From: Planctomycetota bacterium
GTDB lineage: Bacteria; Planctomycetota; PUPC01; DSUN01
Assembly (NCBI GenBank): GCA_035527715.1
Contig: DATKZY010000096.1
Coordinates: 4,350 to 68,349 of the forward strand
Direction: 5' to 3'
Length of the DNA: 64,000 bases
Shown here: positions 1 to 64,000 of the stretch, one piece after another
How positions within the stretch are numbered: the first letter of the stretch is position 1
How the letters are laid out: each line of letters begins with the position of its first letter
Program-made: the position numbers and the translations under genes
The notes under the pieces: model-generated
Databases searched by the model: none
What the model was told of the DNA's origin: nothing
What the model saw: the letters and a program-made list of their open reading frames with translations, nothing else

Positions 1-2
1 TG

Positions 3-290
3 TTCTACACGATCACCAGCACCACCCCCGACAAGCGCCGCGCGACCCGCCTCAGGAGCTTCGTCCTCGACCCTGCCTCGCGACCCGCCGTCGTGGACCA
101 CGGCGAGCTGACCGACCAGGACGGCCGCGCCTGCCACGGCATCTGGGGAATGGACGTCCGCGACGGACGCGTCTTCATGATCGGCCGCTGGCTCGCCAGG
201 CCGGGCGAGGAGAAGACCATCGGCGTGGACCGCCACGGCACCTTCTTCACCGTCATCTTCTCCGTCGCGGATGTTTCGGCGGACCGGTGA
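3..290 (+). CDS. C-terminal fragment of an upstream gene (partial, unknown function)
   Basis: Frame 3 is open from the window edge to TGA at 288-290. The translation (...ACHGIWGMDVRDGRVFMIGRWLARPGEEKTIGVDRHGTFFTVIFSVADVSADR*) has mixed, protein-like composition. The stop overlaps the start region of the next gene. Confidence 0.4.
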   Translation, partial: FYTITSTTPDKRRATRLRSFVLDPASRPAVVDHGELTDQDGRACHGIWGMDVRDGRVFMIGRWLARPGEEKTIGVDRHGTFFTVIFSVADVSADR

Positions 291-327
291 TCTCGGCACG
301 CGCGGAGGGTGCCTCGACGGGGCACGC

Positions 328-2919
328 ATGGACGATTCGAGGCGGACACTGAGCTTCAGGGCGGTGCTCATCGGCATCGTGGCGATGGTGGCGATGGGCA
401 TGTGGGTCCACTACCACGAGGTGATGGCCCCGCAGCCCAACATCCTGGCGGAGAACAACCCGCCCGCGAGCGCCGTGGGCGTCTTCCTCGGCGTGCTGCT
501 GATCGGCGCCCTCATCGCCAAGTTCCGCCGGACCCTTCGCCTCGCCACGGGCGAGCTGATCGTCGTCTACTCGATGCTCGTCATCGCCGCCCCCCTGATG
601 AGCCAGGGCATGTGGCACCGCTTCCTGGGGCTCGTCATCTCGATCCCCGAGCACCAGGAGAACATGCCGCTGGTGGACAGCTATTCCGACAAGCTCTGGC
701 CGCACGGCGAGCACCTGATCGCCGACCGCCGCTTCGCCGACGGCCTCGGGCCGGCGTGCGCGGCCGAGCCGGCTGGGCACGCAGGAAAACTATCTGTCAC
801 CGAATCTCCCGTGGGGGGAACCACGGGCATGCGCCTGAGGGCCGACGAGGGCGAGGAGACTCGTCTCCGCCTCCGCGTTCCTCGCCGCCGCGATGGCCGC
901 GAGCTGCTCGTGCCCGGCGAGCGCTACTATGCGACCGCGCTCTTCAGGCTCTCGGGCTTTCAGAGCCGCTCGGCGCTCACGATGGAGCTGGTGACCGACA
1001 CGGGGCAGCGGGCGCCCATCGTGACGCTGCGGCGCGACACGAATCGGGCATTCTCGCGGCCGGGGGCGTTCCAGCGGGCCGGCCAGCCCTATCTCACGAT
1101 GCCGCGCGACATCGCGGAGTTCGCCGACCTCGACTTCACGCTCAGCGGGCCGGGCGAGGCGATCATCACGGACGTGGTTTTCTTCAGCAACGAGGCGGTG
1201 GCGCGGCTGCGGAAGGGCGTGGCGGAGATCCGCGAGAGCGACCTGGCGAAGCTGCCCGAGAACGAGCGCGACTCGCTCCTCGTGCGGCCCGACAGCCTGG
1301 CCTCGCCCTCAGGCGTGGCCTACACGCTGAAGGGCTACATCCCCTACCGCCAGTGGCTCACGCCGCTCGTCTACTGGGGCAGCATCGTGATGGCGATGTT
1401 CCTCGGCCTCCTCGGCATCGGCGTCATCTTCCGCAAGCAGTGGTCGGAGAACGAACGCTTTTCGTTCCCAATGGTCGTCCTGCCCCGCATGCTGCTCGAC
1501 GAACGCGAGGAGGGGGGCCGCACGATCCGCCCCATCTGGCGCAAGGCCGCGTTCAAGGCAGGGATCATCGTGGCCCTCGCCTTCTGCCTGCTCCAGGGGC
1601 TGAACCACTACATCCCCGGCATGCCCAATCCCACGGTGGAGGTGGACCTGGCGCAGTACTTCTCGTCGCCTGAGATGAAGGCATTCGTCCGCGGCTTCGG
1701 CGGCGCGCAGTTCAAGATCATCCTGCTCTTCACCGCCATCGCGTTCTTCGTGGACCTCGATATGCTGCTGAGCATCATCCTGTTCTTCTGGCTCGCCAAG
1801 GTGCCGTTCTATTTCGGCGAGCTGTTCGGCTGGAAGACGATCAAGGGGCCGATGGACGACTTTCCGTTCCCGCACGAGCAGCACATCGGGGCGTTCCTGA
1901 GCCTGGCGCTCGTCGTGCTCTGGACCTCGCGCAAACACCTGGCAGGCGTGGGCCGCCGCATCCTGGGCCTGAAGGGCGGCGTGGACGACTCGGGCGAGGG
2001 GATGAGCTATCGCGCCGCGGCGCTGCTCATCGTCGGGGCGTTCGTGTTCTTCGGCGTGTGGGGCGCGATGTCGGGCCTGGGGGCCGGCTCGGCGCTCCTT
2101 TTTTTCGGGTTCCTCACCGTGTGCGGGTTGTCGGCCTCGCGGATACGCACGGAGTGCGGTGCGCCGGCGACGTATTTCACGCCCTACTTCCCCTACCTCA
2201 TCTTCTTCCTGCTCGGAGGGCTGTTCACGTTCGGGGCGCCGACGATGGTGCTGGCCTACGCGGCGGGCGGGTTCATGGCCGTCGCGCAGTTCCTCCTCTT
2301 CGCCCCGACGCAGGTCGAGATGCTCCACCTGGCTGACCAGCAGAAGGCCAGCCCGCGCGGCGTGCGCTGGGCGCTCATCGTGGGCGCGCTCGGCGGCGTG
2401 CTCATCGGCGGCTACGTGATGATGGTATGGGCCTACGGGAGGGGGGCCGACAACATTCCGTACATGAAGAACTGGGCGGCCGGCCAGAACTGGTATTTCA
2501 CCACGCTACGCAACGCCACGGCCGAGGCCGACGCCGAGGTAGTCGCGGCGGACAAGCAGGGCGAAAAGCCGAAGCCGCGGTACCCCACCGGGCCGCTCGT
2601 CGGCGTGGGCGTCGGCACGACCATCACGCTGCTCCTGGCGTTCTTGCGGACGCATTTCGTGGGCTTCTGGCTCCACCCGATCGGCTACATTCTGGCGAAC
2701 AGCTATTTCTGCTACATGTGCTGGGGATCGCTGCTCGCCGCGTGGCTCATCAAGTGGGTGGGCTTGAAGATCGGCGGCCCGCGAGCCGTCCGCGAGCAGA
2801 TGACGCCGTTCTTCGGCGGCATCTTCGTCGGATGCGTGGTCGGCATGCTGGTCTGGGATGTCGTCGCCCTCGTGGGCATGGCCCGGGGCGTGAGCGATGT
2901 GTTCACCTGTTTCCCATAG
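328..2919 (+). CDS. Polytopic integral membrane protein A (unknown function) with a roughly 250-aa soluble insertion; paralogous to protein C (8292-10319)
   Basis: Long ORF with many hydrophobic helices. The ATG at 328 (MDDSRRTLSFRAVLIGIVAMVAMGMWV) follows the upstream stop; the ORF-track start at 271 would overlap the previous CDS. The N-terminal region aligns with protein C (RLATGELIVVYSMLVIAAPLMSQGMWHRFLGLV vs RAMTREEMVILLMVASAMIGGSALIPGGPFGQLIWRQFLV). Confidence 0.7.
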   Translation: MDDSRRTLSFRAVLIGIVAMVAMGMWVHYHEVMAPQPNILAENNPPASAVGVFLGVLLIGALIAKFRRTLRLATGELIVVYSMLVIAAPLMSQGMWHRFLGLVISIPEHQENMPLVDSYSDKLWPHGEHLIADRRFADGLGPACAAEPAGHAGKLSVTESPVGGTTGMRLRADEGEETRLRLRVPRRRDGRELLVPGERYYATALFRLSGFQSRSALTMELVTDTGQRAPIVTLRRDTNRAFSRPGAFQRAGQPYLTMPRDIAEFADLDFTLSGPGEAIITDVVFFSNEAVARLRKGVAEIRESDLAKLPENERDSLLVRPDSLASPSGVAYTLKGYIPYRQWLTPLVYWGSIVMAMFLGLLGIGVIFRKQWSENERFSFPMVVLPRMLLDEREEGGRTIRPIWRKAAFKAGIIVALAFCLLQGLNHYIPGMPNPTVEVDLAQYFSSPEMKAFVRGFGGAQFKIILLFTAIAFFVDLDMLLSIILFFWLAKVPFYFGELFGWKTIKGPMDDFPFPHEQHIGAFLSLALVVLWTSRKHLAGVGRRILGLKGGVDDSGEGMSYRAAALLIVGAFVFFGVWGAMSGLGAGSALLFFGFLTVCGLSASRIRTECGAPATYFTPYFPYLIFFLLGGLFTFGAPTMVLAYAAGGFMAVAQFLLFAPTQVEMLHLADQQKASPRGVRWALIVGALGGVLIGGYVMMVWAYGRGADNIPYMKNWAAGQNWYFTTLRNATAEADAEVVAADKQGEKPKPRYPTGPLVGVGVGTTITLLLAFLRTHFVGFWLHPIGYILANSYFCYMCWGSLLAAWLIKWVGLKIGGPRAVREQMTPFFGGIFVGCVVGMLVWDVVALVGMARGVSDVFTCFP

Positions 2920-2924
2920 CCTGA

Positions 2925-2954
2925 CCTCCCGCAGGTTCCAATACCTGCGGGAGG
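2925..2954. promoter_or_regulatory. Intergenic hairpin (CCTCCCGCAGG-TTCCAATAC-CTGCGGGAGG)
   Basis: Perfect 10-11 bp inverted repeat lying between membrane protein A and protein B. Confidence 0.5.
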
Positions 2955-2989
2955 TTGGCGGGGACAGCGGGTGCCTTGTTCCGACATTA

Positions 2990-3021
2990 CCCTCCCGCGG
3001 GTATTGGAACCCGCGGGAGGG
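2990..3021. promoter_or_regulatory. Second intergenic hairpin (CCCTCCCGCGG-GTATTGGAA-CCCGCGGGAGGG); its loop is the reverse complement of the first hairpin's loop
   Basis: Same stem family as 2925-2954 in the opposite orientation, about 35 bp away, just upstream of the RBS-like GGGAGGGAATAGG and the ATG at 3034. Confidence 0.5.
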
Positions 3022-3033
3022 AATAGGTGAGCG

Positions 3034-6000
3034 ATGCGGAAGCTGTTGAGCAACGCGGCGCTGACGCTGGTCCTGGGCGGCCTGTGCATCGCTGCGCTGT
3101 TCGCGTTCAACCGTGCTGCCGCGCCGCAGCCGTGCATCCTGCCGCCCTCGGGCGTCGAGCCGCCCGACTACAAGGCCATCGCCGCCTCCGTGACCGAGGA
3201 GGGTCTCCTCAATGGCCTGCGATCGCTCTGCTCGGGGCCGAGCCGCTGCCCCGGTGTGCTCGTGAGGGACCCCCAGAATCCTGGCCCTGATGTGCCGGAG
3301 GATTGGCGCTGGACCGCCGAGGAGCGGTACGTCAAGCACACGCTCAGGGGGCTAGGCTTCGCCGTGTACCTCCAACCATTTGAGGTCACTGTTCCCAGAG
3401 GCGAGGCCACCATTGAATCGAGCGTGGAGCTGAAGGGCATAGAGATCCACCCCATGGAGCCCAACTGGTTTCGGACCGCGTGCACGCCGCATCTGGGGCT
3501 CACTGGCAAGGTGTTTAGGGGCGAGAAGGGGCTGGCACGCGAGTTCAGGGATGTTGATCTTCGCAGCAACTTCGTCCTCCTGCCGCTTGGCACACCGTGG
3601 ATTACTGTGGCGGGAATGGGCGCGGCTGCCGTACTCTACTACGACGACGGCAAACAGCTCGCGGGCGCGCGCTGGGGCGACCACGTGGACGCCTCGGTGA
3701 GTGTGCCCCGCTTCTTCGTGACGGGGGACGCGGCCAGCCTCGTGGGCAACACTGTCACAATCCGGTCGAAGGTGTGGTGGACGGAGTGGGGCGACCCTAA
3801 TCTCGTCGCGGTTCTGGACGTGCCGAATCCCGAAGGCGAGGCCGTTGTCGTGAACGCTTACTGCGACTCCTACAGCTACGTCCCCAACCTGGCTCCCGGG
3901 GCACAGCAGGCGTGTGGCGCGGCGGCGCTATTGTCCCTGGCGCGGCATCTATCAGACGAGAAGGGGCGCCTCAAGCGCTCCGTGATCCTCCTCGCCACAC
4001 AGGGCCACGGGCAGGGTCTTGCGGGCATCCGGGAGTTCTTCCGCGTTCTCGGCGCCCGCGAGCGCCGGGAGGAGGCGATCCGTGAGGCGGAGGCCGAGGA
4101 ACAAGAGACCCTCGTCGGCTATAGGCTGGCCAGAGACGTCGCAAAGGTGGCGATGGACGACGCCTATTGGACCGCGACGACACGAGAAACTGAGAATGCC
4201 TTTTGGGTGGGCAAGGATGACAGCGTGCGCCGCGCCTTCTACGATGTCCTCGCCGGCTTCGCGGACCGCGAGCTGATGGCGTCCGTCGAGGAAGTGACCC
4301 AACGGAGGGTGGATTGGGTCCGCGACAACCTGGCAGTGCGCGACACCGAGGGCAATGAGACAAACAGCTTTTCAGCCTACAATGAAGCGAGGAAGCGCCA
4401 ACTGGCGGCCCAGGCTGCCTTGGCCAGGCCCCCCTGGAGGCTGAAGGAGCAGTGGCTGAACCCCTTGGGGACGCCGGCTGACGAGACCCGGGATAGGCCG
4501 CAAGTGGTGAAGAACCTGATCTTCGACGCGGGGTGCAGAGCGGCGGAGGCAAGCCATCGCAACGACAAAGCCATAGCTCGCCGCAAGCTGGCCAGGGCCC
4601 TCGGCCGGTACCAGCGCCTCCTTTTCCTCGGCCTCGACCTCACGGCGCGGAGCGGGCGAATCGGGCTGGTGTGCGGCGAGCCGAAGCAGGTGTCGGCGTG
4701 CATGCCCGCCGATGCCGAGGTGGCCGCGCAGTTCCGCCTCGCCGCCGACCGGCTCCAGGCCGCCGACCCGTCGCTCGACTACGCGAAGACGAAGAAGGGG
4801 CAGCGCCGCTTCGCCAATCTGCTCCGCGGCAACGACACGAAAGACCTCGGCTTTGCGACCGAATGGTACGGCGCGCCGAGCTACTTCGAGTCGCTCGCCG
4901 CGCTCTGGGCGGGCTATCCCGCGTTCAGCCTCGTGACCCTCGACGACAACCGCGAGACCCTCGGCACGCCGTTCGACACGCTGGATGCGCTCCTGAAGCC
5001 CCCCGCATCGCCCGACGAGGAGCCGCCGCTGCGGAACCTGTGCGTCGTCACCCGCCTCGTGACCGCAGCGGTGAGCCAGCTCGCCCGCGGCCACGGCCGC
5101 ATCGTGCCCCTCGCACGCGGGAGCGACCTGACGACGATTCGCGGCGAGGTCGTGAGCCAGGTGGGCGACAGCCTGACGCCCAACCACCCGATGCCGGGGG
5201 CACTCGTCCGCTTCGGCCCCCCGCTCGTCTCGGGCAGGCCGACCGTCGTCCCGCCCGGCGTGGGCACCGACTGGGTGGTGACGGCCGACTGGCGAGGCCG
5301 CTTCGAGCTGCCGTGCGTCTGGCCCACCGCCCTGTCGCAGGACTGGGGGGCGGAGGTGGACATTGACGCCGCCGTGGTGCGGCCTGAGGATGGCGAAGTG
5401 ACCTGGACCCTCTCGACGCCGAAGAGCGGCGAGGGGGCGCCCTACGCCGTGCGACGCGTGCGGCTGGCGCAGTATCAGAAGAGCCAGGCCACGGCGGTCG
5501 TCTTCCGCGCGGCGCCCGTGCAGATGTTCCCGATGGCCGACCCCGCGACGCTGCGGCCCTACGCAGGCTTCGACTTCCTCGAGACGAAGAGCATGGCCCC
5601 GCCGCAGGACTTCAAGACCGAGTCGTCGGGTGGCACCCACGTCTGCTTCGTCCCGCCCGATTCGCGCCTCTACTTCACGTTCAAGAAGGGCCAGCGGCGG
5701 AACCCGAGCCTGATGGAGATACGGGCCTTCGCGCTGGGCGCCTCCGGCCCCGCCGACGGCTCGCAGCTCGAAGGCGCCCCCGAGATCACGGGCAACGGCT
5801 ACTTCGCCGCGGACAGCCCGAGCATCACGAACCTCGAGCTGGACGCCTCGCTGAGCATGGCCCAGGTCAACGCCCGCCGCACGCGGCTCCAGGACCGCTA
5901 CGGGATGGCGGACGACATGGTGCTGCGCTACAACGAGAAGGCGGAGGGCCTGGCGGACGAGGCGCAGAAGCTCGCCGCCGCCGGCCGCATGGTCGAGGCC

Positions 6001-8202
6001 AAGCGCCTCGCCTCCGAATCCCTCGCCTACAGCTCGAACATCCATCCCGTCATCCGCAAGAATGCGTCCGACGCGGTCGTCGGCATCCTGTTCTACCTCC
6101 TCCTGGCCGTCCCGTTCGCCCTCTTCGCCGAGAAGCTGCTCGTCGGCCACCCCGACCTGCGGGTGCAGGTGGCGGTCCAGGGCCTCATCTTCCTGCTGTT
6201 CTTCCTGGCGTTGCGGGCGGTGCACCCGGCGGTGCAGCTCGTCCGCAGCCCGTACGTGATCCTGCTGGGCTTCATCACGTTCGCCCTCGCCGCGATGGTC
6301 ACGGCGTTCCTCGGCGGGCGGTTCAAGAAGAACCTGGCGGAGTTGAGCCGCCGTCGCCAGGAGCGCGCCGAGGCGGCCGACGTGTCGCGCGCGGGCGCGG
6401 CGGCCACGGCGTTCGTCCTCGGGCTGTCGAACCTGCGCAAGCGCCCCGTCCGCACCGGCCTCACCATCGGCACCCTCATCCTCACGACGTTCGTCATGCT
6501 CTGCTTCGCGTCGTTCAGCTCGGACGTTGTTGACGTGGAGTTCGCGCTCGGCAAGGCGCCCTACACGGGCCTCCTGGTGCGGGACCGTGGCCTGAAGAAC
6601 GTAGCGGATGCCGCGGCGCCGCTCCGAGAACTCTACGGCGAGGACCACGTGATCGTCCAGCGCGACTGGGCTGGGAACCTCGAGATTCCCTGGGGGAAGG
6701 CGCCCGAGCTGGCCGCGTTCACCGTCGCGTCGGTGGCAGGCGAGAAGACGTTCGAGGCCACGGCGAACGCGATTCTCGGCCTCAGCCGCCGCGAGCCCGA
6801 CGTGACGCCGGTCAAGGGAGCCTTCGACGTGCTCGTCCGTTGGTTCGAATCGAACACCGAGCTGTCGTGCTTCCTGTCGCGGGCGATGGCCGACCAGTTG
6901 CGGGTGGCCGACGAGGCGGTGGAGAAGGGCACGGCGACGGCCAGCGTCGGCGGCCGCAGCTACACGGTGCTCGGCATCTTCGACGGGGCCCGGCTCGACC
7001 GGGTGACCGACCTCGACGGCCAGCCGCTCTTGCCCGTGGACATCTTGTCGGTCCGCAGCCCCGCGCAGGGCGCAGCGGCCTACAGCGAGGAGGCGACGGA
7101 AATCCCCGAGAACGTGCCTCGGCTCGCCGCCGACCGCGTGGTCATCACGCCGGTCGAGGCCATGCCCTCGCGGACCCTCACCGCCTCGGTCGCCGTGGCG
7201 TTCCAGGGCATGGACTACCGTGCGGCGCGGCAGGCGATCACCACGCACCTCGAGCGGTCCGCCGAGCCGACCTATTACGGCCTCGACGGCGTGGCCTTCT
7301 ACGGCGGCAAGTTCCGCATGCAGTCGCTCGAGGGCGTGCTCGACCTCATCCTCCCCATCATCATCGCGGCGCTCACGGTGCTGAACACCATGCGGGGCAG
7401 CGTTTACGAGCGGCGGGGCGAGCTGTACGTCTTCAACGCCGTGGGGCTTTCGCCGAACCACATTCGGTCGCTGTTCCTCGCCGAGGCATCGGTCTACGCC
7501 GTGGTGGGCGCGGTGGGCGGCTACCTGCTGGCACAGGGCGCGAGCACGGCCCTCAGGGCCGCCGGCCTCACGGCGGGGCTGGCGATGAACTACTCGAGCC
7601 TGTCCAGCGTGCTCGTGAGCGTGGTGATCATCCTGGTCGTGCTCGGCTCGAGCCTGTATCCCGCGCGAATGGCCGCGCGCCTCGCCGCCCCCGCCGAGAC
7701 GATGACCCGCCGCCGCGAGACCGCGGCGGGCGATGCCATCGAGCTGGATCTGCCTTTCACCTTCAACCGCCGCGACCGCGTGGCGATTGTGCCCTACTTT
7801 GTGGACTGGTTCGGGGACTACGGCGAGGGCTCGGCGGGCGAGTTCTTCTGCTCGCCGCCCGAGTGCGGCATTCGGGCCGACGAGGCGGGCCAGGCCGAGC
7901 CCTTCGTCGAGACGACCACCTGGCTCAAGCCCTACGACCTCGGCGTGAGCCAGGCGGTGAGCCTGGTTGTGCGGACGATACGCGGCGTGGGGACACGCCG
8001 CCCACAACAGACGGGCGACAACGTGGCCACGGTGGTGATGACGCGCAAGAGCGGCGACAAGGAGTCGTGGGAGCGCTGCTGCCACGCCTTCGTCGGCCTG
8101 CTCCGCAAGCGCTTCCTCACCTGGCGAGCCATCCCCGATGAGGAACGCGAACGCTTGCTCGAAAGGGGGAGGCGGATGTTGGAGGCTGGCCAAGACGCGT
8201 GA
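3034..8202 (+). CDS. Giant (1722 aa) MacB/FtsX-type ABC permease with a large periplasmic N-terminal region that includes a degenerate M28-like pseudo-peptidase domain
   Basis: N-terminal signal/TM (MRKLLSNAALTLVLGGLCIAALFAF). An M28-like stretch DSYSYVPNLAPGAQQACGAAALLSLARHL...ATQGHGQGLAG parallels the M28 motifs H-x-D, GADDNASG and EExGLxGS, but with DD->QQ and EE->GH. The C-terminal part has the FtsX/MacB signatures LRKRPVRTGLTIGTLILTTFVMLCFASFSS, a large periplasmic loop, and then MRGSVYERRGELYVFNAVGLSPNHIRSLFLAEASVYAVVGAVGGYLLAQG. Confidence 0.75.
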   Translation: MRKLLSNAALTLVLGGLCIAALFAFNRAAAPQPCILPPSGVEPPDYKAIAASVTEEGLLNGLRSLCSGPSRCPGVLVRDPQNPGPDVPEDWRWTAEERYVKHTLRGLGFAVYLQPFEVTVPRGEATIESSVELKGIEIHPMEPNWFRTACTPHLGLTGKVFRGEKGLAREFRDVDLRSNFVLLPLGTPWITVAGMGAAAVLYYDDGKQLAGARWGDHVDASVSVPRFFVTGDAASLVGNTVTIRSKVWWTEWGDPNLVAVLDVPNPEGEAVVVNAYCDSYSYVPNLAPGAQQACGAAALLSLARHLSDEKGRLKRSVILLATQGHGQGLAGIREFFRVLGARERREEAIREAEAEEQETLVGYRLARDVAKVAMDDAYWTATTRETENAFWVGKDDSVRRAFYDVLAGFADRELMASVEEVTQRRVDWVRDNLAVRDTEGNETNSFSAYNEARKRQLAAQAALARPPWRLKEQWLNPLGTPADETRDRPQVVKNLIFDAGCRAAEASHRNDKAIARRKLARALGRYQRLLFLGLDLTARSGRIGLVCGEPKQVSACMPADAEVAAQFRLAADRLQAADPSLDYAKTKKGQRRFANLLRGNDTKDLGFATEWYGAPSYFESLAALWAGYPAFSLVTLDDNRETLGTPFDTLDALLKPPASPDEEPPLRNLCVVTRLVTAAVSQLARGHGRIVPLARGSDLTTIRGEVVSQVGDSLTPNHPMPGALVRFGPPLVSGRPTVVPPGVGTDWVVTADWRGRFELPCVWPTALSQDWGAEVDIDAAVVRPEDGEVTWTLSTPKSGEGAPYAVRRVRLAQYQKSQATAVVFRAAPVQMFPMADPATLRPYAGFDFLETKSMAPPQDFKTESSGGTHVCFVPPDSRLYFTFKKGQRRNPSLMEIRAFALGASGPADGSQLEGAPEITGNGYFAADSPSITNLELDASLSMAQVNARRTRLQDRYGMADDMVLRYNEKAEGLADEAQKLAAAGRMVEAKRLASESLAYSSNIHPVIRKNASDAVVGILFYLLLAVPFALFAEKLLVGHPDLRVQVAVQGLIFLLFFLALRAVHPAVQLVRSPYVILLGFITFALAAMVTAFLGGRFKKNLAELSRRRQERAEAADVSRAGAAATAFVLGLSNLRKRPVRTGLTIGTLILTTFVMLCFASFSSDVVDVEFALGKAPYTGLLVRDRGLKNVADAAAPLRELYGEDHVIVQRDWAGNLEIPWGKAPELAAFTVASVAGEKTFEATANAILGLSRREPDVTPVKGAFDVLVRWFESNTELSCFLSRAMADQLRVADEAVEKGTATASVGGRSYTVLGIFDGARLDRVTDLDGQPLLPVDILSVRSPAQGAAAYSEEATEIPENVPRLAADRVVITPVEAMPSRTLTASVAVAFQGMDYRAARQAITTHLERSAEPTYYGLDGVAFYGGKFRMQSLEGVLDLILPIIIAALTVLNTMRGSVYERRGELYVFNAVGLSPNHIRSLFLAEASVYAVVGAVGGYLLAQGASTALRAAGLTAGLAMNYSSLSSVLVSVVIILVVLGSSLYPARMAARLAAPAETMTRRRETAAGDAIELDLPFTFNRRDRVAIVPYFVDWFGDYGEGSAGEFFCSPPECGIRADEAGQAEPFVETTTWLKPYDLGVSQAVSLVVRTIRGVGTRRPQQTGDNVATVVMTRKSGDKESWERCCHAFVGLLRKRFLTWRAIPDEERERLLERGRRMLEAGQDA

Positions 8203-8278
8203 CGCGTGACGCGTGATCAGAGAAGAACAGAACCGCGCTCTTCTGGTCACGGGTCACGCGTCACAGGTCACGCATCAG
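8197..8278. repeat. Long imperfect hairpin built on the GTGACGCGTGAC motif (arms GTGACGCGTGACGCGTGATCAGAGAAGA and TCTTCTGGTCACGGGTCACGCGTCAC)
   Basis: An inverted repeat of about 28 bp with a 12-nt loop, sitting exactly at the junction between the stop of gene B (8200-8202) and the start of gene C. Same family as 12262-12345 and 41905-41925. Confidence 0.6.
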
Positions 8279-8291
8279 ACGGGCGAACACA

Positions 8292-10319
8292 GTGAGCGAC
8301 GAGCAACCCAACCCGAACCCCTCCCACCTTGTCGTTGACAAGGAACTGGAGGAATACCGGAACCTCGTGGAGACGCCCACGAGCTTCGGCTCGGGGTTCA
8401 CGTGGACCTCGGTGTTCGGCGCGCTGTTCTGCGGCCTGCTGATGTTCCCGGGCGCGATCTACCTGGGGCTGCTGTCGGGCATGGGGATGAACGCCGCGGC
8501 CACGTGGGTGACGGTGATCGTGTTCTCCGAGCTGGCGCGGCGGGCGCTGCGGGCGATGACGCGGGAGGAGATGGTCATCCTGCTGATGGTGGCGAGCGCG
8601 ATGATCGGCGGCAGCGCGCTCATCCCCGGCGGGCCGTTCGGCCAGCTCATCTGGCGGCAGTTCCTTGTCACGTCCGACGCGGCGCGGGACGCCGGGCTCT
8701 ACGGCCGTTTCCCGTCGTGGTTCGCCCCCGCGCCCGATTCGCCGGCGCTGGTGGACCGCACGTTCCTGCACTCCGACTGGGCCGTGCCCATCGCCCTGCT
8801 GGTGTTCATGACCGTCATCGGCTTTGTGAAGCAGTTCACGCTCGGCTACGCGCTGTTCCGCCTGTGCTCGGACGTCGAGAAGCTGCCCTTTCCGATGGCG
8901 CCCGTGGGCGCGCAAGGCGTCACGGCCCTCTGCGAGGGCGAGAAGGGCGAGCGCACGTGGCGCTGGACGACTTTCTCGCTGGGCGCCATGCTCGGCGTGG
9001 CCTTCGGCATCGTCCAGGTCGGCGTGCCCGCCGTGTCCAGCGCCTTCCTCGAGAAGCCGATCCTCATCCTGCCCATTCCGTGGTTCGACCTCACGCGGGT
9101 CACCGAGAGCATCCTGCCCGCGACGCCGACCGGGATCATCGTGGACATCGGGCTGATCCTGGTGGGCTTCGTCATCCCGTTCTGGGCCGTCGTCGGCTCG
9201 GCGCTCTCGGTGGGCATGACCTTCGTGCTCAACCCCATCCTCTACCGCGTCGGCGTGCTGGCCTCGTGGAAGCCGGGGATGGACACGATCAACACGCAGA
9301 TCTGCAACTCGATTGATTTCTATTTCAGCGCGGGGATCGGCATGGCGCTGGGCGTGGCGGCGGTGAGCGTGTTCCAGACGGTGCGCCAGCTCCGCAAGTC
9401 GCTGCGGGAGCTGCGGGCGCGGCGGCGGGAGGGCGGGGGCGGCTCGCTCTGGGCGACGCCGCCTGGGCGTGGCGACTGGTCGCTGAAGCTGTGCCTCGCC
9501 GGCTACGCCCTGGCGGCGGGGGCGGTGGTGGTCGCCTGCAAGCTCCTCGTGCCCGGCTTCCCGGTGTTCTTCCTCATCCTGTTCGCTTTCGTCTACACGC
9601 CGCTGACGTCGTACCTGAACGCGCGGATCTCGGGCATCGCGGGGCTGCACATAGACATCCCATTCGTCCGCGAGGCATTCATCCTCCTCTCGGGCGCGCG
9701 CGGCGTGGACCCCTGGATCGCGCCGATCCCCATCGAGAACTACGGCGGCATGGCCCAGAGCCTCCGCACCCTCGAGCTGACCGGCACGAAGCTGACCGGC
9801 CAGGTGAAGGCCTGGCTGCTCACGACCCCGCTCATCTTCGTCCTGTCGTTCGTGTTCTGGAGCTTCCTGTGGAAGGACGCGCCGATCCCCTCCGACCTCT
9901 ATCCCTACGCGCAGAAGATGTGGGACCTCAATGCCAAGAGCACGATGATCCTCTGGACGGCCACGACGGGCGAGCCGGGCACGGTGACGCTCTTCGAGCG
10001 GTCGTTCCATCCCGAGTTTCTGGGGGCAGGTTTCGGCTTCTCGGTGCTGCTCTTCACGGTGCTCTCGACGTTCGGGCTGCCGACGATGCTGGTCTACGGC
10101 CTCGCGCGGGGCTTGGGCGCGATGCCGCACGGGCTGTTGCTGGAGTTGACGGGCGCCCTCCTCGCGCGCTTCTATCTCCACAAGCGGTTCGGCCGCAAGC
10201 CGTTCCTGCTCGCCGCCCCGATTCTGCTGGCGGGCTACCTGGTGGGCACCGGCCTCATTGGCATGGCCGGCGTTGCCATTCGCCTGATCACCTCGGCCAT
10301 CTCGATGGCCCCGTTCTGA
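8292..10319 (+). CDS. Polytopic integral membrane protein C (unknown function), paralogue of protein A
   Basis: GTG start at 8292 (MSDEQPNPNPSHLVVDKELEEY). At least 12 predicted TM helices. The N-terminal and C-terminal regions both align with protein A. Confidence 0.7.
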   Translation: MSDEQPNPNPSHLVVDKELEEYRNLVETPTSFGSGFTWTSVFGALFCGLLMFPGAIYLGLLSGMGMNAAATWVTVIVFSELARRALRAMTREEMVILLMVASAMIGGSALIPGGPFGQLIWRQFLVTSDAARDAGLYGRFPSWFAPAPDSPALVDRTFLHSDWAVPIALLVFMTVIGFVKQFTLGYALFRLCSDVEKLPFPMAPVGAQGVTALCEGEKGERTWRWTTFSLGAMLGVAFGIVQVGVPAVSSAFLEKPILILPIPWFDLTRVTESILPATPTGIIVDIGLILVGFVIPFWAVVGSALSVGMTFVLNPILYRVGVLASWKPGMDTINTQICNSIDFYFSAGIGMALGVAAVSVFQTVRQLRKSLRELRARRREGGGGSLWATPPGRGDWSLKLCLAGYALAAGAVVVACKLLVPGFPVFFLILFAFVYTPLTSYLNARISGIAGLHIDIPFVREAFILLSGARGVDPWIAPIPIENYGGMAQSLRTLELTGTKLTGQVKAWLLTTPLIFVLSFVFWSFLWKDAPIPSDLYPYAQKMWDLNAKSTMILWTATTGEPGTVTLFERSFHPEFLGAGFGFSVLLFTVLSTFGLPTMLVYGLARGLGAMPHGLLLELTGALLARFYLHKRFGRKPFLLAAPILLAGYLVGTGLIGMAGVAIRLITSAISMAPF

Positions 10320-10320
10320 G

Positions 10321-10443
10321 GAAGACAGGAGGAGGAATGATAGGGAACGCAGGAATGCAGGAAAGGAGAAGAGGCATGGGGACCGCGAAGCCAGTCGGCC
10401 TGGCCGCTCATCTTTCTTCTCCTGGTTTCCTGGCTTCCTTATA
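10321..10443. promoter_or_regulatory. Intergenic purine-rich / pyrimidine-rich complementary tract (potential long stem-loop)
   Basis: GGAAGACAGGAGGAGGAATGATAGGGAACGCAGGAATGCAGGAAAGGAGAAGAGG is followed by CTCATCTTTCTTCTCCTGGTTTCCTGGCTTCCTTATAGG. The two halves are broadly complementary. The tract lies between gene C and the FtsX gene. Confidence 0.35.
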
Positions 10444-10456
10444 GGATCTCTTGACG

Positions 10457-11467
10457 ATGCAGGAGCAGACCATCCTCTCAAGCGCCGACGTGCAGGACCA
10501 GGTGATCCTGCCCCTTCGGGTCGCCGTGGGCATGTGCCTGCGGGGCATTCGCACGCGGCTGGGGCGGTCGGCCATCACGCTGTTCGGCGTGGGGCTGGGC
10601 ATCGCGTTCCTGATGGCCGTGCTGTCGGGCTTCCACATTCAGCGGGCGATGACGGCCGAGGCAGCGAAGGCGCGCGACGTCGAGCGGCGCCTCGCCACGC
10701 TGCGGAGCGAGGTCGGCACGCTCAAGGGCAAGGCGTTCCTCGTGGCGGCACGCGAGCCGGGCGAGGCCGACTCGGCCTTCCTTCGCGCCCTCGCCGCGCA
10801 GGGCGCGGCCGTCCACGCGACCACGCTCGCCCAGCCGTCGGACGTCAGAGTCAGCGGCGCCCTGCTCCTGGGCAACTACGAGCCGCTGCTCGCGTCCGCC
10901 CCACCTGCCGTGCTCGCGGCGCAGCCGCTCTTCGCCTTCGGGAAGCCGACGCCAAAGGCAGCCGAGCGCGTGGCGGCAGCCAGCGGGCGGCTGCGGCATC
11001 TCGGCATCGAGCTGCGTCCCGAGGAAGTCGCCCAGGCGGCCCGCCGCGAGCGTCAGGCCACGTATCGCATGGCCTGGATCGTCGCGGTGTCGCTCCTCAT
11101 CACGGTCGGCTGCATCGCCAACGCGATGTTGATGTCGGTCACTGAGCGCTTCCGCGAGATCGGCACGATGAAGTGCCTGGGGGCGCTCTCCAGCTTCGTC
11201 GTCAAGCTCTTCCTCATCGAGAGTCTGCTGATGGGCCTGGTGGGCGCGGTGCTGGGCGTGCTGCTCGGCGTCGCCTTCCCGCTGCTGGCCTACGGCTACA
11301 CGTTTGGCGCGGCCAAGGTGTTCGTGGCCGTGGATTTCGCGACGCTCGGCCTCTACGCCCTGCTGTGCGTGGCGGCGGGGGTCGTGCTGGCCATTGTGGC
11401 GGCGATCTATCCCGCACGGGTCGCGGCGAAAATGGTGCCCGCCGCGGCCCTGGCGTCGCATGTCTGA
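10457..11467 (+). CDS. FtsX-family ABC transporter permease (second, conventional-size permease subunit)
   Basis: ATG at 10457 (MQEQTIL...); an in-frame TTG at 10451 is the alternative start. The N-terminal TM (RSAITLFGVGLGIAFLMAVLSG) and the C-terminal FtsX motif (FREIGTMKCLGALSSFVVKLFLIESLLMGLVGAVLGVLLG) are both present. Confidence 0.75.
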   Translation: MQEQTILSSADVQDQVILPLRVAVGMCLRGIRTRLGRSAITLFGVGLGIAFLMAVLSGFHIQRAMTAEAAKARDVERRLATLRSEVGTLKGKAFLVAAREPGEADSAFLRALAAQGAAVHATTLAQPSDVRVSGALLLGNYEPLLASAPPAVLAAQPLFAFGKPTPKAAERVAAASGRLRHLGIELRPEEVAQAARRERQATYRMAWIVAVSLLITVGCIANAMLMSVTERFREIGTMKCLGALSSFVVKLFLIESLLMGLVGAVLGVLLGVAFPLLAYGYTFGAAKVFVAVDFATLGLYALLCVAAGVVLAIVAAIYPARVAAKMVPAAALASHV

Positions 11468-11481
11468 TCTGGAAGCAATCT

Positions 11482-12261
<780 letters not shown>

Positions 12262-12264
<3 letters not shown>

Positions 12265-12345
12265 CTCGTGACGCGTGACGCGTGGTCGGAACGCAAGCTG
12301 GCTTGCTCTCTTCCTGTCACGCGTCACGGGTCACGCGTCACGATG
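12262..12345. repeat. Long hairpin of the GTGACGCGTGAC family between the two ABC ATPase genes
   Basis: Arms CGTGACGCGTGACGCGTGGTCGGAA and TTCCTGTCACGCGTCACGGGTCACGCGTCACG, with an inner small hairpin GCAAGCTGGCTTGC. It begins at the stop of ATPase 1. Confidence 0.6.
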
Positions 12346-12373
12346 CCTGAACCGAAGGGATTGGCTGGAGCAA

Positions 12374-13120
<747 letters not shown>

Positions 13121-13131
13121 CACGAGCGCGG

Positions 13132-13152
13132 AAAAGACACCCGCTGTCTTTT
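13132..13152 (+). terminator. Stem-loop AAAAGACAcccgcTGTCTTTT followed by a T-run (intrinsic terminator-like)
   Basis: Perfect 8-bp stem with a TTTTGCC tail, 12 bp after the stop of ATPase 2. Confidence 0.6.
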
Positions 13153-13181
13153 GCCGGAACGGCCCTGCGGGTGCTTCGCAC

Positions 13182-13202
13182 AAAAGACAGCGGGTGTCTT
13201 TT
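13182..13202. terminator. Second copy of the hairpin (CAAAAGACAgcgggTGTCTTTTCC), inverted relative to the first; the pair looks like a bidirectional terminator
   Basis: It is the reverse complement of the 13132-13152 hairpin arms, so the two together can also form a longer cruciform. Confidence 0.5.
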
Positions 13203-13271
13203 CCGCTTGCCTCTCTGTGGCGCGAATGTGCTACTCACAGTCCCTGCTCGCATCCGACACGAGCCGCGCGC

Positions 13272-13300
13272 TTGACCGCGGCGAACGGGATGCCTATGAT
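13272..13300 (+). promoter_or_regulatory. Sigma70-like promoter: TTGACC, 17-nt spacer, TATGAT
   Basis: Exact -35 TTGACC at 13272-13277 and -10 TATGAT at 13295-13300 with a 17-nt spacer, upstream of the GH32 gene. Confidence 0.6.
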
Positions 13301-13512
13301 GGCTCACCGAGGTCCCGCGAGCGCAGCGGTCCACGGGGCCAAACGTCCAGCCTGGCGGCTCCGAGCACCTGAGCTGGCACTGCTGGGACGTGACGGACCT
13401 CGCCGGCAGAGAGGCTGCGATCCAGGTCGCGGACAAGCGCACCGGCGGCTGGGGCCACATCAACGTGGACCACATCATTCAGAGCGACAGGAAACGCGAG
13501 GAGAAGCCTGCC

Positions 13513-15144
13513 ATGCGGGAACTCGTCGTCGAGAAACGCTACCTCCACCTGCCCGTGAAGAACGGCGCGGCCAAGCAGCGGATGAAGGTGTCGGTGGGTG
13601 ACAAGATCGTGGACGAGTTCGACATCGAGCTGGCCGACGGCGAGCCCGACTTCTGGGTGTTCCTCGACATGGCCCCCTACAAGGGCCAGAAGGCCACGAT
13701 TGATGTCGGCCGTCTGCCCGAGGAATCCAAGGGCCTCGCCGCCATCACCCAGGCCGACGACGTGCCCGACGCGGCGAACCTCTACAAGGAGAAGTACCGC
13801 CCGCAGTTCCACTTCTCGTCGCGCCGCGGCTGGAACAACGACCCGAACGGCCTCGTCTTCCATAAGGGCGAGTACCACCTCTTCTACCAGCACAACCCCT
13901 ACGGCTGGAACTGGGGCAACATGCACTGGGGCCACGCCGTCAGCAAGGACCTGGTGCACTGGACCGAGCTGCCCGTCGCCATCTACCCCTTCCGCTATGG
14001 CGACTGGGTCTACAGCGGCAGCGCCATCGTGGACAAGGAGAACGCGGCGGGGTGGAAGAAAGGCGACGAGGACGTGATCGTCGCCGCCTACACCAGCACC
14101 GGCCGCGGCGAGGCCATCGCTTACTCGCTCAACCGCGGCCGCACCTTCACCGACTACGAGGGCAACCCCGTCGTCAAGCACAGCGGCCGCGACCCCAAGC
14201 TCATCTGGTACGCGGGGTCACATCTTCATTTCGCACTTGGCGGCAAAGTGCCAAATGAAGATGTGACCCCCGGACACTGGGTCATGGCCGTCTACGACGA
14301 GCACGAGGGCAAGCGCTGGATCGCCTTCCACACCTCGCCGAACCTGAAGGACTGGACGTTCCAGAGCCGCACCGAGGGCTATTTCGAGTGCCCCGAAATC
14401 TTCGAGCTGCCGGTGGATGGCGACAAGTCGAAGACCCGCTGGGTCATCTACGCCGCCGACGGGGCCTACGCCGTCGGCTCGTTCGACGGGAAGACCTTCA
14501 CGCCCGACCACCAGGGCAAGCACCGCTTCAACTGGGGCAATTGCTTCTACGCCTCGCAGACCTTCAGCGACATCCCCCCTGAGGATGGCCGCCGCATCCA
14601 GATCGCCTGGGGCCGCATCGGCCACAAGGACATGCCCTTCAACCAGATGATGAACTTCCCCGTCGTCCTCACCCTGCGGACGACCGACGAAGGCGTCCGC
14701 ATGTTCGCCGAGCCGGTCAAGGAGATCGCGCTTCTGCACGCGAAGAAGCATTCGTGGAATGGGCTGACGCTGAAGGAGGGCGAGAACCCGCTCAAAGGCA
14801 TCGAGGGCGACCTGTTCCACATCGTCGCCGAGTTCGAGCCGGGCGACGCGGCGCAGGTCGGCTTCAGCCTCCGGGGCACCCCCGTGGCCTACGACGCCAA
14901 GGCCCAGCAACTCGATGCCAAGGGCTGCAAGGCCGCGCTGAAGCCCGAGGGCGGGAAGATTCGCCTGGAGATGCTCGTGGACCGCACGTCGGTCGAGGTC
15001 TTCGGCAATCGGGGGCGCGTCTACATGCCCGTGGGTGTCATCCCGCCCGAGGACAATCGCTCGATCGAGGTCTTCGCCCGAGGCGGCGCCGCGAAGATCG
15101 TCTCGCTCGAGGTCAACAAGTTGCGTTCCGCCTGGCAGAAATGA
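13513..15144 (+). CDS. Glycoside hydrolase family 32 (beta-fructofuranosidase / levanase-like) carrying an in-frame 57-bp palindromic insertion
   Basis: GH32 motifs are present: WNNDPNGLVFHKGEYHLFYQHNP (NDPNG catalytic block), WGHAVSKDLVHWTELPVA, the RDP block (GRDPKLIWY) and the EC block (YFECPEIFEL). The ATG at 13513 follows a GGAG-rich stretch. An in-frame GTG at 13390 would add 41 aa of protein-like sequence, so the start is uncertain. Confidence 0.75.
   Translation: MRELVVEKRYLHLPVKNGAAKQRMKVSVGDKIVDEFDIELADGEPDFWVFLDMAPYKGQKATIDVGRLPEESKGLAAITQADDVPDAANLYKEKYRPQFHFSSRRGWNNDPNGLVFHKGEYHLFYQHNPYGWNWGNMHWGHAVSKDLVHWTELPVAIYPFRYGDWVYSGSAIVDKENAAGWKKGDEDVIVAAYTSTGRGEAIAYSLNRGRTFTDYEGNPVVKHSGRDPKLIWYAGSHLHFALGGKVPNEDVTPGHWVMAVYDEHEGKRWIAFHTSPNLKDWTFQSRTEGYFECPEIFELPVDGDKSKTRWVIYAADGAYAVGSFDGKTFTPDHQGKHRFNWGNCFYASQTFSDIPPEDGRRIQIAWGRIGHKDMPFNQMMNFPVVLTLRTTDEGVRMFAEPVKEIALLHAKKHSWNGLTLKEGENPLKGIEGDLFHIVAEFEPGDAAQVGFSLRGTPVAYDAKAQQLDAKGCKAALKPEGGKIRLEMLVDRTSVEVFGNRGRVYMPVGVIPPEDNRSIEVFARGGAAKIVSLEVNKLRSAWQK
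14214..14270. mobile_element. 57-bp palindromic MITE-like element, copy 1, inserted in frame inside the GH32 gene
   Basis: GGGGTCACATCTTCATTTCGCACTTGGCGGCAAAGTGCCAAATGAAGATGTGACCCC is a near-perfect inverted repeat. At 57 bp it is exactly 19 codons and encodes AGSHLHFALGGKVPNEDVT, which splits the RDPKLIWY and PGHWVMAV blocks that are contiguous in GH32 enzymes. Confidence 0.75.
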
Positions 15145-15151
15145 GGGAGCC

Positions 15152-16465
15152 ATGACGATGAAGCGACGGGATTTCCTCAAGGCGACAGGTCTGGGCGTCG
15201 CGCTGCTGCCCGCGGGCCAGCAGCTCGCACGGGCGGGCGAGGCGCCGACGGCCGCCAGGCCCAACGTCGTCCTCATCATTTCGGACGACCAGGGCTTCGG
15301 CGACCACGGCTTCATGGGCCACGACGCCATCCAGACGCCGCGGCTGGACCGCCTGGCCTCCGGGAGCGTGGTCTTCACGCGCGGCTACGTGACGGCGCCG
15401 CTGTGCGGCCCGTCGCTCGCCACGCTGCTCACGGGGCTGTATCCCCATCAGCACCGCATCACGGGCAACGACCCCGGCGGGCGCGGCCCGCGCGCGCCGT
15501 TCTTCGAGGCATTCGAGAAATGCCCCCGGCTGCCCGAGATCCTAGGCCGCGCGGGCTACGCGAGCTTCCAGTCGGGCAAGTTCTGGATGGCGCACTACTC
15601 GCGTGCCGGCTTCACGGACGGCATGACGGTCAAAGGCCGCCACGGCGAGGCCGGCCTGAGCATCGGGCGCCAGACGATGAAGCCGGTCCTCGACTTCGTG
15701 GACAAGGCGAAGGCGGACGGCAAGCCGTTCTTCCTCTGGTACGCGCCCATGATGCCCCACCTGCCGCACAACCCCCCGCCCCGCCTGCTCGACAAGTACA
15801 AGGCGAAGACCGACAACCTGCCCCTGGCCAAGTACTGGGCGATGTGCGAGTGGTTCGACGAATCGTGCGGCCAGCTCCTCGACCACCTCGACCAGCAGGG
15901 CCTGCGCGAGAACACGCTCGTGGTCTACGTGTGCGACAACGGCTGGGTGCAGCCCGACCCCAAGCGGCCCGGGCACGGCGCCGGCCGCGGCAAGCTCACG
16001 CCCTACGATGGCGGCCTTCGCACCCCCATCATGCTCCGCTGGCCGGGCAGGCTCGCGCCGCGGATGGACCGCGAGCACCTCGCCAGCAGCCTCGACCTCG
16101 TGCCCACCATCCTCGCCGCCTGCGGCCTGAAGCCGCCCCCCGAGATGCCGGGCCTCAGCCTGCTGGACGAGAAGGCCGTCGGCGCGCGCGACGCGGTCTT
16201 CGCCGAGTACTACACTCACGACATGGCCGACGTCGCCGCCCCGGCCAAGAGCCTGCGGGCGCGCGTGTGCATCCAGGGCGACTGGAAGCTCATCCTCTGG
16301 CAAGGCCTGCAGCCCAAGGTCGGCAGGCCAGCCGCTGCGCCGCCGGCGAAGGCGGAGCTGTACCACCTGAAGGACGACCCCTTCGAGAAAGCGAACCTCG
16401 CAGAGAAGCACCCCGACAAGGTGGCCGCCCTCACGAAGCGCCTCGACGAATGGTGGCGCCCCTGA
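15152..16465 (+). CDS. Sulfatase-family (alkaline phosphatase superfamily) protein with a Tat signal and a non-canonical CGPSL active-site motif
   Basis: Twin-arginine signal MTMKRRDFLKATGLGVALLPAG. Sulfatase N-terminal block VVLIISDDQGFGDHGF and TAPLCGPSLATLLTG are present; the canonical motif is C-x-P-x-R, and here Arg is replaced by Leu. The start follows GAGGGAGCC, 7 bp after the GH32 stop. Confidence 0.8.
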   Translation: MTMKRRDFLKATGLGVALLPAGQQLARAGEAPTAARPNVVLIISDDQGFGDHGFMGHDAIQTPRLDRLASGSVVFTRGYVTAPLCGPSLATLLTGLYPHQHRITGNDPGGRGPRAPFFEAFEKCPRLPEILGRAGYASFQSGKFWMAHYSRAGFTDGMTVKGRHGEAGLSIGRQTMKPVLDFVDKAKADGKPFFLWYAPMMPHLPHNPPPRLLDKYKAKTDNLPLAKYWAMCEWFDESCGQLLDHLDQQGLRENTLVVYVCDNGWVQPDPKRPGHGAGRGKLTPYDGGLRTPIMLRWPGRLAPRMDREHLASSLDLVPTILAACGLKPPPEMPGLSLLDEKAVGARDAVFAEYYTHDMADVAAPAKSLRARVCIQGDWKLILWQGLQPKVGRPAAAPPAKAELYHLKDDPFEKANLAEKHPDKVAALTKRLDEWWRP

Positions 16466-16487
16466 TCCCGTAAGGACTCCACGGCCC

Positions 16488-18182
16488 ATGGCAGACTCGC
16501 GCGCCGCGTTTCGGAACCTGAAGCAGGATGCCGAGGTGCCTGTGCTCATCCTCGGCGGCGGCGTGAACGGCGCCGGCCTGTTCCGCGAGCTGGCGCTCCA
16601 GGGCGTCGAGTGCCTGCTGGTGGACAAGGCGGACTTCGTCGCGGGCGCCAGCTCGAAGTCGTCGCGGATGATCCACGGCGGCCTCCGCTACCTGGAGAGC
16701 CGCGAGTTCAAGCTCGTCCGCGAGTCGCTCCTCGAGCGCAACCGCCTGCTCGACAACGCGCCCCACTACGTCACGCCGCTGAAGACGACGATTCCCCTGT
16801 TCTCCTGGCTCGGCGGCGCGCTCCACTCCGTCCTGATCTTCCTCGGCTGCGACGTGCGGCCCGGCGGGCGCGGCGCGCTCCTGGTCAAGCTCGGCCTGTC
16901 CTTCTACGACTTCGTCACCCGCAAGAACCGCCGCACGCCCCGCCACTTCCTCACAGGCAGAGCGAAGTCCCTCCGCGAGCTGCCCGGCCTGAACCCCCAC
17001 ATCAAGGCCACCGCGACCTACTGGGACGCGCAGATTTCCGAGGCCGAGCGCCTGTGCATCGAGATGCTCCAGGACGCCTGCTCCGCCAACCCCGCCTGCC
17101 GCGCGCTCAACTACGTGCGGCCCGAGAAGGTCGAGGGCGGAGCCGTCGTCCTCCGCGACGAGGTGACGGGCGAGACCGCCACCGTACGGCCCCGCATCGT
17201 GGTGAACGCCACGGGGGCGTGGGTGGACCTCGCCAACGCGGCCCTCGGGCTGGCGACGCACTTCATGGGCGGCACCAAGGGCTCGCACCTGGTCGTGGAC
17301 TGCCCAGAGCTCCACAAGACGCTCGGCGACCGAATGGTCTACTACGAGCACAAGGACGGCCGCGTCTGCATCGCCTTCACTTTCATGGGCAAGGTGCTGA
17401 TGGGCTCGACCGACCTCCGCGTGGACGACCCCGACGCGGCGCACTGCGAGGAGGACGAGATCGCGTACATGCTGACGACCCTGCGGGGCGTGTTCCCAGG
17501 CATCGAGATTCGCCGCGAGCAGATCGCCTACGTCTTCTGCGGCGTCCGTCCCCTGCCCGCGAGCGGCAAGGGGGTCACGGCCATCATCAGCCGCGGCCAC
17601 AGCATCCGCGTCGTCGAGCCCGAGGGGGAGCGGCCCTTCCCCGTCTTCTGCCTCATCGGCGGCAAGTGGACGACGTTCCGCGCCTTCGCCGAGCAGGTCG
17701 CCGACCAGATTCTGCCCCGCCTGGGCGTCGAGCGCCGCTGCTCGACCCACGACCTCCCCATCGGTGGCGGGGGCAACTTTCCCGCTGATGGGCACGCGAA
17801 GGAGCAGTGGATCTCACGCCTCGCCGAGGAGTCGGGCGCGAGCCGCGAGCGCGTCGCCGCTCTCCTCGCACGCTACGGCACGGTCGCCGAGGCGTACCTG
17901 GCGAAGGCCGACGCCCGGGCCGAGAGCCCGCTGAAGTCCCTCCCCGACTACACCGTTGGCGAGATCGAGCGGATCGCCGCGACCGAGCAGGTCGTGCACC
18001 TGGCCGACCTCCTCTGCCGTCGCAGCACCATCGCCATCCGCGGCCTGGCCACTGCCCCCGTGCTCGGGGAACTGGCCGACATCGTCGGCTCGGTGCTCGG
18101 CTGGGCCCCCCCCCGTCGGCAGGCGGAGGTCGCCCTCGCGCTCGGCGAGATGGCGGTCCCCAAGCTCCCCCCGGCACGATGA
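16488..18182 (+). CDS. glpD: FAD-dependent glycerol-3-phosphate dehydrogenase (GlpD-like)
   Basis: GGGVNGAG FAD fold, SSKSSRMIHGGLRYLE, VVNATGAWV, KGSHLVV, FCGVRPL and LIGGKWTTFR all match conserved GlpD blocks. Confidence 0.85.
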   Translation: MADSRAAFRNLKQDAEVPVLILGGGVNGAGLFRELALQGVECLLVDKADFVAGASSKSSRMIHGGLRYLESREFKLVRESLLERNRLLDNAPHYVTPLKTTIPLFSWLGGALHSVLIFLGCDVRPGGRGALLVKLGLSFYDFVTRKNRRTPRHFLTGRAKSLRELPGLNPHIKATATYWDAQISEAERLCIEMLQDACSANPACRALNYVRPEKVEGGAVVLRDEVTGETATVRPRIVVNATGAWVDLANAALGLATHFMGGTKGSHLVVDCPELHKTLGDRMVYYEHKDGRVCIAFTFMGKVLMGSTDLRVDDPDAAHCEEDEIAYMLTTLRGVFPGIEIRREQIAYVFCGVRPLPASGKGVTAIISRGHSIRVVEPEGERPFPVFCLIGGKWTTFRAFAEQVADQILPRLGVERRCSTHDLPIGGGGNFPADGHAKEQWISRLAEESGASRERVAALLARYGTVAEAYLAKADARAESPLKSLPDYTVGEIERIAATEQVVHLADLLCRRSTIAIRGLATAPVLGELADIVGSVLGWAPPRRQAEVALALGEMAVPKLPPAR

Positions 18183-18623
18183 CTCCACCCCCCCGCTCAC
18201 CGCGACGCGTTTGGAGGCGATTTGGGGCCTCCGGCGCCGGCAAAGGGGCTTCGGGGCCGATTTCCACAAGCGTCCCGAGATACTACACTTACGCTCCCGG
18301 GAGCCCTCTCCCCGGGGCTCGAAGGTATCAGGAGCCCAGTGTCCCTCTCCGGACGCGTTGTACGCGTTCCTACGCAGTTTTCCGGAGCAAGGTTGTAAGC
18401 CATTGGCATGCAGATACTTAGCAGTGTCATATAACGGTACGCTCTTGGCTGTGCGGCATGTTGCCCAAATGGGATTGCTCGCCCTTCACGGCGCCACCAC
18501 GACTGGTTCACGCCAGACATTCGTCCCGGGGTCATTCTGAGCGAAGTGGCACGGAGCGAAGAATCTCGGCTCATCCGCCCCGAGCGATCATCCGCGCGGC
18601 TCTCGACCCGCGTCTCGCCCACC

Positions 18624-18662
18624 AGGCGCTCACGTGTGCGCTATGGGGGGTGAGCGCCTAGC
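18624..18662. repeat. Palindromic element copy 1: AGGCGCTCAC-gtgtgcgctatggggg-GTGAGCGCCTAGC
   Basis: 12-bp stem with a 16-nt loop, inside a roughly 1-kb lower-GC noncoding region. A near-identical copy lies at 18759-18797. Confidence 0.6.
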
Positions 18663-18758
18663 TGGGGGCGGCCGAGCAAGCGGCATGGCAGCCCTAAGAG
18701 CCTGATCTGCCAAAGGTTACAGCCAGTGGAGAGTCCCACACAGCTGGCTAGTTGCGCT

Positions 18759-18797
18759 AGGCGCTCACGTGTGCGCTATGGGGGGTGAGCGCCTAGC
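18759..18797. repeat. Palindromic element copy 2 (TAGGCGCTCACGTGTGCGCTATGGGGGGTGAGCGCCTAGC)
   Basis: Identical stem and loop to copy 1, 135 bp downstream. Confidence 0.6.
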
Positions 18798-19166
18798 GCG
18801 GGGCGCCTGGGTGGGCCGCTCCGGGCGATCGCTTGAGGCGGATGAGCCAGATTTGACACCCGTCTATGGGCTTGCACCCCTGGGCCAGGAGAGATGCTTC
18901 GCTTCGCTCAGCATGACCGCGGTCGGCGCTGGCCTCGGGGCGTCGGGGTCGTTCGGGCAGCGTTCGGCGCGTGAGGCGGCTTGGGCAACACGCCCTATGG
19001 ACCCCGGTCGAGGCGGGGTGAAGCGGTGCGGGAGGAGGCGCTGCAATGGATGCCAACCGCGCATCGCCCGGGTTGGCATTCATTGCGGGGCGGGCGTCGC
19101 GGAGGACTTGCCCGGCCCCCAGACGCAGTTCCGCACGGGGAAGCGCAGGCATCCCGCGGCTGCTCC

Positions 19167-20891
19167 TCAGGGCTTCGGTTCCTGGAGCTGACGGGCGAGG
19201 GCGCCGACGGCGGCGTGGTCGGCAAGCGAGCGAGCGAGGGGTTGGGCGCGCTCCAGCGCGGCCCGGGCGGCGTCGCGACGGCCGAGGGCGAGCTCCGCGC
19301 GGCCGAGGGCGAGCCAGGGCTCCAGGCGCTCGGGAGCCAGCTCCGTGCTGCGGCGATAGCCTTCGGCGGCCTCGGCGAGGCGTCCCAGGGCCTCGAGGGC
19401 GCGCCCGAGCGCGAGGTGGCCCTCGGCCGCCTTCGGGTCGAGCTGGATGGCGCGGCGGAAGCACTCGATGGCGCGGTAGAAGCGCCGCTGGCTGTGGTGC
19501 CAGTGGCCGCAGGCGAGGTGCACCTGGGGATTCGCGGGGTCGAGCTGGAGCGCGCGCGCGAAGTCGCGCTGGGCGCCCGTCTCGTCGCGGCGGCTGGCGG
19601 CAAAGGCGGCGAGGCGCAGGCGCACGGCCGGGTCGTCGGGGTGGCGGCTCGCCGCTTCGGCCAGCTCGGCCAGCGCCAGGGCCACGTCGCCGTGGTGCGC
19701 GTAGGCGTCCACCAGGCGCCCGTGGGTGACGGCCGAGCGGTCGCCGAGGTCGAGCGCGCGCTGGTAGGCCCGCGCGGCGTCGCCGAACTGGCCCGCGACC
19801 ATCAGCGCGTCGCCCAGCAGGCGGCGGGCGAGCGGGCTGTCGAGGTCCAGCTCCATCGTCTCCCGGTGCAGGGCCACGGCGCGCTCGGGCTGGCCGAGGC
19901 CCACGTAGGCGTCTCCGAGCAGGGCGCGGGCCTCCATCTGGAGCGGCTCGCGCTTCACCACGCCGTCGAGCACCGCGATGGCCGCCTCGCACTGCCCGCC
20001 GCGGACCAGCGCCGCGCCGAGGCAGAGCTGGCCGGCGAGCGACTGCGGCTCGGCTTCGAGGCCCCGCCGCGCCTCGGCGAGGGCGTCGTCGGTGCGGCCG
20101 ACGGCGAGCAGGCAGGCCGAGAGCTCGAAGCGCAGCGGCGTCCGCTTCGGGTCGCGTGCGAGCAGCTCCGCGAGCAACGCGACGGCCTGCGCGGCCCGGC
20201 CGGTCACGCGCGCGACCCAGGCGAGGCCGCGGCGCGCGGCGAGAGCCGTTTCGGGCACCCCGCTGAGTTCGCGGAACGTGGGTTCGGCCTCCTCGGGCTT
20301 GCCGTTGGCGGCCAGTGCGGTGGCCAGGGCGAGGCGCGCGTGCGGGTCGTCGGGGAACCGCTTTGCGGCGAGCCGGGCCTGGTCGAGCGCCGCCTCGGGG
20401 CGGCCCGCCTGCTGCTGGAGCGCGGCCAGGTTGACGCAGGCCGCGGGATCGCTGGGGTCGGCGCGGATGGCGCGCTGGTACGTGCGCTCGGCCGCGCGGA
20501 GGCGCCCCGCGGCGGCATAGGCGGCGGCGAGGTTGTTGAGGTAAGCGGCTGGCGGGCGCCCGCGGCTGGCGCGGCGGAAGCGGGCGACGGCCTCCTCGAC
20601 GCGTCGCTCCTCGTAGGCGATCAGCCCCAGGCCGTTGTGGGCGGCGGCGAGGTGCGGCGCATCGCCGAGGGCAAGCCGGTAGAGGCGTTGGGCCTCGGCT
20701 CGACGCCCCGCCTCGAGCGCGTGCAGCGCCTCGTCGGCCCGGCGGGCCGCCCGCTCGCGCGCGGCCCGACGGGCCGGCGAGGAGCAGCCGCAGAGCGCGA
20801 GCACCGCAAGGAGCGCCAGCCAACGCCGCGCAGGGGATTCAGGACTCAGGGCTTCGGCGCGGGCGCGCTGTCTCCACTCCGCAATCCGCAT
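19167..20891 (-). CDS. TPR-repeat lipoprotein
   Basis: Start MRIAEWRQRA, with a lipobox-like LAVLALCGCSS, followed by at least 12 TPR-like repeats (AxxxxGxALxxxGRxxEAxxxYxRALxLDP pattern). The real frame lies inside the much longer shadow ORF 19167-21614. Confidence 0.7.
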   Translation of the reverse strand: MRIAEWRQRARAEALSPESPARRWLALLAVLALCGCSSPARRAARERAARRADEALHALEAGRRAEAQRLYRLALGDAPHLAAAHNGLGLIAYEERRVEEAVARFRRASRGRPPAAYLNNLAAAYAAAGRLRAAERTYQRAIRADPSDPAACVNLAALQQQAGRPEAALDQARLAAKRFPDDPHARLALATALAANGKPEEAEPTFRELSGVPETALAARRGLAWVARVTGRAAQAVALLAELLARDPKRTPLRFELSACLLAVGRTDDALAEARRGLEAEPQSLAGQLCLGAALVRGGQCEAAIAVLDGVVKREPLQMEARALLGDAYVGLGQPERAVALHRETMELDLDSPLARRLLGDALMVAGQFGDAARAYQRALDLGDRSAVTHGRLVDAYAHHGDVALALAELAEAASRHPDDPAVRLRLAAFAASRRDETGAQRDFARALQLDPANPQVHLACGHWHHSQRRFYRAIECFRRAIQLDPKAAEGHLALGRALEALGRLAEAAEGYRRSTELAPERLEPWLALGRAELALGRRDAARAALERAQPLARSLADHAAVGALARQLQEPKP

Positions 20892-20916
20892 TCCGCAGTT
20901 CGCAATCCTGAGGGGG

Positions 20917-22044
20917 CTACTTGCCGGGGTAGCTCTCGAACTTGGCGATGAGCCGCCAGAGGCCCTGCACCTCGCCGCGGTGGAAGCACTGCTCGGGGTA
21001 CCAGCTATTGAGGGGGCGCAGCCGCACGACGTTATTGGCGTCGAAGAAGACCTGGCGGAGGGCGCTGCCCTCGCGGGTGACGACGAAGGCGAGGTCGCCG
21101 CTGCGCGCCGGCACGTTGGGCGAGAAGACCACCACGTCGCCCCGGTCGAACGACGGCGCGCCGCTGTGCCGCATCGTGTTGTCGTGGATTTCCAGGGCGA
21201 AGGCATCGCGGTCGGTGATGCCGGGCAGGAGGAGCTGGCCCTTGGGCGCGCCGCGCAGGAGGAGCCCCGCGTCGGCCTTCGTCTCGATGCCGGCGATGAG
21301 GTCGTAGAGGGGGACGGACGCCGGGGGCTCGGGCCTCGACGGCTCCTGGGCCTCGGGCGCGGCCTCGGCTCGGGGGAGGGGCGGCGGCGCGGACTCGGCC
21401 TCCTTCGGCGCTCCCTCGACGGCGGGCGCCTCCTCCTCCGGGGGGGCCGGCGGCGTCTCGGCAGCCGCGGGCGCATCAGGGCCGGCGACGGGAGCGGGCG
21501 GCGCCGACGGCTCGGCCGGCACGCCCGGCGGCGGCGTCTCGCCGCTGGGGGCCTCGGCGGGGGCTGGCGAGGGCTCGCCCTCCGCCGCGTCGTCGTAGAC
21601 CCGGGGCAGCTCACCCGCCGCGGGCGGCTCGATATGGAGTGGGAACCGCCGCGCGAGGGCCGCCTCCATCTCGCGCTTGCGCTGGTCGGGCACCGACCAG
21701 TGGCGCTCCTCGAGCGAGCGCAGCAGGCTGATGTCCTCCGCCGACGGGCTCAGGAAGCGCACGCCCATGCGGTACGAGCTGCGGTCGGCGACGCGCTTCG
21801 CCCACACGACCTCGCCGTGCGCGATCAGCGCCCGGAAGGCGCTGGGGATGATCACCTTCAGGTCCAGCCGCTGCCCGACCTCGTACAGATCGTCGCTGAC
21901 GAACTGGAGCCCTGCGACCGACAGGTCAATGAGGGGGGAAACCTTGGGCGCGCCCTTGAAGAACGACAGGGCCGCATGCTTGCGGTACTCGACCGTGGAG
22001 TCCTCGACCGCAAAACGCCGGTTTCGTCTGCCGCGTATCGGCAT
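20917..22044 (-). CDS. PilZ domain protein fused to a LexA/S24-peptidase-like C-terminal domain whose catalytic residues appear substituted
   Basis: PilZ motifs RGRRNRRF (RxxxR) and DLSVAGLQF (DxSxxG). A Pro/Ala/Glu-rich linker follows, then an S24-like block IHDNTMRHSGAPSFDRGDVVVF (GDSM -> DNTM) and VVRLRP where LexA has the catalytic Lys (K -> R). The start MPIRGRRNRRF corresponds to a CAT at 22042-22044. Confidence 0.65.
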   Translation of the reverse strand: MPIRGRRNRRFAVEDSTVEYRKHAALSFFKGAPKVSPLIDLSVAGLQFVSDDLYEVGQRLDLKVIIPSAFRALIAHGEVVWAKRVADRSSYRMGVRFLSPSAEDISLLRSLEERHWSVPDQRKREMEAALARRFPLHIEPPAAGELPRVYDDAAEGEPSPAPAEAPSGETPPPGVPAEPSAPPAPVAGPDAPAAAETPPAPPEEEAPAVEGAPKEAESAPPPLPRAEAAPEAQEPSRPEPPASVPLYDLIAGIETKADAGLLLRGAPKGQLLLPGITDRDAFALEIHDNTMRHSGAPSFDRGDVVVFSPNVPARSGDLAFVVTREGSALRQVFFDANNVVRLRPLNSWYPEQCFHRGEVQGLWRLIAKFESYPGK

Positions 22045-22138
22045 GCCCTCTGCCCTCCGTCGCGGCTCAGCAGCCGCGGACAGCCCGCCCGATGCCCCAT
22101 TATTGTAGTGCTGGCCGCGGCGCGTGTCAATAGCAGCC

Positions 22139-22166
22139 TTGACGTTTGCGGGCGCGCCACTATAAT
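22139..22166 (+). promoter_or_regulatory. Strong sigma70-like promoter: TTGACG, 16-nt spacer, TATAAT
   Basis: TTGACG at 22139-22144 and consensus TATAAT at 22161-22166, in the divergent intergenic region between the PilZ gene and the GspE-like ATPase. Confidence 0.65.
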
Positions 22167-22197
22167 CAGGGTGTTCCCACGGGTAGGGGCAACGACA

Positions 22198-23259
22198 GTG
22201 GAGCGCTCTGCGCCCGAAGTGCTCGAGGAGCTGGTGCGATGCGCCGAGGCCGGCGGCGCCAGCGACATCCACCTCCACAGGGGGCCGGAGCGCACCGAGG
22301 TGGCCTTCCGCCTCGACGGCTGCCTGGCCCGCGTGGAGGCCCTGCCCGACGAATTGGCCCGGCACGTCTTCGGGCGCATCAAGTACCTCGCCCGGCTGAA
22401 GACCTACCAGGAGTCGCTCCCCCAGGAGGGGCGGATCGAGAAGGCCAACCTCGGGGCGCGGAGCGACGTCCGCGTGGCCACGTACCCCACCGTGACGGGC
22501 GAGAAGATCGTCCTGCGGCTCTTCTCGTCGTGCGAGGTGCTGGCCCTCGAGCAGCTCGGCCTGCGACCCGACGCCCGGGCGGCCCTCGAGGGCTTCCTGG
22601 CCCGCCCCGCCGGCACGCTGCTGCTGACCGGGCCGGCCGGCAGCGGCAAGACCACCACCATCTACGCCTGCCTCCAGCACCTGGCCGCCCGCACCGGCCG
22701 CCACATCATCACCATCGAGGACCCCGTCGAGCAGGTGGTCCCCGGCGTGATGCAGACCGAGGTGAACCCGGCGGTGGGCCTCGACTTCGCCAAGGCGGCG
22801 CGGCACCTGCTGCGCCAGGACCCCCAGGTGCTGGTCCTCGGCGAAATCCGCGACGAGGAGACCGCCAACCTCGCGCTCCGGGCCGCCTTCACCGGCCACA
22901 TGGTCATCTCCACCCTCCACGCCGGGTCGTGCCGGGGCGTGTTCGAGCGCCTGTTCGGCATGTGCGACGACCGCTACGCCGCCATCGCCGCCGTCGAGAT
23001 GATTCTCAACCAGCGCCTCGTCCGAAAGCTCTGCCCCCAGTGCGGCGGGGAGGGCTGCGACGCCTGCCTCCGCACCGGCTACCGGGGCCGCGTGCCCGCC
23101 GTCGAGTGGCTGGCGCTGGACGAGTCGCTGCGGGCGCGGCTCCGCGAGCAGGGCGCCGCCGCCGCGGCCCCGACGCCGCCCCTGGAGGCGGAGGGGCGGC
23201 GCCTCGTCGCCCAGGGCATCACCAACGAAGCCGAATATGCGAGGGTCTTCGGGCCGTGA
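22198..23259 (+). CDS. GspE/PilB-family secretion ATPase, core domain only (no N-terminal N1E/N2E domains), with a C-terminal CxxC...CxxC
   Basis: ASDIHLHRG (compare ASDIHIEP), Walker A LLLTGPAGSGKTTT, Asp box, Walker B VLVLGEIRDEE and His box TGHMVISTLHAG are all present. The GTG at 22198 lies about 30 nt past the -10 box; the start is uncertain and an in-frame GTG at 22171 is the alternative. Confidence 0.8.
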   Translation: MERSAPEVLEELVRCAEAGGASDIHLHRGPERTEVAFRLDGCLARVEALPDELARHVFGRIKYLARLKTYQESLPQEGRIEKANLGARSDVRVATYPTVTGEKIVLRLFSSCEVLALEQLGLRPDARAALEGFLARPAGTLLLTGPAGSGKTTTIYACLQHLAARTGRHIITIEDPVEQVVPGVMQTEVNPAVGLDFAKAARHLLRQDPQVLVLGEIRDEETANLALRAAFTGHMVISTLHAGSCRGVFERLFGMCDDRYAAIAAVEMILNQRLVRKLCPQCGGEGCDACLRTGYRGRVPAVEWLALDESLRARLREQGAAAAAPTPPLEAEGRRLVAQGITNEAEYARVFGP

Positions 23260-24251
23260 AGCACGACGAATTCGCCTTCTTCAACGAGCAACTCGCCCAC
23301 ATGCTCCGCGACGGCATTCCGCTGGAGGGCGCCATGGCGGCGCTTTGCCGCAGCATGCGGCGCGGCCGGCTGCGGGCCGAGCTGGACGCCTTGCGGGCCG
23401 CCCTCGCCAGCGGCACGCCCATCGAGGAGGCGCTCGCGAGCCGCCGCCTGCCGACCCTCTACACGAGCATGGTCAAGGTCGGCGTCAAGGCCAACAACCT
23501 CCCCGCCGTCCTCACGCGGCTGGCCGACCACTACCGCGAGACGGGCGCCGTGTGGGCGCGGCTCAAGGGCCTGCTCGTCTACCCCGCGCTCGTCCTGGCG
23601 CTGGCGTTGGGCGTCTCGGTGTTCCTGGCGCTCTACCTGGGGCCGGCGTTCGCCGAGTTCGCTGAGGATAGCGGCTTCCTCAGTCTCGGGGGCGGTTCGT
23701 CCCTCCTGGGCGTGCGGCTCGTGGCCGCGCCGGCGATCGTGGCCGGGCTGCTGGTGGCCCTGGTGGCGGCGCTCGCGCTGCGGCCGGTGCGGCGGTGGCT
23801 GCGGTGGCGCCTGTCGCCGCTCAAGGAGGCCAGCCTGGCGCAACTGGCGTCGGGCCTGGCCTTGATGCTCCGCGGCGGGTGCAGCCTGGCCGATGCCGTG
23901 GCCCTTCAGCGCGAGCTCGAGGGGCGCACCCTGGCGGGGGCCGACCTCGCCCGCATCGGCGAGCGCCTGGCCGACGGCGCCACGCACTTCAGCGAGATGG
24001 CCGAGGACGCCGTGGCGCTCCCGCGGCTGTTCGTGTGGATGGTCGAGAACGCCGGCGAGGACATGGCGGGCGGCTTCGAGCGTGCCGCGCTGCTCTACCG
24101 CACGCGCGCCGGCCATCGCACCGAGATGCTCCTCTACGCCGCGCTCCCGTGCTCGATCCTGGTGCTGGGCGGCATGCTCCTCGCCCAGGTCTCCGCGGTC
24201 CTCCTGCCGCTCATCGAGCTGATGCGGCAGATCGGCGGGGGTGGAATGTGA
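23256..24251 (+). CDS. Type II secretion system F-family (GspF/PilC-like) inner-membrane protein 1
   Basis: GTG start that overlaps the GspE stop as GTGA. The N-terminus FFNEQLAHMLRDGIPLEGAM resembles the T2SSF domain, and three TM segments are predicted. Confidence 0.75.
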   Translation: MKHDEFAFFNEQLAHMLRDGIPLEGAMAALCRSMRRGRLRAELDALRAALASGTPIEEALASRRLPTLYTSMVKVGVKANNLPAVLTRLADHYRETGAVWARLKGLLVYPALVLALALGVSVFLALYLGPAFAEFAEDSGFLSLGGGSSLLGVRLVAAPAIVAGLLVALVAALALRPVRRWLRWRLSPLKEASLAQLASGLALMLRGGCSLADAVALQRELEGRTLAGADLARIGERLADGATHFSEMAEDAVALPRLFVWMVENAGEDMAGGFERAALLYRTRAGHRTEMLLYAALPCSILVLGGMLLAQVSAVLLPLIELMRQIGGGGM

Positions 24252-24261
24252 GTGCACGCCC

Positions 24262-25560
24262 ATGATGCCCGTGGCCTGCCCCCTGGCGCCGCCCGCCTTC
24301 ATTCACCCATACACCACGGTCGTGGTCACCGACGGGCTTCTGGCCCTCCTGAAGGTGCTCCTGTGGGTGTTCGTCACGGTCGTGGTGCCGTACGTGGTCT
24401 ATCGCCTCATGTCGCTGCCGCTGCGGCGGCAGGAGCGGGCGCGGCTGTTCCTCGACGTGCTGGAGAGCGCCGTGGCGCGCGGCAAGAGCGCGGAGGAGGC
24501 GCTCGTGTCGCTCGCCGCGATCGAGCCGCTCGGCGTGCTGGCGCGGTTCGGGTGGCTCGGCGCCCTGCTCTTCCGCTGGCCGTATCACCTCTTCTGCGGC
24601 GTGTTCGGCATCCGGCGCGACGAGGTGGTGTTCGGCAGGGGCGTCCGCAACGTCGGCGAGCGGCTGATGAACGGCGTGCCGCTGCACGAGGCGGTCGAGC
24701 CGCGCGACAACCTGCTGCCCGCCCAGGTGATCGCCACGCTGCGCGTGGGCGGCGAGGTGGGCGACCTCACGAAGGTGCTGCCGGCGTGCCGGCAGGTGCT
24801 GGCCGACGCGGCCTCGCGCACGCGGGCCGCGATGAACTACCTGGCGCTGATGCTCATCGGCGCCTCGTTCCTGGCGCTGCCCGTGCTCGCCTGGATGAGC
24901 CTCCGCGTGACCCCCCTGTTCGAGGAGATGATGGGGGACATGCGGTTCTCGATGCCGCCGGTCTTCGGCCTCCTGCGGGGGCCGGGGGACTACCCGTGGG
25001 TCTTCCTCGCCATGCTCGCCGTGGCAGCCGTGCTGTTCGTCGGGGCGCTGCTCTACATGGGCGGGCCGAGGCTCGTGCGGGCGCTGCGGCTGGGCCCGGC
25101 CGCGGGCTGGCTCCAGTACCACCTGCCCTGGCGGCGGAAACGGCTCCAGCGCGACTTCTCGGCCATGCTCGCCATCCTGCTCGACGCCGGGGCGCCTGAG
25201 CCCGACGCCGTGGCGAAGGCGGCCCAGAGCACGGCCAACCCGCTTCTCCTCCGCCGCGCGACGCGGGCCACGCTGGCGATGAAGCGGGGCGACCCGCTCA
25301 CCGAGGCCGTGGCGCGGCTGGACGACTCGGGCGAGTTCCGCTGGCGCCTGGCCAACGCCGCACACGTGGGCACCGGCTTCGCCGAGGCCCTGGCCGGCTG
25401 GCAGCAGTCGCTCGACGCCCGGGCCTTTCAGCAGGAGCAGGCCGCGGCGCACGTGATCACCAGCGCGATCACGCTCGTCAACGGCCTGGTCGTGGCCCTC
25501 GTGGCCCTTGGAGTGTTCCAGTGCCTCATGACCGTCATCAACGCGTGTCTGCCCTGGTGA
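24262..25560 (+). CDS. Type II secretion system F-family (GspF/PilC-like) protein 2
   Basis: Start MMPVACPLAPP, with GTG 24241 as the alternative start. TM helices alternate with cytoplasmic T2SSF-like helical bundles (LPAQVIATLRVGGEVGDLTKVL). Confidence 0.7.
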   Translation: MMPVACPLAPPAFIHPYTTVVVTDGLLALLKVLLWVFVTVVVPYVVYRLMSLPLRRQERARLFLDVLESAVARGKSAEEALVSLAAIEPLGVLARFGWLGALLFRWPYHLFCGVFGIRRDEVVFGRGVRNVGERLMNGVPLHEAVEPRDNLLPAQVIATLRVGGEVGDLTKVLPACRQVLADAASRTRAAMNYLALMLIGASFLALPVLAWMSLRVTPLFEEMMGDMRFSMPPVFGLLRGPGDYPWVFLAMLAVAAVLFVGALLYMGGPRLVRALRLGPAAGWLQYHLPWRRKRLQRDFSAMLAILLDAGAPEPDAVAKAAQSTANPLLLRRATRATLAMKRGDPLTEAVARLDDSGEFRWRLANAAHVGTGFAEALAGWQQSLDARAFQQEQAAAHVITSAITLVNGLVVALVALGVFQCLMTVINACLPW

Positions 25561-25916
25561 GAGGGCGCCGCTCGGGGTTCGCCCTGATCGAGCTGACGGT
25601 CGCCGTGGGCGTCCTGGCGGTCGTGATGGCGGCGTTCGCCGTCGCCTGCCACACCGACCAGCAGGCCCTCCGCGCGAACTACTACCGGGCCATCGCCATC
25701 GAGATCGTGGACGGCGAGATGGAGGCGCTGGTCGCGGGCGAATGGCGCGCGGTTCCCGAGGGCGCCCACGCCTACCCGGTGCGCGCCGACGCCGCACGGA
25801 ACCTGCCCGACGGGCGTTTCACCCTCACCCTCGCGGGGCGGCACCTGCGCCTCGAATGGGCGCCCGCGCGCTCCGGCAACGGCGGATGCGTCGTCAGGGA
25901 GGCCGAGGTCCGATGA
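25557..25916 (+). CDS. Pseudopilin with a prepilin-type N-terminal cleavage/methylation motif
   Basis: RRSGFALIELTVAVGVLAVV is the classic GF-x-LIE type IV pilin class III signal. Its start overlaps the upstream stop as GTGA. Confidence 0.7.
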   Translation: MRGRRSGFALIELTVAVGVLAVVMAAFAVACHTDQQALRANYYRAIAIEIVDGEMEALVAGEWRAVPEGAHAYPVRADAARNLPDGRFTLTLAGRHLRLEWAPARSGNGGCVVREAEVR

Positions 25917-26395
25917 ACGTCGCACGCTCATCCCGCCGCGGCTTGACCCTCATCGAGCTGCTCGTCTACATGGGCGTGCTCACCATCGTCGTCGGGGTCG
26001 CCTGGCTCGTCTACTACCGGTGCATCGAGCACTCGCTCGGCGTGCTGCGAAACGTGGACGACATCACCCGCGCGCTCAAGTCGGGCGAGCGGTGGCGGAC
26101 CGAGGTCCGCCGTGCCACGGCCCCGCCGCGGCTGGTGGACGGCGTGCTGCACGTCGCCACGCCTGACGGCGACGTGCTGTTCAAGTTCGCCGGCGACGCC
26201 GTGCTGCGGAAGGGGGCCGCGGAGGCCAGGTGGGCGCCCTTCCTCCCGAAGGTCAAGGCATCCAGGATGCAGCTCGACGAGGGCAAGCACGTCAGCTCGT
26301 GGCGCTGGGAGGTGGAGCTGGAGAGCAGGGCGAAGGCGGGCATCCGCCCCCTGTTCTCGTTCCGCGCGGTGCCGAGCGGCCGCGCGCCGAGGTGA
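25913..26395 (+). CDS. Second pseudopilin with a prepilin-type N-terminal motif
   Basis: RRGLTLIELLVYMGVLTIVVGVAWLVYY. Its ATG overlaps the upstream stop as ATGA. Confidence 0.7.
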   Translation: MNVARSSRRGLTLIELLVYMGVLTIVVGVAWLVYYRCIEHSLGVLRNVDDITRALKSGERWRTEVRRATAPPRLVDGVLHVATPDGDVLFKFAGDAVLRKGAAEARWAPFLPKVKASRMQLDEGKHVSSWRWEVELESRAKAGIRPLFSFRAVPSGRAPR

Positions 26396-26398
26396 CCC

Positions 26399-26593
26399 AT
26401 GCTCGAGGGAAAACGCAGGCGGACCCGGCGACGCAGGGGCGTGGGCCTGATCGTGGTCCTCGTGCTCATGGCCGTCACGGCCACCTACGTGTTCACGAAC
26501 GCCGCGGCGCTCCACAGGCTCAAGAGCTACCTCGACCTCGTCGAGCGGCAGCACAGGGCGCGGCACGCGACGCCCCCGCCCGCCAGGCCGTGA
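26399..26593 (+). CDS. Small single-TM protein (64 aa), possibly a minor T2SS-module component
   Basis: ATG 3 bp after the pseudopilin stop. Basic N-terminus plus one TM helix (GVGLIVVLVLMAVTATYVF). Confidence 0.4.
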   Translation: MLEGKRRRTRRRRGVGLIVVLVLMAVTATYVFTNAAALHRLKSYLDLVERQHRARHATPPPARP

Positions 26594-26602
26594 CGGCGGC
26601 CC

Positions 26603-27565
26603 TCACCTCGCGAACGACACAGGCGTCCCCACCCGGATCATCTTCGCCAGCCGCAGCGCGTCCCAGTTCGTCAGCCGGAAGCAGCCGTGCGAGCCGGTCT
26701 TGCCAATCATCTCCGGCATCGGCGTGCCGTGCATGCCGTAGCCCGGCAGGCTCAGGCCGATCCAGCACAGGCCCACGGGGTTCCGCGGGCCGGGCGGGAT
26801 GGTGAGCTTCTGCGTCACGTCCTTCACCTCCGGCCACATCTTCGGGTCGAAGGTGTAGCTCGGGTTCTCCGAGACGACGAGCACGGTGGCCTGGCCCGAG
26901 GGCAGCTTCTCCTTGTCCGTGGCGATCGAGCAGTGGAAGAGGGCGACGGCCTCGCCCGTCTTGCCCCGCGCGCGGATGACCTTCTCGGCCAGGTTGATCT
27001 CGAGGGACTCCGCGCGGGTGGAGGGCGGGGCCTCCGCCACGGCGGGCACCTGAAGGCTCTCGCCGGCCTTGAGCTGGGCGATTTCCTTGCCGGGGTTCAG
27101 CCGCGCCAGCAGCGCCCGCGTGCAGTGGAACTCCTCGGCGAGCACCTCGTCGAGGGAAGGGTACGGGAGACGCTGGAGCTTGCTCTTCTCCAGCCAGGTG
27201 TGTGGCAGCGGCCCCACGGCGGCCAGGTCGCTCGCCTGCACCGTGTAGGCCGCCAGCGCCTTGTCGGGCTCCACGCCGAGGGCCTCGGCGGTCTTGGCGT
27301 CGAGGCCACCCGTGGCGGGCAGGCCGCGGGCGCGCTGGAACTCCTGCGTCCCCAGCCGCCCCTTGGGGCCCACCTTGCCGTCGAGGATGCCGCCCGAGAA
27401 GCCCACGCGGTCCAGCGCGATCTGCCAGGCCAGGTGCGTGCGCCACTCCTCGGCCGGCGCCGCCGCGCCGCCCGCCGCCGAGGCGAGAAGCAGAAGGATG
27501 GTCAGAGGCCCACTCACGCGCTGCTCCACAAAGTCCGACGCGCGCAATCCCTGCGCACGCAACAT
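26603..27565 (-). CDS. L,D-transpeptidase (YkuD domain) with a peptidoglycan-binding-like N-terminal region
   Basis: The YkuD catalytic block is present, including HGTPMPEMIGKTGSHGCFRLTNWDALRL with the catalytic Cys in SHGC. Confidence 0.8.
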   Translation of the reverse strand: MLRAQGLRASDFVEQRVSGPLTILLLLASAAGGAAAPAEEWRTHLAWQIALDRVGFSGGILDGKVGPKGRLGTQEFQRARGLPATGGLDAKTAEALGVEPDKALAAYTVQASDLAAVGPLPHTWLEKSKLQRLPYPSLDEVLAEEFHCTRALLARLNPGKEIAQLKAGESLQVPAVAEAPPSTRAESLEINLAEKVIRARGKTGEAVALFHCSIATDKEKLPSGQATVLVVSENPSYTFDPKMWPEVKDVTQKLTIPPGPRNPVGLCWIGLSLPGYGMHGTPMPEMIGKTGSHGCFRLTNWDALRLAKMIRVGTPVSFAR

Positions 27566-27583
27566 TATACCGCCGGGGCGCCG

Positions 27584-29239
27584 TCATTCAATCAGGAACG
27601 AGCAGCCTCCCTCGCCCGACTTCTCGATGAGGTCGCTGCGGCGGCCGGCCGTGCCCCACCCACCCGGCGTCACGTGCGTGCAGGGCGGCCAGCCGTTGCC
27701 CGAGAAGACCAGGTCGCCCTCGGGGAAGAGCATCCGCCCCCGCCCATCATACGACACGTAGCCCGCGCGCGCCGGCGGCGCCACCTCGCCCAGGCTCCAG
27801 AAGAAGCCGGCCGACGGCTCGGGCGCCAGCGGCAGCTCGCAGCAACGGGTCAGCTTCTCCCCCTCGATGCGCACTTGGGTGAACCGCTCCTGGCTCGAGA
27901 AGAAGGGGCTCAGCGTCTTCAGGCAGAACGAGCCGGCGTGCACGGGCGACACGCCCTCCAGCTCGAACCTCCACCGCACCGTGTGGCCCTCGGCCCAGGC
28001 CTCGAAGAGGACCCGCTTGCCCGCATTCTCGCGCAGGTAGCTGATGCGCGTGCCGCCGCGCGGAGTAGCCACGAACTGACACGAATGGGCACGAACGCCG
28101 AAGCCGCCCGAAGCCGGTCTCCCGGAACTTCGTGCGGGTTCGTGTGCTTTCGTGGCTATTCCCTCCACTTTCCACGGGATGAACCAGTCGGCCCGCGGCC
28201 GGCTCGGCCACGAGTTGGCCCCGCCGAACTCGTCCCAGTCGCCCTCGGGGCAGTCGAGCACCCACATGCTCTGGGGGAACCAGGGGACGAAGATCGAGAG
28301 CGTCGCCCACTCGGTGGGCACGAGGCGGATGGGCGCCTTGAGATACAGGTCTTCGCGGATGGCGACGGGCTTCGGCGGGTCGAAGCGCTCGACGCGATAG
28401 GCGGCAGGTGTCGCATCTTCATTTGGCACATGGCGGCTATGTGCGAAATGAAGATGCGACACCTCAGCGGGCGGCCCGTCGGCGACGCAGCGGAAGCCGC
28501 TGTCGTAGATGCGCATCTGGTGCGACCACGAGAGCCGGTTCGACGGCAGGAAGGAGTACGCCTGCTTGTGGCAGAAGGCGCCGCCCGCGAGGACCGCGGG
28601 ATTGGGGTCGGCCGAGGCGCCCGCCCGGTTGGTCTGCGGATAGACGACCTTCACCCACTCGCCGACCAGGCCGTAGCTGCCGAGGCCGAAGGGACCGCAG
28701 TCGGCATAGGCGCCCACGGGGATCGCGACGCCGAGGCCCACGTTGCCCGGGTTGCGAAGGCAGAAGCCGTCGCGCCACTCGTTGCCCCAGGGGAAGAGCC
28801 GGCCGTCGTCGCCGCGCCACGCCCGTTCCCACTCGACCTCGGTCGGCAGGCGCTTGCCGAGCCACGCCGCGTAGGCGGCCGCATCCTCCGAGTTGACGCC
28901 GACCATCGGCAGTGCGAGGTTCTCCGGGCTGAAGTGGTGCCAGCCGGTCAGCTCCGCCCAGCCCACGAGCCAACCGTTGTAGAGGATGCTGTAGCCCGTC
29001 TCTTGCATGAAGCGCAGGAACTGGCCGCGCGTGACGGGGTGCTTATCCATCCAGAACTCGCCCGTCTCCAGCTCGCGGCGGTCGGCGTGGAAGTGGAGCA
29101 TGTCGGGATGCACACCGGCCTTCCGCGCCTGCTCGGCCTTCTCGTCGGGCGTGAGGCCGAAGAGCACGTCGCCCGCCGGCACGTGCACCATGGCCCGGTC
29201 GAGTTCCTGGGGGTCGTAGTTGGCAACTGTGTGCCACAT
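27584..29239 (-). CDS. Formylglycine-generating enzyme (SUMF1/FGE) family protein with a roughly 280-aa C-terminal extension that carries an in-frame palindromic insertion
   Basis: FGE blocks MVHVPAGDVLFG, HPVTRGQFLRFMQETGY, RLPTEVEWERAWRG, GLVGEWV, GGAFCHKQ and RIYDSGFRCV. Start at MWHTVANY (CAT at 29237-29239); the longer ORF-track start at 29440 reads through a pseudogene remnant in another frame. Confidence 0.75.
   Translation of the reverse strand: MWHTVANYDPQELDRAMVHVPAGDVLFGLTPDEKAEQARKAGVHPDMLHFHADRRELETGEFWMDKHPVTRGQFLRFMQETGYSILYNGWLVGWAELTGWHHFSPENLALPMVGVNSEDAAAYAAWLGKRLPTEVEWERAWRGDDGRLFPWGNEWRDGFCLRNPGNVGLGVAIPVGAYADCGPFGLGSYGLVGEWVKVVYPQTNRAGASADPNPAVLAGGAFCHKQAYSFLPSNRLSWSHQMRIYDSGFRCVADGPPAEVSHLHFAHSRHVPNEDATPAAYRVERFDPPKPVAIREDLYLKAPIRLVPTEWATLSIFVPWFPQSMWVLDCPEGDWDEFGGANSWPSRPRADWFIPWKVEGIATKAHEPARSSGRPASGGFGVRAHSCQFVATPRGGTRISYLRENAGKRVLFEAWAEGHTVRWRFELEGVSPVHAGSFCLKTLSPFFSSQERFTQVRIEGEKLTRCCELPLAPEPSAGFFWSLGEVAPPARAGYVSYDGRGRMLFPEGDLVFSGNGWPPCTHVTPGGWGTAGRRSDLIEKSGEGGCSFLIE
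28407..28463. mobile_element. 57-bp palindromic MITE-like element, copy 2, in frame inside the FGE-like gene
   Basis: GGTGTCGCATCTTCATTTGGCACATGGCGGCTATGTGCGAAATGAAGATGCGACACC. It encodes SHLHFAHSRHVPNEDATP on the minus (gene) strand; because it is palindromic the plus strand encodes SHLHLAHGGYVRNEDATP. Confidence 0.75.
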
Positions 29240-29306
29240 GGGTTCTCTCCTGGCTGTGTGGATTGCTCCGACTGCCCGCAGGCCGCGTGCGAAGACCGAA
29301 GCTCTA

Positions 29307-29456
29307 TCAAGCAGCTCCCTGCCGCAGCCCCATCGCGGTGCGGAACAGGGCCTCGACGTTAGGATACGGGAAACCTGGGTCAATCTCAATGTAGAGCCAG
29401 GAGCCGCCATCGGCCAGCGCCCAGTCGGCCAGAACGCCATAGCCGAAGGCTGCGCA
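29307..29456 (-). pseudogene. Remnant duplicate of the C-terminus of the URO-D-like gene (31684-32730), lying between the LRR gene and the FGE-like gene
   Basis: The translation ...GGSWLYIEIDPGFPYPNVEALFRTAMGLRQGAA* matches the C-terminus ...AGGSWLYIEIDPGFPWPNVEALFRVAMELRQGATV* of 31684-32730. DNA identity is evident across 29312-29430 vs 31690-31810. No start codon and only about 45 codons. Confidence 0.6.
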
Positions 29457-31667
29457 TCAGTGGTCCGAGCCGCCGATCCACTGCATCAACTGGACGCCCC
29501 GTTTCTTCAGCTCGTCGAGCACCGAGTAGTCCTTCACCTTGCCGCACCCGCAGATGGCCAGGGTTCGGAGCTTGGCGATCTTGGCCAGGGGCGCCAGATC
29601 GGTCACGCCAGAGCAGTAGGTGAGCGTGAGATCGCCCAGATTCTCCAACCGGGCCAGCGGAGTGAGGTCTGTGACCTTGGGGCACCCGTTGAGCTGGAGG
29701 CTGCGCAGGCCTTTCATCTCAGCGACAGGCGACAGGTCGGAGACGTTCCCGCAACACGACAGGGACAACTGTGAGACCTCCGGGAGGCTTGCCAGCGGCG
29801 CAAGGTCGTTGAGCTTCGTGGTCGTGAACAGGCTCAGGGAGCGCAGTTCACCCAGGTTCGCCAGGGGGGAGAGATCCGTCAAGTGCCTGAAGTTGTCGAG
29901 GTAAAGCCACTGGAGGCGGGCGAGATTCCCCAGTGGCTTCAGGTCGGTGGCATTGAGGGCGCTCCTGGCCGAAAGGCTGAGCGAGGTCAGCGCCGTGAGG
30001 TCCGACAGGAAGGAGATGTCGGCCGCGTCGAGTTCAGCGAGATCAAGCGATTTGAGGCGGGTGAGCCTTCCGAGGGGCGCGAGCGGGCCGCGGACCGCCT
30101 TCCCGCGCAGCCTCAGGGATGTGAGTTGCGTGAGGTTGCCCAGCGGAGCAACGTCGGCGCCCTCGCCGATCTCGTGGAGTGTGAGGCTTCCAAGCTCGAC
30201 CAGGCTGCCCAGCGGGGCGAGATCACCCACCTGCGTCTGCGAGAGCTCGAGACGGGTCAGCTTCGTCAGGTGGCCGATGGGCCTCAGGTCGAGTGGCCCG
30301 GTGCAGTGGGTGAGTTCAAGGTGGGTGAGCTTGGTGAGGTGGCGGAGCGGCCCGAGGTCACTCACACCAGAGCAGTTAGTCAGGCTCAGGGAATCGAGTT
30401 CTCGGAGGCCGGCAAGCGGCGTGAGGTCGCTCACACCAGAGGAGTTCACCAGGTTCAGGGACTCGAGTTCTCGAAGACCGGCGAACGGGGCGAGGTCGGC
30501 AATGGTGTCCTTGAGGCGAACATTGAGCTTCCGCAGCCTGGTCAGCCCGGCCAGGGGAGCAATGGTGCTGACCTCGGGCAGGTCGAGTTCCTCGAGTTCC
30601 GTGAGGCCGGCGAGTGGCGTGATGTCCAAGGCCTCGGCGGCCCGGTGAATCTGGAGCCGTCGCAGCCGCTTCAGCCTGGCCAGGGGACCGAGATCGTGCG
30701 GCGCTGGCGGGGATAGTTCGAGCGCGGTCGTGAACTCCGGCAGCTCGTGAAGAAACGAGGCCGGCAGCGCCTCGTACCCGCGGACGTCGAGGCTGAGCGA
30801 TGTCAACTGCTTCAGCTTGCGCAGCGCGCCCAGGCCAGTCTTCGGCTCGCGGCAATTCACGCTGAGGTGGCGAAGACGCGAAACCTTGGCCAGAGCGTCG
30901 GCGTCCCGGTCACGCCAATCGAGGGTCAGGGAGGTCAGCTTCGGCAAGTCGGCGAGGGGCGAGAGGTCGCGGAAACTGCATCCCCCGATGTTGAGCGCCC
31001 GCAGTTCCTTCATCGCCCCCAGGGGGTGGAGATCAGTGACCCGGGAGAGCGAGTACAGAGAAAGGGCACGCAACTGGCGGAGGCCCGCGAGCGGTGAGAT
31101 ATCTGCCACGTCCCCCAACCGACAAAGCACCAGGGAACGCAGCGCGGTGAGGTTTCCCAGAGTCGCAATGTCCGTAGCGCTCATGGGCCGGGAGAGATAG
31201 AGGTACGCCGCGGACACGCCCGGTTGCGTGGTCAGGGGCGCCAGGTCGGGCTTGCCGGTCACCACGAGGGCATACTCGCGGCCCGCCGGCAACCGCGGCA
31301 GCGCCCCCAAGTCGTCCCCAATGCCCCAGATTGTCAGGGGGCTGGTTCCTGTGGCGATGGCCTCGTGGAGTGGGGCCATGCCTTCCGGGGTGTCGAGCGC
31401 AACCCCGGCCAGCCGCATCGGCCCGCCGTCCACGCTGACGAACACCCGCGGGCCGCGCTCCTCGATCCTCAGCTCCCTGCCGCCATGATAGGGCAGCGCC
31501 CGCCGCGGAGGGTGGCCCGCCACGATCCATTCGTGCGGGAGGAGTTTCTGCATCCGCACGTCGCCAGCCGTGGTGTGAACCGTCACCTGGGCCGGCCCGA
31601 GGACTCTTCCGGCGCACCCGGCCGCGAGGAAGGCGACCACGACCCACAGCGCGTTCCGCCTCTCCAT
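29457..31667 (-). CDS. Leucine-rich repeat (LRR) lipoprotein with about 25 tandem 22-24-residue repeats
   Basis: Start MERRNALWVVVAFLAAGCAG (signal plus lipobox), with an AAGGAG RBS 7 nt upstream and 16 bp after the URO-D-like stop. Repeats follow the pattern L..L..L.L..C..V.DLSPLA.L and end in ...KDYSVLDELKKRGVQLMQWIGGSDH*. Confidence 0.8.
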   Translation of the reverse strand: MERRNALWVVVAFLAAGCAGRVLGPAQVTVHTTAGDVRMQKLLPHEWIVAGHPPRRALPYHGGRELRIEERGPRVFVSVDGGPMRLAGVALDTPEGMAPLHEAIATGTSPLTIWGIGDDLGALPRLPAGREYALVVTGKPDLAPLTTQPGVSAAYLYLSRPMSATDIATLGNLTALRSLVLCRLGDVADISPLAGLRQLRALSLYSLSRVTDLHPLGAMKELRALNIGGCSFRDLSPLADLPKLTSLTLDWRDRDADALAKVSRLRHLSVNCREPKTGLGALRKLKQLTSLSLDVRGYEALPASFLHELPEFTTALELSPPAPHDLGPLARLKRLRRLQIHRAAEALDITPLAGLTELEELDLPEVSTIAPLAGLTRLRKLNVRLKDTIADLAPFAGLRELESLNLVNSSGVSDLTPLAGLRELDSLSLTNCSGVSDLGPLRHLTKLTHLELTHCTGPLDLRPIGHLTKLTRLELSQTQVGDLAPLGSLVELGSLTLHEIGEGADVAPLGNLTQLTSLRLRGKAVRGPLAPLGRLTRLKSLDLAELDAADISFLSDLTALTSLSLSARSALNATDLKPLGNLARLQWLYLDNFRHLTDLSPLANLGELRSLSLFTTTKLNDLAPLASLPEVSQLSLSCCGNVSDLSPVAEMKGLRSLQLNGCPKVTDLTPLARLENLGDLTLTYCSGVTDLAPLAKIAKLRTLAICGCGKVKDYSVLDELKKRGVQLMQWIGGSDH

Positions 31668-31683
31668 TGGGCGCTCCTTGCTC

Positions 31684-32730
31684 TCAGACCGTGGCGCCTT
31701 GCCGCAGTTCCATCGCCACGCGGAACAGGGCTTCCACGTTGGGCCAGGGGAAGCCGGGGTCAATCTCGATGTAGAGCCAGGAGCCGCCGGCGGCGGGGCG
31801 GAAGATGTCCACGAGGCGCAGCACGTGGTCGCGCACCTCGGCGGGCGAGCGGCGCTGCATCAGGTCGCCGCGGTCGGGGTGAAGTTCGAGGGCAATGCCC
31901 ATCTCGCGGCAGCGCCTGGCGAGCTCGGGCAGGTCGAAGACCGTAAGCTGAGGCCAAAGGGCGTCCACGCCAAGCTCCGAGAAGTCCTCCAGGATGTCGC
32001 CGATCTGGCCGCAGCAGTGGAAGAAGATGTGTTTGCCCGCCTTGCGGATCGGCTCGAAGAGGGCCTCATAGCGCGGCTTGTAGAAGCGGCGCCACACCTT
32101 CGGCGGCAGGAGCAACGCCTCCTGCGTGCCGAAGTCGTCGCCGAACGCCACGCCGTCCACGTCGAGCGCGAGCGAGCGGCGGACGCCCGCGGCGGTGTGC
32201 TCGACGAGCAGGTCGGCCAGGCGGTTGATCTCCGGCGTGTCGCGGAGGATGTCCACCAGCGTGTCCTCGAAGCCGCGGAGCGACCAGAGCTTCTCCATCA
32301 GGCTCCCGCTGCCGCCGAGGGTGAACCAGCGGCGCTTCTGGGCGGCGACGCTGGCCCGGACCTTCTCCACGTCCGGCCCCTCGGCCGTCGGTGGCGGAGG
32401 CGGCTTGTAGGCGTCGAGCCGGCCCATGTCGCGCAGCGGCCAGTCAATCAGGTGGCCCCAGACGCCGAAGATGCGATACTCCCAGGTCGAGCCCCACTCG
32501 TCGGTCTTGATCGTGTGGTAGCGGCCGTCGGGGTCGAAATCGCCGGGCGGCGGCCCGGCGGGGAGCGTCACGCCGCTCAGGTCGCCGAAGTCGTGGCCAC
32601 AGGCCCTCGTGAGGTCGAGCAGCTTCTGCCCGTGCTCGTAGAGGCCGCCCACGGCCGGCAGAATCCGCAGCGGCACCACGTCGGGCGGGCGGAAGTCGAG
32701 GGCGGCGAGGACGCGTTCGCGGGGCAGCAT
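31684..32730 (-). CDS. Uroporphyrinogen decarboxylase (URO-D) family protein (MtaA/CmuA-like)
   Basis: 348-aa protein with URO-D-like fold signatures. It abuts the IMPase stop (stop at 32731-32733, start at 32728-32730). Confidence 0.75.
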   Translation of the reverse strand: MLPRERVLAALDFRPPDVVPLRILPAVGGLYEHGQKLLDLTRACGHDFGDLSGVTLPAGPPPGDFDPDGRYHTIKTDEWGSTWEYRIFGVWGHLIDWPLRDMGRLDAYKPPPPPTAEGPDVEKVRASVAAQKRRWFTLGGSGSLMEKLWSLRGFEDTLVDILRDTPEINRLADLLVEHTAAGVRRSLALDVDGVAFGDDFGTQEALLLPPKVWRRFYKPRYEALFEPIRKAGKHIFFHCCGQIGDILEDFSELGVDALWPQLTVFDLPELARRCREMGIALELHPDRGDLMQRRSPAEVRDHVLRLVDIFRPAAGGSWLYIEIDPGFPWPNVEALFRVAMELRQGATV

Positions 32731-33534
32731 TCACCTTCCCCTCACCAAGTCGCGGAGCACCTCGTGGATGCCGGGAGCGGCGGCGAGGGTGTTCCACTCG
32801 GCCTCGGAGGTCTCGATGGCGTCGAGTACGGCGCCCGCCTCGCGCAGGACCACGGCCGCCGCCGCGATGTCCCAGCTCCGCAGCCGCTGCTCGTAGAAGC
32901 CGGTGAAGCGGCCGCAGGCGACGTTGCACAAATCGTAGGCGGCCGAGCCCATGGCCCGCACCTTGCGCACGCGGGGCGCGAGGCGCCCAGTCTGCTCCAC
33001 AAAGTGGGCCACCGCCCCCGGCCGCGCGCCAAAGCCCGTGCCGACGATGGACTCCTCGAGCGTCGCGACCGTGCTCGGCCGGATGGGCTTGCCGTTGAGC
33101 GTCGCCCCCTTGCCCGTCTCGGCGACGAACAGCTCATCCGTCGGCGGGGCGTAGACCACGCCGACCAGCGGCTCGCCGAGCGACTCGAGGCCGCGCGGGA
33201 ATGCCGCCGCCGTGCCCGTTGGCCGGCGATAGCAGGCGACCGAGGTGCAGAAGTAGGGCAGGCCGTAGAAGAAGCTCACCGTGCCGTCGAGCGGGTCAAT
33301 CAGCCACCAGCAGTCGCCCTCGCCGCCGAGGGCGCCGGCCTCCTCGGTGAGGATGGCGTCGTCGGGCCAGTCGCGGCGAATCGTCTCGACGATGGCCTGC
33401 TCGCACAGGCGGTCGGCCTCGAGCTTCACGTCGTTCCGCGTCGCCTGGTCCACGGCCAGCAGCGTGCCCCAGAGGCGCTTCTGAATCTCGCCCGCGGCCC
33501 GCGCCGCGGCAAGGGCGGTGTCTTTGGTGGTCAT
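32731..33534 (-). CDS. Inositol monophosphatase family protein
   Basis: WLIDPLDGT metal-binding motif, plus EEAG...GG and the C-terminal GSAAYDLCNVACGRFTGFYE block typical of IMPase/SuhB. Confidence 0.85.
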   Translation of the reverse strand: MTTKDTALAAARAAGEIQKRLWGTLLAVDQATRNDVKLEADRLCEQAIVETIRRDWPDDAILTEEAGALGGEGDCWWLIDPLDGTVSFFYGLPYFCTSVACYRRPTGTAAAFPRGLESLGEPLVGVVYAPPTDELFVAETGKGATLNGKPIRPSTVATLEESIVGTGFGARPGAVAHFVEQTGRLAPRVRKVRAMGSAAYDLCNVACGRFTGFYEQRLRSWDIAAAAVVLREAGAVLDAIETSEAEWNTLAAAPGIHEVLRDLVRGR

Positions 33535-33547
33535 TGCGCCCCTTCTC

Positions 33548-34411
33548 TCAGTCGCCGGATGCGGCGCCTCGTGCCGGCCGCACGCAGCGGAAGCCGATCA
33601 GGCCGTTGCGGTCGGCGGCGAAGCAGACGTCGGTGAACTGCGGATACTCCTGGTCGCGGTAGGAGGAGCGGCACTGGCTGGCCTTGGAGCTCCAGGCCCC
33701 GCCGCGAATCACCCGCGTGTTGCCCTTCGCCGGGCCGCGCGGGTCGCGCTCCGGGCTCTTCCTGTAGTAATCCTCGGCATAGAAGTCGTGGCACCATTCC
33801 CACACGTTGCCGTAAAGGTCGTGGAGGCCCCAGGGATTGATGCGCTTCTGGCCGACGGCTTGGGGGGTGCGCATGCAGTTGTCGCGGAACCAGGCGTAGT
33901 CGCCAAGCTTCGCGCGGTCGTTTCCGAAGAAGTAAGTGGTCGTGGTGCCGGCGCGGCAGGCGAACTCCCATTCGGCCTCGGTGGGGAGGCGGTAGCCGCT
34001 CGCCGTGAAGTCGCACGCCCACGACTGCTCGTCATACGCGGGCGCGAGGCCGTCGCGCCGCGACCGCGCGTTGCAGTAGGCCGCGGCCTGGCTCCAGCGG
34101 ATCTGCTCGACGGGGTTCTTCGGGTCCTTCCACAGCGAGGGGTTCTTGCCCATCAGCCTCTCGTAGGCTTCCTGGGTCACCTCGTGCGTATCAATGTAGA
34201 ACGGGCCGACGAAGACCTTGTGCGGCGGCTCGTCCACCTCGTCGCTGGCGTCGCTGCCCATCACGAACGAGCCGCCGGGAATGTGGACCATCAATTCAAG
34301 GTGCCCCGCAATTGTCGCGTTCGGGCTCGTCGCCGTCGGCTCCTGCGTCTCGCTGCACGAGAGGAGCGCTGGAGCCAGGAATAGGAGCAACATGGCCGCG
34401 CACGATTTCAC
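33548..34411 (-). CDS. Formylglycine-generating enzyme (SUMF1/FGE) family lipoprotein
   Basis: Signal MKSCAAMLLLFLAPALLSCS. FGE blocks MVHIPGGSFVMGSD, HKVFVGPFYIDTHEVTQ, RLPTEAEWEFACRAG, GNVWEWCHD, RVIRGGAW and GFRCV are present. Confidence 0.8.
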   Translation of the reverse strand: MKSCAAMLLLFLAPALLSCSETQEPTATSPNATIAGHLELMVHIPGGSFVMGSDASDEVDEPPHKVFVGPFYIDTHEVTQEAYERLMGKNPSLWKDPKNPVEQIRWSQAAAYCNARSRRDGLAPAYDEQSWACDFTASGYRLPTEAEWEFACRAGTTTTYFFGNDRAKLGDYAWFRDNCMRTPQAVGQKRINPWGLHDLYGNVWEWCHDFYAEDYYRKSPERDPRGPAKGNTRVIRGGAWSSKASQCRSSYRDQEYPQFTDVCFAADRNGLIGFRCVRPARGAASGD

Positions 34412-34415
34412 GGCG

Positions 34416-35408
34416 TCACTTCTCCTCCGGCGGCAGCCAATCGTAGTCCCAGTGGTGCCCCACCCAGCCCTTGGGGCTGACGGTGATCGTGGCCCCGTCG
34501 GCGACGCGCACGATGCACAGGGGGCTGTGGACCCGCCAACTGCCCCTGAGTGGGATCTTCACATAGGCGATGTAGCGCCCGCAGTGCGACCAGCGGCCGC
34601 ACGGGTCCTGGCCGATGGCCTCGGGCGGCAGGGTGACGATCTTGCCGTCCGTGCCGTCGGGCAGCGACGGGTCGAAGCGGCGGACGCCGAGCGAATCGCC
34701 CGCGTTCCAGCACATCCACGCCCCGTCGGGCGAGAAGGCGGGGTGGCACTCGCCCTTCTTGACGGGATGGTTGGGCAGCTTGCGGATCGGGCCGCCCTCG
34801 GCCGGCATGAAGTCAATCGTGTACTTGGAGCCCAGGTAGTCGCGGATCTCGAAGATGAACCACTTGCCGTCGGGCGAGAGGTCCACGACGCTCACGCGGC
34901 GCTCGACCTTGATCGGCTCGGTCGCCTTGCCCGTCTCGACGTCCTTGTAGACGATGCCGCGCTTCTCGCACGCGACGGTGCGCTTGCTGTCGGGCGTCCA
35001 GACGTAGAAGCCGTCGAGCGGGCGGGTCTTGAGCGACTTCACGTCCACCACGAGGTCGCCGTAGTTGTGGGTGAACATCGAGCCGTCGGGCGACGTGCGG
35101 GGCGTGCGCTCGTCCTTGTCGGGCGTGTTGGTGAGCTGCTTGAGGCCCGAGCCGTCGGCGTTGACGATGTAGAGGTCGCGGGGCGGGTAGGCCCCCTTCG
35201 GGTCGGGCGGCTTCTCGGGGTGGATGGAGACGACGAGGCGGTAGCCGGTCGCCCGAAGCTCCTCCTTGAGGTCCTTGATGCGCGGCTCGCCGAAGGGGTC
35301 GCATTTCGGCGGCATCTCCCACCGGGCTCGGAGGGACGGCGCGTCGGCGGCCTGGGCCGCCACGGCGGCGCCGAGCAGGAACAGGGCAAGGCGGGCCACA
35401 GCGTTCAT
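34416..35408 (-). CDS. TolB-like beta-propeller periplasmic protein
   Basis: Signal MNAVARLALFLLGAAVAAQA, with repeated PxFSPDG-type blades (SPDGSMF, TPDSK, SPDGKW, SPDGAW). Confidence 0.7.
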   Translation of the reverse strand: MNAVARLALFLLGAAVAAQAADAPSLRARWEMPPKCDPFGEPRIKDLKEELRATGYRLVVSIHPEKPPDPKGAYPPRDLYIVNADGSGLKQLTNTPDKDERTPRTSPDGSMFTHNYGDLVVDVKSLKTRPLDGFYVWTPDSKRTVACEKRGIVYKDVETGKATEPIKVERRVSVVDLSPDGKWFIFEIRDYLGSKYTIDFMPAEGGPIRKLPNHPVKKGECHPAFSPDGAWMCWNAGDSLGVRRFDPSLPDGTDGKIVTLPPEAIGQDPCGRWSHCGRYIAYVKIPLRGSWRVHSPLCIVRVADGATITVSPKGWVGHHWDYDWLPPEEK

Positions 35409-35415
35409 CGTTGCT

Positions 35416-36879
35416 TCACTCCTTGGCGGCGGCGGGACCCGCCGCGGCGCTTTCCGTGGGGACCCAGTGGAGGCTTCCGCAGCGGAGCGTGAGGTCCTGC
35501 ATCTGCGGGAGCTTGTCGGTCTCGGGGAGAGCGACCTCGAAGGTGCACGGGCACTCGGCAATCGGCTTCTCGACGACCTTGTCGTTCTTCCAGTCGGGGG
35601 CCTCTTTGTAGCGGTAGATGAGGGTCAGCGGATTGGCCTTGACGGCCTCGGGGTTGGCCACGGTGAGGGTCACCCTGTTCTTGCCGGGCATCAGGTGCGG
35701 GGCGGCCATGGCGTTGTGGGTGAAGACGGTCTTCACGTGGAGGCGGTGGAGCGTGGCCTTGCCGCTGAGCTTGAGCCTCACCTCGTACGTGTGGCGGCCG
35801 CGGCTGGGGCGCACGACCGCCTTGTCCAGCTCGGCACGATACTCCTTCTTCCCTGCGTCGCTCGCCGTCAGGACCGGCGTCCAGTCCTTCTCCACGCGGA
35901 CCGCGACGTCCACGCGGTCGCCCTCGCCGGGGCAGGTGGCCTCGAAGGCGACCGTCGCGGCAGTGATGTAGAAGGGGCACTTGACGGGGACGATGAGCTC
36001 GCCGGCGGCCAGGGCGTCCTTGAGCGGCGCCTGGCCCAGGTCGGGCGAGTAGCTCATCCAGCCGTTGAAGAAGTGGCGGTAGCTGACCGACACGCCGCCG
36101 TACTTGGGGATGCCGTAGGGCTCCCAGACCCTGAACAGCTCGGGCGGGCCTTTGCGGTCCTTGCCGCCGCAGGTGTGGATGGGGCCGGGGTCCCTGGCGC
36201 GGTGGGTGTTGGGCAGCGGCTTGCCGTGGGGCCACCAGGAGCGCACGATCTCCTCGCCTGGGCGCAGCCCGTAGCCCTTCACCGACCAGTCGCTCTTCTG
36301 GACCTGGTAGTCGAGGGTCTTGATCTTCTGGGCGAAGGCCATCGGCTCGTCGCCGCAGGGGCAGAGGCCGGGGCACGCGCGGCCCTCCTTCACCGCGTCG
36401 CGGATGAGCGAGGGGTCCTGATTCAGCTCCTCGAACGACGCGACGTGGCGCTTCTCGCCGCGGGTGAAGACGTAGAAGTTGGTCATCGTGTCGAAGCCGT
36501 GCCACGCCCCGTCGTAGAATGCCTCGTAGAAGGTGTGGCCGGGGTGCGACACGATGCGCATTTTGATCCCGGCGGCGCCGAGCAGCCCCTTCATGCACGT
36601 GGCCTGCGAGCCGCACAGCGTGTTGCCGATCGCGTTCACGCACTTCAGCGGGTCCCGGCTCTCGGGGATGTTCTGGTAGTGGTAGACCCGCTGGTAGTAG
36701 AAGTCGTACATGGCGATGGCCTTCTGCTCGTCGGTCATGCCCGGCTGGACGACGCCGGCGACGATCGACTCGAAGCTCGAGCAGTCCACCGTCCTGTCCG
36801 TCGTCACCCAGGGCTCCTTCACCTCGGCCCCCGCGAGTGCGCCGATGCCCAGCAAGAGAAGCGGCAGAAGCCATCTCAT
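35416..36879 (-). CDS. Secreted Cys-rich hypothetical protein
   Basis: Signal peptide MRWLLPLLLLGIGALAGA and mixed globular composition. I recognised no family. Confidence 0.6.
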   Translation of the reverse strand: MRWLLPLLLLGIGALAGAEVKEPWVTTDRTVDCSSFESIVAGVVQPGMTDEQKAIAMYDFYYQRVYHYQNIPESRDPLKCVNAIGNTLCGSQATCMKGLLGAAGIKMRIVSHPGHTFYEAFYDGAWHGFDTMTNFYVFTRGEKRHVASFEELNQDPSLIRDAVKEGRACPGLCPCGDEPMAFAQKIKTLDYQVQKSDWSVKGYGLRPGEEIVRSWWPHGKPLPNTHRARDPGPIHTCGGKDRKGPPELFRVWEPYGIPKYGGVSVSYRHFFNGWMSYSPDLGQAPLKDALAAGELIVPVKCPFYITAATVAFEATCPGEGDRVDVAVRVEKDWTPVLTASDAGKKEYRAELDKAVVRPSRGRHTYEVRLKLSGKATLHRLHVKTVFTHNAMAAPHLMPGKNRVTLTVANPEAVKANPLTLIYRYKEAPDWKNDKVVEKPIAECPCTFEVALPETDKLPQMQDLTLRCGSLHWVPTESAAAGPAAAKE

Positions 36880-37151
36880 GCCTTGTTCCTTTCAGGCCAG
36901 CGGAAGTGGAGGAAGAGGCGGCCCCAGTTCTTCGAATCGTGGTCAATGTTGCGCGTGACGGCTTTGACCTGCGGCTCCTTGAGGAAGCGGTCCACGCGGC
37001 GCTTGAGCTGTCCCGTGCCCTTGCCGTGGACGATCTGGAGACATTTTACCCGGAGGCGCCGGGCCTCGTCGAATGCCTCGCGCAGGGTCGCCTCAATCGC
37101 CCGCCCGTCGCGGGCCACCGCGTGCAGGTCAATCTTGACCTCGCTGGGCAT
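36876..37151 (-). CDS. Smr-domain protein
   Basis: KIDLHAV...LQIVHGKGTGQLKRRVDRFLK matches the Smr consensus (DLHG...IIHGKGTG.L). Start at MPSEVKIDLH (CAT at 37149-37151). Confidence 0.65.
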   Translation of the reverse strand: MPSEVKIDLHAVARDGRAIEATLREAFDEARRLRVKCLQIVHGKGTGQLKRRVDRFLKEPQVKAVTRNIDHDSKNWGRLFLHFRWPERNKA

Positions 37152-37379
37152 GGAGCGCCTCCTCGATGTCCTGCCCAATCCAGAGCGGCGTCGAGCCGCC
37201 GCACTCCGAAGGGCTGCCGCACGTTCTAGGAGGCGGCGCCGGTTCGAGGGCGGAGCAGCCTCGACTGTGCCCCCATGATAGCCACCCACGTCTTGAGACG
37301 CCAATCCGCTCCAGGAGATGCGTGAGCCTTTGGGAGTGCGGCGGCTCGACGCCGCTTTTTCTCAGGGACGCGCTTCCCC

Positions 37380-38459
37380 CTATCGCTTCCGCCCACGCGC
37401 CTCCTCGTCAATCACCCGCGAGATGGCCAGCATGTTGGCCTGCCAGCGGCCATCGGGAATGTCCTCGGTGATGCCGATGATCAGGCGATTACCCGGGGCA
37501 GCCTCGCGGAGGACCTGCCGCGTCGTCGCCTCGATCTTCTCGATCGAGGCCAGGTGGAGCGACGAGGGGAAGTTGATCCAGAGCACCTTGCCCGGCCAGG
37601 CGGCCAACGCGTCGGTCGCGCTCATGTCCGTGTCGGGCGACGGGGTGAATGCCTCGACGTAGTCGAGGCCCGAGCCCGCCACGGCCTTCGCCCAGAGGCG
37701 GTTGTTGCCGTCGAGGTGGGCGCCCACGAGCTTGCCGTGGCGGTGGAAGACTTCCGCCGCCTCGTTGTAGAGGGGCACGACGTATCGCTCGAAGCGCTCC
37801 TTGCCCATGACCTCGGGCACCTCGTTGCCGCCGTAGTTGGCGTGGAGCGCGGGCGAGGCGGCGACGAGGGGGTAGATGCGGCGCTGCTGCTCGACCATGG
37901 CGTCGTAGAGCCGCAGCACCTCGTCGCGGCGCTCGGCCCACTCGACGGCGAACGCCTCGTGGCCCATCCAGTGGATCATGATCTCGTGGAGCGGCGTGAG
38001 GCCAATGCCGGCGCGGAGGATGAAGTCCTCGCCGAGCATCGCTTCGGCCTCGGCAAACGCCTCGTAGGCCGGCTCGTGGCGCTGGTCGTTGACCAGGAAG
38101 AGCAGCGGCCTGTAGTCCTCGGGCCGCTTGAAGAGTCGCTCGAGCTTCCACGACGTGAAGCCCGCGGGCTGGTCGAGGCTCGTGAGGTCCCCGACGGGCG
38201 TGTGGATGAGCGTCCGCACCCGCTCCTTGCCGTCCTCGGTGTAGCGGCGGGACTCGGTGGTCACGTTGGGCCGGGTGGTGTTTACCACGCCGCAGCGGTG
38301 GACGATGCAGAGGCCGTCGTTCCGCAGTTGCCGCTCGACGACGCACTGGGGCACCATGCCCTGGTACATCGTCAGCGGCGTCTTGTCGGGCACTTCCTGC
38401 CGCAGCACCATCTCGACCCGGCGGCGGGGGGTGGTTTCGGCTGGCGAGCGTTTCCTCAT
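37380..38459 (-). CDS. URO-D family protein, paralogue 2
   Basis: 359-aa ORF similar in style to 31684-32730. The start is uncertain; an internal MVLRQEV is the alternative. Confidence 0.65.
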   Translation of the reverse strand: MRKRSPAETTPRRRVEMVLRQEVPDKTPLTMYQGMVPQCVVERQLRNDGLCIVHRCGVVNTTRPNVTTESRRYTEDGKERVRTLIHTPVGDLTSLDQPAGFTSWKLERLFKRPEDYRPLLFLVNDQRHEPAYEAFAEAEAMLGEDFILRAGIGLTPLHEIMIHWMGHEAFAVEWAERRDEVLRLYDAMVEQQRRIYPLVAASPALHANYGGNEVPEVMGKERFERYVVPLYNEAAEVFHRHGKLVGAHLDGNNRLWAKAVAGSGLDYVEAFTPSPDTDMSATDALAAWPGKVLWINFPSSLHLASIEKIEATTRQVLREAAPGNRLIIGITEDIPDGRWQANMLAISRVIDEEARGRKR

Positions 38460-38503
38460 GGGGGTTCCTCGGCCGTCGGGGGGCGTTCAAAGCTTCCCGC
38501 GTC

Positions 38504-38845
38504 TCACTTGTCCCCAACGATCTCGTTGAGGCCCTCGACCACCTGGCTGACTTCTTCGGGGGAGAGGCGACCGAGGCGGGCGCCAAGGCGCTGGATGGAC
38601 AGTGTGCGAATCTGGCTGATCTTCACCCACGATTGCTTGGGAAGCCGCGCGCTGTGGATTTCAAGCGTGAGCGGGAAACCCAGGCGCGAAGGCTGGCTGG
38701 TGATAGCCACTGCAATGACAATTCCCATGCGCTCGTTGAACACCTCATGGCTCAGGATCAGCACGGGGCGGAACCCGGCTTGCTCGTGGCCTCGCACAGG
38801 GTCAAGGTCGGCCCAGAAGACGTCCCCTCTCAGTATTCGGGCCAT
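38504..38845 (-). CDS. mazF: MazF/PemK-family endoribonuclease toxin
   Basis: MARILRGDVFWADLDPVRGHEQAGFRPVLILS is the classic PemK/MazF N-terminus. 113 aa. Confidence 0.8.
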   Translation of the reverse strand: MARILRGDVFWADLDPVRGHEQAGFRPVLILSHEVFNERMGIVIAVAITSQPSRLGFPLTLEIHSARLPKQSWVKISQIRTLSIQRLGARLGRLSPEEVSQVVEGLNEIVGDK

Positions 38846-39072
38846 TCCTCCATGTCCTTGGCAAAGCCCTCCTCCGCCATGGCTTGCTCGAGCTTGGGGT
38901 CTGCTTTGGCGCACTCGCGGGCCAGCCGGGTGTGTTCCAGCCTCTCGATCTTCTCGCGCAGGGCGCTGCGCACGGCCTGGCTGCGATTGGGGAAGACGCG
39001 GGTCTTGACCAGGCGGTCCACCTTGGCCAGAAGCTCGCTCTCCAGGGAAATGGCGATCTTTGCGGTGCTCAT
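38830..39072 (-). CDS. RHH/CopG-like antitoxin (MazE-like) partner of MazF
   Basis: 80-aa protein MSTAKIAISLESELLAKVDRLVKTRVFPNRSQAVRSALRE (ribbon-helix-helix), overlapping the toxin start by 16 nt. Confidence 0.75.
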   Translation of the reverse strand: MSTAKIAISLESELLAKVDRLVKTRVFPNRSQAVRSALREKIERLEHTRLARECAKADPKLEQAMAEEGFAKDMEEWPEY

Positions 39073-39137
39073 GGCCTGCCTCCGGTAGTACCAGCCATCA
39101 TACCACGACTGGGCCGCCTGTCAAGTGCCATCGGCGC

Positions 39138-40511
39138 TCATGGCTGCTCGTCCCGCTCGAGGGGCGCGGAGTACGGTTCGCCGGCGAAGAAGCCCCTGGT
39201 GAGCTTGACGACGAGCCCGCTGAGGACGACGAGCGCGATCAGGTTCGGGATGGCCATGAACGTGTTGAGCAGGTCGGAGACCTCCCACACCCGCTCGAGC
39301 TTCCAGAGCGCGCCGACGATGATCAGCGGCAGCCAGAGGACGCGGTAGGCCATGCGGGTGGCGCGTCCGTGGCCGAGCAGGTACGCGGCGCACGTCTCGC
39401 CGTAGAAGCACCAGGCGAGGTTGGTGTCGTAGGCCGTGAGGATCATGGAGAGCACGACGAGGGAGAAGCCGATCTTGTCGCCGAACGTGTGGGCGAAGGC
39501 GTTCATGGTGAGGGTGGCGCCGGTCTCGCCGCTCTCCCACGCGCCGGTGAGCAGGATGACGAGGGCGGTCATCGAGCAGATGACGAGGGTGTCGACGAAG
39601 ACCTCGAAGATGCCCCACATGCCCTGGCGGGCGGGATGGTCGGTCATGGCGGTGGCGTGGGCGATGGGGGCGCTGCCGAGGCCGGCCTCGTTGCTGAACG
39701 CCCCGCGCGCCAGGCCGTAGCGCATGGCCCTCATTATCGCCATGCCGAGGAAGCCGCCGCCTGCCGCCTTCAGCGAGAACGCCTCCCTGACCACCAGCCC
39801 AAGCACGCCAGGGATCTTGCCCGCGTGGAGCAGGATCACCACGAAGGCGGCGAGCATGTAGAGGATGCACATGAACGGGACGCACACGATGGCCACATGG
39901 GCGATGCGCTTGATCCCACCGACCGTCACCAGGCCCACCGCCACGACGAGGAGGAGGCCGGTGAGCCAGGGCGCCACGCCGAACCTCTTCATGCCGTCGG
40001 CCACCGAGTTCGACTGCACCATGTTGCCGATGCCGAAGGCGGCGGCGGCGCCGAAGATCGCGAAGGCCGCCGCCAGCCACCCCCACGCACGGCCCATGCC
40101 GCGGCGGATGTACATCATCGGGCCGCCCACCATCGGCCCGCCCGGCTCGCGCCGCCGGTAGTGCAGGCCGAGAACGACCTCCGCGAACTTCGTCCCCATC
40201 CCCAACAGGCCCGAGATCCACATCCAGAAGATGGCCCCCGGCCCGCCCGAGGCGATCGCGGTCGCCACCCCCGCGATGTTCCCAACCCCCACCGTGCCGC
40301 CCATGGCCACAGTCATGGCCTGGAATGGCGTCACGTCCCCTTCCGCTCCCGGCTCATGACGGAACGCCCTGCCGATCGTCTCCCGCCACATCCGGCCGAA
40401 CCGTGCAAACTGGATGAACCGCGTGCGGATGGCGAGGAACACTCCGACGCCGACCAGCGCGATCCACACCCCCGCATCAACGTTGTTCTTCAGGCACGTC
40501 AGCCAGTCCAT
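39138..40511 (-). CDS. Alanine/glycine:cation symporter (AGCS family)
   Basis: MDWLTCLKNNVDAGVWIALVGVGVFLAIRTRFIQF, GGPGAIFWMWISGLLGMGTKFAE and at least 11 TM helices, as in AGCS transporters. Confidence 0.85.
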   Translation of the reverse strand: MDWLTCLKNNVDAGVWIALVGVGVFLAIRTRFIQFARFGRMWRETIGRAFRHEPGAEGDVTPFQAMTVAMGGTVGVGNIAGVATAIASGGPGAIFWMWISGLLGMGTKFAEVVLGLHYRRREPGGPMVGGPMMYIRRGMGRAWGWLAAAFAIFGAAAAFGIGNMVQSNSVADGMKRFGVAPWLTGLLLVVAVGLVTVGGIKRIAHVAIVCVPFMCILYMLAAFVVILLHAGKIPGVLGLVVREAFSLKAAGGGFLGMAIMRAMRYGLARGAFSNEAGLGSAPIAHATAMTDHPARQGMWGIFEVFVDTLVICSMTALVILLTGAWESGETGATLTMNAFAHTFGDKIGFSLVVLSMILTAYDTNLAWCFYGETCAAYLLGHGRATRMAYRVLWLPLIIVGALWKLERVWEVSDLLNTFMAIPNLIALVVLSGLVVKLTRGFFAGEPYSAPLERDEQP

Positions 40512-41827
40512 CAGCGGGTCCCTTTCCTGAATTGCCGGAGCCGCGGGCCCTGCGCCTCGATGAGGGCGTCGAGGAGGGGCTCGACCTCGCGGAAGTTGAG
40601 GACCATGGGGTCGCAGGCTAATGCCTGAAGGGCCTTGGCGCGGCTGCCCTCGAGGGCGGCGTCCACGAGAAGCTCGTGGGCGTGGACCTGGGCGAGGCTC
40701 CAGCGGGCGGCCTGCGGGGGCAGGTCGCCGACGAAGAGGGGCGTCGCGCCCCGCGAGCTGATGACGGCCTTCAGCTCGATCACCGCCCAGTCGGGCAGGT
40801 TCGGCACGGCGCCGCGATTGGGGGTGTTGACGTAGTGCAGCTTCTCGATGCCAAGGGCGAGGGAGCGGATCTGCTCGCCCATGCTCTCGGGCGACACGCC
40901 GGTCGGCACCGCGGGCGGGAGCTTGCCTTTCGCGCGAAGCTCGATGTTCAGCGGCTCCTTGCTCAGCTCGCGTGCGAGGGCGCCCTCCTCGATGGTCTTC
41001 GACCGCCAGCGCATGCCGTAGAGCAGCTCCTCGGGCTTCGTGGCGAGGCGCGCGTGGGGGAAGAACTCGACCATGTGGCGGTCGCCCGCGATGGGATAGA
41101 GGTCGAGGAGCGCGAGCACCTCGCGGGCGAAGGTGCGCGTCGGCTCGGGCGCCGCGGCCAGGATGCGGCGTTTCAGTTCGGGATAGACGTCGCGCCCCTC
41201 GTGGCGGATGCCCAGCAGCCAGAGGATGTGGTTCGGGCCGACGGCGGTGACCTCCAGCTCCCCGGCCGGCACCCCGAGCACCTTGGCGAACCACTGGGTC
41301 TCGTGGGCCACGTTGTGGCAGTAGCCGATGGTCTCGATGCCCGTGGCCTTGATCACCGCGCGGCAAATGGGGTCCATCGGGTTCGAGTGGTTGAGCAGGA
41401 CGACGCCGGGGCAGTAGCGCGTCATCTGGACGGCGATGTCAACGAAAATCGGGATGATGCGCAGGCCCTGCGAGATGCCCGCGGGGCCGACCGTGTCGCC
41501 CGTGGTGTGGACGATGCCGAGGCGGGCGACGGCATCCACGTCGGCCTTGTGCCAGCGCTGGCCCGGGCCGTGGACGCCGATGGAGGCGATGGCGAAGTCG
41601 GCGCCGTCGAGCGCGCGCGGCAGGTCGGTCGTCGCCGTGAGCTTGAGCTTCGCCCCAACCGCCTCGACGATGCGCTGCCCCGCTCGGCGCACGAGGCTCA
41701 TCCGCCTCGGGTCAATGTCGTAGAGCACGACCGAGCAGCCGGCCAGCTCGGGCGTGGTCGCCAGTTCGCCGATGACCGTCTCGAAATAGTGGCTGCCGCC
41801 GCCGAGGAGCACGATCTTGCGCTTCAT
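40511..41827 (-). CDS. Glycoside hydrolase family 4 (NAD+/Mn2+-dependent glycosidase)
   Basis: MKRKIVLLGGGSHYF Rossmann N-terminus, GYCHN, and a GH4-like C-terminal domain. One-nucleotide overlap with the symporter start. Confidence 0.85.
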   Translation of the reverse strand: MKRKIVLLGGGSHYFETVIGELATTPELAGCSVVLYDIDPRRMSLVRRAGQRIVEAVGAKLKLTATTDLPRALDGADFAIASIGVHGPGQRWHKADVDAVARLGIVHTTGDTVGPAGISQGLRIIPIFVDIAVQMTRYCPGVVLLNHSNPMDPICRAVIKATGIETIGYCHNVAHETQWFAKVLGVPAGELEVTAVGPNHILWLLGIRHEGRDVYPELKRRILAAAPEPTRTFAREVLALLDLYPIAGDRHMVEFFPHARLATKPEELLYGMRWRSKTIEEGALARELSKEPLNIELRAKGKLPPAVPTGVSPESMGEQIRSLALGIEKLHYVNTPNRGAVPNLPDWAVIELKAVISSRGATPLFVGDLPPQAARWSLAQVHAHELLVDAALEGSRAKALQALACDPMVLNFREVEPLLDALIEAQGPRLRQFRKGTR

Positions 41828-41863
41828 CAGGGCCTCTCTTCCCACGGAGCACGCGCCGCACTC

Positions 41864-41899
41864 GATGGGACGCATGGGACGAATGGGACCGATGGGACC
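41864..41899. repeat. 4 x 9-bp tandem repeat (GATGGGACG CATGGGACG AATGGGACC GATGGGACC) in the 5' region of the GH4 gene
   Basis: Direct visual repeat between the GH4 start (41827) and the WD40 stop (41925). Confidence 0.6.
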
Positions 41900-41904
41900 C
41901 GTCT

Positions 41905-41925
41905 TGCGAGTCACGGGTCACGCGT
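41905..41925. repeat. GTCACGGGTCACGCGTCA motif, a member of the GTGACGCGTGAC hairpin family
   Basis: Same sequence as the arms of the 8197-8278 and 12262-12345 hairpins. It lies directly after the WD40 stop. Confidence 0.5.
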
Positions 41926-42878
41926 CATTTCCTCACCTCCCACAGGTTGATCGTGCGGTCCTCGCTCCCGCTGGCGAGGGTCTTGCCGTCGGGGGAGAAG
42001 GCGAGGGCCGAGATGGCGCCCTTGTGGCCCTTGAGCGTGGCAAGGAGCTGCGCGGTCTGCGGGCACCAGAGCTTCACGGCGCCCTCGGGGCCGCCGGTGG
42101 CCAGGAGCTTGCTGTCGGGCGAGAAGGCGAGCGGCGTGTTGGGCGCGCAGTGGGGCAGCGTGCGGAGGAGCTTGCCGCCCCGGGGGGCGAAGAGCCGCAC
42201 GGTGGCCGAATCGCTGCCGCTGGCCAGCATCGTGCCGTCGGGGGAGAAGGCGACGGTGACTTTGCCCTTTCCGATGTAGGGCGAGGCGGCCGGGGTGCCC
42301 GTGCCCACGCCCCAGAGGATGAGCCTGCCGAAGCGCCCCCCGCCCGCGAGCACCATCCCGTCGGGCGAGAAGGCCACCGAGTGCGCGCCCCAGCGAATGG
42401 TCATCGCGTGGAGCACCTCGCCTTTGTCCACGCCCCAGAGCCGCACCGCCTCATCGCCGTCGCAGGCGGTGGCGAGCAGCTTGCCGTCGCGGGAGATGGC
42501 CACGGCATTCACCCCGCCCTTGTGCCTGGCGAGGGCGCGGAGCGTCTTGCCCGAGGCGGGGTCGAGGAGGCGCAGCGTCGCGTCCCCGCCACCCACCGCC
42601 AGCGTCTTGCCGTCGCGCGACAGGGCGAGGCACGACACGCTGCCCTTCTCGCCCCGGATGCTCTGCTTCAGCTCGCCCGACGCAGCGTCCCAGAGGCACA
42701 GCGTCGCGTCCACGTAGCTCCCCGCGCTCAGGAGCGTCTTGCCGTCGGGCGTGAAGGCCAGGCCGCCGATGAGCGACATGTGGCCCTCGAGCGTCAGCAC
42801 CGGCTCGGGCGAGGCCGGTTCCTCCCCGGCGAACGCGGCGGAGAGCGCCGCAAGCGCAAGCAGCAGCGTCCTCGACAT
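41925..42878 (-). CDS. WD40-repeat secreted protein
   Basis: Signal MSRTLLLALAALSAAFAGE. Seven WD-like blades follow (LAFSPDGKTLASGS, LWDAASG, LWEV). Confidence 0.75.
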   Translation of the reverse strand: MSRTLLLALAALSAAFAGEEPASPEPVLTLEGHMSLIGGLAFTPDGKTLLSAGSYVDATLCLWDAASGELKQSIRGEKGSVSCLALSRDGKTLAVGGGDATLRLLDPASGKTLRALARHKGGVNAVAISRDGKLLATACDGDEAVRLWGVDKGEVLHAMTIRWGAHSVAFSPDGMVLAGGGRFGRLILWGVGTGTPAASPYIGKGKVTVAFSPDGTMLASGSDSATVRLFAPRGGKLLRTLPHCAPNTPLAFSPDSKLLATGGPEGAVKLWCPQTAQLLATLKGHKGAISALAFSPDGKTLASGSEDRTINLWEVRK

Positions 42879-43044
42879 TCTGGCCACCCAGCCAACCCTC
42901 CATTCATCCACCCATCCATTCCCTTGGCGGCCCCTATGGTATGCAGAACGGGGCGGGCCGTCAACACGGGGGGACGCCTGAGACTACTGCCCACTCTCCC
43001 GCCAGCGCCTTTGCTCTCCCCCGGCCGTCGCTCTCTCAGATTCA

Positions 43045-43084
43045 CAGAATGCCAACTGCCCCTCTCAGGGGTTGGCATTCTGAG
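43045..43084. promoter_or_regulatory. Hairpin CAGAATGCCAAC-tgcccctctcagggg-TTGGCATTCTGAG
   Basis: 12-bp perfect stem in the divergent intergenic region between the WD40 gene and the large heparinase II/III-like gene. Confidence 0.5.
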
Positions 43085-43124
43085 AACTCCTGGCCGGACG
43101 CAGCCGGATCGCCGATTTGCACAC

Positions 43125-43164
43125 AATGCCAACATCGCCCGGGCGAGGAGCTTGGCATTCTGAG
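43125..43164. promoter_or_regulatory. Second hairpin sharing the TTGGCATTCTGAGA arm (AATGCCAAC...CTTGGCATTCTGAG)
   Basis: Imperfect copy of the first hairpin 80 bp downstream. Confidence 0.45.
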
Positions 43165-43339
43165 ACCGGCGGAGGGGGCCTGGCGCCCCATTCGGAAGAC
43201 CCGTCGCGTAACCATATCGCGTGCTTGATCTTACGCCGACACGCCCGCGAATCGCCGATTCCACGCCTTCTGCCTGGCCCGTATCTCCTCTCCCTTCCCT
43301 GAGGGCGATGCACACCGGCGGCAGGCGGAGTAAAGGCGA

Positions 43340-43368
43340 CTTGACCCGCCCGTGCTGGGCAGCTATGC
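43340..43368 (+). promoter_or_regulatory. Sigma70-like promoter: TTGACC, 17-nt spacer, TATGCT
   Basis: TTGACC at 43340-43345 and TATGCT at 43363-43368, upstream of the heparinase II/III-like gene. Confidence 0.55.
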
Positions 43369-43387
43369 TCAGAGGGCGATGCAGCAA

Positions 43388-43415
43388 GTTCCGCGTGCAA
43401 GTGTGCACGCCCTAC
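43388..43415 (-). repeat. Solo REP element (reverse orientation) of the family that flanks the RAYT gene
   Basis: GTTCCGCGTGCAAGTGTGCACGCCCTAC is the reverse complement of GTAGGGCGTGCATACTTGCACGCGGAAC with 2 mismatches. It lies in the 5' UTR between the promoter and the start. Confidence 0.7.
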
Positions 43416-43441
43416 CCAAGAACGGATAGGAGGTCCCTGCC

Positions 43442-46400
43442 TTGTCAAGAACTCTGACCTCACTATTGGCCGTGATGATTCTCGCTTCAATGCTAGCGCT
43501 TACTCGCGCCGGGGAGTACGACACCGGCGGCGCGCTGGCGGGCTACAGGCTGCCGCCGTTCCCGACACAACACGGCGAGAAGCCAGGACAGCCAGGGGAG
43601 CTGCCAGGGAAGCATGACAGCGACCCGCTCGCGCCCTGCTTCGAGCTGAACCCCGGCTCGCCCGAGCTGTACCGCAACTACTGGTTCAAGTACTGCCCGT
43701 CCCGCAGCTTCTTCGACCGGCAGAGCAAGCTCAAGGGCTGGGTGGCGCCGAACATCCCCGGGGCGGCGAAGGCCGAGGACTACGCCACGCCGCTCTACTG
43801 GGTGCCGCGCCACGAGGCCGTGGTGAACACGGGGCTGAAGTGGAAGGCCCTGCCAGTCGTCCGCTGCTCCGTCGGCTCGCCCGTCCTCAAGCTCGACCTC
43901 GGGGAACTGGAGATCGGCGTCTACGCCATTCGGCTCGTCGCCGCCGTGCCCACGGAGCAGCTCAAGCCGTTCCGCACCCCGCTCTACGTGCGGGCGAAGA
44001 TCAACGACGGGCCGAAGGGCGCGACCAACACCTATCGCCTGCGCCTCGGCTATTGCGACGAGTTCTACAGCATCGCCGAAATCTACTTTCACGCCGACGA
44101 GAAGCGGCGGTTCAACGCCGAGGTCGCGGTGGACGAGGGGAGCGGAGTGGAGATGCTGCTCCACGAAATCTCGCTGGACGATGCGCTGGCGGGCGTCGAG
44201 CGCCGCGCCATCAAGTCGCGCACCACCCTGCCCGAGGCCCGGCCGCCCGCGCCTTCCAACGTGGAGCCGCCGAAGGAGCAGCGGCTCTCCCGCGACGCCG
44301 AGGTCTGGCTCGCCTTCCCCCACGACAACGCCCAGGCATTCGGCCACGGCTGGATGGGCGGCGACGAGCACACCCTCCGCCGGAACGTCGCCATCGGCGT
44401 CCCAGGCAAGACCGCGAGGGAAATCGCCGACGAGTTCGGCGACTGGCGGCCCGGCAAGGGCGACGTCTTCCTCGTCAACAAGAAGCTCCAGCTCGAATAT
44501 ACCGTGGCCGACTACCGCAAGGGCCTGCCCCTGCCCGCCCCCTATCCCTATCGCGACGACGGCGCCGGCCTCTTCTTCCCCGACCCCGCCGATCCGGGCA
44601 AGGGGCACCTCTGGGCGCCCATCGCCAACGAGGTGCAGAGCCGCTTCCGCAACTACTGCGGCACCCTCGTGCGGCGGAACGTGGACAAGTTTCTCAAGAC
44701 GGGCGACACCAACGCCGCCCGCGAGGCCGCCGTCGCCCTGGCCCGCTGGGCCTACGCCTTCCCCACCATTGACGCCGCGAACTTCCTCCTCTACGTCACC
44801 CGCGACCCCGGCCCCTACGGCCGCGACATCCGCTGCCGCCGCCGCGACTCCACGGCCACCTTCTACCCCCACTACCCGCTCTACGTGGACCCCATTCTCT
44901 ACGACTACGACCGTCTGTTCGACTTCATCAAGGGCAACGCCGAGCTGGCCGAATCCATCGGCCGCTTCGTCCCCTGGGTCAAGACGCCGCAGGACGTGGT
45001 GAAGCTGATTGACGCCTATCTCGTGCAGACGACGGCCAAGCGCATCCTCCGCTATCACTACTACACCGACCCGATGGACATCGCGAATGCGGCGGCAGTC
45101 GTTGGCGACACAAAGGTTACAGACCCGTGGATGGAGTGGCTGTTCTCCAAGACCTTCATCTACCCCCTGCCGCCGGTCGGCATCGCCGACGCGATGATCA
45201 CGGGGTGCTGCCGCGACGGCTGCGAGTACATCGGCTCGACCTTCTACGCCGGGGGCGAGGGGGCGTCGCGCGTGGCCGAATCGCTCGAGCGCTATCTCAC
45301 GGCCGGTGGCAACCGCAAGTACGACCTCAGCGACAAGGCGCGCTACCCGAAGCCCGTCGCCCACTGCACCTGGCGGCTCAAGAACGTCGTGGCCGGCTGG
45401 GACTTCGTGCGCATCGGCGACGTCTGCGGCCCCGACAAGGTGGCGGGCCACACCCTTCGCGACCTCGGCTTCGCCCGCAACGGCTGGGAGTGGACGGCCG
45501 ATCCCCGCTTCGCCTTCATCCTCAAGCACACCATCGGCCGCAAGGAGGAATCGGACGACGATTGGGCGAAGATCGAGGCGGCCGCGGCCAAGCTCAAGCG
45601 CGCCCCGTGGCTCGACCTCCGCTCGCGCGTCATGCCCATGTGGGCGGGCGTGCTCGAGAGCGGCCTCGAGCACGACGACCCGCGTTTCCGCCGCGCCGCC
45701 TACGTGCGCGTCGGCTTCGGCATCGGCCACCAGCACGCCGACACGATGGACCTCCAGGTCATCGCCCAGGGCTGCCCCGCGACGATGGACGGCGGCCAGC
45801 GGCCCGGCTACTCCAGCCCGGGCGACGGCACGACTCGCGTGCACAACGTCGTCGAGGTGGATGGCAAGGGCTTCCAGGGCTACTCGTGGGTGCGGGCCCT
45901 CGCCGACACCCCCGGCGCCCGCTACCTCGCGGCCGAGGCCGAGCCGCCGGAGGGGGCGACGCTCTTCCGCCGCCAGGTCGCGCTCATTGACGTGGACGAG
46001 GGGCAAGGCTCAAAGCCCCTGCCCATCGAGGCCCAGAAGCCCGGCTCCAAGCTGCCCGCGGGCGTGACGCCCGCGAACTCCTACGTCTTCGACGTCTTCC
46101 GCGTCGCCGGCGGCAAGACCCACACCTACTGCTTCCACGCGACGGTCGAGGACGACTTCCAGTGGAACGTGGCCGACGCGAAGCCCGTGGCCGAAGACGA
46201 CGCGAGCGAGGTCGGCCAGTACCTCGACAGGTTCAAGAGCCTGCCCCAGAAGCGCTTCGCGGGCACCGCGCCCGACCTCCTGGAGGCCACCTGGCGCCAG
46301 ACGCGCGAGCCGCGGCTCTTCGGCAACGAGGGCATGCACCGCCGCCCGAACTTCTCCGACGACCTGCCCCGCCGCTTCACCCGCCTCCACCTGCTCGATG

Positions 46401-47437
46401 CCAAGGGTGCCCGCGCCATGCGCGGCAGCCTCAACTGCCGCAACTTCAAGTACGACTTCGCCAACCTCTTCGTCCAGAAAGTCGCCGAGAAGGACTCGCA
46501 GGACGCTGCCTTCGTCGCCCTCATCGAGCCCTTCGTCGGCGAGCCGTTCATCACCGGCAAACGGCTGCTCAACGTGCAGGTGGGCAACATGAACGGCACG
46601 CCGAAGAACCTGGGGAACGCGGCCTACAAGGCCGTCGCCGTCGAGGTGAAGACGGCGAATGGCCACACCGACATCTGTTTCGCCGATGGGCTGCCCTTTG
46701 TGGACCGCCTCATCCCGGAGGCCAAGATGCACCTGTCGGGCGAGTTCGCCTGCGTCTCGACCGACAAGGAGGGCTTGCGCCTGGCCACCCTTGCTGGCGG
46801 CATGCTCCTCGAAGCGCCGGGCATCAAGCTCGTGCCCGCCCAGCGCGTGCGGACGGGCAGGGTCGTGAAGGTGGATTACCTTACGAAGACGCTGTGGATT
46901 GACCAGCCCTGGCCCGCGAGCGCGCGGCCGAGCGTCTTCGAGATCGGCGTGCCCGGCCACTGGACCACCTACACGGCGCTCGACGTGAAGCCCGATGGGA
47001 ACCTGACCCGCATCACGGTCGAGAATGGCGCCGACTACTTCCGCTCGGGGATCGAAGAGATCAAGCCCGAGGAGGGCATTGTCCGCTGCGCCCTCGGCCC
47101 CACGATGGGCAACCGCCCCGGCATCAACAAGGGCTGGGTCGCCTCGGACGACGAGATGACGACCTTCTGGCGGGCCGACCTCGTGGGCGACAAGACGTTC
47201 AAGCTCACCGGCGCGCCCGTGACGAAGGAGGCGTTCGGCAAGGCGGGCGTCCTGCGCCTGTGGGAGTATGGCGTCGGCGACACCGTGCGCCAGAGCACGT
47301 TTGTCAACGTCCGCCGCACCGCCGCCGGCCAGTTCGAGCTGACCGCCGATGTAGATGTCACCATCACCCTCCCCGACGGCAAGCCGCGCACCGTCACCGC
47401 CAAGGAGCTGGACGCAGAGGGGAAGGTGCGATGGTAG
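43442..47437 (+). CDS. Large secreted heparinase II/III-like (polysaccharide lyase superfamily) protein, 1331 aa
   Basis: TTG start preceded by AGGAGG at an 8-nt spacing. Signal MSRTLTSLLAVMILASMLALTRA. GFGIGHQHADTMDLQVIAQG matches the Hepar_II_III GHxHxD...F.L...G motif. The stop TAG overlaps the first REP. Confidence 0.8.
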   Translation: MSRTLTSLLAVMILASMLALTRAGEYDTGGALAGYRLPPFPTQHGEKPGQPGELPGKHDSDPLAPCFELNPGSPELYRNYWFKYCPSRSFFDRQSKLKGWVAPNIPGAAKAEDYATPLYWVPRHEAVVNTGLKWKALPVVRCSVGSPVLKLDLGELEIGVYAIRLVAAVPTEQLKPFRTPLYVRAKINDGPKGATNTYRLRLGYCDEFYSIAEIYFHADEKRRFNAEVAVDEGSGVEMLLHEISLDDALAGVERRAIKSRTTLPEARPPAPSNVEPPKEQRLSRDAEVWLAFPHDNAQAFGHGWMGGDEHTLRRNVAIGVPGKTAREIADEFGDWRPGKGDVFLVNKKLQLEYTVADYRKGLPLPAPYPYRDDGAGLFFPDPADPGKGHLWAPIANEVQSRFRNYCGTLVRRNVDKFLKTGDTNAAREAAVALARWAYAFPTIDAANFLLYVTRDPGPYGRDIRCRRRDSTATFYPHYPLYVDPILYDYDRLFDFIKGNAELAESIGRFVPWVKTPQDVVKLIDAYLVQTTAKRILRYHYYTDPMDIANAAAVVGDTKVTDPWMEWLFSKTFIYPLPPVGIADAMITGCCRDGCEYIGSTFYAGGEGASRVAESLERYLTAGGNRKYDLSDKARYPKPVAHCTWRLKNVVAGWDFVRIGDVCGPDKVAGHTLRDLGFARNGWEWTADPRFAFILKHTIGRKEESDDDWAKIEAAAAKLKRAPWLDLRSRVMPMWAGVLESGLEHDDPRFRRAAYVRVGFGIGHQHADTMDLQVIAQGCPATMDGGQRPGYSSPGDGTTRVHNVVEVDGKGFQGYSWVRALADTPGARYLAAEAEPPEGATLFRRQVALIDVDEGQGSKPLPIEAQKPGSKLPAGVTPANSYVFDVFRVAGGKTHTYCFHATVEDDFQWNVADAKPVAEDDASEVGQYLDRFKSLPQKRFAGTAPDLLEATWRQTREPRLFGNEGMHRRPNFSDDLPRRFTRLHLLDAKGARAMRGSLNCRNFKYDFANLFVQKVAEKDSQDAAFVALIEPFVGEPFITGKRLLNVQVGNMNGTPKNLGNAAYKAVAVEVKTANGHTDICFADGLPFVDRLIPEAKMHLSGEFACVSTDKEGLRLATLAGGMLLEAPGIKLVPAQRVRTGRVVKVDYLTKTLWIDQPWPASARPSVFEIGVPGHWTTYTALDVKPDGNLTRITVENGADYFRSGIEEIKPEEGIVRCALGPTMGNRPGINKGWVASDDEMTTFWRADLVGDKTFKLTGAPVTKEAFGKAGVLRLWEYGVGDTVRQSTFVNVRRTAAGQFELTADVDVTITLPDGKPRTVTAKELDAEGKVRW

Positions 47438-48175
47438 GGCGTGCATACTTGCACGCGGAACGAATTGGGGTGACCTCGGCTATCGAAGATTCCGCGTGCA
47501 GGTATGCACGCCCTACCAAGGAGACCGGGCATGCCGCAATATCGCAGGTGGCGGGTCGAGGGCGGCATGTACTTCCTGACGGTTGTGACCCATGAACGGC
47601 GGCGAGTCTTCGCCGCGGAGTGGACGCGACAACTGCTCCGCGAGGCGATCTCAAAGGTGCGAGCCATTCGACCCTTTGAGGTGACGGCGATGGCTCTCAT
47701 GCCCGATCACTTCCACATGCTCTGGCAACTCCCCGATGGTGACGACGATTTCTCAACGCGTCTCGGCTCCATCAAGTACGCGTTCACCCGCGCATACTTG
47801 GCAGCCGGTGGGGAGGAAGGCGCGACAAGCGTGGGGCGGACTCGCCACAGGAATCGCGGGGTGTGGCAGAAGCGGTTCCACGAGCACCGCATCCGCGATG
47901 ACCAGGACTTCACCCGGCATGTGGAGTACATCCACTACAATCCCGTGAAGCACGAATACGCGGATTCCCCGGCGAAGTGGCCGTGGTCGAGCTTCCACCG
48001 TTACGTGAAGCTCGGGCTCTACGGCGAGCAGTGGTGTGACCCGGAGAACGCCGCTGAACTCGGGCCAGAGCCGGGCTTTGAGTGAAGCACGGTAGGGCGT
48101 GCATACTTGCACGCGGAACGAATCGGCGCCGGCGCCAGGGACAAGGGATTCCGCGTGCAAGTATGCACGCCCTAC
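47434..48175 (+). mobile_element. REP-RAYT unit: a tyrosine transposase gene flanked on each side by a convergent pair of REP hairpins
   Basis: REPs at 47434-47461 (+), 47489-47516 (-), 48092-48119 (+) and 48148-48175 (-), all variants of GTAGGGCGTGCATACTTGCACGCGGAAC, which contains the hairpin CGTGCA-TACT-TGCACG. The RAYT CDS lies between them. Confidence 0.85.
47531..48085 (+). CDS. REP-associated tyrosine transposase (RAYT, IS200/IS605 Y1 family)
   Basis: HuH motif PDHFHMLW and the catalytic Tyr block EYIHYNPVKH. 184 aa. Confidence 0.85.
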   Translation: MPQYRRWRVEGGMYFLTVVTHERRRVFAAEWTRQLLREAISKVRAIRPFEVTAMALMPDHFHMLWQLPDGDDDFSTRLGSIKYAFTRAYLAAGGEEGATSVGRTRHRNRGVWQKRFHEHRIRDDQDFTRHVEYIHYNPVKHEYADSPAKWPWSSFHRYVKLGLYGEQWCDPENAAELGPEPGFE

Positions 48176-48192
48176 CGAAGAGGGAAGAGCTG

Positions 48193-49344
48193 ATGGCAAT
48201 GGACTTCGCGGCCCACAACGCCGAGGTGAAAGAGGTGTGGAAGCGCTTCCGCGACGGGAAGCCCTCGCGGGTGCCGATGGTGCTCGGCATCTCGTCGCGC
48301 TTCACGATCCTCAACCCCGCCATCAACACGAAGAGCGTCGCCTACGAGGAGTACTTCAACGACCCCGACGTGATGTTCGAGACGCAGCTCCGCCACCAGC
48401 ACTGGATTCGCCACAACCTGGTCCAGGACGCCGAGATGGGCCTGCCCGAGGCGTGGACGGTGAGCGTGGATTTCCAGAACAGCTACGAGGCGCTCTGGTG
48501 GGGCGCGCCGCTGCGGTTCATCGAGGGCAACGTGCCCGACTCGCCGCCCTGCATCACCGACGCGACGAAGGCGGCCTTCATCGCCCGCGGCATCCCAAGC
48601 CCTTTCGGCGGCTGGATGGGGCGGAACTGGGACTATCTCGAGCACTTCAAGGAGCGGGGGAAGAGCTACGAGTTCTGCGGCCGGCCCGTGAAGGCCGGCT
48701 CGCCGACCGGCTGCGGCACCGACGGGCCGTTCACCATCGCCTGCGCGCTGCGCGGCCCGACCGGCATCTGCCTCGACATGTACGCCGACCCCGCCTTCTA
48801 CCACGGCCTGATGAGCCTGCTCGTCGAGGGGGCGATCCGCCGCATCCGCGCCTATCGCGAGCGGCTCGGGCAGCCGGTCGAGAGCAAGGCCTGGGGCTTC
48901 GCCGACGACAGCATCGCGCTCCTCTCGCTGGACACCTACCGTGAGCTTGTGCTACCTTACCACAAGCGGCTCATCGAGGCGTTCGGCCCGGAGGGGCCGA
49001 ACTCGATTCACCTGTGCGGCGACGCGACGCGCCACTTCAGGACCATCCGCGACGAGTTGAAGGTGACGAGCTTCGACACCGGCTTCCCCGTGGACCACGG
49101 GGCGCTGCGGCGCGAGTTGGGGCCTGACGTGACGATTCAGGGCGGGCCGCACGTCGAGCTGCTGCGGACGGGCAGGCCGCGAGCCGTCCGCTCCGAGGCG
49201 AAGCGCATCCTGCGTTCGGGCGTGATGGCGGGCGGCAAGTTCGTGCTGCGCGAGGGGAACAACCTCGCCCCCTTCACCCCCGTCGCCAACGTCGCGGCCA
49301 TGTACGCCGCGTGCAAGGAGTTTGGCAGGTACGAGTCCACGTGA
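48193..49344 (+). CDS. URO-D family protein, paralogue 3
   Basis: MAMDFAAHNAEVKEVWKRFRDGKPSRVPM. RBS AGGGAAGAG. 383 aa. Confidence 0.75.
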   Translation: MAMDFAAHNAEVKEVWKRFRDGKPSRVPMVLGISSRFTILNPAINTKSVAYEEYFNDPDVMFETQLRHQHWIRHNLVQDAEMGLPEAWTVSVDFQNSYEALWWGAPLRFIEGNVPDSPPCITDATKAAFIARGIPSPFGGWMGRNWDYLEHFKERGKSYEFCGRPVKAGSPTGCGTDGPFTIACALRGPTGICLDMYADPAFYHGLMSLLVEGAIRRIRAYRERLGQPVESKAWGFADDSIALLSLDTYRELVLPYHKRLIEAFGPEGPNSIHLCGDATRHFRTIRDELKVTSFDTGFPVDHGALRRELGPDVTIQGGPHVELLRTGRPRAVRSEAKRILRSGVMAGGKFVLREGNNLAPFTPVANVAAMYAACKEFGRYEST

Positions 49345-49368
49345 CGCGCTCTTTGAAAGGAGGACGCG

Positions 49369-50553
49369 ATGGACTGGGTGATGTATCTGCGGCTGTGCCT
49401 GGTGGTGTTCCTTCAGTTCGCCATCTGGGGGGCGTGGTCGCCGGTGCTGGCGGCGCGGCTGTTCGGGCCGCTGAAGTTCACCGGCAAGCAGGTGGGGTGG
49501 ACGTATGGCACGATGTATCTCGGCTGCATCGTGGCGCCGCTCATCGGCGGGCTGATCACCGACCGCTGGGTCGCGACCCAGTGGTTTCTCGCGGCGGCCC
49601 ACCTGGCGGGCGGCGTGCTGCTGCTCCTGGCCGCGACGAAGACGACGTTCCGCAGCCTGTTCGTCGTGATGTGCGGCTACGCCCTCGCGTTCGCGCCGAC
49701 GTTGCCGCTGCTGAACTCGCTGGTGTTCCGCCACGTGACCGCAGCGGGCACGACCTTCTTCGCCGTCACCGTCTGGGGCGTCGTTGCCTGGGTGCTCGCA
49801 GGATGGGGGCTCACGGCGTGGCGGAAGGCGAAGGGCGCGGGCGACGGCAGCGACTGCCTGAAGCTGGCGGGCGGGCTGTCGCTGCTGCTGGCGGCCTACT
49901 GCCTGTTCCTGCCGCACACGCCGCCGCCCGAGACGCCCGGCGAGGTGTTGCCCTTCCTCAAGGCGTTCGGGCTGCTCAGCGACCCCAACTTCCTCGTCTT
50001 CCTCGTCGTCGCGTTCGTGGTCGCCACGCAGCTCCAGTTCTACTTCCTCGGCACCGCGCCGTTCCTGGGCGAGTTGGGGGTCGAGAGCAAGAACATGCCG
50101 GCCGTGATGTCCATCGCCCAGGCCGCGCAGGTGCTGGCAACGCTGTTTGTGGCCTTCAACGAGAAGTGGGTGCTGGAGGCGCTGGGGTTCCGCTGGACTC
50201 TTGCCCTGGGCGTGGCGATGTGGGGGGTGCTCTACGCGGTCTACGCGCTGGGGCGGCCGAAGCCGCTGGTGCTCGCGGCGCAGTCGCTGCACGGCATGGC
50301 CTATGCCTTCTTCATCGGCATCGGGTTCATCTACGTGAACCAGGCGGCGACGGCGGACTTCTCGGCCTCGGCGCAGGCGCTGCTGACGGTGAGCCTGTTC
50401 GGCTTCGGCTTCTTCGGGGGCACGCAGCTCACGGGCGTGGTGATGGATGCCTTGAAGGCGGAGGGGAAGTTCCGCTGGCGCCCGATCTTCCTGGTGCCGT
50501 GCGTGGTGACGCTGGCCGCTGCGGTGGCGTTCGTCAGCCTGTTCCGCGGGTAG
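49369..50553 (+). CDS. MFS transporter (nucleoside:H+ symporter-like, 12 TM)
   Basis: 12 predicted TM helices with MFS-like organisation. Confidence 0.85.
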   Translation: MDWVMYLRLCLVVFLQFAIWGAWSPVLAARLFGPLKFTGKQVGWTYGTMYLGCIVAPLIGGLITDRWVATQWFLAAAHLAGGVLLLLAATKTTFRSLFVVMCGYALAFAPTLPLLNSLVFRHVTAAGTTFFAVTVWGVVAWVLAGWGLTAWRKAKGAGDGSDCLKLAGGLSLLLAAYCLFLPHTPPPETPGEVLPFLKAFGLLSDPNFLVFLVVAFVVATQLQFYFLGTAPFLGELGVESKNMPAVMSIAQAAQVLATLFVAFNEKWVLEALGFRWTLALGVAMWGVLYAVYALGRPKPLVLAAQSLHGMAYAFFIGIGFIYVNQAATADFSASAQALLTVSLFGFGFFGGTQLTGVVMDALKAEGKFRWRPIFLVPCVVTLAAAVAFVSLFRG

Positions 50554-50568
50554 GGCCGCGACAGGCTC

Positions 50569-51432
50569 CTAGCGCCCCTCGCCGCCGCGGACCTGGATCT
50601 GGGCCACGCGGGCGCGGATGCGCAACTCGGCCCTCGCGGGGTCGTGGGTGAGCTTCTCGTTGGGGTTGCCCGCGGCCCGGAGCAGCGCGGGCAGGGCCGA
50701 GGAGGCGGCCGGCCCGATGGCGCCCAGGGCCGTCGCCGCGTTCGAGCGCACCGAGTAGTCGGGGTCGCCCTCCAAGGCGTCCACCAGGGCGCCCACCGCG
50801 GGCGCCGCGGTTGGGCCCAGCTTCGCCAGCGCCGAGGCCGCATGGAAGCGCGCGGCCGGCAAGCGGGACCGCAGGGCGGCGGCCAGCGCCGGGAGGGCCG
50901 AGGCCCCGATGGCCTTCATCGCCTTGCCCACCGCCTGCGAGAACTCGATCTCGCACGACCGCCGCGCCATCGCGTTGAGCAGCGCGGGCACGGCCTCGTA
51001 GGCCCGCGGCCCCAGGGCCGCGAGAGCGTGCGCCGCCTCCACCCGCGAGCGCAGGTCCCCCGCGCGCAGTCGGGCCGCCAGCCGTTGCACGGTGCTGTCC
51101 GCATACCGCACGGGCGGCGGCACCACGATCACGTCGCGCGAGACCGACCCGGCCGTGGTGACGCGCGAGGGGCCTTGCCCCGTCGCGCCGTCGCCTCCGC
51201 CCCCGCGGCACACCAGCCACACGATGCCCAGAGCCGCCAGCACCCCGGCGCCCACTGCCGCCGCGATGATCGGCCGCCGCGAGCGCTGCGCCTCGCGCCG
51301 CCGCCGCTCGCGCAGGCCGCGAATGCCGCGTAGCGGACGCTCCTCGCCCCGGGGCGGCCGCGACGCCGCGCCCCGACTCTCCGCAGGCGCCCCTCTGCTC
51401 CGATGAACGCGGTCTCGGCCAGCCACTATCAA
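50569..51432 (-). CDS. Membrane-anchored HEAT-repeat (PBS-lyase-like) protein
   Basis: N-terminal TM PIIAAAVGAGVLAALGIVWLV, then repeated A..ALG.IGP.A..ALP.LL.A motifs. The start is uncertain. Confidence 0.55.
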   Translation of the reverse strand: MIVAGRDRVHRSRGAPAESRGAASRPPRGEERPLRGIRGLRERRRREAQRSRRPIIAAAVGAGVLAALGIVWLVCRGGGGDGATGQGPSRVTTAGSVSRDVIVVPPPVRYADSTVQRLAARLRAGDLRSRVEAAHALAALGPRAYEAVPALLNAMARRSCEIEFSQAVGKAMKAIGASALPALAAALRSRLPAARFHAASALAKLGPTAAPAVGALVDALEGDPDYSVRSNAATALGAIGPAASSALPALLRAAGNPNEKLTHDPARAELRIRARVAQIQVRGGEGR

Positions 51433-51438
51433 TGCCTC

Positions 51439-53190
51439 TCAGTCAATCCTGAATGTCAGAGTCATTTGCCGGTCGAGTCGTGCAGGCACGAACGCGATGC
51501 GGGTGACCACGGCGTGCTCGCGGCCCTCCTTCGATTCCTCGACGAGTCGCTCCGCGGCGAACCTGCCCGGCGCGCCCGCGCTCGCAATGGTGAGCGAGCG
51601 GCGGCCCTTGCCCACGACGGCCGCCCGCCCGCCCCGCGCGATCCGCACCGGCTCGAAGGTGATGAACGCCTCCTCGATGCTGCGGGGCGTGCGCGAGAAG
51701 GCATAGTCGTCGCGGAGCTCCAGGCCGCCGTCCGCCGCGAGCGTGAAGCGGCGGACGAGGCGCTGGAGGGTCTTCTCGTCGTAGGCGTGCGTTGCGTCTA
51801 TTGTAGCGCACTTGGTGCCCGAGCCGTTTAGGCCCTCGACGGCCAGCGTGCCGTGGTGCTGTGCGCCGGGCGGCTGCTCCTTGCCGTTGATGCGGGGCAC
51901 GGAGTGGCCGCGCGAGCGGCAGAAGAGGATTTCGTAGCGCTTCGGCCCAAAGGTCTTCGCGGTGTACCTGGGCGCCCCCGGGTCGGTCAGCAGGCAGGCG
52001 CCGTGCTTGTGGAGGATGAAGCTGCCGATGTCGTTGTGGTTGTGCGGCACGTCGTTGCGCCCGGCGAGGGCCAGCAGCGTGGTGCCCGCCGCGCGGAGCT
52101 TCACCATGCCGAGGTCGGGCAGCAGGTAATCGCCCGTATCGGGCTTGCCCGCGACCCTCTCGCCGTTGTAGAGGAGCAAGCCGCGCCAGCTTGCGACCGC
52201 CAGGCGGCCATCCTCGGTGTGGGCCGCGACCTCGTACAGCTCGGGGATGCGCAGGAAGCGGTTGATCTGGAGGGCGCTCTCGGCGCTGAGATAGCCGTTC
52301 GAGCTGTCGGCGAAGGTCGAGCGCAGCGGCCCCTCGATGTGCGCGGCCAGCGGGTAGCGGCAGATGCGCTCGATGTGCTCGCCCTGCACCAGGTTCAGCT
52401 TCCCGCCCGTGCGGTGGTGAAGGACGACGGCCGCGTCGAGGAAGTGGCCGAAGCCGTAGTTCCAGTAGCTCGGCCCCTCGAGGCAGCCGCCGTCGGCCGC
52501 GAAGCCCTGGATCGCATAGTCGAGCCGCTGCACGAGCGGGTGGATGAACGCGGCGAGCTGCCCCACGTCGCGGATGCAGTAGAGCGCCGTCGTGAGCAGG
52601 TTCGCGTTGCACACGTGATTCCAGTTCATCGTCACCGTCCACCAGCCGTCGGGGCGCGTCCAGTCGTGGAGGGCGTTGAGGGCGCGGCGCTCGAGCTCGG
52701 CGCCCACGCGCTGCATCACCTCGTCCTCGAGCTGGCCGTCGAGCATCCAGAGGATTTCGGCGAGCAGGCGGGCGATGTGCGACGAGCCGAGGTCAATCGT
52801 GCACCGCTCGTGGGCCGGCCAGATCCAGCTCGTCGTCTCGCACCAGGCCCAGAGCAGGTCCTGGAGCAGGTCGAGGTCGGCGGCGGGGTGGCCGAGCCAG
52901 AGGGCGAGGGCGGCCTGCTCGGTGCGCTGGGCCCGGCCGCGCAGCGCGGCCTCGCCGACGGTGCGGCTGCCGGTGCGGCGGTAGTCGCGATACTCCGACC
53001 GCTTGACGGCAGGGATGGGCTTCTGGGGGTCCAGCTCGCGGCCGAGGCGCTGCCAGATTCCCAGCTTCTTCGCCCACTGCCGCGCCTTCGCCCTGGCCTT
53101 GGCGTCGCGAAGCCCTGGCCAGGCCGGCAGGCCCATGTGGGGCGTGAGCATCTGGGCGAGTTCGTGAACCGTCGTGGATTCAAGGATCAT
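51439..53190 (-). CDS. Heparinase II/III-like protein
   Basis: PHNHNDIGSFILHKHG matches the heparinase II/III signature. Start at MILESTTVHELA (CAT at 53188-53190), with AGGAGCG 6 nt upstream. Confidence 0.75.
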   Translation of the reverse strand: MILESTTVHELAQMLTPHMGLPAWPGLRDAKARAKARQWAKKLGIWQRLGRELDPQKPIPAVKRSEYRDYRRTGSRTVGEAALRGRAQRTEQAALALWLGHPAADLDLLQDLLWAWCETTSWIWPAHERCTIDLGSSHIARLLAEILWMLDGQLEDEVMQRVGAELERRALNALHDWTRPDGWWTVTMNWNHVCNANLLTTALYCIRDVGQLAAFIHPLVQRLDYAIQGFAADGGCLEGPSYWNYGFGHFLDAAVVLHHRTGGKLNLVQGEHIERICRYPLAAHIEGPLRSTFADSSNGYLSAESALQINRFLRIPELYEVAAHTEDGRLAVASWRGLLLYNGERVAGKPDTGDYLLPDLGMVKLRAAGTTLLALAGRNDVPHNHNDIGSFILHKHGACLLTDPGAPRYTAKTFGPKRYEILFCRSRGHSVPRINGKEQPPGAQHHGTLAVEGLNGSGTKCATIDATHAYDEKTLQRLVRRFTLAADGGLELRDDYAFSRTPRSIEEAFITFEPVRIARGGRAAVVGKGRRSLTIASAGAPGRFAAERLVEESKEGREHAVVTRIAFVPARLDRQMTLTFRID

Positions 53191-53398
53191 CCGAGCGCTC
53201 CTGAGAGGTGTGCCACGGAGCGACAGTATAGCATGTTCCGGCAGGAATGCCAGAGGAGAGGGCCGCGCGACCGCCTTAGCGCTTGACACAGCGGCGCCCG
53301 TTGGCTACGCTAGGGGAGGACGCAGCCCCGCCCGATGGCTGGGGCGTTGGCTCGAGCGCCCGTCGCCACCGTGCGGCGGGCAGAAAGGAGGCGGGACG

Positions 53399-53824
53399 AT
53401 GCGTGGATGGATTGCTGTGGCGATGGGGGGCGTGATGGCGCTGGCACTCCTGGCCGGCTGCGGCGAGGAGACGCCCACGCCCACGCCGAAGCCGAAGACC
53501 GGGCCGACGAAGGTGGACACGGCGAAGGACGCGCCGGCCAAGGCTGCCGCCGGCATCACCCTCTGCGGCAAGTGCGGCCAGGTCAAGGACTCCGACGTCT
53601 GCTGCAAGGCCGGCGCCGAGATCTGCGAGAAGTGCGGCCTGGTCGTCGGCTCGCCCGGCTGCTGCCGCATCAAGAAGGGCGACGACGTGACCCTGTGCAC
53701 CAAGTGCGGCCAGATCCTGGGCTCCGACCTCTGCTGCAAGGCCGACGCGGTGAAGTGCGAGGGCTGCGGCCTCGCCAAGGACTCGCCCGGCTGCTGCCGC
53801 ATCAACAACCTCGCGACAAAGTAG
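53399..53824 (+). CDS. Cys-rich tandem-repeat lipoprotein (2 x 8 Cys; putative metal-binding)
   Basis: Signal plus lipobox MRGWIAVAMGGVMALALLAGCG. Two roughly 38-aa repeats of LCxKCGQxxxSDxCCKAxAxxCExCGLxxxSPGCCRI. Confidence 0.65.
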   Translation: MRGWIAVAMGGVMALALLAGCGEETPTPTPKPKTGPTKVDTAKDAPAKAAAGITLCGKCGQVKDSDVCCKAGAEICEKCGLVVGSPGCCRIKKGDDVTLCTKCGQILGSDLCCKADAVKCEGCGLAKDSPGCCRINNLATK

Positions 53825-53851
53825 CACACGACGAAGTCCGCACCCGCCTCT

Positions 53852-53888
53852 GCGCGGCGCCGCCGCTCTCAGCGCGGCGGCGCCGCGC
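53852..53888 (+). terminator. GC-rich perfect hairpin GCGCGGCGCCGCCGC-tctca-GCGCGGCGGCGCCGCGC
   Basis: 15-bp stem immediately after the lipoprotein stop. There is no T-run. Confidence 0.4.
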
Positions 53889-53917
53889 ATGACCGCCCTC
53901 TTGCAGGAGCCGGCCGC

Positions 53918-55219
53918 ATGAGGCGCTGCTCGCGCGCAAGCCGCCGCCAGTTCCTCAAGGCGCTCGGCGCGGCGATGGCCGCGCCCGTCGTCGTGCCCGC
54001 CCGCGTGCTGGGCGCCGCGGCACCCAGCAACCGGATCAACGTCGGCATGATCGGCATGGGGCGCCAGGCCCTCTATGCCAACCTGCGGCCATTCCTCGGC
54101 TCGCCCGACACCCGCGTCGCCGCCGTGTGCGACGTGGATGCCGCCCGCCTCAAGACCGCCCTCGAGGCCGTCGAGAAGCACTACGCCGCGGCCAACGTGT
54201 GCACGGCCCACCGCGACTTCCGCGAGTTGCTCGCCCGGGCCGACGTGGATGCCGTGATGATCTCCACCCCCGACCACTGGCACGTGCCGCAGGCCATCGC
54301 CGCCGTGCGGGCGGGCAAGCACGTGTCGAGCGAGAAGCCCACCACGCTCAGCATCGCCGAGGGCCGCCTGCTGTGCGACGAGGTGGCCCGCCACCAGCGC
54401 GTCTTCCGCACCGACAGCGAGTTTCGCTCGATCGCCGTCTTCCGCCGCGCCTGCGAGCTCGTGCTCAACGGCCGCATCGGCAAGCTCCACACCATCCGCA
54501 CCGGCGTGCCCGGCGGCGACTCCGCCTGCCCGCACCAGCCCACGACGCCCGTGCCCGACGGGCTGGACTACGCGATGTGGCTCGGCCCCGCGCCCGAGGC
54601 GCCCTACACCGAGCGCCGAGTCCACCCCGCCAGCGGCTACGGCCGCCCAGGCTGGATGTGCATCCGCGACTACTGCGACGGCAAGATCTCCAACTGGGGC
54701 ACACACCTGAACGACATCGCCCAGTGGGGCCACGGCACCGACCGGACCGGCCCCGTCGAGGTCGAGGGCCGCGGCGACTACCCCGCCGACGGCCTGTGGA
54801 ACGTCCTCCTGCGCTTCGAGGTCCGCTACAAGTTCGCCGACGGCGTGGACATGATCTACAAGTCCGACGGCGCCTACGTGCGCTTCGAGGGCGCCGACGG
54901 CTGGGTGCACGCCACCTACGGCGGCAAGGGGCTCGACGCCCAGCCCAAGTCGCTCCTCACCGAGGTCATCGGCCCGAGCGAGATCCGCCTGCCGACCCGC
55001 AGCGACAAGGAGGACTTCATCTGGGCCATCAAGCACCACGCCGAGACGATGGAGCCGGCCGAGGTGGGCCACCGCACCAACTCGCTGTGCCAACTCGGCC
55101 TCCTCTCGATTGACCTCGGCCGCAAGCTGCGCTGGGACCCCGCCCGCGAGTGCTTCCCCGACGAGCCCGAGGCCAACCGCCTCCTCTCCCGCCCCTTGCG
55201 CGCCCCGTGGGGGCTGTGA
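53918..55219 (+). CDS. Gfo/Idh/MocA-family oxidoreductase with a Tat signal
   Basis: RRQFLKALGAAMAAP Tat motif. Rossmann segment INVGMIGMG...VAAVCD, then EKP (the family's conserved motif) and the C-terminal alpha/beta domain. Confidence 0.85.
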   Translation: MRRCSRASRRQFLKALGAAMAAPVVVPARVLGAAAPSNRINVGMIGMGRQALYANLRPFLGSPDTRVAAVCDVDAARLKTALEAVEKHYAAANVCTAHRDFRELLARADVDAVMISTPDHWHVPQAIAAVRAGKHVSSEKPTTLSIAEGRLLCDEVARHQRVFRTDSEFRSIAVFRRACELVLNGRIGKLHTIRTGVPGGDSACPHQPTTPVPDGLDYAMWLGPAPEAPYTERRVHPASGYGRPGWMCIRDYCDGKISNWGTHLNDIAQWGHGTDRTGPVEVEGRGDYPADGLWNVLLRFEVRYKFADGVDMIYKSDGAYVRFEGADGWVHATYGGKGLDAQPKSLLTEVIGPSEIRLPTRSDKEDFIWAIKHHAETMEPAEVGHRTNSLCQLGLLSIDLGRKLRWDPARECFPDEPEANRLLSRPLRAPWGL

Positions 55220-55500
55220 CCGCCCCAGTTCGAGATCGTGTGGCACGCATGTCTATGTTTCCCAAGTACTTCGGCGTCTGATAAATCCGACGCACGTAGA
55301 GGGGCCTGGGACGCGACTTCGGGGGCACATGAGACCTACGGGTCATTGGGGCCTGCTTGGCCTTGGCCGCCCGGCTGCAAGTGTATATGTTCACTGCGCT
55401 TGCGGCGCCGGGTCTTTCGCCCGAGTTTGCTCCGCGCGACGCGTCCTGGGCCAAATTTGGCATTAACGAGTCTTCATCGGAACCGACAGCACAGGGCCGG

Positions 55501-55529
55501 TTGACCGCGGGCGCGCGCGCCGATATACT
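55501..55529 (+). promoter_or_regulatory. Sigma70-like promoter: TTGACC, 17-nt spacer, TATACT
   Basis: TTGACC at 55501-55506 and TATACT at 55524-55529, in a lower-GC intergenic region upstream of the C45-like gene. Confidence 0.55.
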
Positions 55530-55573
55530 GGTCCGAGAAGCTGATACCCCGTGGCATTCGTGGAGAGATTCCA

Positions 55574-57490
55574 TTGAGACAACGTGCTTCGGCGTTCCTG
55601 GCCGGGCTCCTCGCCCTGTCCGCGGCCCTCGGCCTCGCAGGGGAGCCGGCCCCGCCGCTGGCCGCGGCCGACATCGAGGCGCTCTCCAAGTCACTCGAGA
55701 AGGTCGTCGCCGTCGTTCAGGGCAAGCTGCCCGTCTACACGGTGACGCTCGCGGGGCGCTACAAGGACGGCGCGCTCGAGCAGGGGGCCGAGCTGACGAT
55801 CGCGCGCCGCGACGCCGACCAGTTCCGCCTCGCGCTCAAGTCCGACCTCCTCAGCTTCACCCTCCAGCGGACGAAGGACGAGACGGCCCTCGTCGTGCCG
55901 CTGCTGAAGGTGGCCGTGGTGGGCAAGGGGCCGCTGCCGGCCGAGTCGGAGCTTCAGCCCGCGCGCCTCTTCGGCCGCATCGCGGGCCTGTGGCCCGCCT
56001 CGCTCACCGTGCTCGGCGTGATGCAGACGGCAGAGCCGGGGGCCGTGGCCGTGATCGTCCAGGCGTTGCTCCAGATCGCGCGGGCGCCCGACAAGCCGGC
56101 GGGGCACTTCGTGGCGAAGCGCGACCTCGGCGGCGGCACGCTCTCCATCGAGCTGGCCGACGACGGGAAGGCGATCCGCCAGCTCCTGTGGCGCGACGCC
56201 GAGGGCGTCGAGGCCGGCGTCGGCATCGCCATCGCCGAAGAGGCGAAGTTGCCCGCGGAGCCGCTGGCCGACGATGTCGTGGTGGTGAACGTGCCGCGCG
56301 ACGAGCTGGAGCGCACGCTCGGCCGCGGCCTGGGCCGCGCCGCCGAAATCCTCGCACACGAGCAGTCGGGCGGCAAGCTCAAGGACGGCGAGCGCATCGC
56401 CGACCGCGGGCGCCTGGTCATCCGCAAGGGGCAGCGGGTCGCCCTGCTCGAGGGCTCGCCCCTCGAAGTCGGCTTCCAGCACGGCAAGCTCCTCGCGGCC
56501 GAGGCGCGGCGGGTGGCCGACTCGGTGCTCTACGTGGCGGGCCTCTACTACACGGTGACGAAGCGGGAGTGGTTCCTCGACACCTTGCGCGGGGCGCTCG
56601 CGCGGCTCGAGCCGCACGTGCCGCAGGAGTACTGGGACGAGGTGCAGGGCCTGGCGAACGGCTCGGGGCTGGCGCCCGAGGAGGCGCGGCTGGCCAGCGT
56701 GTTCCCCGAGCTGTTCCACTGCTCGGGCTTCGCGCTCTTCGGCAAGGCCACGGCGGGCGGCAGACTGCTCCACGGGCGGGTGCTCGACTACATGACCGAG
56801 CTGGGCCTCCAGCGCGAGGCGGTCGTCTTCGTGGTGAAGAAGAAGGGCGCCATCCCCTTCGCCAACGTGGGCTACGCCGGCTTCATCGGCAGCGTGTCGG
56901 GCATGAACGCCGAGCAGGTGGCCTTCGGCGAGATGGGCGGAAAGGGCGAGGGGCAGTGGGACGGCACGCCCATGGCCATCCTGATGCGCATGGGCCTCGA
57001 ACGGGCCAAGACCCTCGACGACGCCATCCGCATCTTCCGCGAGGCGAAGCGGACGTGTGAGTACTACTACGTCATCTCGGACGGCAAGGGCCCGAGCGCC
57101 GTCGGCGTCGCCGCGACGCCCGACCGAATCGAGTTCGTCAAGCCCGGCGAGGCCCACCCCAGGCTCCCGGCGCCCGTGGACGACGCGGTGCTGCTCTCGG
57201 CCGGCACGCGGCTACAGGAGCTGGTGAAGGCGGTGAAGGCGAAGCACGGGCAATTCGACGAGAAGGCGGCCATCGAGCTGATGAAGCGGCCCGTCGCCAT
57301 GCGGGCGAACCTGCACAACGTGCTCTTCGTGCCGCAGGACCTCGTGTTCCACGTGGCCAACGCCAAGGGGCGGTCGCCCGCGTGCGACCAGCCCTACGTC
57401 CGCTACAGCCTCCGCGACCTGCTCGACGAAATGGCCAGGCCCCTCCCCCCGCCCGGCAGGAAGCCCCGCCGAGGCGGGGATTCCTTCTAG
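55574..57490 (+). CDS. Secreted protein with a C-terminal peptidase C45 (acyl-CoA:6-APA acyltransferase-like) Ntn-hydrolase domain
   Basis: TTG start 45 nt after the -10 box. Signal peptide LRQRASAFLAGLLALSAALGLAG. FHCSGFALFG resembles the C45 autoproteolytic site with a nucleophilic Cys. Confidence 0.7.
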   Translation: MRQRASAFLAGLLALSAALGLAGEPAPPLAAADIEALSKSLEKVVAVVQGKLPVYTVTLAGRYKDGALEQGAELTIARRDADQFRLALKSDLLSFTLQRTKDETALVVPLLKVAVVGKGPLPAESELQPARLFGRIAGLWPASLTVLGVMQTAEPGAVAVIVQALLQIARAPDKPAGHFVAKRDLGGGTLSIELADDGKAIRQLLWRDAEGVEAGVGIAIAEEAKLPAEPLADDVVVVNVPRDELERTLGRGLGRAAEILAHEQSGGKLKDGERIADRGRLVIRKGQRVALLEGSPLEVGFQHGKLLAAEARRVADSVLYVAGLYYTVTKREWFLDTLRGALARLEPHVPQEYWDEVQGLANGSGLAPEEARLASVFPELFHCSGFALFGKATAGGRLLHGRVLDYMTELGLQREAVVFVVKKKGAIPFANVGYAGFIGSVSGMNAEQVAFGEMGGKGEGQWDGTPMAILMRMGLERAKTLDDAIRIFREAKRTCEYYYVISDGKGPSAVGVAATPDRIEFVKPGEAHPRLPAPVDDAVLLSAGTRLQELVKAVKAKHGQFDEKAAIELMKRPVAMRANLHNVLFVPQDLVFHVANAKGRSPACDQPYVRYSLRDLLDEMARPLPPPGRKPRRGGDSF

Positions 57491-57819
57491 GAGCCTGTCC
57501 AGAAATCCACGTGCGGCTGCGACGCCGCGATTGAGGCCGCGGGCGGGGTCCTCCTCCTGCGCCGTCGCGCGGCGAAGTGGAGGGCGATGGCGCCGAGGGC
57601 GATGGCGAGGCCGAGCGCGCCGACGAGGAGGCCGGCCTGGGTGGGCGCCAGGGCGCGGACGACCGCGGTGGCGAGGTCGGGCGGCGAGCCGTCGGTGTGG
57701 GCCTGCGCGAGGGCGACGACGGCGGTCATGCGCCGCACGGCGAGAAACAGCCCGAGGGCCGGCCCGCCGAACGTGACGGCCAGCCCGGCGATCAGGGCGA
57801 AGAAGTGAGCTTTCTTCAT
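57487..57819 (-). CDS. Small membrane protein (110 aa), convergent with the C45 gene
   Basis: MKKAHFFALIAGLAVTFGGPALGLFLAV, followed by a second hydrophobic helix and an Arg-rich tail. GGAG lies 9 nt upstream. Confidence 0.45.
   Translation of the reverse strand: MKKAHFFALIAGLAVTFGGPALGLFLAVRRMTAVVALAQAHTDGSPPDLATAVVRALAPTQAGLLVGALGLAIALGAIALHFAARRRRRRTPPAASIAASQPHVDFWTGS
57488..57535. repeat. Roughly 48-bp conserved element that starts at a stop codon (TAGGAGCCTGTCCAGAAATCCACGTGCGGCTGCGACGCCGCGATT); a second copy lies at 61389-61437
   Basis: Aligns with 61389-61437 (TAGGAGCCTGTCCGAGAATCCGCGTGAGGCTGCGACGCCGGCGATT) with few mismatches. Both copies start exactly at the TAG of unrelated genes. 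Confidence 0.6.
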
Positions 57820-57889
57820 CCTCGGCTCCAAGGGGGTAACCGGGGGAATCCTACCATGAACCGCAGCGCGCGGCAAACGCCCCCGGCCA

Positions 57890-57946
57890 GGGGTCACATC
57901 TTCATTTCGCACATGGCGGCTATGTGCCAAGTGAAGATGTAACCCC
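57890..57946. mobile_element. 57-bp palindromic MITE-like element, copy 3 (intergenic)
   Basis: GGGGTCACATCTTCATTTCGCACATGGCGGCTATGTGCCAAGTGAAGATGTAACCCC, located upstream of the small membrane protein gene. Confidence 0.75.
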
Positions 57947-57987
57947 GGCGTGCGGCCCGCGGGCAGCGATTCTCGCCGTGCGCCGTG

Positions 57988-58016
57988 TTGCAAAGGAGGT
58001 GGGGCGCTAGTATAAT
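57988..58016 (+). promoter_or_regulatory. Strong sigma70-like promoter: TTGCAA, 17-nt spacer, TATAAT
   Basis: TTGCAA at 57988-57993 and consensus TATAAT at 58011-58016. The AGGAGG sits inside the spacer and so is not an RBS. Confidence 0.6.
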
Positions 58017-58068
58017 CGGGAGCCTGCGTGGGTGTGTCCTCCGCGCGTGGGGCGTTGGAGACAGAGCG

Positions 58069-60555
58069 TTGGCAGGGTTCACGTTCGTTGGCCGCGAGGC
58101 TCAAGTCGCCGCGTTCCGGCAGATGCTGGAGCGCCCGGAGGGGGAGGCGCTGCTGGTGGCGGGCGCGGAGGGCTGCGGCAAGTCGCACCTGCTGCGTCAG
58201 TTGCGGCACGAGGCCGAGCGCGTGGGACGCCACGTGGTGCTGCACTGCTGCCTGGGGCACCTGCTGGACGCGGACCTGCGGCAGTATGCCATCCTGAGCT
58301 CGGTGGCGGCGGCCCATGAGCCGGCCGCGCTGCACGCGGGGGGGATGCCGTCGGAGAGAGGCCCCGCGGGGCGGCTGGTGCCCAATCCCCGCGAGTTCTT
58401 CGGCCACCTGCTGGGCGAGGACCACCGCCCCGTGAGCGAGAAGCTGCTGGGGCTGCTCTCGGTGGCCTCGGGCCACCTGGCCCCCGAGAGCCGCCTCGTG
58501 CTGCTGCTCGACCTGGGGCGCGCCCAGAGCGGGAATGCCTTTCCCGTGGAGTACCTGACCCGGCGCCTGCCCGAGAACGTGAAGCTGGTGATCGCGGCAG
58601 GCGTGGTCCCCGAGGGTTTGGCCGACCTGCGGAACGCGGCGATCGTGCCCGAGCTGCCGCCCTTCGGCGAGGCAGAGGTCGCGCGGCTGCTGGACTTCCA
58701 TCTGCCGCGCGGGACGGCGGTGCAGCCGCTGGCGGCGGTGGCCCTCGAGGTGTTCCAGGGCTCCCCCCTGCTGACCGATCTGGCGGCGAAGCTGGTCGCG
58801 GACTCGGCGAGCCCCGCGGCCGCCCTGGGCACCCTGCCGGCGTCGGCCCCGGACCTCTGCCAGCAACTGCTGGCCCACCTGAGCGAGGAGCAGCGCGCGC
58901 TGGTGGACTGCCTGGCCCGCGTGCCGTCGGGGCTGGATGCGACGGCGCTGCGCGTGCTGCTGGGCCTCTCGGAGGCGGATCTCCAGCGGCTGTTGCTGTG
59001 CGAGGAGATCCGCAACGTGGTGGTGCTGCAGCGCGGGCCGCGGGGCATCGATGCCTGCCTCTCCCACGAGAGCCTGGGCGACCTGTACCTCGGCGAGAAG
59101 GACCCGCAGACCGCGGTCTTCCACAAGCGCGTGGCCGCGCACTTCCTGGGCCTCGTGCACAAGGACCCCCACCACGTCGAGGCCCTCAGCGCGCATTCCT
59201 ACCACATCCGGCTCTCGGGCGACCCCACGCAGTTCATGCAGGACTTTCCCAGGACTCTCAGGCTCAAGCAGGGCCTGGGCCTCCTGCACCTGCTGGCCAG
59301 CGAGTACCGGCTGCTGCTGATGTGGTCCAGGACGAGCGACACCCCGATCAACCGCGCGCTGTGCACGGCCAACCTCGCCCGCATCTACCAGCAGCTCGGG
59401 GCGCACCAGGAGGCCCTCCGGCACCACAAGGAGGCCCTCGACACCTATCAGAAGCAGCGCGACCGCAGCGGCACGGCCGTGCAGCTCGGCTGCATCGCCT
59501 CGGCGCTGTGCGACCTCGGGCACCACGACGAGGCCATCAAGTCGCTCCAGCAGGCCATGGCCATCAACGAGGCCCTGGGCAGCAAGGCGGCCCTGGCCTC
59601 GGACCTCACGAGCCTGGGGACGCTTCAGGAGCGCCTGGGGCGCCTTCACGACGCCCTGCACTCGCACCAGCGGGCGCTCGACCTCTATCGCGGCCTCAAG
59701 GACGAGTTGGACGCCGCGACCCAGCTCAGCCGCATCGCGGCCATCCACCGCAAGCTCGGCAACCGGCGCGAGGCCGTGGCCCGGTTCCAGGAGGCCTGGC
59801 GCCTCAACAGCCGCAACGGCGCCGCGCGGGCCGAGATTGACGACCTGTGCAACCTCGGCTTCGTCTTCGAGGAACTCAAGGAGACGGGCAAGGCCGTCAC
59901 CTGCGTGCAGCAGGCCATCGAGCTGGACCACTCGCTGGGCGACCGCCACGCGGAGGGCAGCCACCTGCGCATCCTGGGCTCCATGCACCTCGAGCAGCAC
60001 GAGCCCGCCGAAGCGGTGCGGTGCCTCGAGCAGGCGGTCACGCTCGCCCGGTCGTTCGGCGACCCGGGCGGCGAGGCGGCCGGGCTGCTCGCCCTGGCCA
60101 AGGCCCAGCGCGCCGCGGGCCGCCCGGCCGACGCCCGGCAGGCCCTCGAGCAGGCCGCGGCTCTCGCCGCGCGCCTGAGCGATGCCGACACGGCAGAGCA
60201 GGTGCGCACCGCCCTCGGAGAACTCGGCAGCGCGTCCGGCGAGCAGGTGGAGTCCCAGGAGAAGGAGGAGTCCGAGTCGGGCGCGTCGAAGGCCGCCGCC
60301 GACGCGCCCGCCGTGGAACCTCCGCCCGAGGAGGTGGGCATCGAGGAGGCCCACACCCCGCTCGCCGAGGAGCCCGAGTTGGTCCCCGCGGCGGAAGCCG
60401 CCGAGATCCTCGGCGGCGAGGACGTGGCGGCCCTGCGCGCCGAGCTTGCCGAGGCCCGCCGCGAGATCGCCGAGCTCAAGGCCGAAGTCGAGCAACAGAA
60501 GCAGATCGCGGACGCCCTCAAGGAAGTCATGGCCAAGGCCATGCAAGACCGCTGA
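58069..60555 (+). CDS. STAND-type P-loop NTPase with C-terminal TPR repeats and an acidic coiled-coil tail
   Basis: FVGREAQVAAFRQMLERPEGEALLVAGAEGCGKSHLLRQL (Walker A) and LVLLLDLG (Walker B). At least 8 TPR units and a C-terminal EAEVEQQKQIADALKE coiled coil. A TTG start at 58069 fits the promoter; ATG 58123 and the ORF-track start 57985, which lies upstream of the -10 box, are the alternatives. Confidence 0.7.
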   Translation: MAGFTFVGREAQVAAFRQMLERPEGEALLVAGAEGCGKSHLLRQLRHEAERVGRHVVLHCCLGHLLDADLRQYAILSSVAAAHEPAALHAGGMPSERGPAGRLVPNPREFFGHLLGEDHRPVSEKLLGLLSVASGHLAPESRLVLLLDLGRAQSGNAFPVEYLTRRLPENVKLVIAAGVVPEGLADLRNAAIVPELPPFGEAEVARLLDFHLPRGTAVQPLAAVALEVFQGSPLLTDLAAKLVADSASPAAALGTLPASAPDLCQQLLAHLSEEQRALVDCLARVPSGLDATALRVLLGLSEADLQRLLLCEEIRNVVVLQRGPRGIDACLSHESLGDLYLGEKDPQTAVFHKRVAAHFLGLVHKDPHHVEALSAHSYHIRLSGDPTQFMQDFPRTLRLKQGLGLLHLLASEYRLLLMWSRTSDTPINRALCTANLARIYQQLGAHQEALRHHKEALDTYQKQRDRSGTAVQLGCIASALCDLGHHDEAIKSLQQAMAINEALGSKAALASDLTSLGTLQERLGRLHDALHSHQRALDLYRGLKDELDAATQLSRIAAIHRKLGNRREAVARFQEAWRLNSRNGAARAEIDDLCNLGFVFEELKETGKAVTCVQQAIELDHSLGDRHAEGSHLRILGSMHLEQHEPAEAVRCLEQAVTLARSFGDPGGEAAGLLALAKAQRAAGRPADARQALEQAAALAARLSDADTAEQVRTALGELGSASGEQVESQEKEESESGASKAAADAPAVEPPPEEVGIEEAHTPLAEEPELVPAAEAAEILGGEDVAALRAELAEARREIAELKAEVEQQKQIADALKEVMAKAMQDR

Positions 60556-60578
60556 GCCCGAATCCCGGAGTGCTGGCC

Positions 60579-61391
60579 ATGCTCAAGTGGCTGTTCGCAC
60601 GCAAGCACAAGAGGCCAAGTGGCCCCGAGCCCGAACGCACGCCGCACGCGGCCGCCGCGGCGGCCCCCGCCAGCCGGCCCGAGGCCCCGACGCCGCTGCC
60701 CCTGGAACCCGCACCCCTGCCCCCTGCCGAGGACGCGCACAGCCGCACGGCCGACGACGTGCTCCGCATGCTCGCCACGGGCGACGAGACCCCGCCCCCC
60801 GGGGAAGCCGTCGAGGAGCCGGTGGACCCCAACCTGGGGCGGCACCTGCTCGCCGAGGGGCCGGTCACGCGGGAGTTCCTCCACCAGCAGCTCGCGGTGA
60901 GCGGCAAGGCCGACTCGTATCTGGGCCACCTGCTCGCCACCGTGCACGCCCCGGGCGAAGCGCGGCTCGTCAGGCTGCTCGCGGTGGACTATCGCGTGCC
61001 GGACGTGGACCTGAAGCAGTGCAAGATTCCCATCGCGGTGGCACGCCTCGTGCCGCTGGAGATCCTGACCAAGTACAAGATGATCCCCATCGACCGGATC
61101 GGCGACCTGTTGTGCGTCGCGTTCGCGGGCGAGGTCAACCCGAAGGCCACGGAGGCGGTCCGCCGAGCCACGGGGCTGCGCGTGAAGGCGCTCCGATGCC
61201 CCCCGCACCACATCGAAATCCTGTTGAGGCGGCTCATGCACGAGCCTGCTGCCGCCAAGCCGGCCGTCCAGGCCGTCCGCGCCCTCCCCATCTCGGATGC
61301 CGAGTACGAGGAGGCGGCCCGCGGGCCGGAGGACCGGTGGGAGGCCGTCCACGCCTCGCGAGGCCCACTCCGCGCCGTGCGGATTGCCTAG
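60579..61391 (+). CDS. Standalone T2SSE_N (GspE N-terminal / MshEN-like) domain protein with a Pro/Ala-rich N-terminus
   Basis: LGRHLLAEGPVTREFLHQQLAV...LGHLL...LLAVDYRVPDVDL...PIAVARLVPLEILTKYKMIPIDRIGDLLCVAFAGEVNPKATEAVRRATGLRVKALRCPPHHIEILLRRL follows the T2SSE_N pattern. Confidence 0.65.
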   Translation: MLKWLFARKHKRPSGPEPERTPHAAAAAAPASRPEAPTPLPLEPAPLPPAEDAHSRTADDVLRMLATGDETPPPGEAVEEPVDPNLGRHLLAEGPVTREFLHQQLAVSGKADSYLGHLLATVHAPGEARLVRLLAVDYRVPDVDLKQCKIPIAVARLVPLEILTKYKMIPIDRIGDLLCVAFAGEVNPKATEAVRRATGLRVKALRCPPHHIEILLRRLMHEPAAAKPAVQAVRALPISDAEYEEAARGPEDRWEAVHASRGPLRAVRIA

Positions 61392-61437
61392 GAGCCTGTC
61401 CGAGAATCCGCGTGAGGCTGCGACGCCGGCGATTCTG
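61389..61437. repeat. Second copy of the post-stop conserved element (see 57488-57535)
   Basis: Direct alignment to copy 1, beginning at the TAG of the T2SSE_N gene. Confidence 0.6.
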
Positions 61438-61488
61438 GCCGCACGCGAGGCAGGCGGCACCCCACGACACCAGGGATTGCACACAGCC

Positions 61489-62337
61489 ATGGGAGACACT
61501 GACCCCGCCGGCGCCGCGAAGCGCTGCATCCTCCTGGCCGTCCCCGAGGACGGCCTTTTCGCGCCCATCATCCAGGCGGCACTCACCCGCGGCGGGTGGG
61601 AGGCGCGCCTGGTGGACGGTGCCGAGGCCCTCCTGGCCGCGGCCGAGGAGCGCCGAGCGGCCCTGGTGGTGCTCGACATGGGGCACCGCTGGGCCCAGGA
61701 GGCCCTGGAGGCCCTGAAGATTCAGGCGGAGACCAACTGGGTGCCGGTGGTGGCCCTGTTCCCGCGCGAGCGCGACCCGCGCCGCCCCCAGGAGCTCCGC
61801 GTGCGGGCCGACGTCGAGCTGGTCGAGCCGGTCGCCATCCACGACCTCGTCGCCGCGGCCGAGAGCAAGGCCATCCGCTCCAGCCAGCCGCCTTCGGCCC
61901 GGAAGGTGCGCATGATCCTGCCCAGCCGCCCGGCCGACCTCGCGCGCGCCGTCGAGCTCACCGTGCCGCTCCTGCACGCCAGCGGCCTCGACGAGGCGGC
62001 CCAGGCCTCCCTCCAGGCCGCACTCCGCGAGGCCATCGGCAACGCCATCCAGCACGGAAACCGCCGCGACCCCGCCAAGAGCGTCCGCGTCGAGTACCGC
62101 CAGAACCCCGCCGCCGTCACCCTCGCCGTGCGCGACGAAGGCCCCGGCTTCGACGCCGAGCACTACCTGCGCCTGGCCGCGGCCACCGACGCCGCCGCCG
62201 CCGCGCGCAACCGACACGCCGAAGGCGGCCAGGGCGGACTCGGCATCCTCATGCTCACCCGCCTCACCGACCGCGTGCGCTACAACAAGGCGGGCAATCT
62301 CGTCAACCTCACCAAGTTCGTCCGACGCCGCAGTTGA
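61489..62337 (+). CDS. Receiver (CheY-like) domain fused to an RsbW/SpoIIAB-like anti-sigma-factor serine kinase (HATPase_c) domain
   Basis: Receiver-like CILLAVPED...ALVVLDMG...VPVVALF, followed by the GHKL blocks EAIGNAIQHGN (N box), VRDEGPGFD (G1) and GGLGILMLTRLTD (G2). Confidence 0.7.
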   Translation: MGDTDPAGAAKRCILLAVPEDGLFAPIIQAALTRGGWEARLVDGAEALLAAAEERRAALVVLDMGHRWAQEALEALKIQAETNWVPVVALFPRERDPRRPQELRVRADVELVEPVAIHDLVAAAESKAIRSSQPPSARKVRMILPSRPADLARAVELTVPLLHASGLDEAAQASLQAALREAIGNAIQHGNRRDPAKSVRVEYRQNPAAVTLAVRDEGPGFDAEHYLRLAAATDAAAAARNRHAEGGQGGLGILMLTRLTDRVRYNKAGNLVNLTKFVRRRS

Positions 62338-62428
62338 ATTCCCTGCCCCATAGTTGTACTCTATGGATACGCTGGATCGCTCCAGGCCACCTTTGTCGCG
62401 GCGCGGTCGCGCCCGGAGGAGATTGGAC

Positions 62429-64000
62429 ATGACGACGATGCCATTTCGGATCTCGGGTTTCGGATTTCGGACTGACAATCGCCCATCCGCAATCCGCAAT
62501 CGGCAATGGTGGCTCCTGGCCTGCCTCGGCCTCTGCTGCCTGCTCACCCCCTGCGTCCCCGCGCGAGCCGCCACCTGCGTGGACCAGGCCATACAGCAGG
62601 TCGTGGCCCAACTCGAGGACGGCGCTCCCGAGGAAACCATCAACGGCATCGCCATCTGGCTCTGGCTCGACGACAAGCTCCCCGAGCCCGTGCGCCGCGC
62701 CTTCCGCGACGACCTCGAGATCGCGCTCATCAACTCCCCCCGCTTCCAGTACTTCAACCGCGACCGCTTCCGCCAAATCCTCCGCGAGCACCAGGTCACC
62801 CTCGCCCAGGTCGCCGACCCCGCCACCATGAAGGCATTCGCCGCCGCGGGCATTGACGGCTTCCTCTCCATCGAGGTGCTCGACACCTCCTTCGCGCACC
62901 CCGAGTTCCAGGAGCAGGACGCCTATTGCGTCATCCTTGCCAAGCTCACCGACGCGAAGACCGCCTCGATCGCCTGGGCCAACTTCATCGAAGGCGCCAA
63001 CCCCGTGGCCCTCAAGGCACTCCTGGGCGACGTGCGAGCCGCCAAGGGCTCGACCCGCTACCGCGAGCTGGCCACGGCCATCGCCGAGAGCCTCCGCAAG
63101 GCCGACCCCCTCCAGCCGCCCCCCGCTCCCGCCGAGGGCGCCGAGCCCGACCCCACCGCCCCCGCCCCTGCCCCTGCCCCCGCTCCCGAGGCCGCCGAGG
63201 AGACCGAGCCCGCCCCCAAGGTCATCACCCTCTCCACCCCCGCCAAGGACGGCTCCGCCGGCATCGGCGTCCAGAACCCCATCAACGCCTCCTTCGACCT
63301 CAAGGCCTTCCAGGACGAGCTCCTCGTCGCCGTCTCGAAGACGCGAAACCACGCCTACGTGGACCCCACGCACATCGCGCGCCTGGTCGCGGCGTGGACC
63401 CGCGACAGCGAGGCGACCGCCACGGCGAACAAGCAGTCGCTCGCCCAGGCATTCGCCCTCGACGGCTATCTGTTTGGGGAAATCCGCAGCGCCGACGACC
63501 GCTCCATCGAGCTCTCCATGCGCCTGACCAGCCTCGCCGATGGCTCCGAGGCCTGGGCCGGCAAGTTCCACGGCGCCGACTCCTTCCTCCAGATCGAGCC
63601 CAAGCCCCTGCCCGATCCCCCCGTGCCACGCGAGGACCCCAAGGAGCCGGCCCCGCTGACCCTCGAGGACATCGAGCGCCCCCTCAAGCCCCCCGTCCCG
63701 CAGCCCGAGCTCCTTCCCCTGCCCGAAATCCCCGCCCCGCCCCGATGCTTCAACCCCCTCGCCGCGCTCCTCTACCTCCCCATCGGCCTCCCGCGCGACG
63801 CACTCGACGCCGTGTTCATGACCACCGACCGCGTCCCGCTCCTCGGCGCCGCCACCTCGGCCCTCTACCGCTACAGCGGCCTCTCCCTCCTGTGCCGGGC
63901 CGGCACCCACGAACGCTTCCGCGAGGACATCACGACCGGCCGCGCCCTGACCTTTGGGCAACTCGCCTCGACCGACCCCTTCCCCACCTTCTTCCCCCTC
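62429..64000 (+). CDS. Lipoprotein/secreted hypothetical protein with a Pro-rich linker, partial (continues past the window end)
   Basis: ATG at 62429 preceded by GGAGGA. This frame is open for 1572 nt to the window edge and is absent from the ORF track because it has no stop. The N-terminus MTTMPFRISGFGFRTDNRPSAIRNRQWWLLACLGLCCLLTPCVPARAATC is signal-like, and the composition is mixed and protein-like. Confidence 0.55.
   Translation, partial: MTTMPFRISGFGFRTDNRPSAIRNRQWWLLACLGLCCLLTPCVPARAATCVDQAIQQVVAQLEDGAPEETINGIAIWLWLDDKLPEPVRRAFRDDLEIALINSPRFQYFNRDRFRQILREHQVTLAQVADPATMKAFAAAGIDGFLSIEVLDTSFAHPEFQEQDAYCVILAKLTDAKTASIAWANFIEGANPVALKALLGDVRAAKGSTRYRELATAIAESLRKADPLQPPPAPAEGAEPDPTAPAPAPAPAPEAAEETEPAPKVITLSTPAKDGSAGIGVQNPINASFDLKAFQDELLVAVSKTRNHAYVDPTHIARLVAAWTRDSEATATANKQSLAQAFALDGYLFGEIRSADDRSIELSMRLTSLADGSEAWAGKFHGADSFLQIEPKPLPDPPVPREDPKEPAPLTLEDIERPLKPPVPQPELLPLPEIPAPPRCFNPLAALLYLPIGLPRDALDAVFMTTDRVPLLGAATSALYRYSGLSLLCRAGTHERFREDITTGRALTFGQLASTDPFPTFFPL

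Follow-up and report, generated by a model that had tools for sequence, protein, structure and literature searches.

The window, a 64-kb stretch of planctomycete DNA, contains three copies of a near-perfect 57-bp palindrome at the positions given by the original prediction (14214-14270, 28407-28463 and 57890-57946). The consensus given there also fits copy 3, the most degraded of the three, with three mismatches. Two copies lie within enzyme genes and the third is intergenic. The features discussed below are as follows.

13390-15144, plus strand: host gene 1, glycoside hydrolase family 32 (GH32), with a DUF4980 remnant and the GH32 N and C domains (Pfam)
14214-14270, plus strand: palindrome copy 1, in frame in the GH32 gene, encodes GSHLHFALGGKVPNEDVTP, C.C-mismatch orientation on the coding strand
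27584-29239, minus strand: host gene 2, formylglycine-generating-enzyme (FGE) family, PF03781 at query residues 3-239, start codon checked
28058-28159, minus strand: second palindrome in the FGE gene, an in-frame hairpin of about 102 nt made of CACGAA/TTCGTG units, encodes IATKAHEPARSSGRPASGGFGVRAHSCQFVATPR
28407-28463, minus strand: palindrome copy 2, follows the FGE domain directly in the FGE-family gene, in frame, encodes (E)VSHLHFAHSRHVPNEDATP
47531-48085: RAYT gene (NF047646, E 5e-54), flanked by GTAG-REP doublets
57890-57946, no strand assigned: palindrome copy 3, between divergently transcribed genes

The neighbors of copy 3 are a minus-strand gene starting at 57822 and a plus-strand gene starting at 57985. 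A 16-nt arm pattern matched six arms in the window versus 0.02 expected by chance, and an nhmmer profile found no further copy in the 64 kb. Rfam gave no match over the whole window at gathering thresholds. The contrast in composition that had been claimed (about 50% AT in a host of about 70% GC) was borne out, the GC contents being 52.6% for the element and 69.7% for the window. Upon folding, each window copy formed one long hairpin, with RNA dG values of -41 to -46 kcal/mol (z about -9 to -10.6); folded as DNA the 57-mer gave a dG of -26.8 (z -9).

A strict pattern search of 185,579 species genomes gave 53 more loci, which were found in two other Planctomycetota MAGs, JBGLNR01 and VGYV01, plus one 2.5-kb contig labelled Chloroflexota; one related MAG scaffold is 5.97 Mb. 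Hence, the 57-mer is not confined to the three sites of the window: at least 55 further copies, with the palindrome conserved, are present in related genomes. The counts given below refer to the 58 full copies of the window and these loci, which come from at least three genomes. The 57-mer had no match in plasmid and phage collections, and no palindromic copy was present in viral contigs, where an 18-nt arm pattern with 15 fully specified bases gave 11 single matches that appear to be due to chance. Protein searches recovered few cases. A concatenated-peptide query in a word-indexed search, a method ill-suited to short inserts, gave only four candidates, and an exhaustive search of protein cluster representatives for the peptide gave only 12 clusters, because cluster representatives often lack the insert.

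Alignment of the copies showed sharp boundaries: there is almost no variation within positions 1-57, and the composition of the flanks is that of the background. No extension of the palindrome into the flanks was found, and the only target preference detected there was weak (G or C at -2/+59, with T at -1 and A at +58 enriched). The stem is 26 bp, and 98.3% of the stem cells of the alignment are paired. Four stem pairs (3/55, 7/51, 16/42 and 24/34) have been changed on both sides, and 22 double-change cells were observed versus 5.2 +/- 1.7 in shuffles; the hairpin is preserved by compensatory changes. Of 56 copies, 48 retain a C.C (or G.G) mismatch at positions 19/39, which lends the element a polarity. 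The consensus contains neither GTAG/CTAC nor CGTC/GACG and has the terminus GGGGTCAC, with GGTGTCAC/GGTGTCGC as subvariant termini; copy 2 is of the subvariant GGTGTCGC...GCGACACC. Variants having the same termini of about 16 nt and other cores were also found (L003 275-372 and L031 138-203).

In the GH32 protein copy 1 reads ...RDPKLIWYA[GSHLHFALGGKVPNEDVTP]GHWVMAV..., the element contributing 19 codons in frame between two blocks that, as had been proposed, are otherwise adjacent: 20 of 21 GH32 homologues lack the loop insert (the empty homologues read WYA-PGK-HWV) and the 21st has a different palindrome there. An AF2 model built from a 98-sequence alignment had a pLDDT of 91.8, and the insert was its only low-confidence segment, located between strands 143-150 and 172-181; a model from a 22-sequence alignment was discarded (pLDDT 64.5, catalytic domain below 50). 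The best Foldseek match was 8i12 (TM 0.85), a solved relative in the PDB that has a short turn at the insert position. The insert is thus predicted to be a disordered loop of a hairpin between beta-strands at a structurally permissive surface position. The GH32 gene is 5'-truncated. About 123 N-terminal residues present in all close homologues (about 708 aa) are missing, homology by tblastn starts at 13330 and there are in-frame stops upstream. Owing to this loss the gene is the weaker example of a working enzyme gene; better examples are the FGE gene and the housekeeping genes that carry copies in other genomes. In a sister genome an unrelated palindrome occupies the same GH32 loop as copy 1.

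Copy 2 in the FGE protein reads ...CVADGPPAE[VSHLHFAHSRHVPNEDATP]AAYRVE..., again 19 codons in frame, and both the homologue alignment and Pfam place it after the FGE domain boundary; the homologue alignment also shows a conserved C-terminal domain in this protein. The segment is absent in 18 of 19 FGE homologues, the exception being P0121 (locus L044). Copy 2 and its L044 orthologue are identical at 57 of 57 positions, with flanks that are 84-87% identical. The second FGE palindrome (RNA dG -63) occurs once in the window and again at the orthologous site in L044. Its 34-residue segment is fully absent in 17 homologues, is represented by a shorter partial segment in P0122 and is full in P0121. 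It is the same phenomenon brought about by a different repeat family, unrelated to the 57-mer.

Each strand of the 57-mer has one open reading frame, and the other two frames contain TGA. By a strict test (an open frame plus a GC3 signal on both sides of the copy) 31 of the 58 copies were in frame in coding sequence; a relaxed test gave about 35 of 58 (about 60%), with L044 as a further known case. The hosts are unrelated and include a V/A-ATPase subunit, MurB, PPK1 (polyphosphate kinase), PyrF, a UvrD-like helicase-nuclease, FdhD and a histidine kinase, and a single protein carries four copies. This dispersal of one family, in frame, among unrelated genes, with the insert lacking in GH32 and FGE orthologues, is the behavior of Rickettsia palindromic elements (RPEs) that the original prediction had seen in the two window genes. 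Its further statement, that a similar peptide is encoded on either strand, is true of the wider family, where coding copies occur in both orientations (G.G type on the coding strand in 19 copies and C.C type in 9, p = 0.09); the two genic copies of the window have the same orientation to the coding strand and so do not by themselves demonstrate it. A translational bypass or intein-like reading was considered and rejected: the frame has no stop codon and there are no matching take-off and landing codons.

The predicted insert peptide, GSHLH(F/L)AH..V(P/R)NEDVTP, is hydrophilic, His-rich and 19 residues long. As the core SHLHxAH..H..NEDVTP is conserved, one could argue that a motif of the protein, for instance a metal-binding loop rich in His and shared by descent or convergence, is what is retained and that the DNA palindrome is incidental. 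We give this argument almost no credence. For about 40% of the copies there is no in-frame coding context, orthologues lack the segment, both strands serve as coding strand and conservation is at the nucleotide level, third codon positions included. Intergenic copies, and the fact that the same 57 nt are conserved in either orientation, contradict it.

Comparison of filled and empty sites showed that in all three cases available the element had replaced 6-12 nt of host DNA, the net gains being +51, +48 and +45/48 nt. Hence, the 19-residue insertion of the original prediction is correct as 19 codons in frame, but the net gain relative to orthologues is 15-17 residues because a few host codons were lost. 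No target-site duplication was detected, direct repeats of 2-9 nt in the flanks being at the control level. These data bear on the view that the 57-mer is a classical MITE, that is, an internally deleted IS moved by a DDE transposase that recognizes terminal inverted repeats. The two arms are perfect terminal inverted repeats, the variants with common termini and different cores would fit such an origin and these genomes contain IS fragments, one of them an ISL3 fragment in L054. However, host nucleotides were lost rather than duplicated at the three compared sites, and about 400 kb of loci yielded no IS with GGGGTCACATCTTCAT termini, nor did a metagenome scan for lone arms yield one with matching termini. 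A classical MITE is therefore very unlikely. The earlier term MITE-like holds only loosely, as neither a target-site duplication nor an autonomous partner was found; the anatomy is nearer to that of REPs and RPEs.

The element is conserved well beyond its surroundings. In five orthologous pairs we found one element difference in 285 nt versus 10.7% in the flanks (P about 3e-13), individual pairs having 0-1 differences per 57 nt, and in three coding pairs 0 of 57 third codon positions differed versus 23% in the flanks (P about 3e-7). The host genes differ at 19-29% of codon position 3 and at 4-8% of positions 1 and 2, a pattern of purifying selection on these genes. The near-identity of orthologous copies counts against purely neutral selfish DNA, and the private variants that orthologues have in common argue against homogenization by gene conversion. 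The hairpin might be a functional signal kept by the host or a resident enzyme, its presence in genes being selected and not merely tolerated; candidates would be a structured DNA or RNA site for an HUH enzyme, for RNase III-type control of mRNA or for ribosome pausing. In addition to the contrast with adjacent synonymous sites, which differ by 19-27%, and the shared private variants, the compensatory changes in the stem and the retained mid-stem mismatch favor such a signal. Against it, copies lie both within unrelated genes and between genes, in either orientation to transcription, are absent from orthologues in close relatives and are in some cases truncated or degraded (L009, L015 and window copy 3), and the conservation itself comes from only 5-7 available orthologous filled pairs. 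On balance we consider a functional signal of this kind unlikely.

The search of about 400 kb of loci gave no transposase gene, and in particular no TIRYT gene, flanked by the 57-mer; the only match in an HUH/Y1 motif scan of the window and loci was the window RAYT. The GTAG-REP repeats that flank this gene are of a different family from the 57-mer. With its RAYT gene and GTAG-REP doublets the window holds a complete REPtron, which shows that the lineage maintains HUH enzymes of the kind that act on hairpin repeats. The lone-arm metagenome scan gave only one orphan arm, beside a thiolase gene on a low-GC contig, and one 56-bp copy. TIRs flanking the RAYT-like TIRYT genes have the motif GGGGWSAS in common, and REPs within genes have been described, among others in Opitutus terrae, a PVC bacterium (PMC3733652). 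The terminus of the 57-mer fits this TIR motif. Tn3-family TIRs also begin GGGG; a Tn3-derived origin of the 57-mer was considered and ruled out, as Tn3-derived elements make 5-bp duplications. It is possible, if somewhat doubtful, that an HUH/Y1 tyrosine transposase of the RAYT/TIRYT type mobilizes the copies in trans, with the single-stranded hairpin as its substrate.

Taken together, we assign a probability of about 0.78 to the reading that the 57-mer is a REP/RPE-type repeat, hairpin-forming and non-autonomous, that is dispersed through the genome and lies in frame in genes, and not a MITE of the cut-and-paste sort. The element would multiply as DNA and land throughout the genome. As its length is a multiple of three and two of three frames contain TGA, genic insertions would survive only where they use the open frame and hit a part of the protein that tolerates them, such as a surface loop or inter-domain linker; there they are predicted to be translated as a 19-residue loop. 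If the element is mobilized by an HUH/Y1 enzyme, its extra conservation would reflect selection on the hairpin itself. Two further results count against this reading: no within-species presence/absence polymorphism of the 57-mer that would point to recent mobility was seen, and replacement of 6-12 nt of host DNA is foreign to HUH or DDE transposition as known.

The 57-mer is a new family that is RPE-like and intragenic-REP-like. According to PMC2229807 and PMC10969869, RPEs (Ogata et al. 2000) are AT-rich elements of 105-146 bp in the small genomes of obligate intracellular alphaproteobacteria and lie in frame in 19 ORFs of R. conorii. RPEs resemble the 57-mer in being dispersed palindromes with one open frame, a large share of which lie in frame in unrelated conserved genes, and in having several families per genome, no known dedicated transposase and an unclear target duplication. 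The 57-mer, a single 57-bp hairpin of a planctomycete lineage of roughly 70% GC, is set apart from the RPEs by length, composition and phylum; the likeness we propose is one of behavior, and membership in the Rickettsia RPE families proper is not claimed. Intragenic REPs and TIRYT TIRs are likewise hairpins without target duplication and are present in PVC bacteria; some members lie in ORFs, UvrD-type helicase genes included, where they add 20-30 residues (PMC3733652). REPs, at 20-40 bp, are tagged with GTAG or CGTC and mostly lie outside genes (PMC3733652), whereas the 57-mer has no tag and a 26-bp stem and is mostly genic. We did not place it in the REP class, there being no GTAG/CGTC tag and no RAYT flanked by the 57-mer in the window and loci; REPIN/RAYT systems consist of doublets of short REPs and the 57-mer is a single hairpin. 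ERIC, the 107-bp Correia element and Coxiella QMITE1 are also small and non-autonomous and have open frames occasionally fused in frame to host ORFs, but unlike the 57-mer they end in TA, come with target duplications and lie overwhelmingly between genes (PMC2229807, PMC5896051). About 90% of prokaryotic MITEs are intergenic (PMC11602168).

Two unrelated palindromes in one GH32 loop (in sister genomes) and two in one FGE gene point to repeated takeover of sites. A broader reading would be that hairpins within genes are under purifying selection at the nucleotide level, for instance because a resident HUH enzyme recognizes them or because they act as mRNA structure, and that different palindrome families repeatedly take the same sites by replacement-type insertion with loss of 6-12 nt of host DNA. 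We think this improbable; if true, it would mean a structure-targeted, non-duplicative insertion mechanism that is so far undescribed.

In-frame colonization of genes by palindromes is best known in Rickettsia and is usually discussed together with relaxed selection and small intracellular genomes. We find the same behavior in a planctomycete lineage of high GC, where the genic fraction is similar to that in Rickettsia or higher; at least two other palindrome families do likewise in this lineage and the hosts include housekeeping enzymes. These observations suggest that what matters is how the element is built (one open frame, a length that is a multiple of three and a loop-forming peptide) and not the lifestyle of the host. 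Conservation of the element relative to synonymous sites provides a testable handle on selection for REP-like hairpins. Finally, the inserts can pass for lineage-specific protein features; they split Pfam domain matches and break assemblies at contig ends.

The 57-bp palindrome occurs three times in the window at the positions originally predicted, and two of the copies lie in frame within genes whose families were confirmed by Pfam.

14214-14270: copy 1, in frame in the plus-strand ORF 13390-15144 (GH32 N and C domains plus a DUF4980 remnant).
28407-28463: copy 2, in frame in the minus-strand gene 27584-29239 (FGE-sulfatase).
57890-57946: copy 3, intergenic, between divergent genes.

A 16-nt arm pattern matched the window six times (0.02 expected), and a profile built from all copies found no fourth copy there. 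As suspected from the sequence, the element is poorer in GC than the window (52.6% versus 69.7%). Upon RNA folding each of the three copies gave one long hairpin (-41 to -46 kcal/mol, z -8.7 to -10.6), and the DNA fold gave -26.8 kcal/mol (z -9).

The proposal of a dispersed, multi-copy family was borne out by scanning 185,579 species, represented by one genome each, with a pattern of both arms. This gave 53 loci outside the window in which the palindrome is conserved, found in the Planctomycetota MAGs JBGLNR01 (one 5.97-Mb scaffold) and VGYV01 and in one 2.5-kb contig labelled Chloroflexota that stems from the same study as JBGLNR. The window flanks were missing among the 53 loci, and the window thus comes from a third genome. 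The GH32 protein of the window is also found on JGI contigs Ga0307378_10000652 and Ga0307380_10004114. Several VGYV contigs terminate inside or beside a copy and thus the repeat breaks assemblies. Searches of viral contigs, plasmids and phages gave no copies, and no Rfam family matched the element.

The 58 full-length copies analysed (window included) gave the consensus GGGGTCACATCTTCATTTCGCACATGGCCGCCATGTGCCAAATGAAGATGTGACCCC. The boundaries are sharp: positions 1-57 hardly vary, and conservation drops abruptly at either end. Direct repeats of 2-9 nt flanking the element were at control level only, and the flanks do not continue the palindrome. Stem pairing was retained in 98.3% of cells. Four stem pairs had changed on both sides, 3/55 (G-C to T-A), 7/51 (A-T to G-C), 16/42 and 24/34, with 22 double-change cells versus 5.2 +/- 1.7 in shuffles, a count that subfamily structure can inflate. 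Of 56 copies, 48 have a C.C mismatch (G.G on the opposite strand) at 19/39. This mismatch goes together with a G.T wobble at 26/32, which gives the element polarity. In two variants, of 98 bp (locus L003, 275-372) and 66 bp (L031, 138-203), the same termini of ~16 nt enclose a different core, and because cores vary between shared termini, it is the termini that seem to be conserved for function. Variants, or partial copies that adjoin full ones in tandem or nested arrangement, were seen at L041 2939-2999, L021 1577-1621, L030 4724-4761 and L036 90-129. A lone 23-nt arm identical to that of the element (L057 1322-1344, contig Ga0184636_1008314) closely follows a thiolase gene on a contig of much lower GC that has neither a second arm nor a transposase, and could be a relic in an unrelated organism.

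By inspection of the sequence, frame 2 of the element is open on both strands and frames 1 and 3 carry TGA (positions 43-45 and 51-53), the pattern being the same on both strands because the element is palindromic. As these genomes are ~70% GC, coding sequence was called by the third-position GC signal. A strict test asked for an open frame and for a coding signal to either side, and placed 31 of the 58 copies in coding regions, in frame 2; a relaxed test gave ~35/58, to which L044 (a VGYV locus) can be added as a known case. Read on the coding strand, 19 copies were of the G.G type (GSHLHLAHGGHVRNEDVTP), nine of the C.C type (GSHLHFAHGRHVPNEDVTP) and three mixed (p = 0.09). Since both orientations occur there, the predicted coding of the peptide on either strand is real for the wider family, but it does not follow from the window alone, whose two genic copies share one orientation. 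The host genes are unrelated to one another; they encode a V/A-type ATPase subunit (copy within the nucleotide-binding domain), MurB (copy separating its two domains), polyphosphate kinase, an OMP-decarboxylase fusion, a UvrD-like helicase-nuclease, FdhD, a histidine kinase, an old-yellow-enzyme homologue, spermidine synthase, an N6 DNA methylase and PMT_2 glycosyltransferases. One 1219-residue TPR-like protein (P0242) contains four separate in-frame copies of the element peptide, three of G.G type and one of C.C type.

Alignment of GH32 homologues gave empty sites (RDPKxIWYA-PGK-HWVMAV) in 20 proteins at 62-89% identity. In DNA the empty alleles read TGGTACGC/CCCTGGCAAG/CACTGG and the filled window allele TGGTACGC/57 nt/CGGA/CACTGG. 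Hence, the extra segment that had been proposed is present, but as a net gain of 51 nt rather than a clean 57. By alignment the solved exo-inulinase 8i12 has a short turn at the insertion point. An AlphaFold model of the window GH32 (98-sequence alignment; pLDDT 91.8, pTM 0.91) superposes on GH32 structures (TM 0.85), and its sole disordered segment is the insert, residues 152-170, a predicted loop between strands 143-150 and 172-181. GH32 enzymes are five-bladed propellers, and by family resemblance the insertion would fall in the turn after the RDP strand. In the VGYV orthologue (P0015, L054 533-631) exactly the same loop carries a different in-frame insert, a 99-nt (GGATGR)n/(YCATCC)n hairpin, and both filled alleles are without the same Lys codon of PGK. 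Relatives of that hairpin lie at about L015 5792-5867 and L007 6770-6860. Homology of the window gene to its ~708-residue orthologues begins at 13330, with in-frame stops upstream, and the gene lacks the signal peptide and part of the N-terminal domain, ~123 residues present in all close homologues. Its pairwise divergence pattern is like that between intact orthologues; the function of this 5'-shortened copy is uncertain. The gap following the upstream ABC-transporter gene (13121-13389) holds a perfect palindrome with 26-bp arms at 13128-13206, GCGGAAAAGACACCCGCTGTCTTTTG...reverse complement.

The FGE comparison likewise bore out an insertion: the segment is missing from 18 homologues (53-86% identity) and present in one, P0121 (locus L044), the net gain being 45-48 nt. 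In a reverse case, a copy in the DUF6785 gene of VGYV locus L017 corresponds to 12 other nt at window 2334-2345, a net difference of 48 nt. Thus, 6-12 nt of host sequence is missing at the filled site in all three comparisons (GH32, FGE and DUF6785), which span 11-16% DNA divergence, and given this divergence the loss may stem from later trimming. The FGE gene carries a second palindrome, unrelated to the 57-mer.

28058-28159: minus strand, in-frame hairpin of ~102 nt with CACGAA/TTCGTG units (dG -63) encoding 34 residues.

These 34 residues are fully missing from 17 FGE homologues, a shorter partial segment is present in P0122, and the orthologous site in L044 is filled.

Seven orthologous filled pairs were identified. 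In five, the element had one difference in 285 nt versus 257/2402 in the flanks (P about 3e-13), and in the three of the five that are coding, third codon positions differed at 0/57 in the element versus 23% in the flanks (P about 3e-7). Purifying selection acts on the host genes, which diverge by 19-29% at position 3 and only 4-8% at positions 1 and 2. Homogenisation from other copies is argued against by private variants shared between orthologues, such as GGTGTCGC...GCGACACC, common to the window and L044. In the sixth pair (UvrD-like helicase gene, L010 3141-3197 versus L034 50-106/L052 7160-7216) the central part is in opposite orientation, C.C versus G.G, with one compensated stem-pair change; the segment between the arms may have inverted, or the two species may have gained the element independently at this site. 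The seventh pair (L015 versus L049) involves a truncated copy. As neutral selfish DNA would not be expected to be this conserved, the sequence comparisons, few as they are (n = 7), argue that the element itself is under constraint.

The sharp ends, lack of duplication, long hairpin with its retained mismatch, and cores that vary while the termini are kept point to an enzyme that would recognise the folded single strand, and not to a DDE transposase. The TIRs flanking RAYT-like TIRYT genes share GGGGWSAS and some form repeat families (Di Nocera et al., PMC3733652); the element terminus GGGGTCAC fits this motif. REPs inside genes are also documented there, with the highest numbers in the PVC bacterium Opitutus terrae and in R. 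conorii (PMC3733652). By analogy, a RAYT/TIRYT-type enzyme is a candidate mover, although such an enzyme does not account for the replacement-type junctions. Neither the window and retrieved loci nor a metagenome scan for lone arms yielded a gene bracketed by the 57-mer. The window has a RAYT gene within a complete REPtron (47432-48177).

47531-48085: plus strand, RAYT gene (Pfam Y1_Tnp, PF01797, E 2e-8; NCBIfam REP_Tyr_transpos, NF047646, E 5e-54).
47432-47518 and 48090-48177: 88-bp GTAG-tagged repeat doublets on either side.
43389-43416: lone GTAG-repeat unit.

This gene is bordered by the GTAG-tagged hairpin repeat (GGTAGGGCGTGCATACTTGCACGCGGAA) and not by the 57-mer; the GTAG-tagged family was not found in the 69 loci searched.

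The RPE-like behaviour suggested in the original prediction held up, and the family behaves like a member of the RPE/intragenic-REP class (PMC2229807, PMC10969869, PMC3733652), the likeness to Rickettsia RPEs being one of behaviour and not a claim of sequence membership. Sequence features exclude the element from the GTAG/CGTC REPs and from classical MITEs, to which the first description likened it; prokaryotic MITEs lie between genes in ~90% of cases (PMC11602168), the copies of the element in about 40%. In the limited body of literature searched, no such family was described for Planctomycetota. Two features could set the element apart from the known class: its conservation at synonymous sites, and the reuse of insertion sites with junctions of the replacement type. 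Several palindrome families act alike in this lineage, as in Rickettsia. A further family, of GACGCGT heptamer runs and their complement, occurs in the window at 8194-8276 and 12262-12343, both between same-strand genes.

Follow-up and report, generated by a model that had tools for sequence, protein, structure and literature searches.

Among the main degraders of sulfated polysaccharides are the Planctomycetota and Verrucomicrobiota. To our knowledge, how both phyla export their enzymes, and why they have so many pilin-type signal peptides, is poorly understood. A small cluster of genes related to type II secretion systems (T2SS) and type IV pili (T4P), found in a 64-kb stretch of planctomycete DNA (hereafter, the window), raises the question of whether such a cluster is a piece of a larger operon or the core of a machine in its own right.

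A six-gene operon for an inner-membrane core

The genes at 22198-26593 on the plus strand form a true six-gene operon that encodes the inner-membrane core of a T2SS/T4P-like machine. GC3 frame analysis, independent public gene predictions for the same ENA contig and Pfam agreed on the layout, with intact ORFs and a strong GC3 coding signal across the operon. A GspE/PilB-type ATPase of 353 aa (22198-23259; also 353 aa in the public call) is followed on the same strand by two T2SSF-domain proteins, a GspF/PilC-like platform protein of 331 aa (platform 1, 23256-24251) and a GspF-like one of 432 aa (platform 2, 24262-25560). Next come two N_methyl proteins, a predicted GspI-like minor pseudopilin of 119 aa (prepilin 1, 25557-25916) and a predicted GspJ-like one of 160 aa (prepilin 2, 25913-26395), and finally a small transmembrane protein of 64 aa (26399-26593). 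The ATPase stop overlaps the platform 1 start in a GTGA (23256-23259), as do platform 2 and prepilin 1 (25557-25560), and the two prepilin genes share an ATGA (25913-25916); gaps of 10 nt and 3 nt separate platform 1 from platform 2 and prepilin 2 from the 64-aa gene, respectively. The sequence-only reading of this DNA had described a compact T2SS/T4P-family module with these six products and GTGA/ATGA overlaps. Domain content and gene calls bear this description out, with three such junctions.

That reading had also placed a strong consensus promoter upstream of the ATPase, and this sigma-70-type site, TTGACG-16-TATAAT (22139-22166, plus strand), is real, with 11 of 12 consensus matches. Promoter-like sites number 3 in 9.6 kb, against 0.1 expected, and the closest relative (L004) has TTGACA-17-TAGAAT at the aligned position. 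A minus-strand promoter of equal strength that had escaped notice, TTGACA-17-TACAAT (22102-22130), faces the divergent neighbouring gene, with 8 bp between the two −35 boxes. From the single strong predicted promoter and the overlapping stop and start codons, the six genes are predicted to be co-transcribed.

The ATPase matches T2SSE (PF00437, E=5.5e-89, model positions 10-369 of 370) and no other Pfam domain. Its best NCBIfam matches, GspE (TIGR02533, 307 bits, about half the cut-off of 630) and PilB (292 bits), both fall below cut-off; the ComGA model gives a lower score (214 bits, cut-off 300, positions 2-266 of 267), and a TadA-family model reaches only E=8e-10 against 2e-91 for GspE. Sequence searches of the PDB returned EpsE (1.9e-66), PilF (1.2e-63), PilB (9.4e-61) and PilT (4.3e-30), which suggests that the enzyme sides with extension/assembly ATPases and not with PilT. 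Residues 16-283 align to EpsE 131-398, the protein starting near EpsE residue 116. It consists of N2E, the catalytic domain and the four-cysteine motif, without an N1E or MshEN domain; N1E is the GspL-binding domain required of T2SS GspE. The earlier claim that both N1E and N2E are missing holds for N1E but fails for N2E, which aligns to EpsE. Nor is the protein truncated and awaiting a T2SSE_N domain in trans, as had been supposed, because N2E is present and all of the top 120 relatives measure 353-370 aa. Walker A and C279/C282/C287/C290 are invariant among 24 relatives. Identity of 63-83% across two phyla (about 65% between Planctomycetota and Verrucomicrobiota) indicates strong purifying selection on the ATPase.

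A GspF-type inner-membrane platform is represented by two T2SSF proteins. Platform 1 (E=2.2e-27, two stretches) covers positions 61-400 of 401 of the NCBIfam GspF model and matches PilC and EpsF in the PDB. Platform 2 (E=1.4e-12) also has two T2SSF stretches, plus an extra N-terminal hydrophobic segment. The two share only 30% identity over 187 aa, and their TIGR02120 (GspF) scores of 111 and 33 bits lie far below the cut-off of 424. By sequence, they are best regarded as full-length GspF paralogues that diverged anciently.

Both prepilins carry class III signals, RGRRSG|FALIEL in prepilin 1 (N_methyl E=2e-5) and RRG|LTLIEL in prepilin 2 (E=1.8e-6), with Gly-1 and Glu5 conserved in the alignments of both families. 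The top structural matches of their predicted structures are the T2SS proteins GspJ and GspI, the Thermus competence pilins TTHA1219 and TTHA1222 also being among the best. By these models, prepilin 1 is probably GspI-like and prepilin 2 GspJ-like, in the same gene order as in gsp. The GspI-like family strikingly keeps an invariant EIVDGEME..AGEW motif. The 64-aa protein, which has no match in Pfam or NCBIfam, comprises a basic leader, a Gly, a transmembrane helix and an amphipathic helix; in its family, the Gly-1 ahead of the helix is conserved and Glu5 is missing. A profile built from homologues recognized the protein immediately 3′ of the GspJ-like gene at 69 further loci, among them the Planctomycetota loci L004, L006 and L008. 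It is a helix-only, pilin-like protein that occupies the GspK position.

Among the ~50 called ORFs of the window, Pfam detected no Secretin, Peptidase_A24, T2SSG, GspL, GspM or GspC, and crude motif scans of the window gave no secretin or A24 peptidase signature, in line with the earlier statement that secretin, prepilin peptidase and GspL/M are absent from the 64 kb. Pfam likewise found no second, PilT-type ATPase, no PilM/N/O/P/Q and no major pilin in the window. Several large ORFs near the module match no Pfam family. The window is also rich in sulfatases and sulfatase-maturing enzymes, and includes a GH32 gene and a heparinase-like gene.

Conservation of the gene set and variation of its surroundings

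We compared 80 loci from other genomes, drawn from ~530 matches in a one-genome-per-species collection; with three copies of the window's own region, 83 loci were scanned. Matches came mostly from Verrucomicrobiota (Limisphaerales) and some from Planctomycetota, L004 being the closest with an ATPase 83% identical. The six genes are syntenic in ~70-80 of the 80 loci. Platform 1 is syntenic in 80 of the 83 scanned and platform 2 in 75, and the order E-F1-F2-I-J is kept in 73-80 of the 83. Flanks vary between lineages, and nothing but the set of six to seven genes stays constant. That genes and order recur unchanged in ~70-80 of these 80 loci, all from other genomes, rules out a conventional operon fragment.

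The missing components did not reappear nearby. Within 10 kb in the 80 related loci (1.46 Mb), a crude motif scan revealed no secretin motif and, bar one chance match in L031, no A24 motif, and the recurrent gene families of these loci include no PilT-type ATPase, PilMNOP, PilQ or major pilin. Prepilin-like genes of the H-X9-DG type lie within 10 kb in only ~14 of the 80 loci, so the link between the module and this family is weak. A distant short ATPase (45% identity, L089) adjoins a secretin and ComEC; since this locus has a single platform protein and another gene set, it represents a different system.

The divergent neighbours behave otherwise. As the sequence-only reading had it, a PilZ and S24-like gene (375 aa, 20917-22044, minus strand) and a TPR lipoprotein gene downstream of it (574 aa, 19167-20891, minus strand; Pfam TPR families, probable lipobox LALCGC) are present. 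The former joins a PilZ domain (E=5e-10), which retains the c-di-GMP motifs RRNRR and DLSVAG, to a Peptidase_S24 domain (E=4.5e-9) through a Pro/Ala/Glu-rich linker. In alignment with the lambda cI C-terminal domain, a Thr (HDNTM) stands at cI Ser149 and an Arg (ALRQV) at Lys192, so that both the Ser nucleophile and the Lys general base of self-cleaving S24 peptidases are substituted and the label '(pseudo)S24' is reasonable. The TPR protein has only generic sub-threshold NCBIfam TPR matches, such as PilW (112 bits, cut-off 154). The idea that these genes are partners of the module did not survive the comparison: neither lies beside it in the 80 loci, including upstream in L004, and the two form a conserved pair, PilZ-S24 then TPR, in all four of the related metagenome loci (L090-L093), none of which shows a match to the ATPase or the platform proteins. 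In one of these four, the 6 kb upstream of the pair encodes sulfatases. The c-di-GMP-related genes are therefore outside the module. A standalone MshEN (formerly T2SSE_N) protein is indeed encoded 35 kb away (60579-61391; PF05157, E=9e-10), next to an AAA_16+TPR STAND-type protein (58069-60555) and an RsbW-like kinase. Its suggested co-occurrence with the short ATPase was not borne out, no MshEN homologue being found in any of the 80 module loci.

Known systems and competing explanations

Proteobacterial T2SS (Gsp/Eps/Xcp) resemble the operon in their GspE-family ATPase, which carries N2E, the catalytic domain and the four-cysteine motif, their GspF platform, the gspI-gspJ order followed by a Glu5-less protein at the gspK place, and their single operon of overlapping genes. 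Unlike them, the operon has an ATPase without N1E, a pair of strongly diverged GspF paralogues in place of a single GspF, a 'K' protein of only ~60 aa with no globular domain, and no GspC/D/G/H/L/M/O in the locus or within 10 kb in the 80 related loci; with the NCBIfam models for GspE and GspF, its proteins reach roughly half and a quarter of the equivalog cut-offs, respectively. ComG of Firmicutes (ComGA-ComGG) shares an ATPase of ~350 aa without N-terminal accessory domains, an operon without a secretin, a peptidase encoded elsewhere and several small pilin-like proteins after the platform gene. ComG systems have a single platform protein and a single-membrane host, whereas the present operon combines a two-membrane host, two platform proteins, GspI/GspJ-like pilins and higher GspE/PilB than ComGA scores, and no ComGC-type major pilin was identified in it. 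Like Tad/Flp, it encodes two platform paralogues side by side and a very short pilin-like protein made of helix only, but TadB and TadC are half-size, whereas each platform protein here has two T2SSF stretches; its ATPase is of the GspE/PilB type with a four-cysteine motif and not of the TadA type, and RcpA, TadV and TadZ are lacking. In contrast to type IVa pili, the ATPase has no N-terminal MshEN/GSPII domains, and PilT, PilMNOPQ and a major pilin are absent from the window.

In Planctopirus limnophila, the essential T2SS-like operon Plim_0410-0401 is similarly a planctomycete operon of type IV filament type, with generic annotation, lineage-restricted small proteins at its 3′ side and no annotated secretin; it differs in annotated gene content (GspE, PilT, GspE, one platform gene and six hypothetical proteins) (PMC10632474). 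The generic marks of a type IV filament, a GspE/PilB-family ATPase, a GspF/PilC platform and a pilin with a class III signal encoded in one cluster, are all found here, and the 'generic' model of Denise, Abby and Rocha 2019, which takes ATPase, platform and pilin with secretin and peptidase optional, would catch the operon (PMC6668835). Planctomycetes, Verrucomicrobia and the PVC superphylum go unmentioned in its text (PMC6668835). The six-gene subtype has previously been neither defined nor studied, and no dedicated family models exist for it.

What, then, does the operon build? It could be self-sufficient and ComG-like, the six proteins and a shared peptidase building a short filament that acts solely in the periplasm and peptidoglycan or takes an outer-membrane route other than a secretin. 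The main filament subunit could be the GspI-like protein, which bears the invariant acidic motif. The ATPase has the architecture of ComGA over nearly the whole model, the 80 loci have no secretin motif within 10 kb, and the gene set alone stays constant amid differing flanks. Yet the genes for secretins and peptidases often lie away from the rest of their system (Denise et al. 2019, PMC6668835), the hosts are two-membraned (PMC10632474), the ComGA score is below its own cut-off and below those of GspE and PilB, and ComG has one platform protein where the operon has two; we consider this explanation rather unlikely. Fainter still are the prospects of an extracellular pilus core serving adhesion, motility or competence instead of a secretion pseudopilus. 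The near-equal closeness of the ATPase to PilB/PilF and GspE, the Thermus pilins among the structural matches and the secretin and ComEC beside the 45%-identical ATPase all speak for it; against it stand the lack of PilT-type, PilMNOP, PilQ and major pilin genes, the single-platform nature of that distant locus and the fact that GspJ and GspI are the best structural matches.

A model along the lines of the sequence-only reading, in which the MshEN protein completes GspE in trans, PilZ-S24 exerts c-di-GMP control and the TPR lipoprotein acts as a pilotin-like helper, seems to us improbable. An MshEN domain does exist in the window, the PilZ motifs are intact, the strong promoters lie back to back and the TPR protein matches PilW and Tgl below threshold. 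However, these TPR matches are generic, the ATPase is short family-wide and retains N2E, MshEN is distant here and missing from the 80 loci, and the PilZ-S24/TPR pair occurs without the module in four loci and is not beside it even in the 83% relative. The many canonical parts missing locally might also suggest a decaying, functionless remnant of a larger T2SS/T4P cluster. Intact ORFs with a strong coding signal, conserved catalytic and signal motifs, ATPase identity of 63-83% and a gene order fixed over hundreds of species in two phyla refute such decay, leaving it scarcely credible.

A proposed lineage-specific filament machine

We favour, as the probable explanation, a type IV filament machine particular to Planctomycetota and Verrucomicrobiota, of which the operon encodes the cytoplasmic-membrane core, including the minor pseudopilins that prime the filament. 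Its hexameric ATPase would dock straight onto a heteromeric F1/F2 platform; we infer direct docking from the missing N1E domain and the lack of a GspL partner gene nearby, and the heteromer from the fixed adjacency of the two platform genes only. A prepilin peptidase, assumed to be encoded elsewhere, would cleave the I-like, J-like and mini-K proteins, which together would form a tip complex that primes filament growth. A major subunit, also assumed to be encoded elsewhere, would be polymerized into a short periplasmic pseudopilus. The machine may serve secretion via a distant secretin, or it may display or extract the prepilin-type proteins that abound in both phyla. On the best reading, neither the major subunit nor the peptidase nor any outer-membrane pore belongs to the operon; each is either encoded at another place or missing.

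More tentatively, and with less expectation of being right, the operon may define a separate class of filament machine, confined to these two phyla and with a minimal ATPase, a heteromeric double-GspF platform, a reduced I/J/mini-K tip, no GspL/M- or PilMNO-type alignment complex and no secretin, that handles their very large H-X9-DG/DUF1559 prepilin-type families. If so, it would possibly have a housekeeping or essential envelope function. The Planctopirus operon gives precedent for an essential system of this kind in Planctomycetota (PMC10632474).

Few type IV filament gene sets in these phyla are as well conserved as this operon. The operon offers an example from nature of an ATPase that works without N1E or GspL and alongside two distinct platform proteins, which makes it informative about the coupling between GspE-type motors and GspF. 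As a defined operon, it provides a concrete, testable candidate for the machinery that exports enzymes or handles pilin-type proteins in these bacteria.

A six-gene operon and its products

At the window's G+C content of ~70%, raw ORF lists consist mostly of spurious frames. Genes were placed by third-position G+C, and the public gene calls on the identical ENA contig agree with this placement gene for gene. On the forward strand, Pfam assigns in succession a T2SSE ATPase (353 aa, 22198-23259), two T2SSF platform proteins, F1 (331 aa, 23256-24251) and F2 (432 aa, 24262-25560), and two proteins with an N-terminal methylation motif, pilin 1 (25557-25916) and pilin 2 (25913-26395); a 64-aa membrane protein (26399-26593) completes the operon. 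The reverse strand encodes a 375-aa PilZ-S24 protein (20917-22044), in which a Pro/Ala/Glu-rich linker joins N-terminal PilZ and C-terminal S24-like domains (Pfam), and directly downstream of it a TPR protein of 574 aa that probably carries a lipobox (19167-20891). Two near-consensus promoters stand back to back in the intergenic region, TTGACG-16-TATAAT facing the operon (22139-22166, forward strand) and TTGACA-17-TACAAT facing PilZ-S24 (22130 to 22102, reverse strand), with their -35 boxes 8 bp apart; three promoter-like sites were observed versus 0.1 in shuffles. The strong consensus promoter that the sequence-only reading had placed before the ATPase gene is thus confirmed, as are its GTGA/ATGA overlaps, which occur (GTGA, GTGA, ATGA) at three of the five operon junctions.

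The ATPase, to which a protein annotated in a metagenome-assembled genome of a Planctomycetota bacterium is 100% identical, is equally close to EpsE of Vibrio type II secretion (1.9e-66) and to the type IV pilus assembly ATPases, Thermus PilF (1.2e-63) and PilB (three entries, 9.4e-61 to 1.9e-59), and only remotely similar to the retraction ATPase PilT (4.3e-30); the protein is therefore an assembly-type motor. Among 24 relatives its Walker A box is invariant, and so are four cysteines (C279, C282, C287 and C290) that make up the metal-binding motif usual in GspE and PilB. The same reading had described a GspE without N1E and N2E. The absence of N1E holds, but N2E is present: full-length EpsE aligned to the ATPase from residue 131, and positions 10-369 of the 370 in the Pfam model are covered, so that N1E alone is missing. 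Nor is the protein a truncated or split GspE, because its best 120 relatives, 63-83% identical, are all 341-415 aa long. When the library was clustered at 50% identity, the family collapsed to a single full-length representative, followed by other short ATPases (45-52% identity) and by canonical GspE/PilB proteins of 450-600 aa (40-47%). Also among the best ATPase matches were proteins of ~980-1050 aa (P0277-P0293) with four matched stretches each, which look like two GspE-type ATPases fused in tandem.

Two T2SSF stretches were recognized by Pfam in each platform protein. F1 and F2 share just 30% identity over 187 residues, and F2, which has an additional N-terminal hydrophobic segment, barely matches PilC in the PDB (1e-4).

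Gly at -1 and Glu at +5 are conserved in both pilin families. For pilin 1, 223 homologues were found, with an almost invariant EIVDGEME..AGEW motif. The structural matches of pilin 2 were XcpW/GspJ (11.0), Thermus TTHA1219 (10.4), GspJ (10.4) and EpsJ (10.3), and on this modelling the operon would carry a gspI-like gene followed by a gspJ-like one, in gsp order. In the 64-aa protein, a basic leader and a conserved Gly precede a hydrophobic helix that has no Glu5, and an amphipathic helix, also conserved, comes after it. A missing Glu5 is what marks GspK, and the I-J-K complex is the primer of filament assembly in characterised systems; the 64-aa protein shares this mark with GspK but lacks its globular domain. 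No curated Pfam or NCBIfam model was found for the J-like family, the 64-aa family or the globular part of the I-like family.

Conservation of the reduced gene set

Scanning one genome per species gave 532 confirmed matches, of which the best 80 loci were taken; these belong mainly to Verrucomicrobiota (Limisphaerales, 'subdivision 3'), with few Planctomycetota. Searching by tblastn with the window proteins covered 83 loci, namely these 80 plus the window's own region in three copies, and recovered the ATPase in 83, F1 in 80, F2 in 75 and each pilin in 73. The order ATPase-F1-F2-pilin 1-pilin 2 was found in essentially every locus of sufficient length. High-GC Planctomycetota loci were read by tblastn and profile matches, as greedy ORF selection is poor there. 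According to profile searches, a homologue of the 64-aa protein directly follows pilin 2 in 69 other loci, Planctomycetota ones included.

F1 and F2 each hold a fixed position across loci, which indicates an old duplication with both copies maintained. We infer that the platform is an F1/F2 heteromer, a prediction that the maintained paralogues fit. The fixation of the reduced set across hundreds of species, under strong constraint, marks it as a functional, lineage-typical design and not a fragment, and upholds the view of this locus as a minimal filament module.

The verrucomicrobial loci (L009-L081) have further genes: a seventh, encoding a ~92-aa protein with two hydrophobic segments, directly after the 64-aa homologue, and usually, ~1 kb upstream, an ECF sigma factor together with a small membrane protein, a putative anti-sigma, ahead of the ATPase gene. 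The seventh gene is absent from the window and from the three Planctomycetota loci extending beyond the sixth gene; the sigma factor and small membrane protein are likewise absent from the window. At one locus (L043), a second ATPase-platform pair from the same protein clusters lies ~10 kb upstream on the opposite strand, so some genomes have a paralogous copy.

More distant ATPases were also inspected. A relative at 52% identity (L086) is followed by two platform genes. Another locus (L089) encodes a short GspE-type ATPase of 369 aa, 45% identical, whose gene comes after those for small proteins and a secretin and before a single platform gene, with ComEC close by; the secretin, single platform gene and ComEC rule it out as the same system, and it is a different compact system from another lineage.

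Absent components and neighbouring genes

In ~50 ORFs from the window and its short flanks, Pfam gave no hit to a secretin, A24 prepilin peptidase, GspC, GspL, GspM or PilMNOP, nor to a GspG-type major subunit, and a motif scan of the window found no secretin or A24 signature; the lack of secretin, prepilin peptidase and GspL/M in these 64 kb, claimed from the sequence, is borne out. Across 1.46 Mb of related loci, the secretin and peptidase motifs gave nothing save one chance A24-like match. A complete T2SS or T4P set cut off by the window's edges would make the operon a fragment; the contig holds no type IV filament genes in the 4.6 kb before the window start or the ~0.9 kb after its end. 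The module is surrounded in the window by sulfatases, sulfatase-maturing enzymes, GH32, GH4, a heparinase-like protein and transporters. Three URO-D-like paralogues (31684-32730, 37380-38459 and 48163-49344) are scattered among these sulfatase and carbohydrate genes, a context that is not haem biosynthesis.

The sequence-only reading had linked c-di-GMP-related genes to the module, and had raised the question whether the short GspE co-occurs with a standalone T2SSE_N (MshEN) protein. The c-di-GMP motifs RRNRR and DLSVAG of the PilZ domain are intact. Aligned to lambda cI, the S24 domain carries Thr in place of Ser149 and Arg in place of Lys192, and from these substitutions it is probably not a self-cleaving protease. 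In the 80 loci examined, neither PilZ-S24 nor the TPR gene was found beside the module in any other genome. The closest relative (L004, ATPase 83% identical) shares with the window the downstream L,D-transpeptidase and sulfatase-maturing genes in synteny, and its upstream side differs. Relatives of PilZ-S24, 69-79% identical, occur in four metagenome loci (L090-L093), followed by the TPR gene in all four and with no match to the ATPase or platform proteins in any; one of them has 6 kb of upstream sequence, encoding sulfatases. The pair is therefore a unit of its own, and its adjacency to the module is lineage-specific. As for the MshEN protein (60579-61391), its c-di-GMP-binding motif is present in one degenerate copy at most, and tblastn found no homologue in any of the 80 module loci. 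The c-di-GMP-related genes are thus not partners of the module, and the MshEN protein does not accompany the short GspE in these loci.

What did prove correct is the MshEN protein's STAND-type neighbour. Positions 58069-62337 encode in a row a STAND-type AAA_16+TPR protein (828 aa), the MshEN protein (270 aa) and an RsbW-like HATPase_c_2 kinase (282 aa), which may form a signalling cassette with no relation to the pilus-like operon.

Just past the TPR and PilZ-S24 genes lies ~1 kb of lower G+C without coding signal (18183-19166). It contains nested inverted repeats (18455-18468/18981-18994, 18526-18546/18902-18922 and 18568-18594/18822-18848) and a 38-nt hairpin unit present twice in identical form (at 18625 and 18760), and as RNA positions 18450-19000 fold with z = -6.25. 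Neither this region nor the whole window has an Rfam match (gathering threshold) or a tRNA. Given its place upstream of the module, next to genes missing from the closest relative, the region may represent a MITE-like element or the scar of an insertion.

At the window's start (271-13120), a membrane protein of the DUF6785/DUF6784 type is encoded together with a 1722-aa protein that combines M28 peptidase and FtsX domains. Next come a 675-aa protein that matched nothing, another FtsX protein and a pair of ABC ATPases; these genes resemble an unusual ABC-type system for export or extraction.

Proposed mechanism and known systems

The operon supplies a type IV filament machine with its motor, its platform and its primer, and has no ATPase anchor (N1E with GspL, or PilM), alignment proteins, major subunit, peptidase or outer-membrane pore. 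Most economically, the ATPase would dock directly on the F1/F2 heteromer. A peptidase encoded elsewhere would process the three small pilin-like proteins, which would form the tip, and a major subunit from elsewhere would then be polymerised. The product would be a short periplasmic pseudopilus, which may push proteins through a distant secretin or work without one. Attractive clients of the machine are the H-X9-DG/DUF1559 prepilin-type proteins, abundant in these phyla, on which the literature holds almost nothing. By protein clustering, used because a strict motif pattern misses copies with Ala at -1, their genes lie within 10 kb of the module in only ~14 of 80 loci.

A survey of type IV filament systems defined a 'generic' class for minimal clusters and reported that peptidases and secretins can sit apart from other filament genes; its text does not mention Planctomycetota or Verrucomicrobiota (PMC6668835). 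We found nothing in the literature specific to this module in either phylum. In Planctopirus limnophila, an essential operon comprises GspE, PilT, GspE, one platform gene and six hypothetical proteins (PMC10632474), a gene content that rules it out as the same system. Its essentiality shows that systems of this kind can be indispensable to members of this phylum, and the module described here is a well-conserved, uncharacterised variant of a known machine type.

Follow-up and report, generated by a model that had tools for sequence, protein, structure and literature searches.

A PilZ receptor is defined by its attachments, and a locus in a Planctomycetota bacterium (GenBank assembly GCA_035527715.1, contig DATKZY010000096.1; the window is the whole stretch of 64,000 nucleotides that was analysed) raises the question of what such a receptor would do when it is attached to a LexA-type domain: cut itself, bind DNA, control a neighbouring secretion-like machine, or bind a partner. 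The combination is undescribed within the literature searched; full-text searches returned no paper on a PilZ + S24/LexA fusion, and the fusion is missing from the architectures given in a survey of PilZ proteins. The gene and the parts of its product, PilZ-S24, are laid out as follows.

20917..22044, minus strand: PilZ-linker-S24-like gene, 375 aa plus stop (translation; Pfam PilZ and Peptidase_S24)
21640..22044, minus strand: PilZ domain with C-terminal helices, residues 1-135 (AF2, Foldseek)
21319..21639, minus strand: acidic, disordered, Pro/Ala/Glu-rich linker, residues 136-242, ~107 aa (AF2, composition)
20920..21318, minus strand: LexA/lambda cI-type S24-like domain with cleavage-site-region hairpin, residues 243-375 (Pfam PF00717, PDB profile, Foldseek)

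Both domains, PilZ and S24, are carried by 40 of the 42 homologues found, at 47-87% identity, and the same architecture recurs in about 30 more distant clusters (50% identity), so that the pairing is beyond chance; the strong conservation of both domains across this identity range also rules out a decaying pseudogene. In the AF2 model both domains are confident and the linker between them is disordered, with an undefined arrangement of the domains relative to each other (pTM 0.42). Within the linker, pLDDT stays below 50 across most of residues 141-219, Pro, Ala and Glu together account for a fraction of 0.71 of the composition, and the net charge is -17; among 33 aligned sequences its length varies from 63 to 114 aa without sequence conservation. 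The protein has neither a signal peptide nor a transmembrane segment. Its taxonomic range is limited to Planctomycetota metagenomes, and no cultured host was identified, since a scan of genome contigs matched only three MAGs, all of uncultured Planctomycetota. Searches for a phage origin returned a single weak S24 family of unknown function in PHROGs, and a search for a defence origin with PADLOC returned no match.

The N-terminal domain carries the two signature motifs of PilZ receptors, as had been claimed from the sequence at the outset.

22015..22029, minus strand: RxxxR motif, R6 R7 N8 R9 R10 (read from sequence)
21910..21927, minus strand: [D/N]hSxxG motif, D40 L41 S42 V43 A44 G45 (read from sequence, alignment)

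The RxxxR motif, as defined in 10.1101/814665, is followed directly by F-A-V and thus satisfies the extended pattern RxxxRhxh; of the 33 aligned homologues, all have R4 and R10, and 31-32 have R6, R7 and R9. In the second motif, D/N is retained in 32, S in 29 and G in 32 of the 33 sequences, so that both signatures are intact in R6-R10 and D40-G45 and conserved in 29 to 33 of the family. Pfam PilZ (PF07238) matches residues 37-110 (E 5.4e-10; score 40 bits, cutoff 22.5), as it does 32 of the 33 family members. The AF2 model places beta-barrel strands at residues 17-98, followed by helices 102-116 and 120-133, with pLDDT 84-96 over residues 11-130 and above 90 in the strands and helix 102-116; this corresponds to the six-stranded barrel and C-terminal helix of the PilZ class. 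Foldseek matches the region to the c-di-GMP-bound PilZ domains of Alg44, MapZ and YcgR (TMt 0.6-0.76 to 4XRN, 4RT0 and 5XLY). Profile, motifs and predicted fold thus assign the domain to the canonical c-di-GMP-binding class, and the protein would be expected to bind c-di-GMP; it differs from canonical PilZ receptors (MapZ/PA4608, the PilZ domain of Alg44, the C-terminal domain of YcgR) by its S24-like output partner. A Tat signal at the N-terminal RRNRRF was considered and rejected; the stretch is not followed by a hydrophobic h-region, and its Arg residues fit the PilZ pattern RxxxRhxh.

Since the PilZ region is basic (net charge +7), PilZ-S24 could be read as a c-di-GMP-dependent transcription factor, its head placed on DNA as in MrkH and its S24 domain dimerising in the manner of LexA and cI. 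The succession of head, linker and S24 domain is that of LexA and cI, the closest relatives are HTH-S24 proteins, and Foldseek also finds the PilZ-type regulator MrkH; yet MrkH requires an extra N-terminal PilZ-like domain that PilZ-S24 lacks, and the strongly acidic linker would be unfavourable near DNA. Pfam and NCBIfam detect no HTH or other DNA-binding family even at E<=10, and where LexA and phage cI-type repressors carry an HTH or winged HTH, the N-terminus is PilZ, which bears out the earlier remark that no HTH was apparent. Conservation upstream of the gene is confined to promoter hexamers, with no palindrome or operator in the alignment. A role as transcription factor is therefore unlikely.

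The S24-like assignment of the C-terminal region is secure, with concordant results from Pfam, from a PDB profile search and from Foldseek run with the AF2 model. Pfam Peptidase_S24 (PF00717) matches residues 276-356 (E 4.5e-9; score 36.5 bits, cutoff 23.3); the profile search recovers lambda cI (E 4e-6) and Thermotoga LexA (E 7e-4); and Foldseek returns 2HNF/2HO0, 3K2Z and 1F39 (TMt 0.52-0.77). Three sites bear on whether this domain could cleave itself.

21175..21177, minus strand: T290 (codon ACG), nucleophile Ser position (aligned to lambda cI Ser149 in GNSM)
21055..21057, minus strand: R330 (codon CGC), general-base Lys position (aligned to cI Lys192)
21289..21294, minus strand: A251-G252, homologue of the scissile Ala-Gly (+6/+7 from a conserved Pro)

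In place of the nucleophilic Ser (LexA S119, cI S149), the window protein has Thr290 within DNTM (residues 288-291), and the substitution of DNTM for GDSM that had been read from the sequence is borne out by the alignment of T290 with lambda cI Ser149. Among 33 aligned homologues this position is T in 24, S in 8 and I in one. The Gly of GxSM, two residues before the nucleophile, is Asp in the window protein (HDNTM). At the general-base position (LexA K156, cI K192), the predicted exchange of Lys for Arg holds in kind and fails in place: the residue is R330 in ALRQVFF, which the profile alignment puts onto the residue mutated to Ala in chains 8GMU and 2HNF (K192A) and whose counterpart in close HTH-S24 relatives is the Lys of FKQ(V/I)FF, whereas the VRLRP strand originally proposed (residues 340-344) aligns with cI VFLQP. 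Arg occupies this position in 32 of the 33 close family members and Gly in one; Arg330 and Gln331 are nearly invariant. By alignment, then, this domain lacks the Ser-Lys dyad.

The scissile bond in the cleavage-site region of S24 proteins is defined as Ala-Gly or Cys-Gly (PMC8565304). A251-G252 matches in register the AG of HTH-S24 relatives that carry Ser and Lys (e.g. P0085, P0088), and the surrounding hairpin is strongly conserved among the homologues; the pair itself reads AG in 22 of 33 sequences, TG in 6, TA in 3, AA in one and AR in one.

The S24 domain is most closely related to HTH_XRE-S24 phage-type repressors (e.g. P0081-P0088, P0091, P0094), many of which combine Ser and Lys (GDSM/GNSM plus FKQVFF). 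They share with PilZ-S24 the motifs SF-x-x-GD(I/V)V(V/I)FS, GD(F/Y)AFV, F(K/R)Q(V/I)FF(D/E) and VRL-x-PLN, and an identical P-x-x-x-x-x-A-G spacing; unlike PilZ-S24 they have an HTH head, and about half (25 of 56 HTH-bearing relatives) have Ser and Lys and are presumably cleavable. Ser with Arg (19 of the 56), or A, E or D with Arg, occurs in others as a loss parallel to that in PilZ-S24. More widely, the lambda cI/LexA/UmuD C-terminal domain (MEROPS S24, PF00717) has the same fold and cleavage-site-region hairpin, Ala-Gly at the site that corresponds to A251-G252 of the window protein, a common framework (an xxSM-type turn, P-x-F-x-x-GD, GD(F/L), L-x-P-L-N) and the same overall layout of N-terminal functional head, flexible linker and S24 domain. 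PilZ-S24 departs from these proteins in its Thr for Ser, Arg for Lys and Asp for Gly of GxSM, in a PilZ rather than an HTH head, in an acidic linker of ~100 aa, and in a gene located away from SOS genes; it is predicted not to cleave itself.

Comparison across the relatives points in the same direction. None of the PilZ-fused clusters (50%-identity representatives) has Lys at the base position, which is Arg in 20 and V, A, S, T, L or G in others, and their nucleophile position varies among T, S, I, G, A and E. In the non-PilZ relatives, Ser is found in 38 of 40 sequences with Lys and in 35 of 51 with Arg (Fisher p=0.0015), the pattern expected if Arg variants were no longer catalytic. The history suggested by these sequences looks like a swap of the head domain, HTH for PilZ, followed by loss of catalysis. 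LexA-like proteins without catalytic residues, of which the non-SOS Synechocystis LexA is one, keep the S24 domain as a structural or dimerisation module once they can no longer cleave; they remain HTH regulators that bind DNA, in place of whose head PilZ-S24 has a second-messenger receptor.

The same conserved positions could be taken to mean that the domain is still an active self-cleaving protease with a Thr/Ser-Arg pair, in which c-di-GMP rather than RecA* triggers a cut at A251-G252 that frees PilZ. A251-G252 lies in register with the AG of active relatives in a strongly conserved hairpin, a hydroxyl side chain (Thr or Ser) is retained at the nucleophile position in 32 of 33 close homologues beside a near-invariant R330 and Q331, and GDSM with Arg is common enough in HTH relatives (19/56) to be a working variant. 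Against this, several PilZ-fused clusters have I, G, A or E at the nucleophile position, 11 of 33 sequences show TG, TA, AA or AR as the P1/P1' pair, conservation of Ser is significantly weaker among Arg variants than among Lys variants, and the Gly of GxSM has given way to Asp. At physiological pH the guanidinium of Arg is moreover a poor general base, and in Ser-Lys peptidases Thr poorly replaces the Ser nucleophile; literature searches on LexA K156R gave nothing usable. An active protease thus appears improbable. A broader variant, in which the S24-like domain is controlled by c-di-GMP rather than RecA* and serves as a switchable pseudo-substrate clamp or even as a residual Thr/Arg autoprotease, is very unlikely; here binding of the messenger to PilZ would cause the conserved Ala-Gly hairpin to be released or cleaved, and in a lineage-specific Planctomycetota envelope pathway that includes a TPR lipoprotein, a second-messenger signal would thereby yield an output that is either irreversible or conformational. 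Still, the hydroxyl in 32/33 homologues, the near-invariance of Arg330 and Gln331 and the retention of A251-G252 leave room for some remaining or modified chemistry at the Thr290/Arg330 site, or for a function of this site in the structure.

The comparative evidence and the missing dyad instead agree with the non-proteolytic domain envisaged in the original prediction, and self-cleavage would be absent. The reading that we favour, and consider reasonably probable, is that PilZ-S24 is a non-cleaving c-di-GMP receptor that uses its S24 domain as a scaffold and is co-transcribed with a TPR lipoprotein; it probably acts through partner binding, not by cutting itself. As a cytoplasmic receptor it would bind c-di-GMP by its PilZ domain, via R6xxxR10 and D40-L-S-x-x-G45; the flexible acidic Pro/Ala/Glu linker of ~100 residues would tie this head to a LexA/lambda cI-type S24 domain that has retained its fold and cleavage-site hairpin and, lacking the Ser-Lys dyad (Thr290, Arg330), would not digest itself. 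The S24 domain most likely keeps homodimerisation and partner binding, its other role in LexA, cI and UmuD, and the whole protein would then be a bivalent adaptor under c-di-GMP control, with dimerisation and sensing as its presumed functions. Its origin would lie in an HTH_XRE-S24 repressor that exchanged its DNA-binding head for PilZ, with no extant PilZ-fused cluster that has the catalytic Lys, and its own near-consensus, conserved promoter would drive both PilZ-S24 and the periplasmic TPR lipoprotein. On this sequence-based view the family represents a phage/LexA-type repressor scaffold re-used after loss of the DNA-binding head and the catalytic dyad, and would be a clean natural case of an S24 pseudo-peptidase.

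The genomic context of the gene identifies the likely partner and its control region.

19167..20891, minus strand: TPR lipoprotein gene, 574 aa, matching many Pfam TPR families; starts 25 nt past the PilZ-S24 stop
22102..22130, minus strand: putative sigma-70-type promoter of the operon, TTGACA-N17-TACAAT (sequence match, conservation)
22046..22058, minus strand: Shine-Dalgarno-like GGAGGG / GAGGG directly before the ATG (read from sequence)

A co-occurrence with the downstream TPR gene had been proposed for examination and is real: of 16 distinct loci (29 fetched), 15 have this gene directly after PilZ-S24 in the same orientation, at a spacing that ranges from -4 to about +170 nt, and the lipobox Cys36 of its product is invariant in 7 orthologues. 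By this conserved synteny the TPR lipoprotein gene is the sole conserved genomic partner of PilZ-S24, in a predicted two-gene operon, and the two proteins may be functionally coupled. It is not obvious how they could touch directly, since the TPR protein is a predicted periplasmic lipoprotein and PilZ-S24 lacks both a signal peptide and a transmembrane segment. The TPR protein was also compared with PrsT, PilW, Tgl, PgaA and BcsC, and these identities were rejected, as all scores fell far under the curated cutoffs (NCBIfam equivalogs: PrsT 153.8 vs 312, PilW 112 vs 154, Tgl 78 vs 225); its resemblance to pilotins and to PEP-CTERM PrsT appears to be generic TPR similarity only. The operon promoter has 11/12 consensus matches, with 0.0 expected from shuffles, and across 11 loci it is the only conserved block upstream of PilZ-S24 (the sequence L019x, which had wrong coordinates, was disregarded in this alignment); on its 3' side, the alignment also ends in a conserved G-rich block. 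A search of positions 18500-23500, which cover leader and operon, against Rfam (E<=1) gave no match to a riboswitch or any other RNA family. Hardly any c-di-GMP outputs are known in Planctomycetota, and for this phylum the conserved operon of PilZ-S24 and TPR lipoprotein offers a concrete, testable candidate effector pair.

On the other strand, a GspE-like gene starts ~160 nt upstream of PilZ-S24, with promoter-like sites back-to-back, and PilB-interacting PilZ-type proteins are known from the literature; PilZ-S24 could accordingly be imagined to regulate the divergent T2SS/T4P-like machine through its GspE/PilB-type ATPase, comparable to PilZ-FimX-PilB in Xanthomonas. The link to this module, the second neighbour to which the original prediction had pointed, did not survive comparison: the GspE, GspF1 and GspF2 of the window have no match by tblastn in any of the 29 fetched loci (16 distinct), close relatives such as L017 and L009 included, and the conserved association with a PilB/GspE-type ATPase locus that marks the Xanthomonas/Pseudomonas type of PilZ protein is absent. 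L017, at 77% identity, shares the synteny with TPR and GlpD, extends 1.2 kb upstream, and contains no GspE or GspF. The PilZ-S24 promoter, too, is conserved whatever gene lies upstream. The adjacency is incidental, as the module is absent from every other locus; the neighbouring T2SS-like genes thus appear to stand outside the PilZ-S24 system, and their regulation by PilZ-S24 is most improbable.

The comparison also touches on annotation. Many HTH-S24 proteins with Ser and Arg are probably mis-annotated as cleavable repressors. As a separate observation, the source annotations of some PilZ-S24 members, 'SOS-response repressor LexA' and 'phage repressor protein C with HTH', are wrong.

The PilZ-S24 gene is an open reading frame of 375 codons on the minus strand (window positions 20917-22044, ATG at 22044), exactly as delimited in the original prediction; a Shine-Dalgarno-like GGAGGG/GAGGG lies upstream of the ATG, and in this window of ca. 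70% G+C the order GC3>GC1>GC2 holds for the true reading frames, as expected. The protein matches Pfam PilZ (residues 37-110, E = 5.4e-10) and Peptidase_S24 (residues 276-356, E = 4.5e-9), both above the gathering score; an NCBIfam search found no HTH, as had been anticipated, and nothing further except a PilZ-type paralogue domain below threshold. An AlphaFold2 model based on 33 family sequences contains two confident domains, a beta-barrel with two helices (residues 11-135) and an all-beta domain (residues 243-372) that starts with a long hairpin (243-272), separated by a segment with pLDDT <50. In Foldseek searches against the PDB, one group of matches comprised lambda cI fragments with the cleavage-site region (2HNF, 2HO0), Thermotoga and E. 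coli LexA, and the cI C-terminal domain, and a second group the c-di-GMP-bound PilZ domains of Alg44, MapZ, YcgR and BcsA; the assignment to the S24 fold agrees with profile and structural matches. The linker (residues 136-242) consists to 71% of Pro, Ala and Glu with a net charge of -17, and ranges from 63 to 114 residues across aligned homologues without sequence conservation; the protein shares with LexA and cI the layout of head, flexible linker and S24 domain.

Both PilZ signatures, RxxxR and [D/N]hSxxG as defined in a PilZ survey (10.1101/814665), are intact as originally reported: R6-R7-N8-R9-R10-F-A-V matches RxxxR and also RxxxRhxh, and D40-L-S-V-A-G45 matches [D/N]hSxxG. The two motifs are invariant or near-invariant in the close family of 33 aligned homologues, and most distant PilZ-S24 clusters keep these positions. 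In some distant relatives (P0048, P0049, P0051, P0053, P0054, P0055, P0065 and P0078 of the S24 profile search) a conserved helical insert, RPVALLELI..LE.FEV.DDL(I/V)L.V.EA.E.G..VEDLF, replaces the Pro/Ala/Glu linker; several of these carry degenerate PilZ motifs.

For the catalytic dyad, a phmmer search of the PDB and a profile built from the last 135 residues agree in aligning HDNTM with cI EGNSM, which places T290 on the nucleophile Ser149, and ALRQVFFD with cI FTFKKLIRD; in the K192A chains 8GMU and 2HNF, the substituted Ala is aligned exactly with R330. The predicted reading of DNTM in place of GDSM, with Ser changed to Thr, is confirmed, and the Gly of GxSM is changed to Asp (D288). The replacement of the general-base Lys by Arg also stands, but the residue had been misassigned: it is R330 in ALRQVFFD, not in VRLRP (residues 340-344), a separate strand that is the counterpart of cI VFLQP. 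HTH_XRE-S24 proteins clearly belonging to the same S24 subclade, recovered by full-database profile search, read GDSM/GNSM ... F-K-Q-(V/I)-F-F-(D/E); since these close relatives carry Lys in this motif, R330 replaces it, an argument that is independent of, and stronger than, the PDB alignments.

At the base position the close family has Arg in 32 proteins and Gly in one; among PilZ-fused clusters (50%-identity representatives) Lys is absent, with Arg in 20 and V, A, S, T, L or G in the rest. The nucleophile position holds T (24), S (8) or I (1) in the close family, and S (14), T (2), G (2), E (1) or A (1) in the Arg-bearing PilZ-fused clusters. Among non-PilZ relatives, Ser is kept by 38 of 40 Lys-bearing versus 35 of 51 Arg-bearing proteins (Fisher p = 0.0015, indicative only, as cluster representatives are not phylogenetically independent events), the direction that relaxed selection on the nucleophile after Lys loss would give. 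The active HTH relatives share the cleavage motif (V/I)P(V/L)(F/Y)-x-x-x-A-G; the same register in the window protein holds V-P-L-Y-D-L-I-A251-G252, so that Ala-Gly is retained, and across the 33 homologues the scissile pair is AG (22), TG (6), TA (3), AA (1) or AR (1). The substituted dyad positions, with Lys missing and the nucleophile drifting, and the variable P1/P1' residues support a non-proteolytic S24-like domain, as first proposed. Against a dead site, all but one of the 33 close homologues have a hydroxyl residue at the nucleophile position, and R330 and Q331 hardly vary; the site clearly still serves a purpose, be it structural or of another kind, and residual chemistry is conceivable. 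A rival reading, c-di-GMP-triggered self-cleavage by a non-canonical protease, could accommodate this conservation and the retained Ala-Gly, but appears improbable. Besides cutting, the S24 domains of LexA, cI and UmuD mediate dimerisation and partner binding, and the S24 domain is for this reason read here as such a module; by this analogy, PilZ-S24 is probably, with moderate confidence, a non-cleaving c-di-GMP receptor that dimerises or engages partners through its S24 domain.

A word-indexed search returned 42 proteins (identity 47-87%), 40 with both domains; all were metagenomic, and the named ones were assigned to Planctomycetota. An exhaustive profile search gave 1354 matches at E<=1e-3, of which 31 reached E<=1e-30, with full-length PilZ-X-S24 proteins of 310-640 aa forming ~30 clusters. 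Three loci, all from MAGs of uncultured Planctomycetota, emerged when one genome per GTDB species was scanned; as far as sampled, PilZ-S24 proteins are confined to uncultured Planctomycetota. Full-text literature searches found no paper on the fusion, and it is not among the architectures listed in the PilZ survey (10.1101/814665); it is an undescribed PilZ output architecture and, judged by its residues, a clear S24 pseudo-peptidase. Database entries name these proteins 'PilZ domain-containing', 'SOS-response transcriptional repressor LexA' or 'phage repressor protein C with HTH'; the latter two names are wrong, as the protein has neither HTH nor dyad. Given the LexA/cI layout and HTH-S24 proteins as nearest relatives, the simplest history is a head swap, in which PilZ would have replaced the HTH, the S24 domain of that lineage losing its catalytic Lys either before the swap or after it. 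The same kinship could suggest a DNA-binding regulator with a PilZ head; set beside the missing HTH, this is just as improbable as the autoprotease.

Within the same S24 subclade, 19 of 56 HTH-bearing matches carry both an unaltered GDSM (or DDSM) and an Arg in place of the general-base Lys (including P0079, P0084, P0092, P0100, P0103, P0109, P0123, P0135 and P0166), and in further HTH_XRE-S24 proteins the Ser is replaced by A, E or D; these proteins may form a large class of LexA/cI-like repressors, so far unrecognised, that cannot be cleaved or are activated in a different way.

The TPR lipoprotein gene (19167-20891, minus strand, 574 aa) begins 25 nt past the PilZ-S24 stop; its product bears both a signal peptide and a lipobox, L-C-G-C36, whose Cys is invariant in 7/7 aligned orthologues, and falls below the cutoff of every named NCBIfam TPR lipoprotein family. 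Loci from exact-protein look-up, genome scan and metagenome scan were compared by tblastn with the window's proteins. In 15 of 16 distinct loci with enough sequence, the next gene downstream, in the same orientation, encodes a TPR homologue, which upholds the suggested co-occurrence; in the exception, L025 (3792-4187 and downstream), such a homologue is absent within 5 kb and a different ORF of ~384 aa follows. The link is genomic only, and the predicted locations of the two products differ, cytoplasmic for one and periplasmic for the other. The minus strand carries TTGACA-N17-TACAAT (22130-22102), 11/12 of the sigma-70 consensus versus 0.0 expected in shuffles. This site (GCTATTGACAC ... CACTACAAT), ~55-60 nt ahead of the start codon, is the sole conserved block in an 11-locus upstream alignment, which makes the pair an autonomous unit with a near-consensus promoter; the alignment contained no conserved palindrome, and no Rfam element was found to accompany the pair. 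A second promoter-like site on the plus strand (22139-22166, 11/12, 0 expected from shuffles) lies back-to-back with the first inside the 160-nt divergent intergenic region (both within 22102-22166); in other loci the minus-strand site is conserved, whereas the plus-strand site is not.

On the far side of this region lies the following module:

T2SS/T4P-like module (window coordinates, strand, feature)
22204-26593, plus: whole compact T2SS/T4P-like module, divergent, upstream of the PilZ-S24 gene
within 22204-26593, plus: short GspE-type ATPase, 351 aa, without N-terminal domains
23256-24251, plus: GspF
24241-25560, plus: divergent second GspF-like protein
25521-25916, plus: ORF with prepilin-like N-terminus
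~25910-26395, plus: ORF with prepilin-like N-terminus
26399-26593, plus: transmembrane ORF, 64 aa

Neither a secretin nor a prepilin peptidase was seen near the module. Its adjacency could suggest that PilZ-S24 regulates the T2SS-like ATPase; yet the proposed co-occurrence fails, the module being missing from every homologous PilZ-S24 locus, with GspE/GspF homologues in none of the compared loci, L017 included (77% identical, sharing the convergent GlpD, with 1.2 kb of upstream sequence), and this reading is less probable still than the autoprotease or the DNA-binding regulator. Apart from this link and the residue named for Lys, the original prediction held in its observations and was supported in its non-proteolytic reading.

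Other neighbours recur around PilZ-S24 loci: a HEAT_2 protein, often with PEGA, directly upstream (L003 7131-8873, L004 7411-8871, L008 6931-8781, L009 1385-3721), and a convergent GDPD glycerophosphodiester phosphodiesterase downstream (L001 12510-13229, L006 11864-12583, L008 11836-12552); a GlpD-like glycerol-3-phosphate dehydrogenase is convergent downstream in the window (16371-18182, plus strand) and likewise in L017. L003 also encodes, 4.4 kb downstream of its PilZ-S24 gene, a stand-alone Peptidase_S24 protein of UmuD-like size (156 aa; 14492-14962). Several large envelope/transport genes occupy window positions 181-11467 (plus strand), among them a DUF6785/DUF6784 protein (912 aa), a protein of 1723 aa with Peptidase_M28 as well as FtsX-permease domains, another FtsX-like protein, and a 700-aa protein with no Pfam match; an ABC ATPase lies at 12272-13120. 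Elsewhere the window contains sulfatase, FGE-sulfatase, GH32, GH4 and heparinase-like genes of the sort that polysaccharide-degrading Planctomycetota typically carry.
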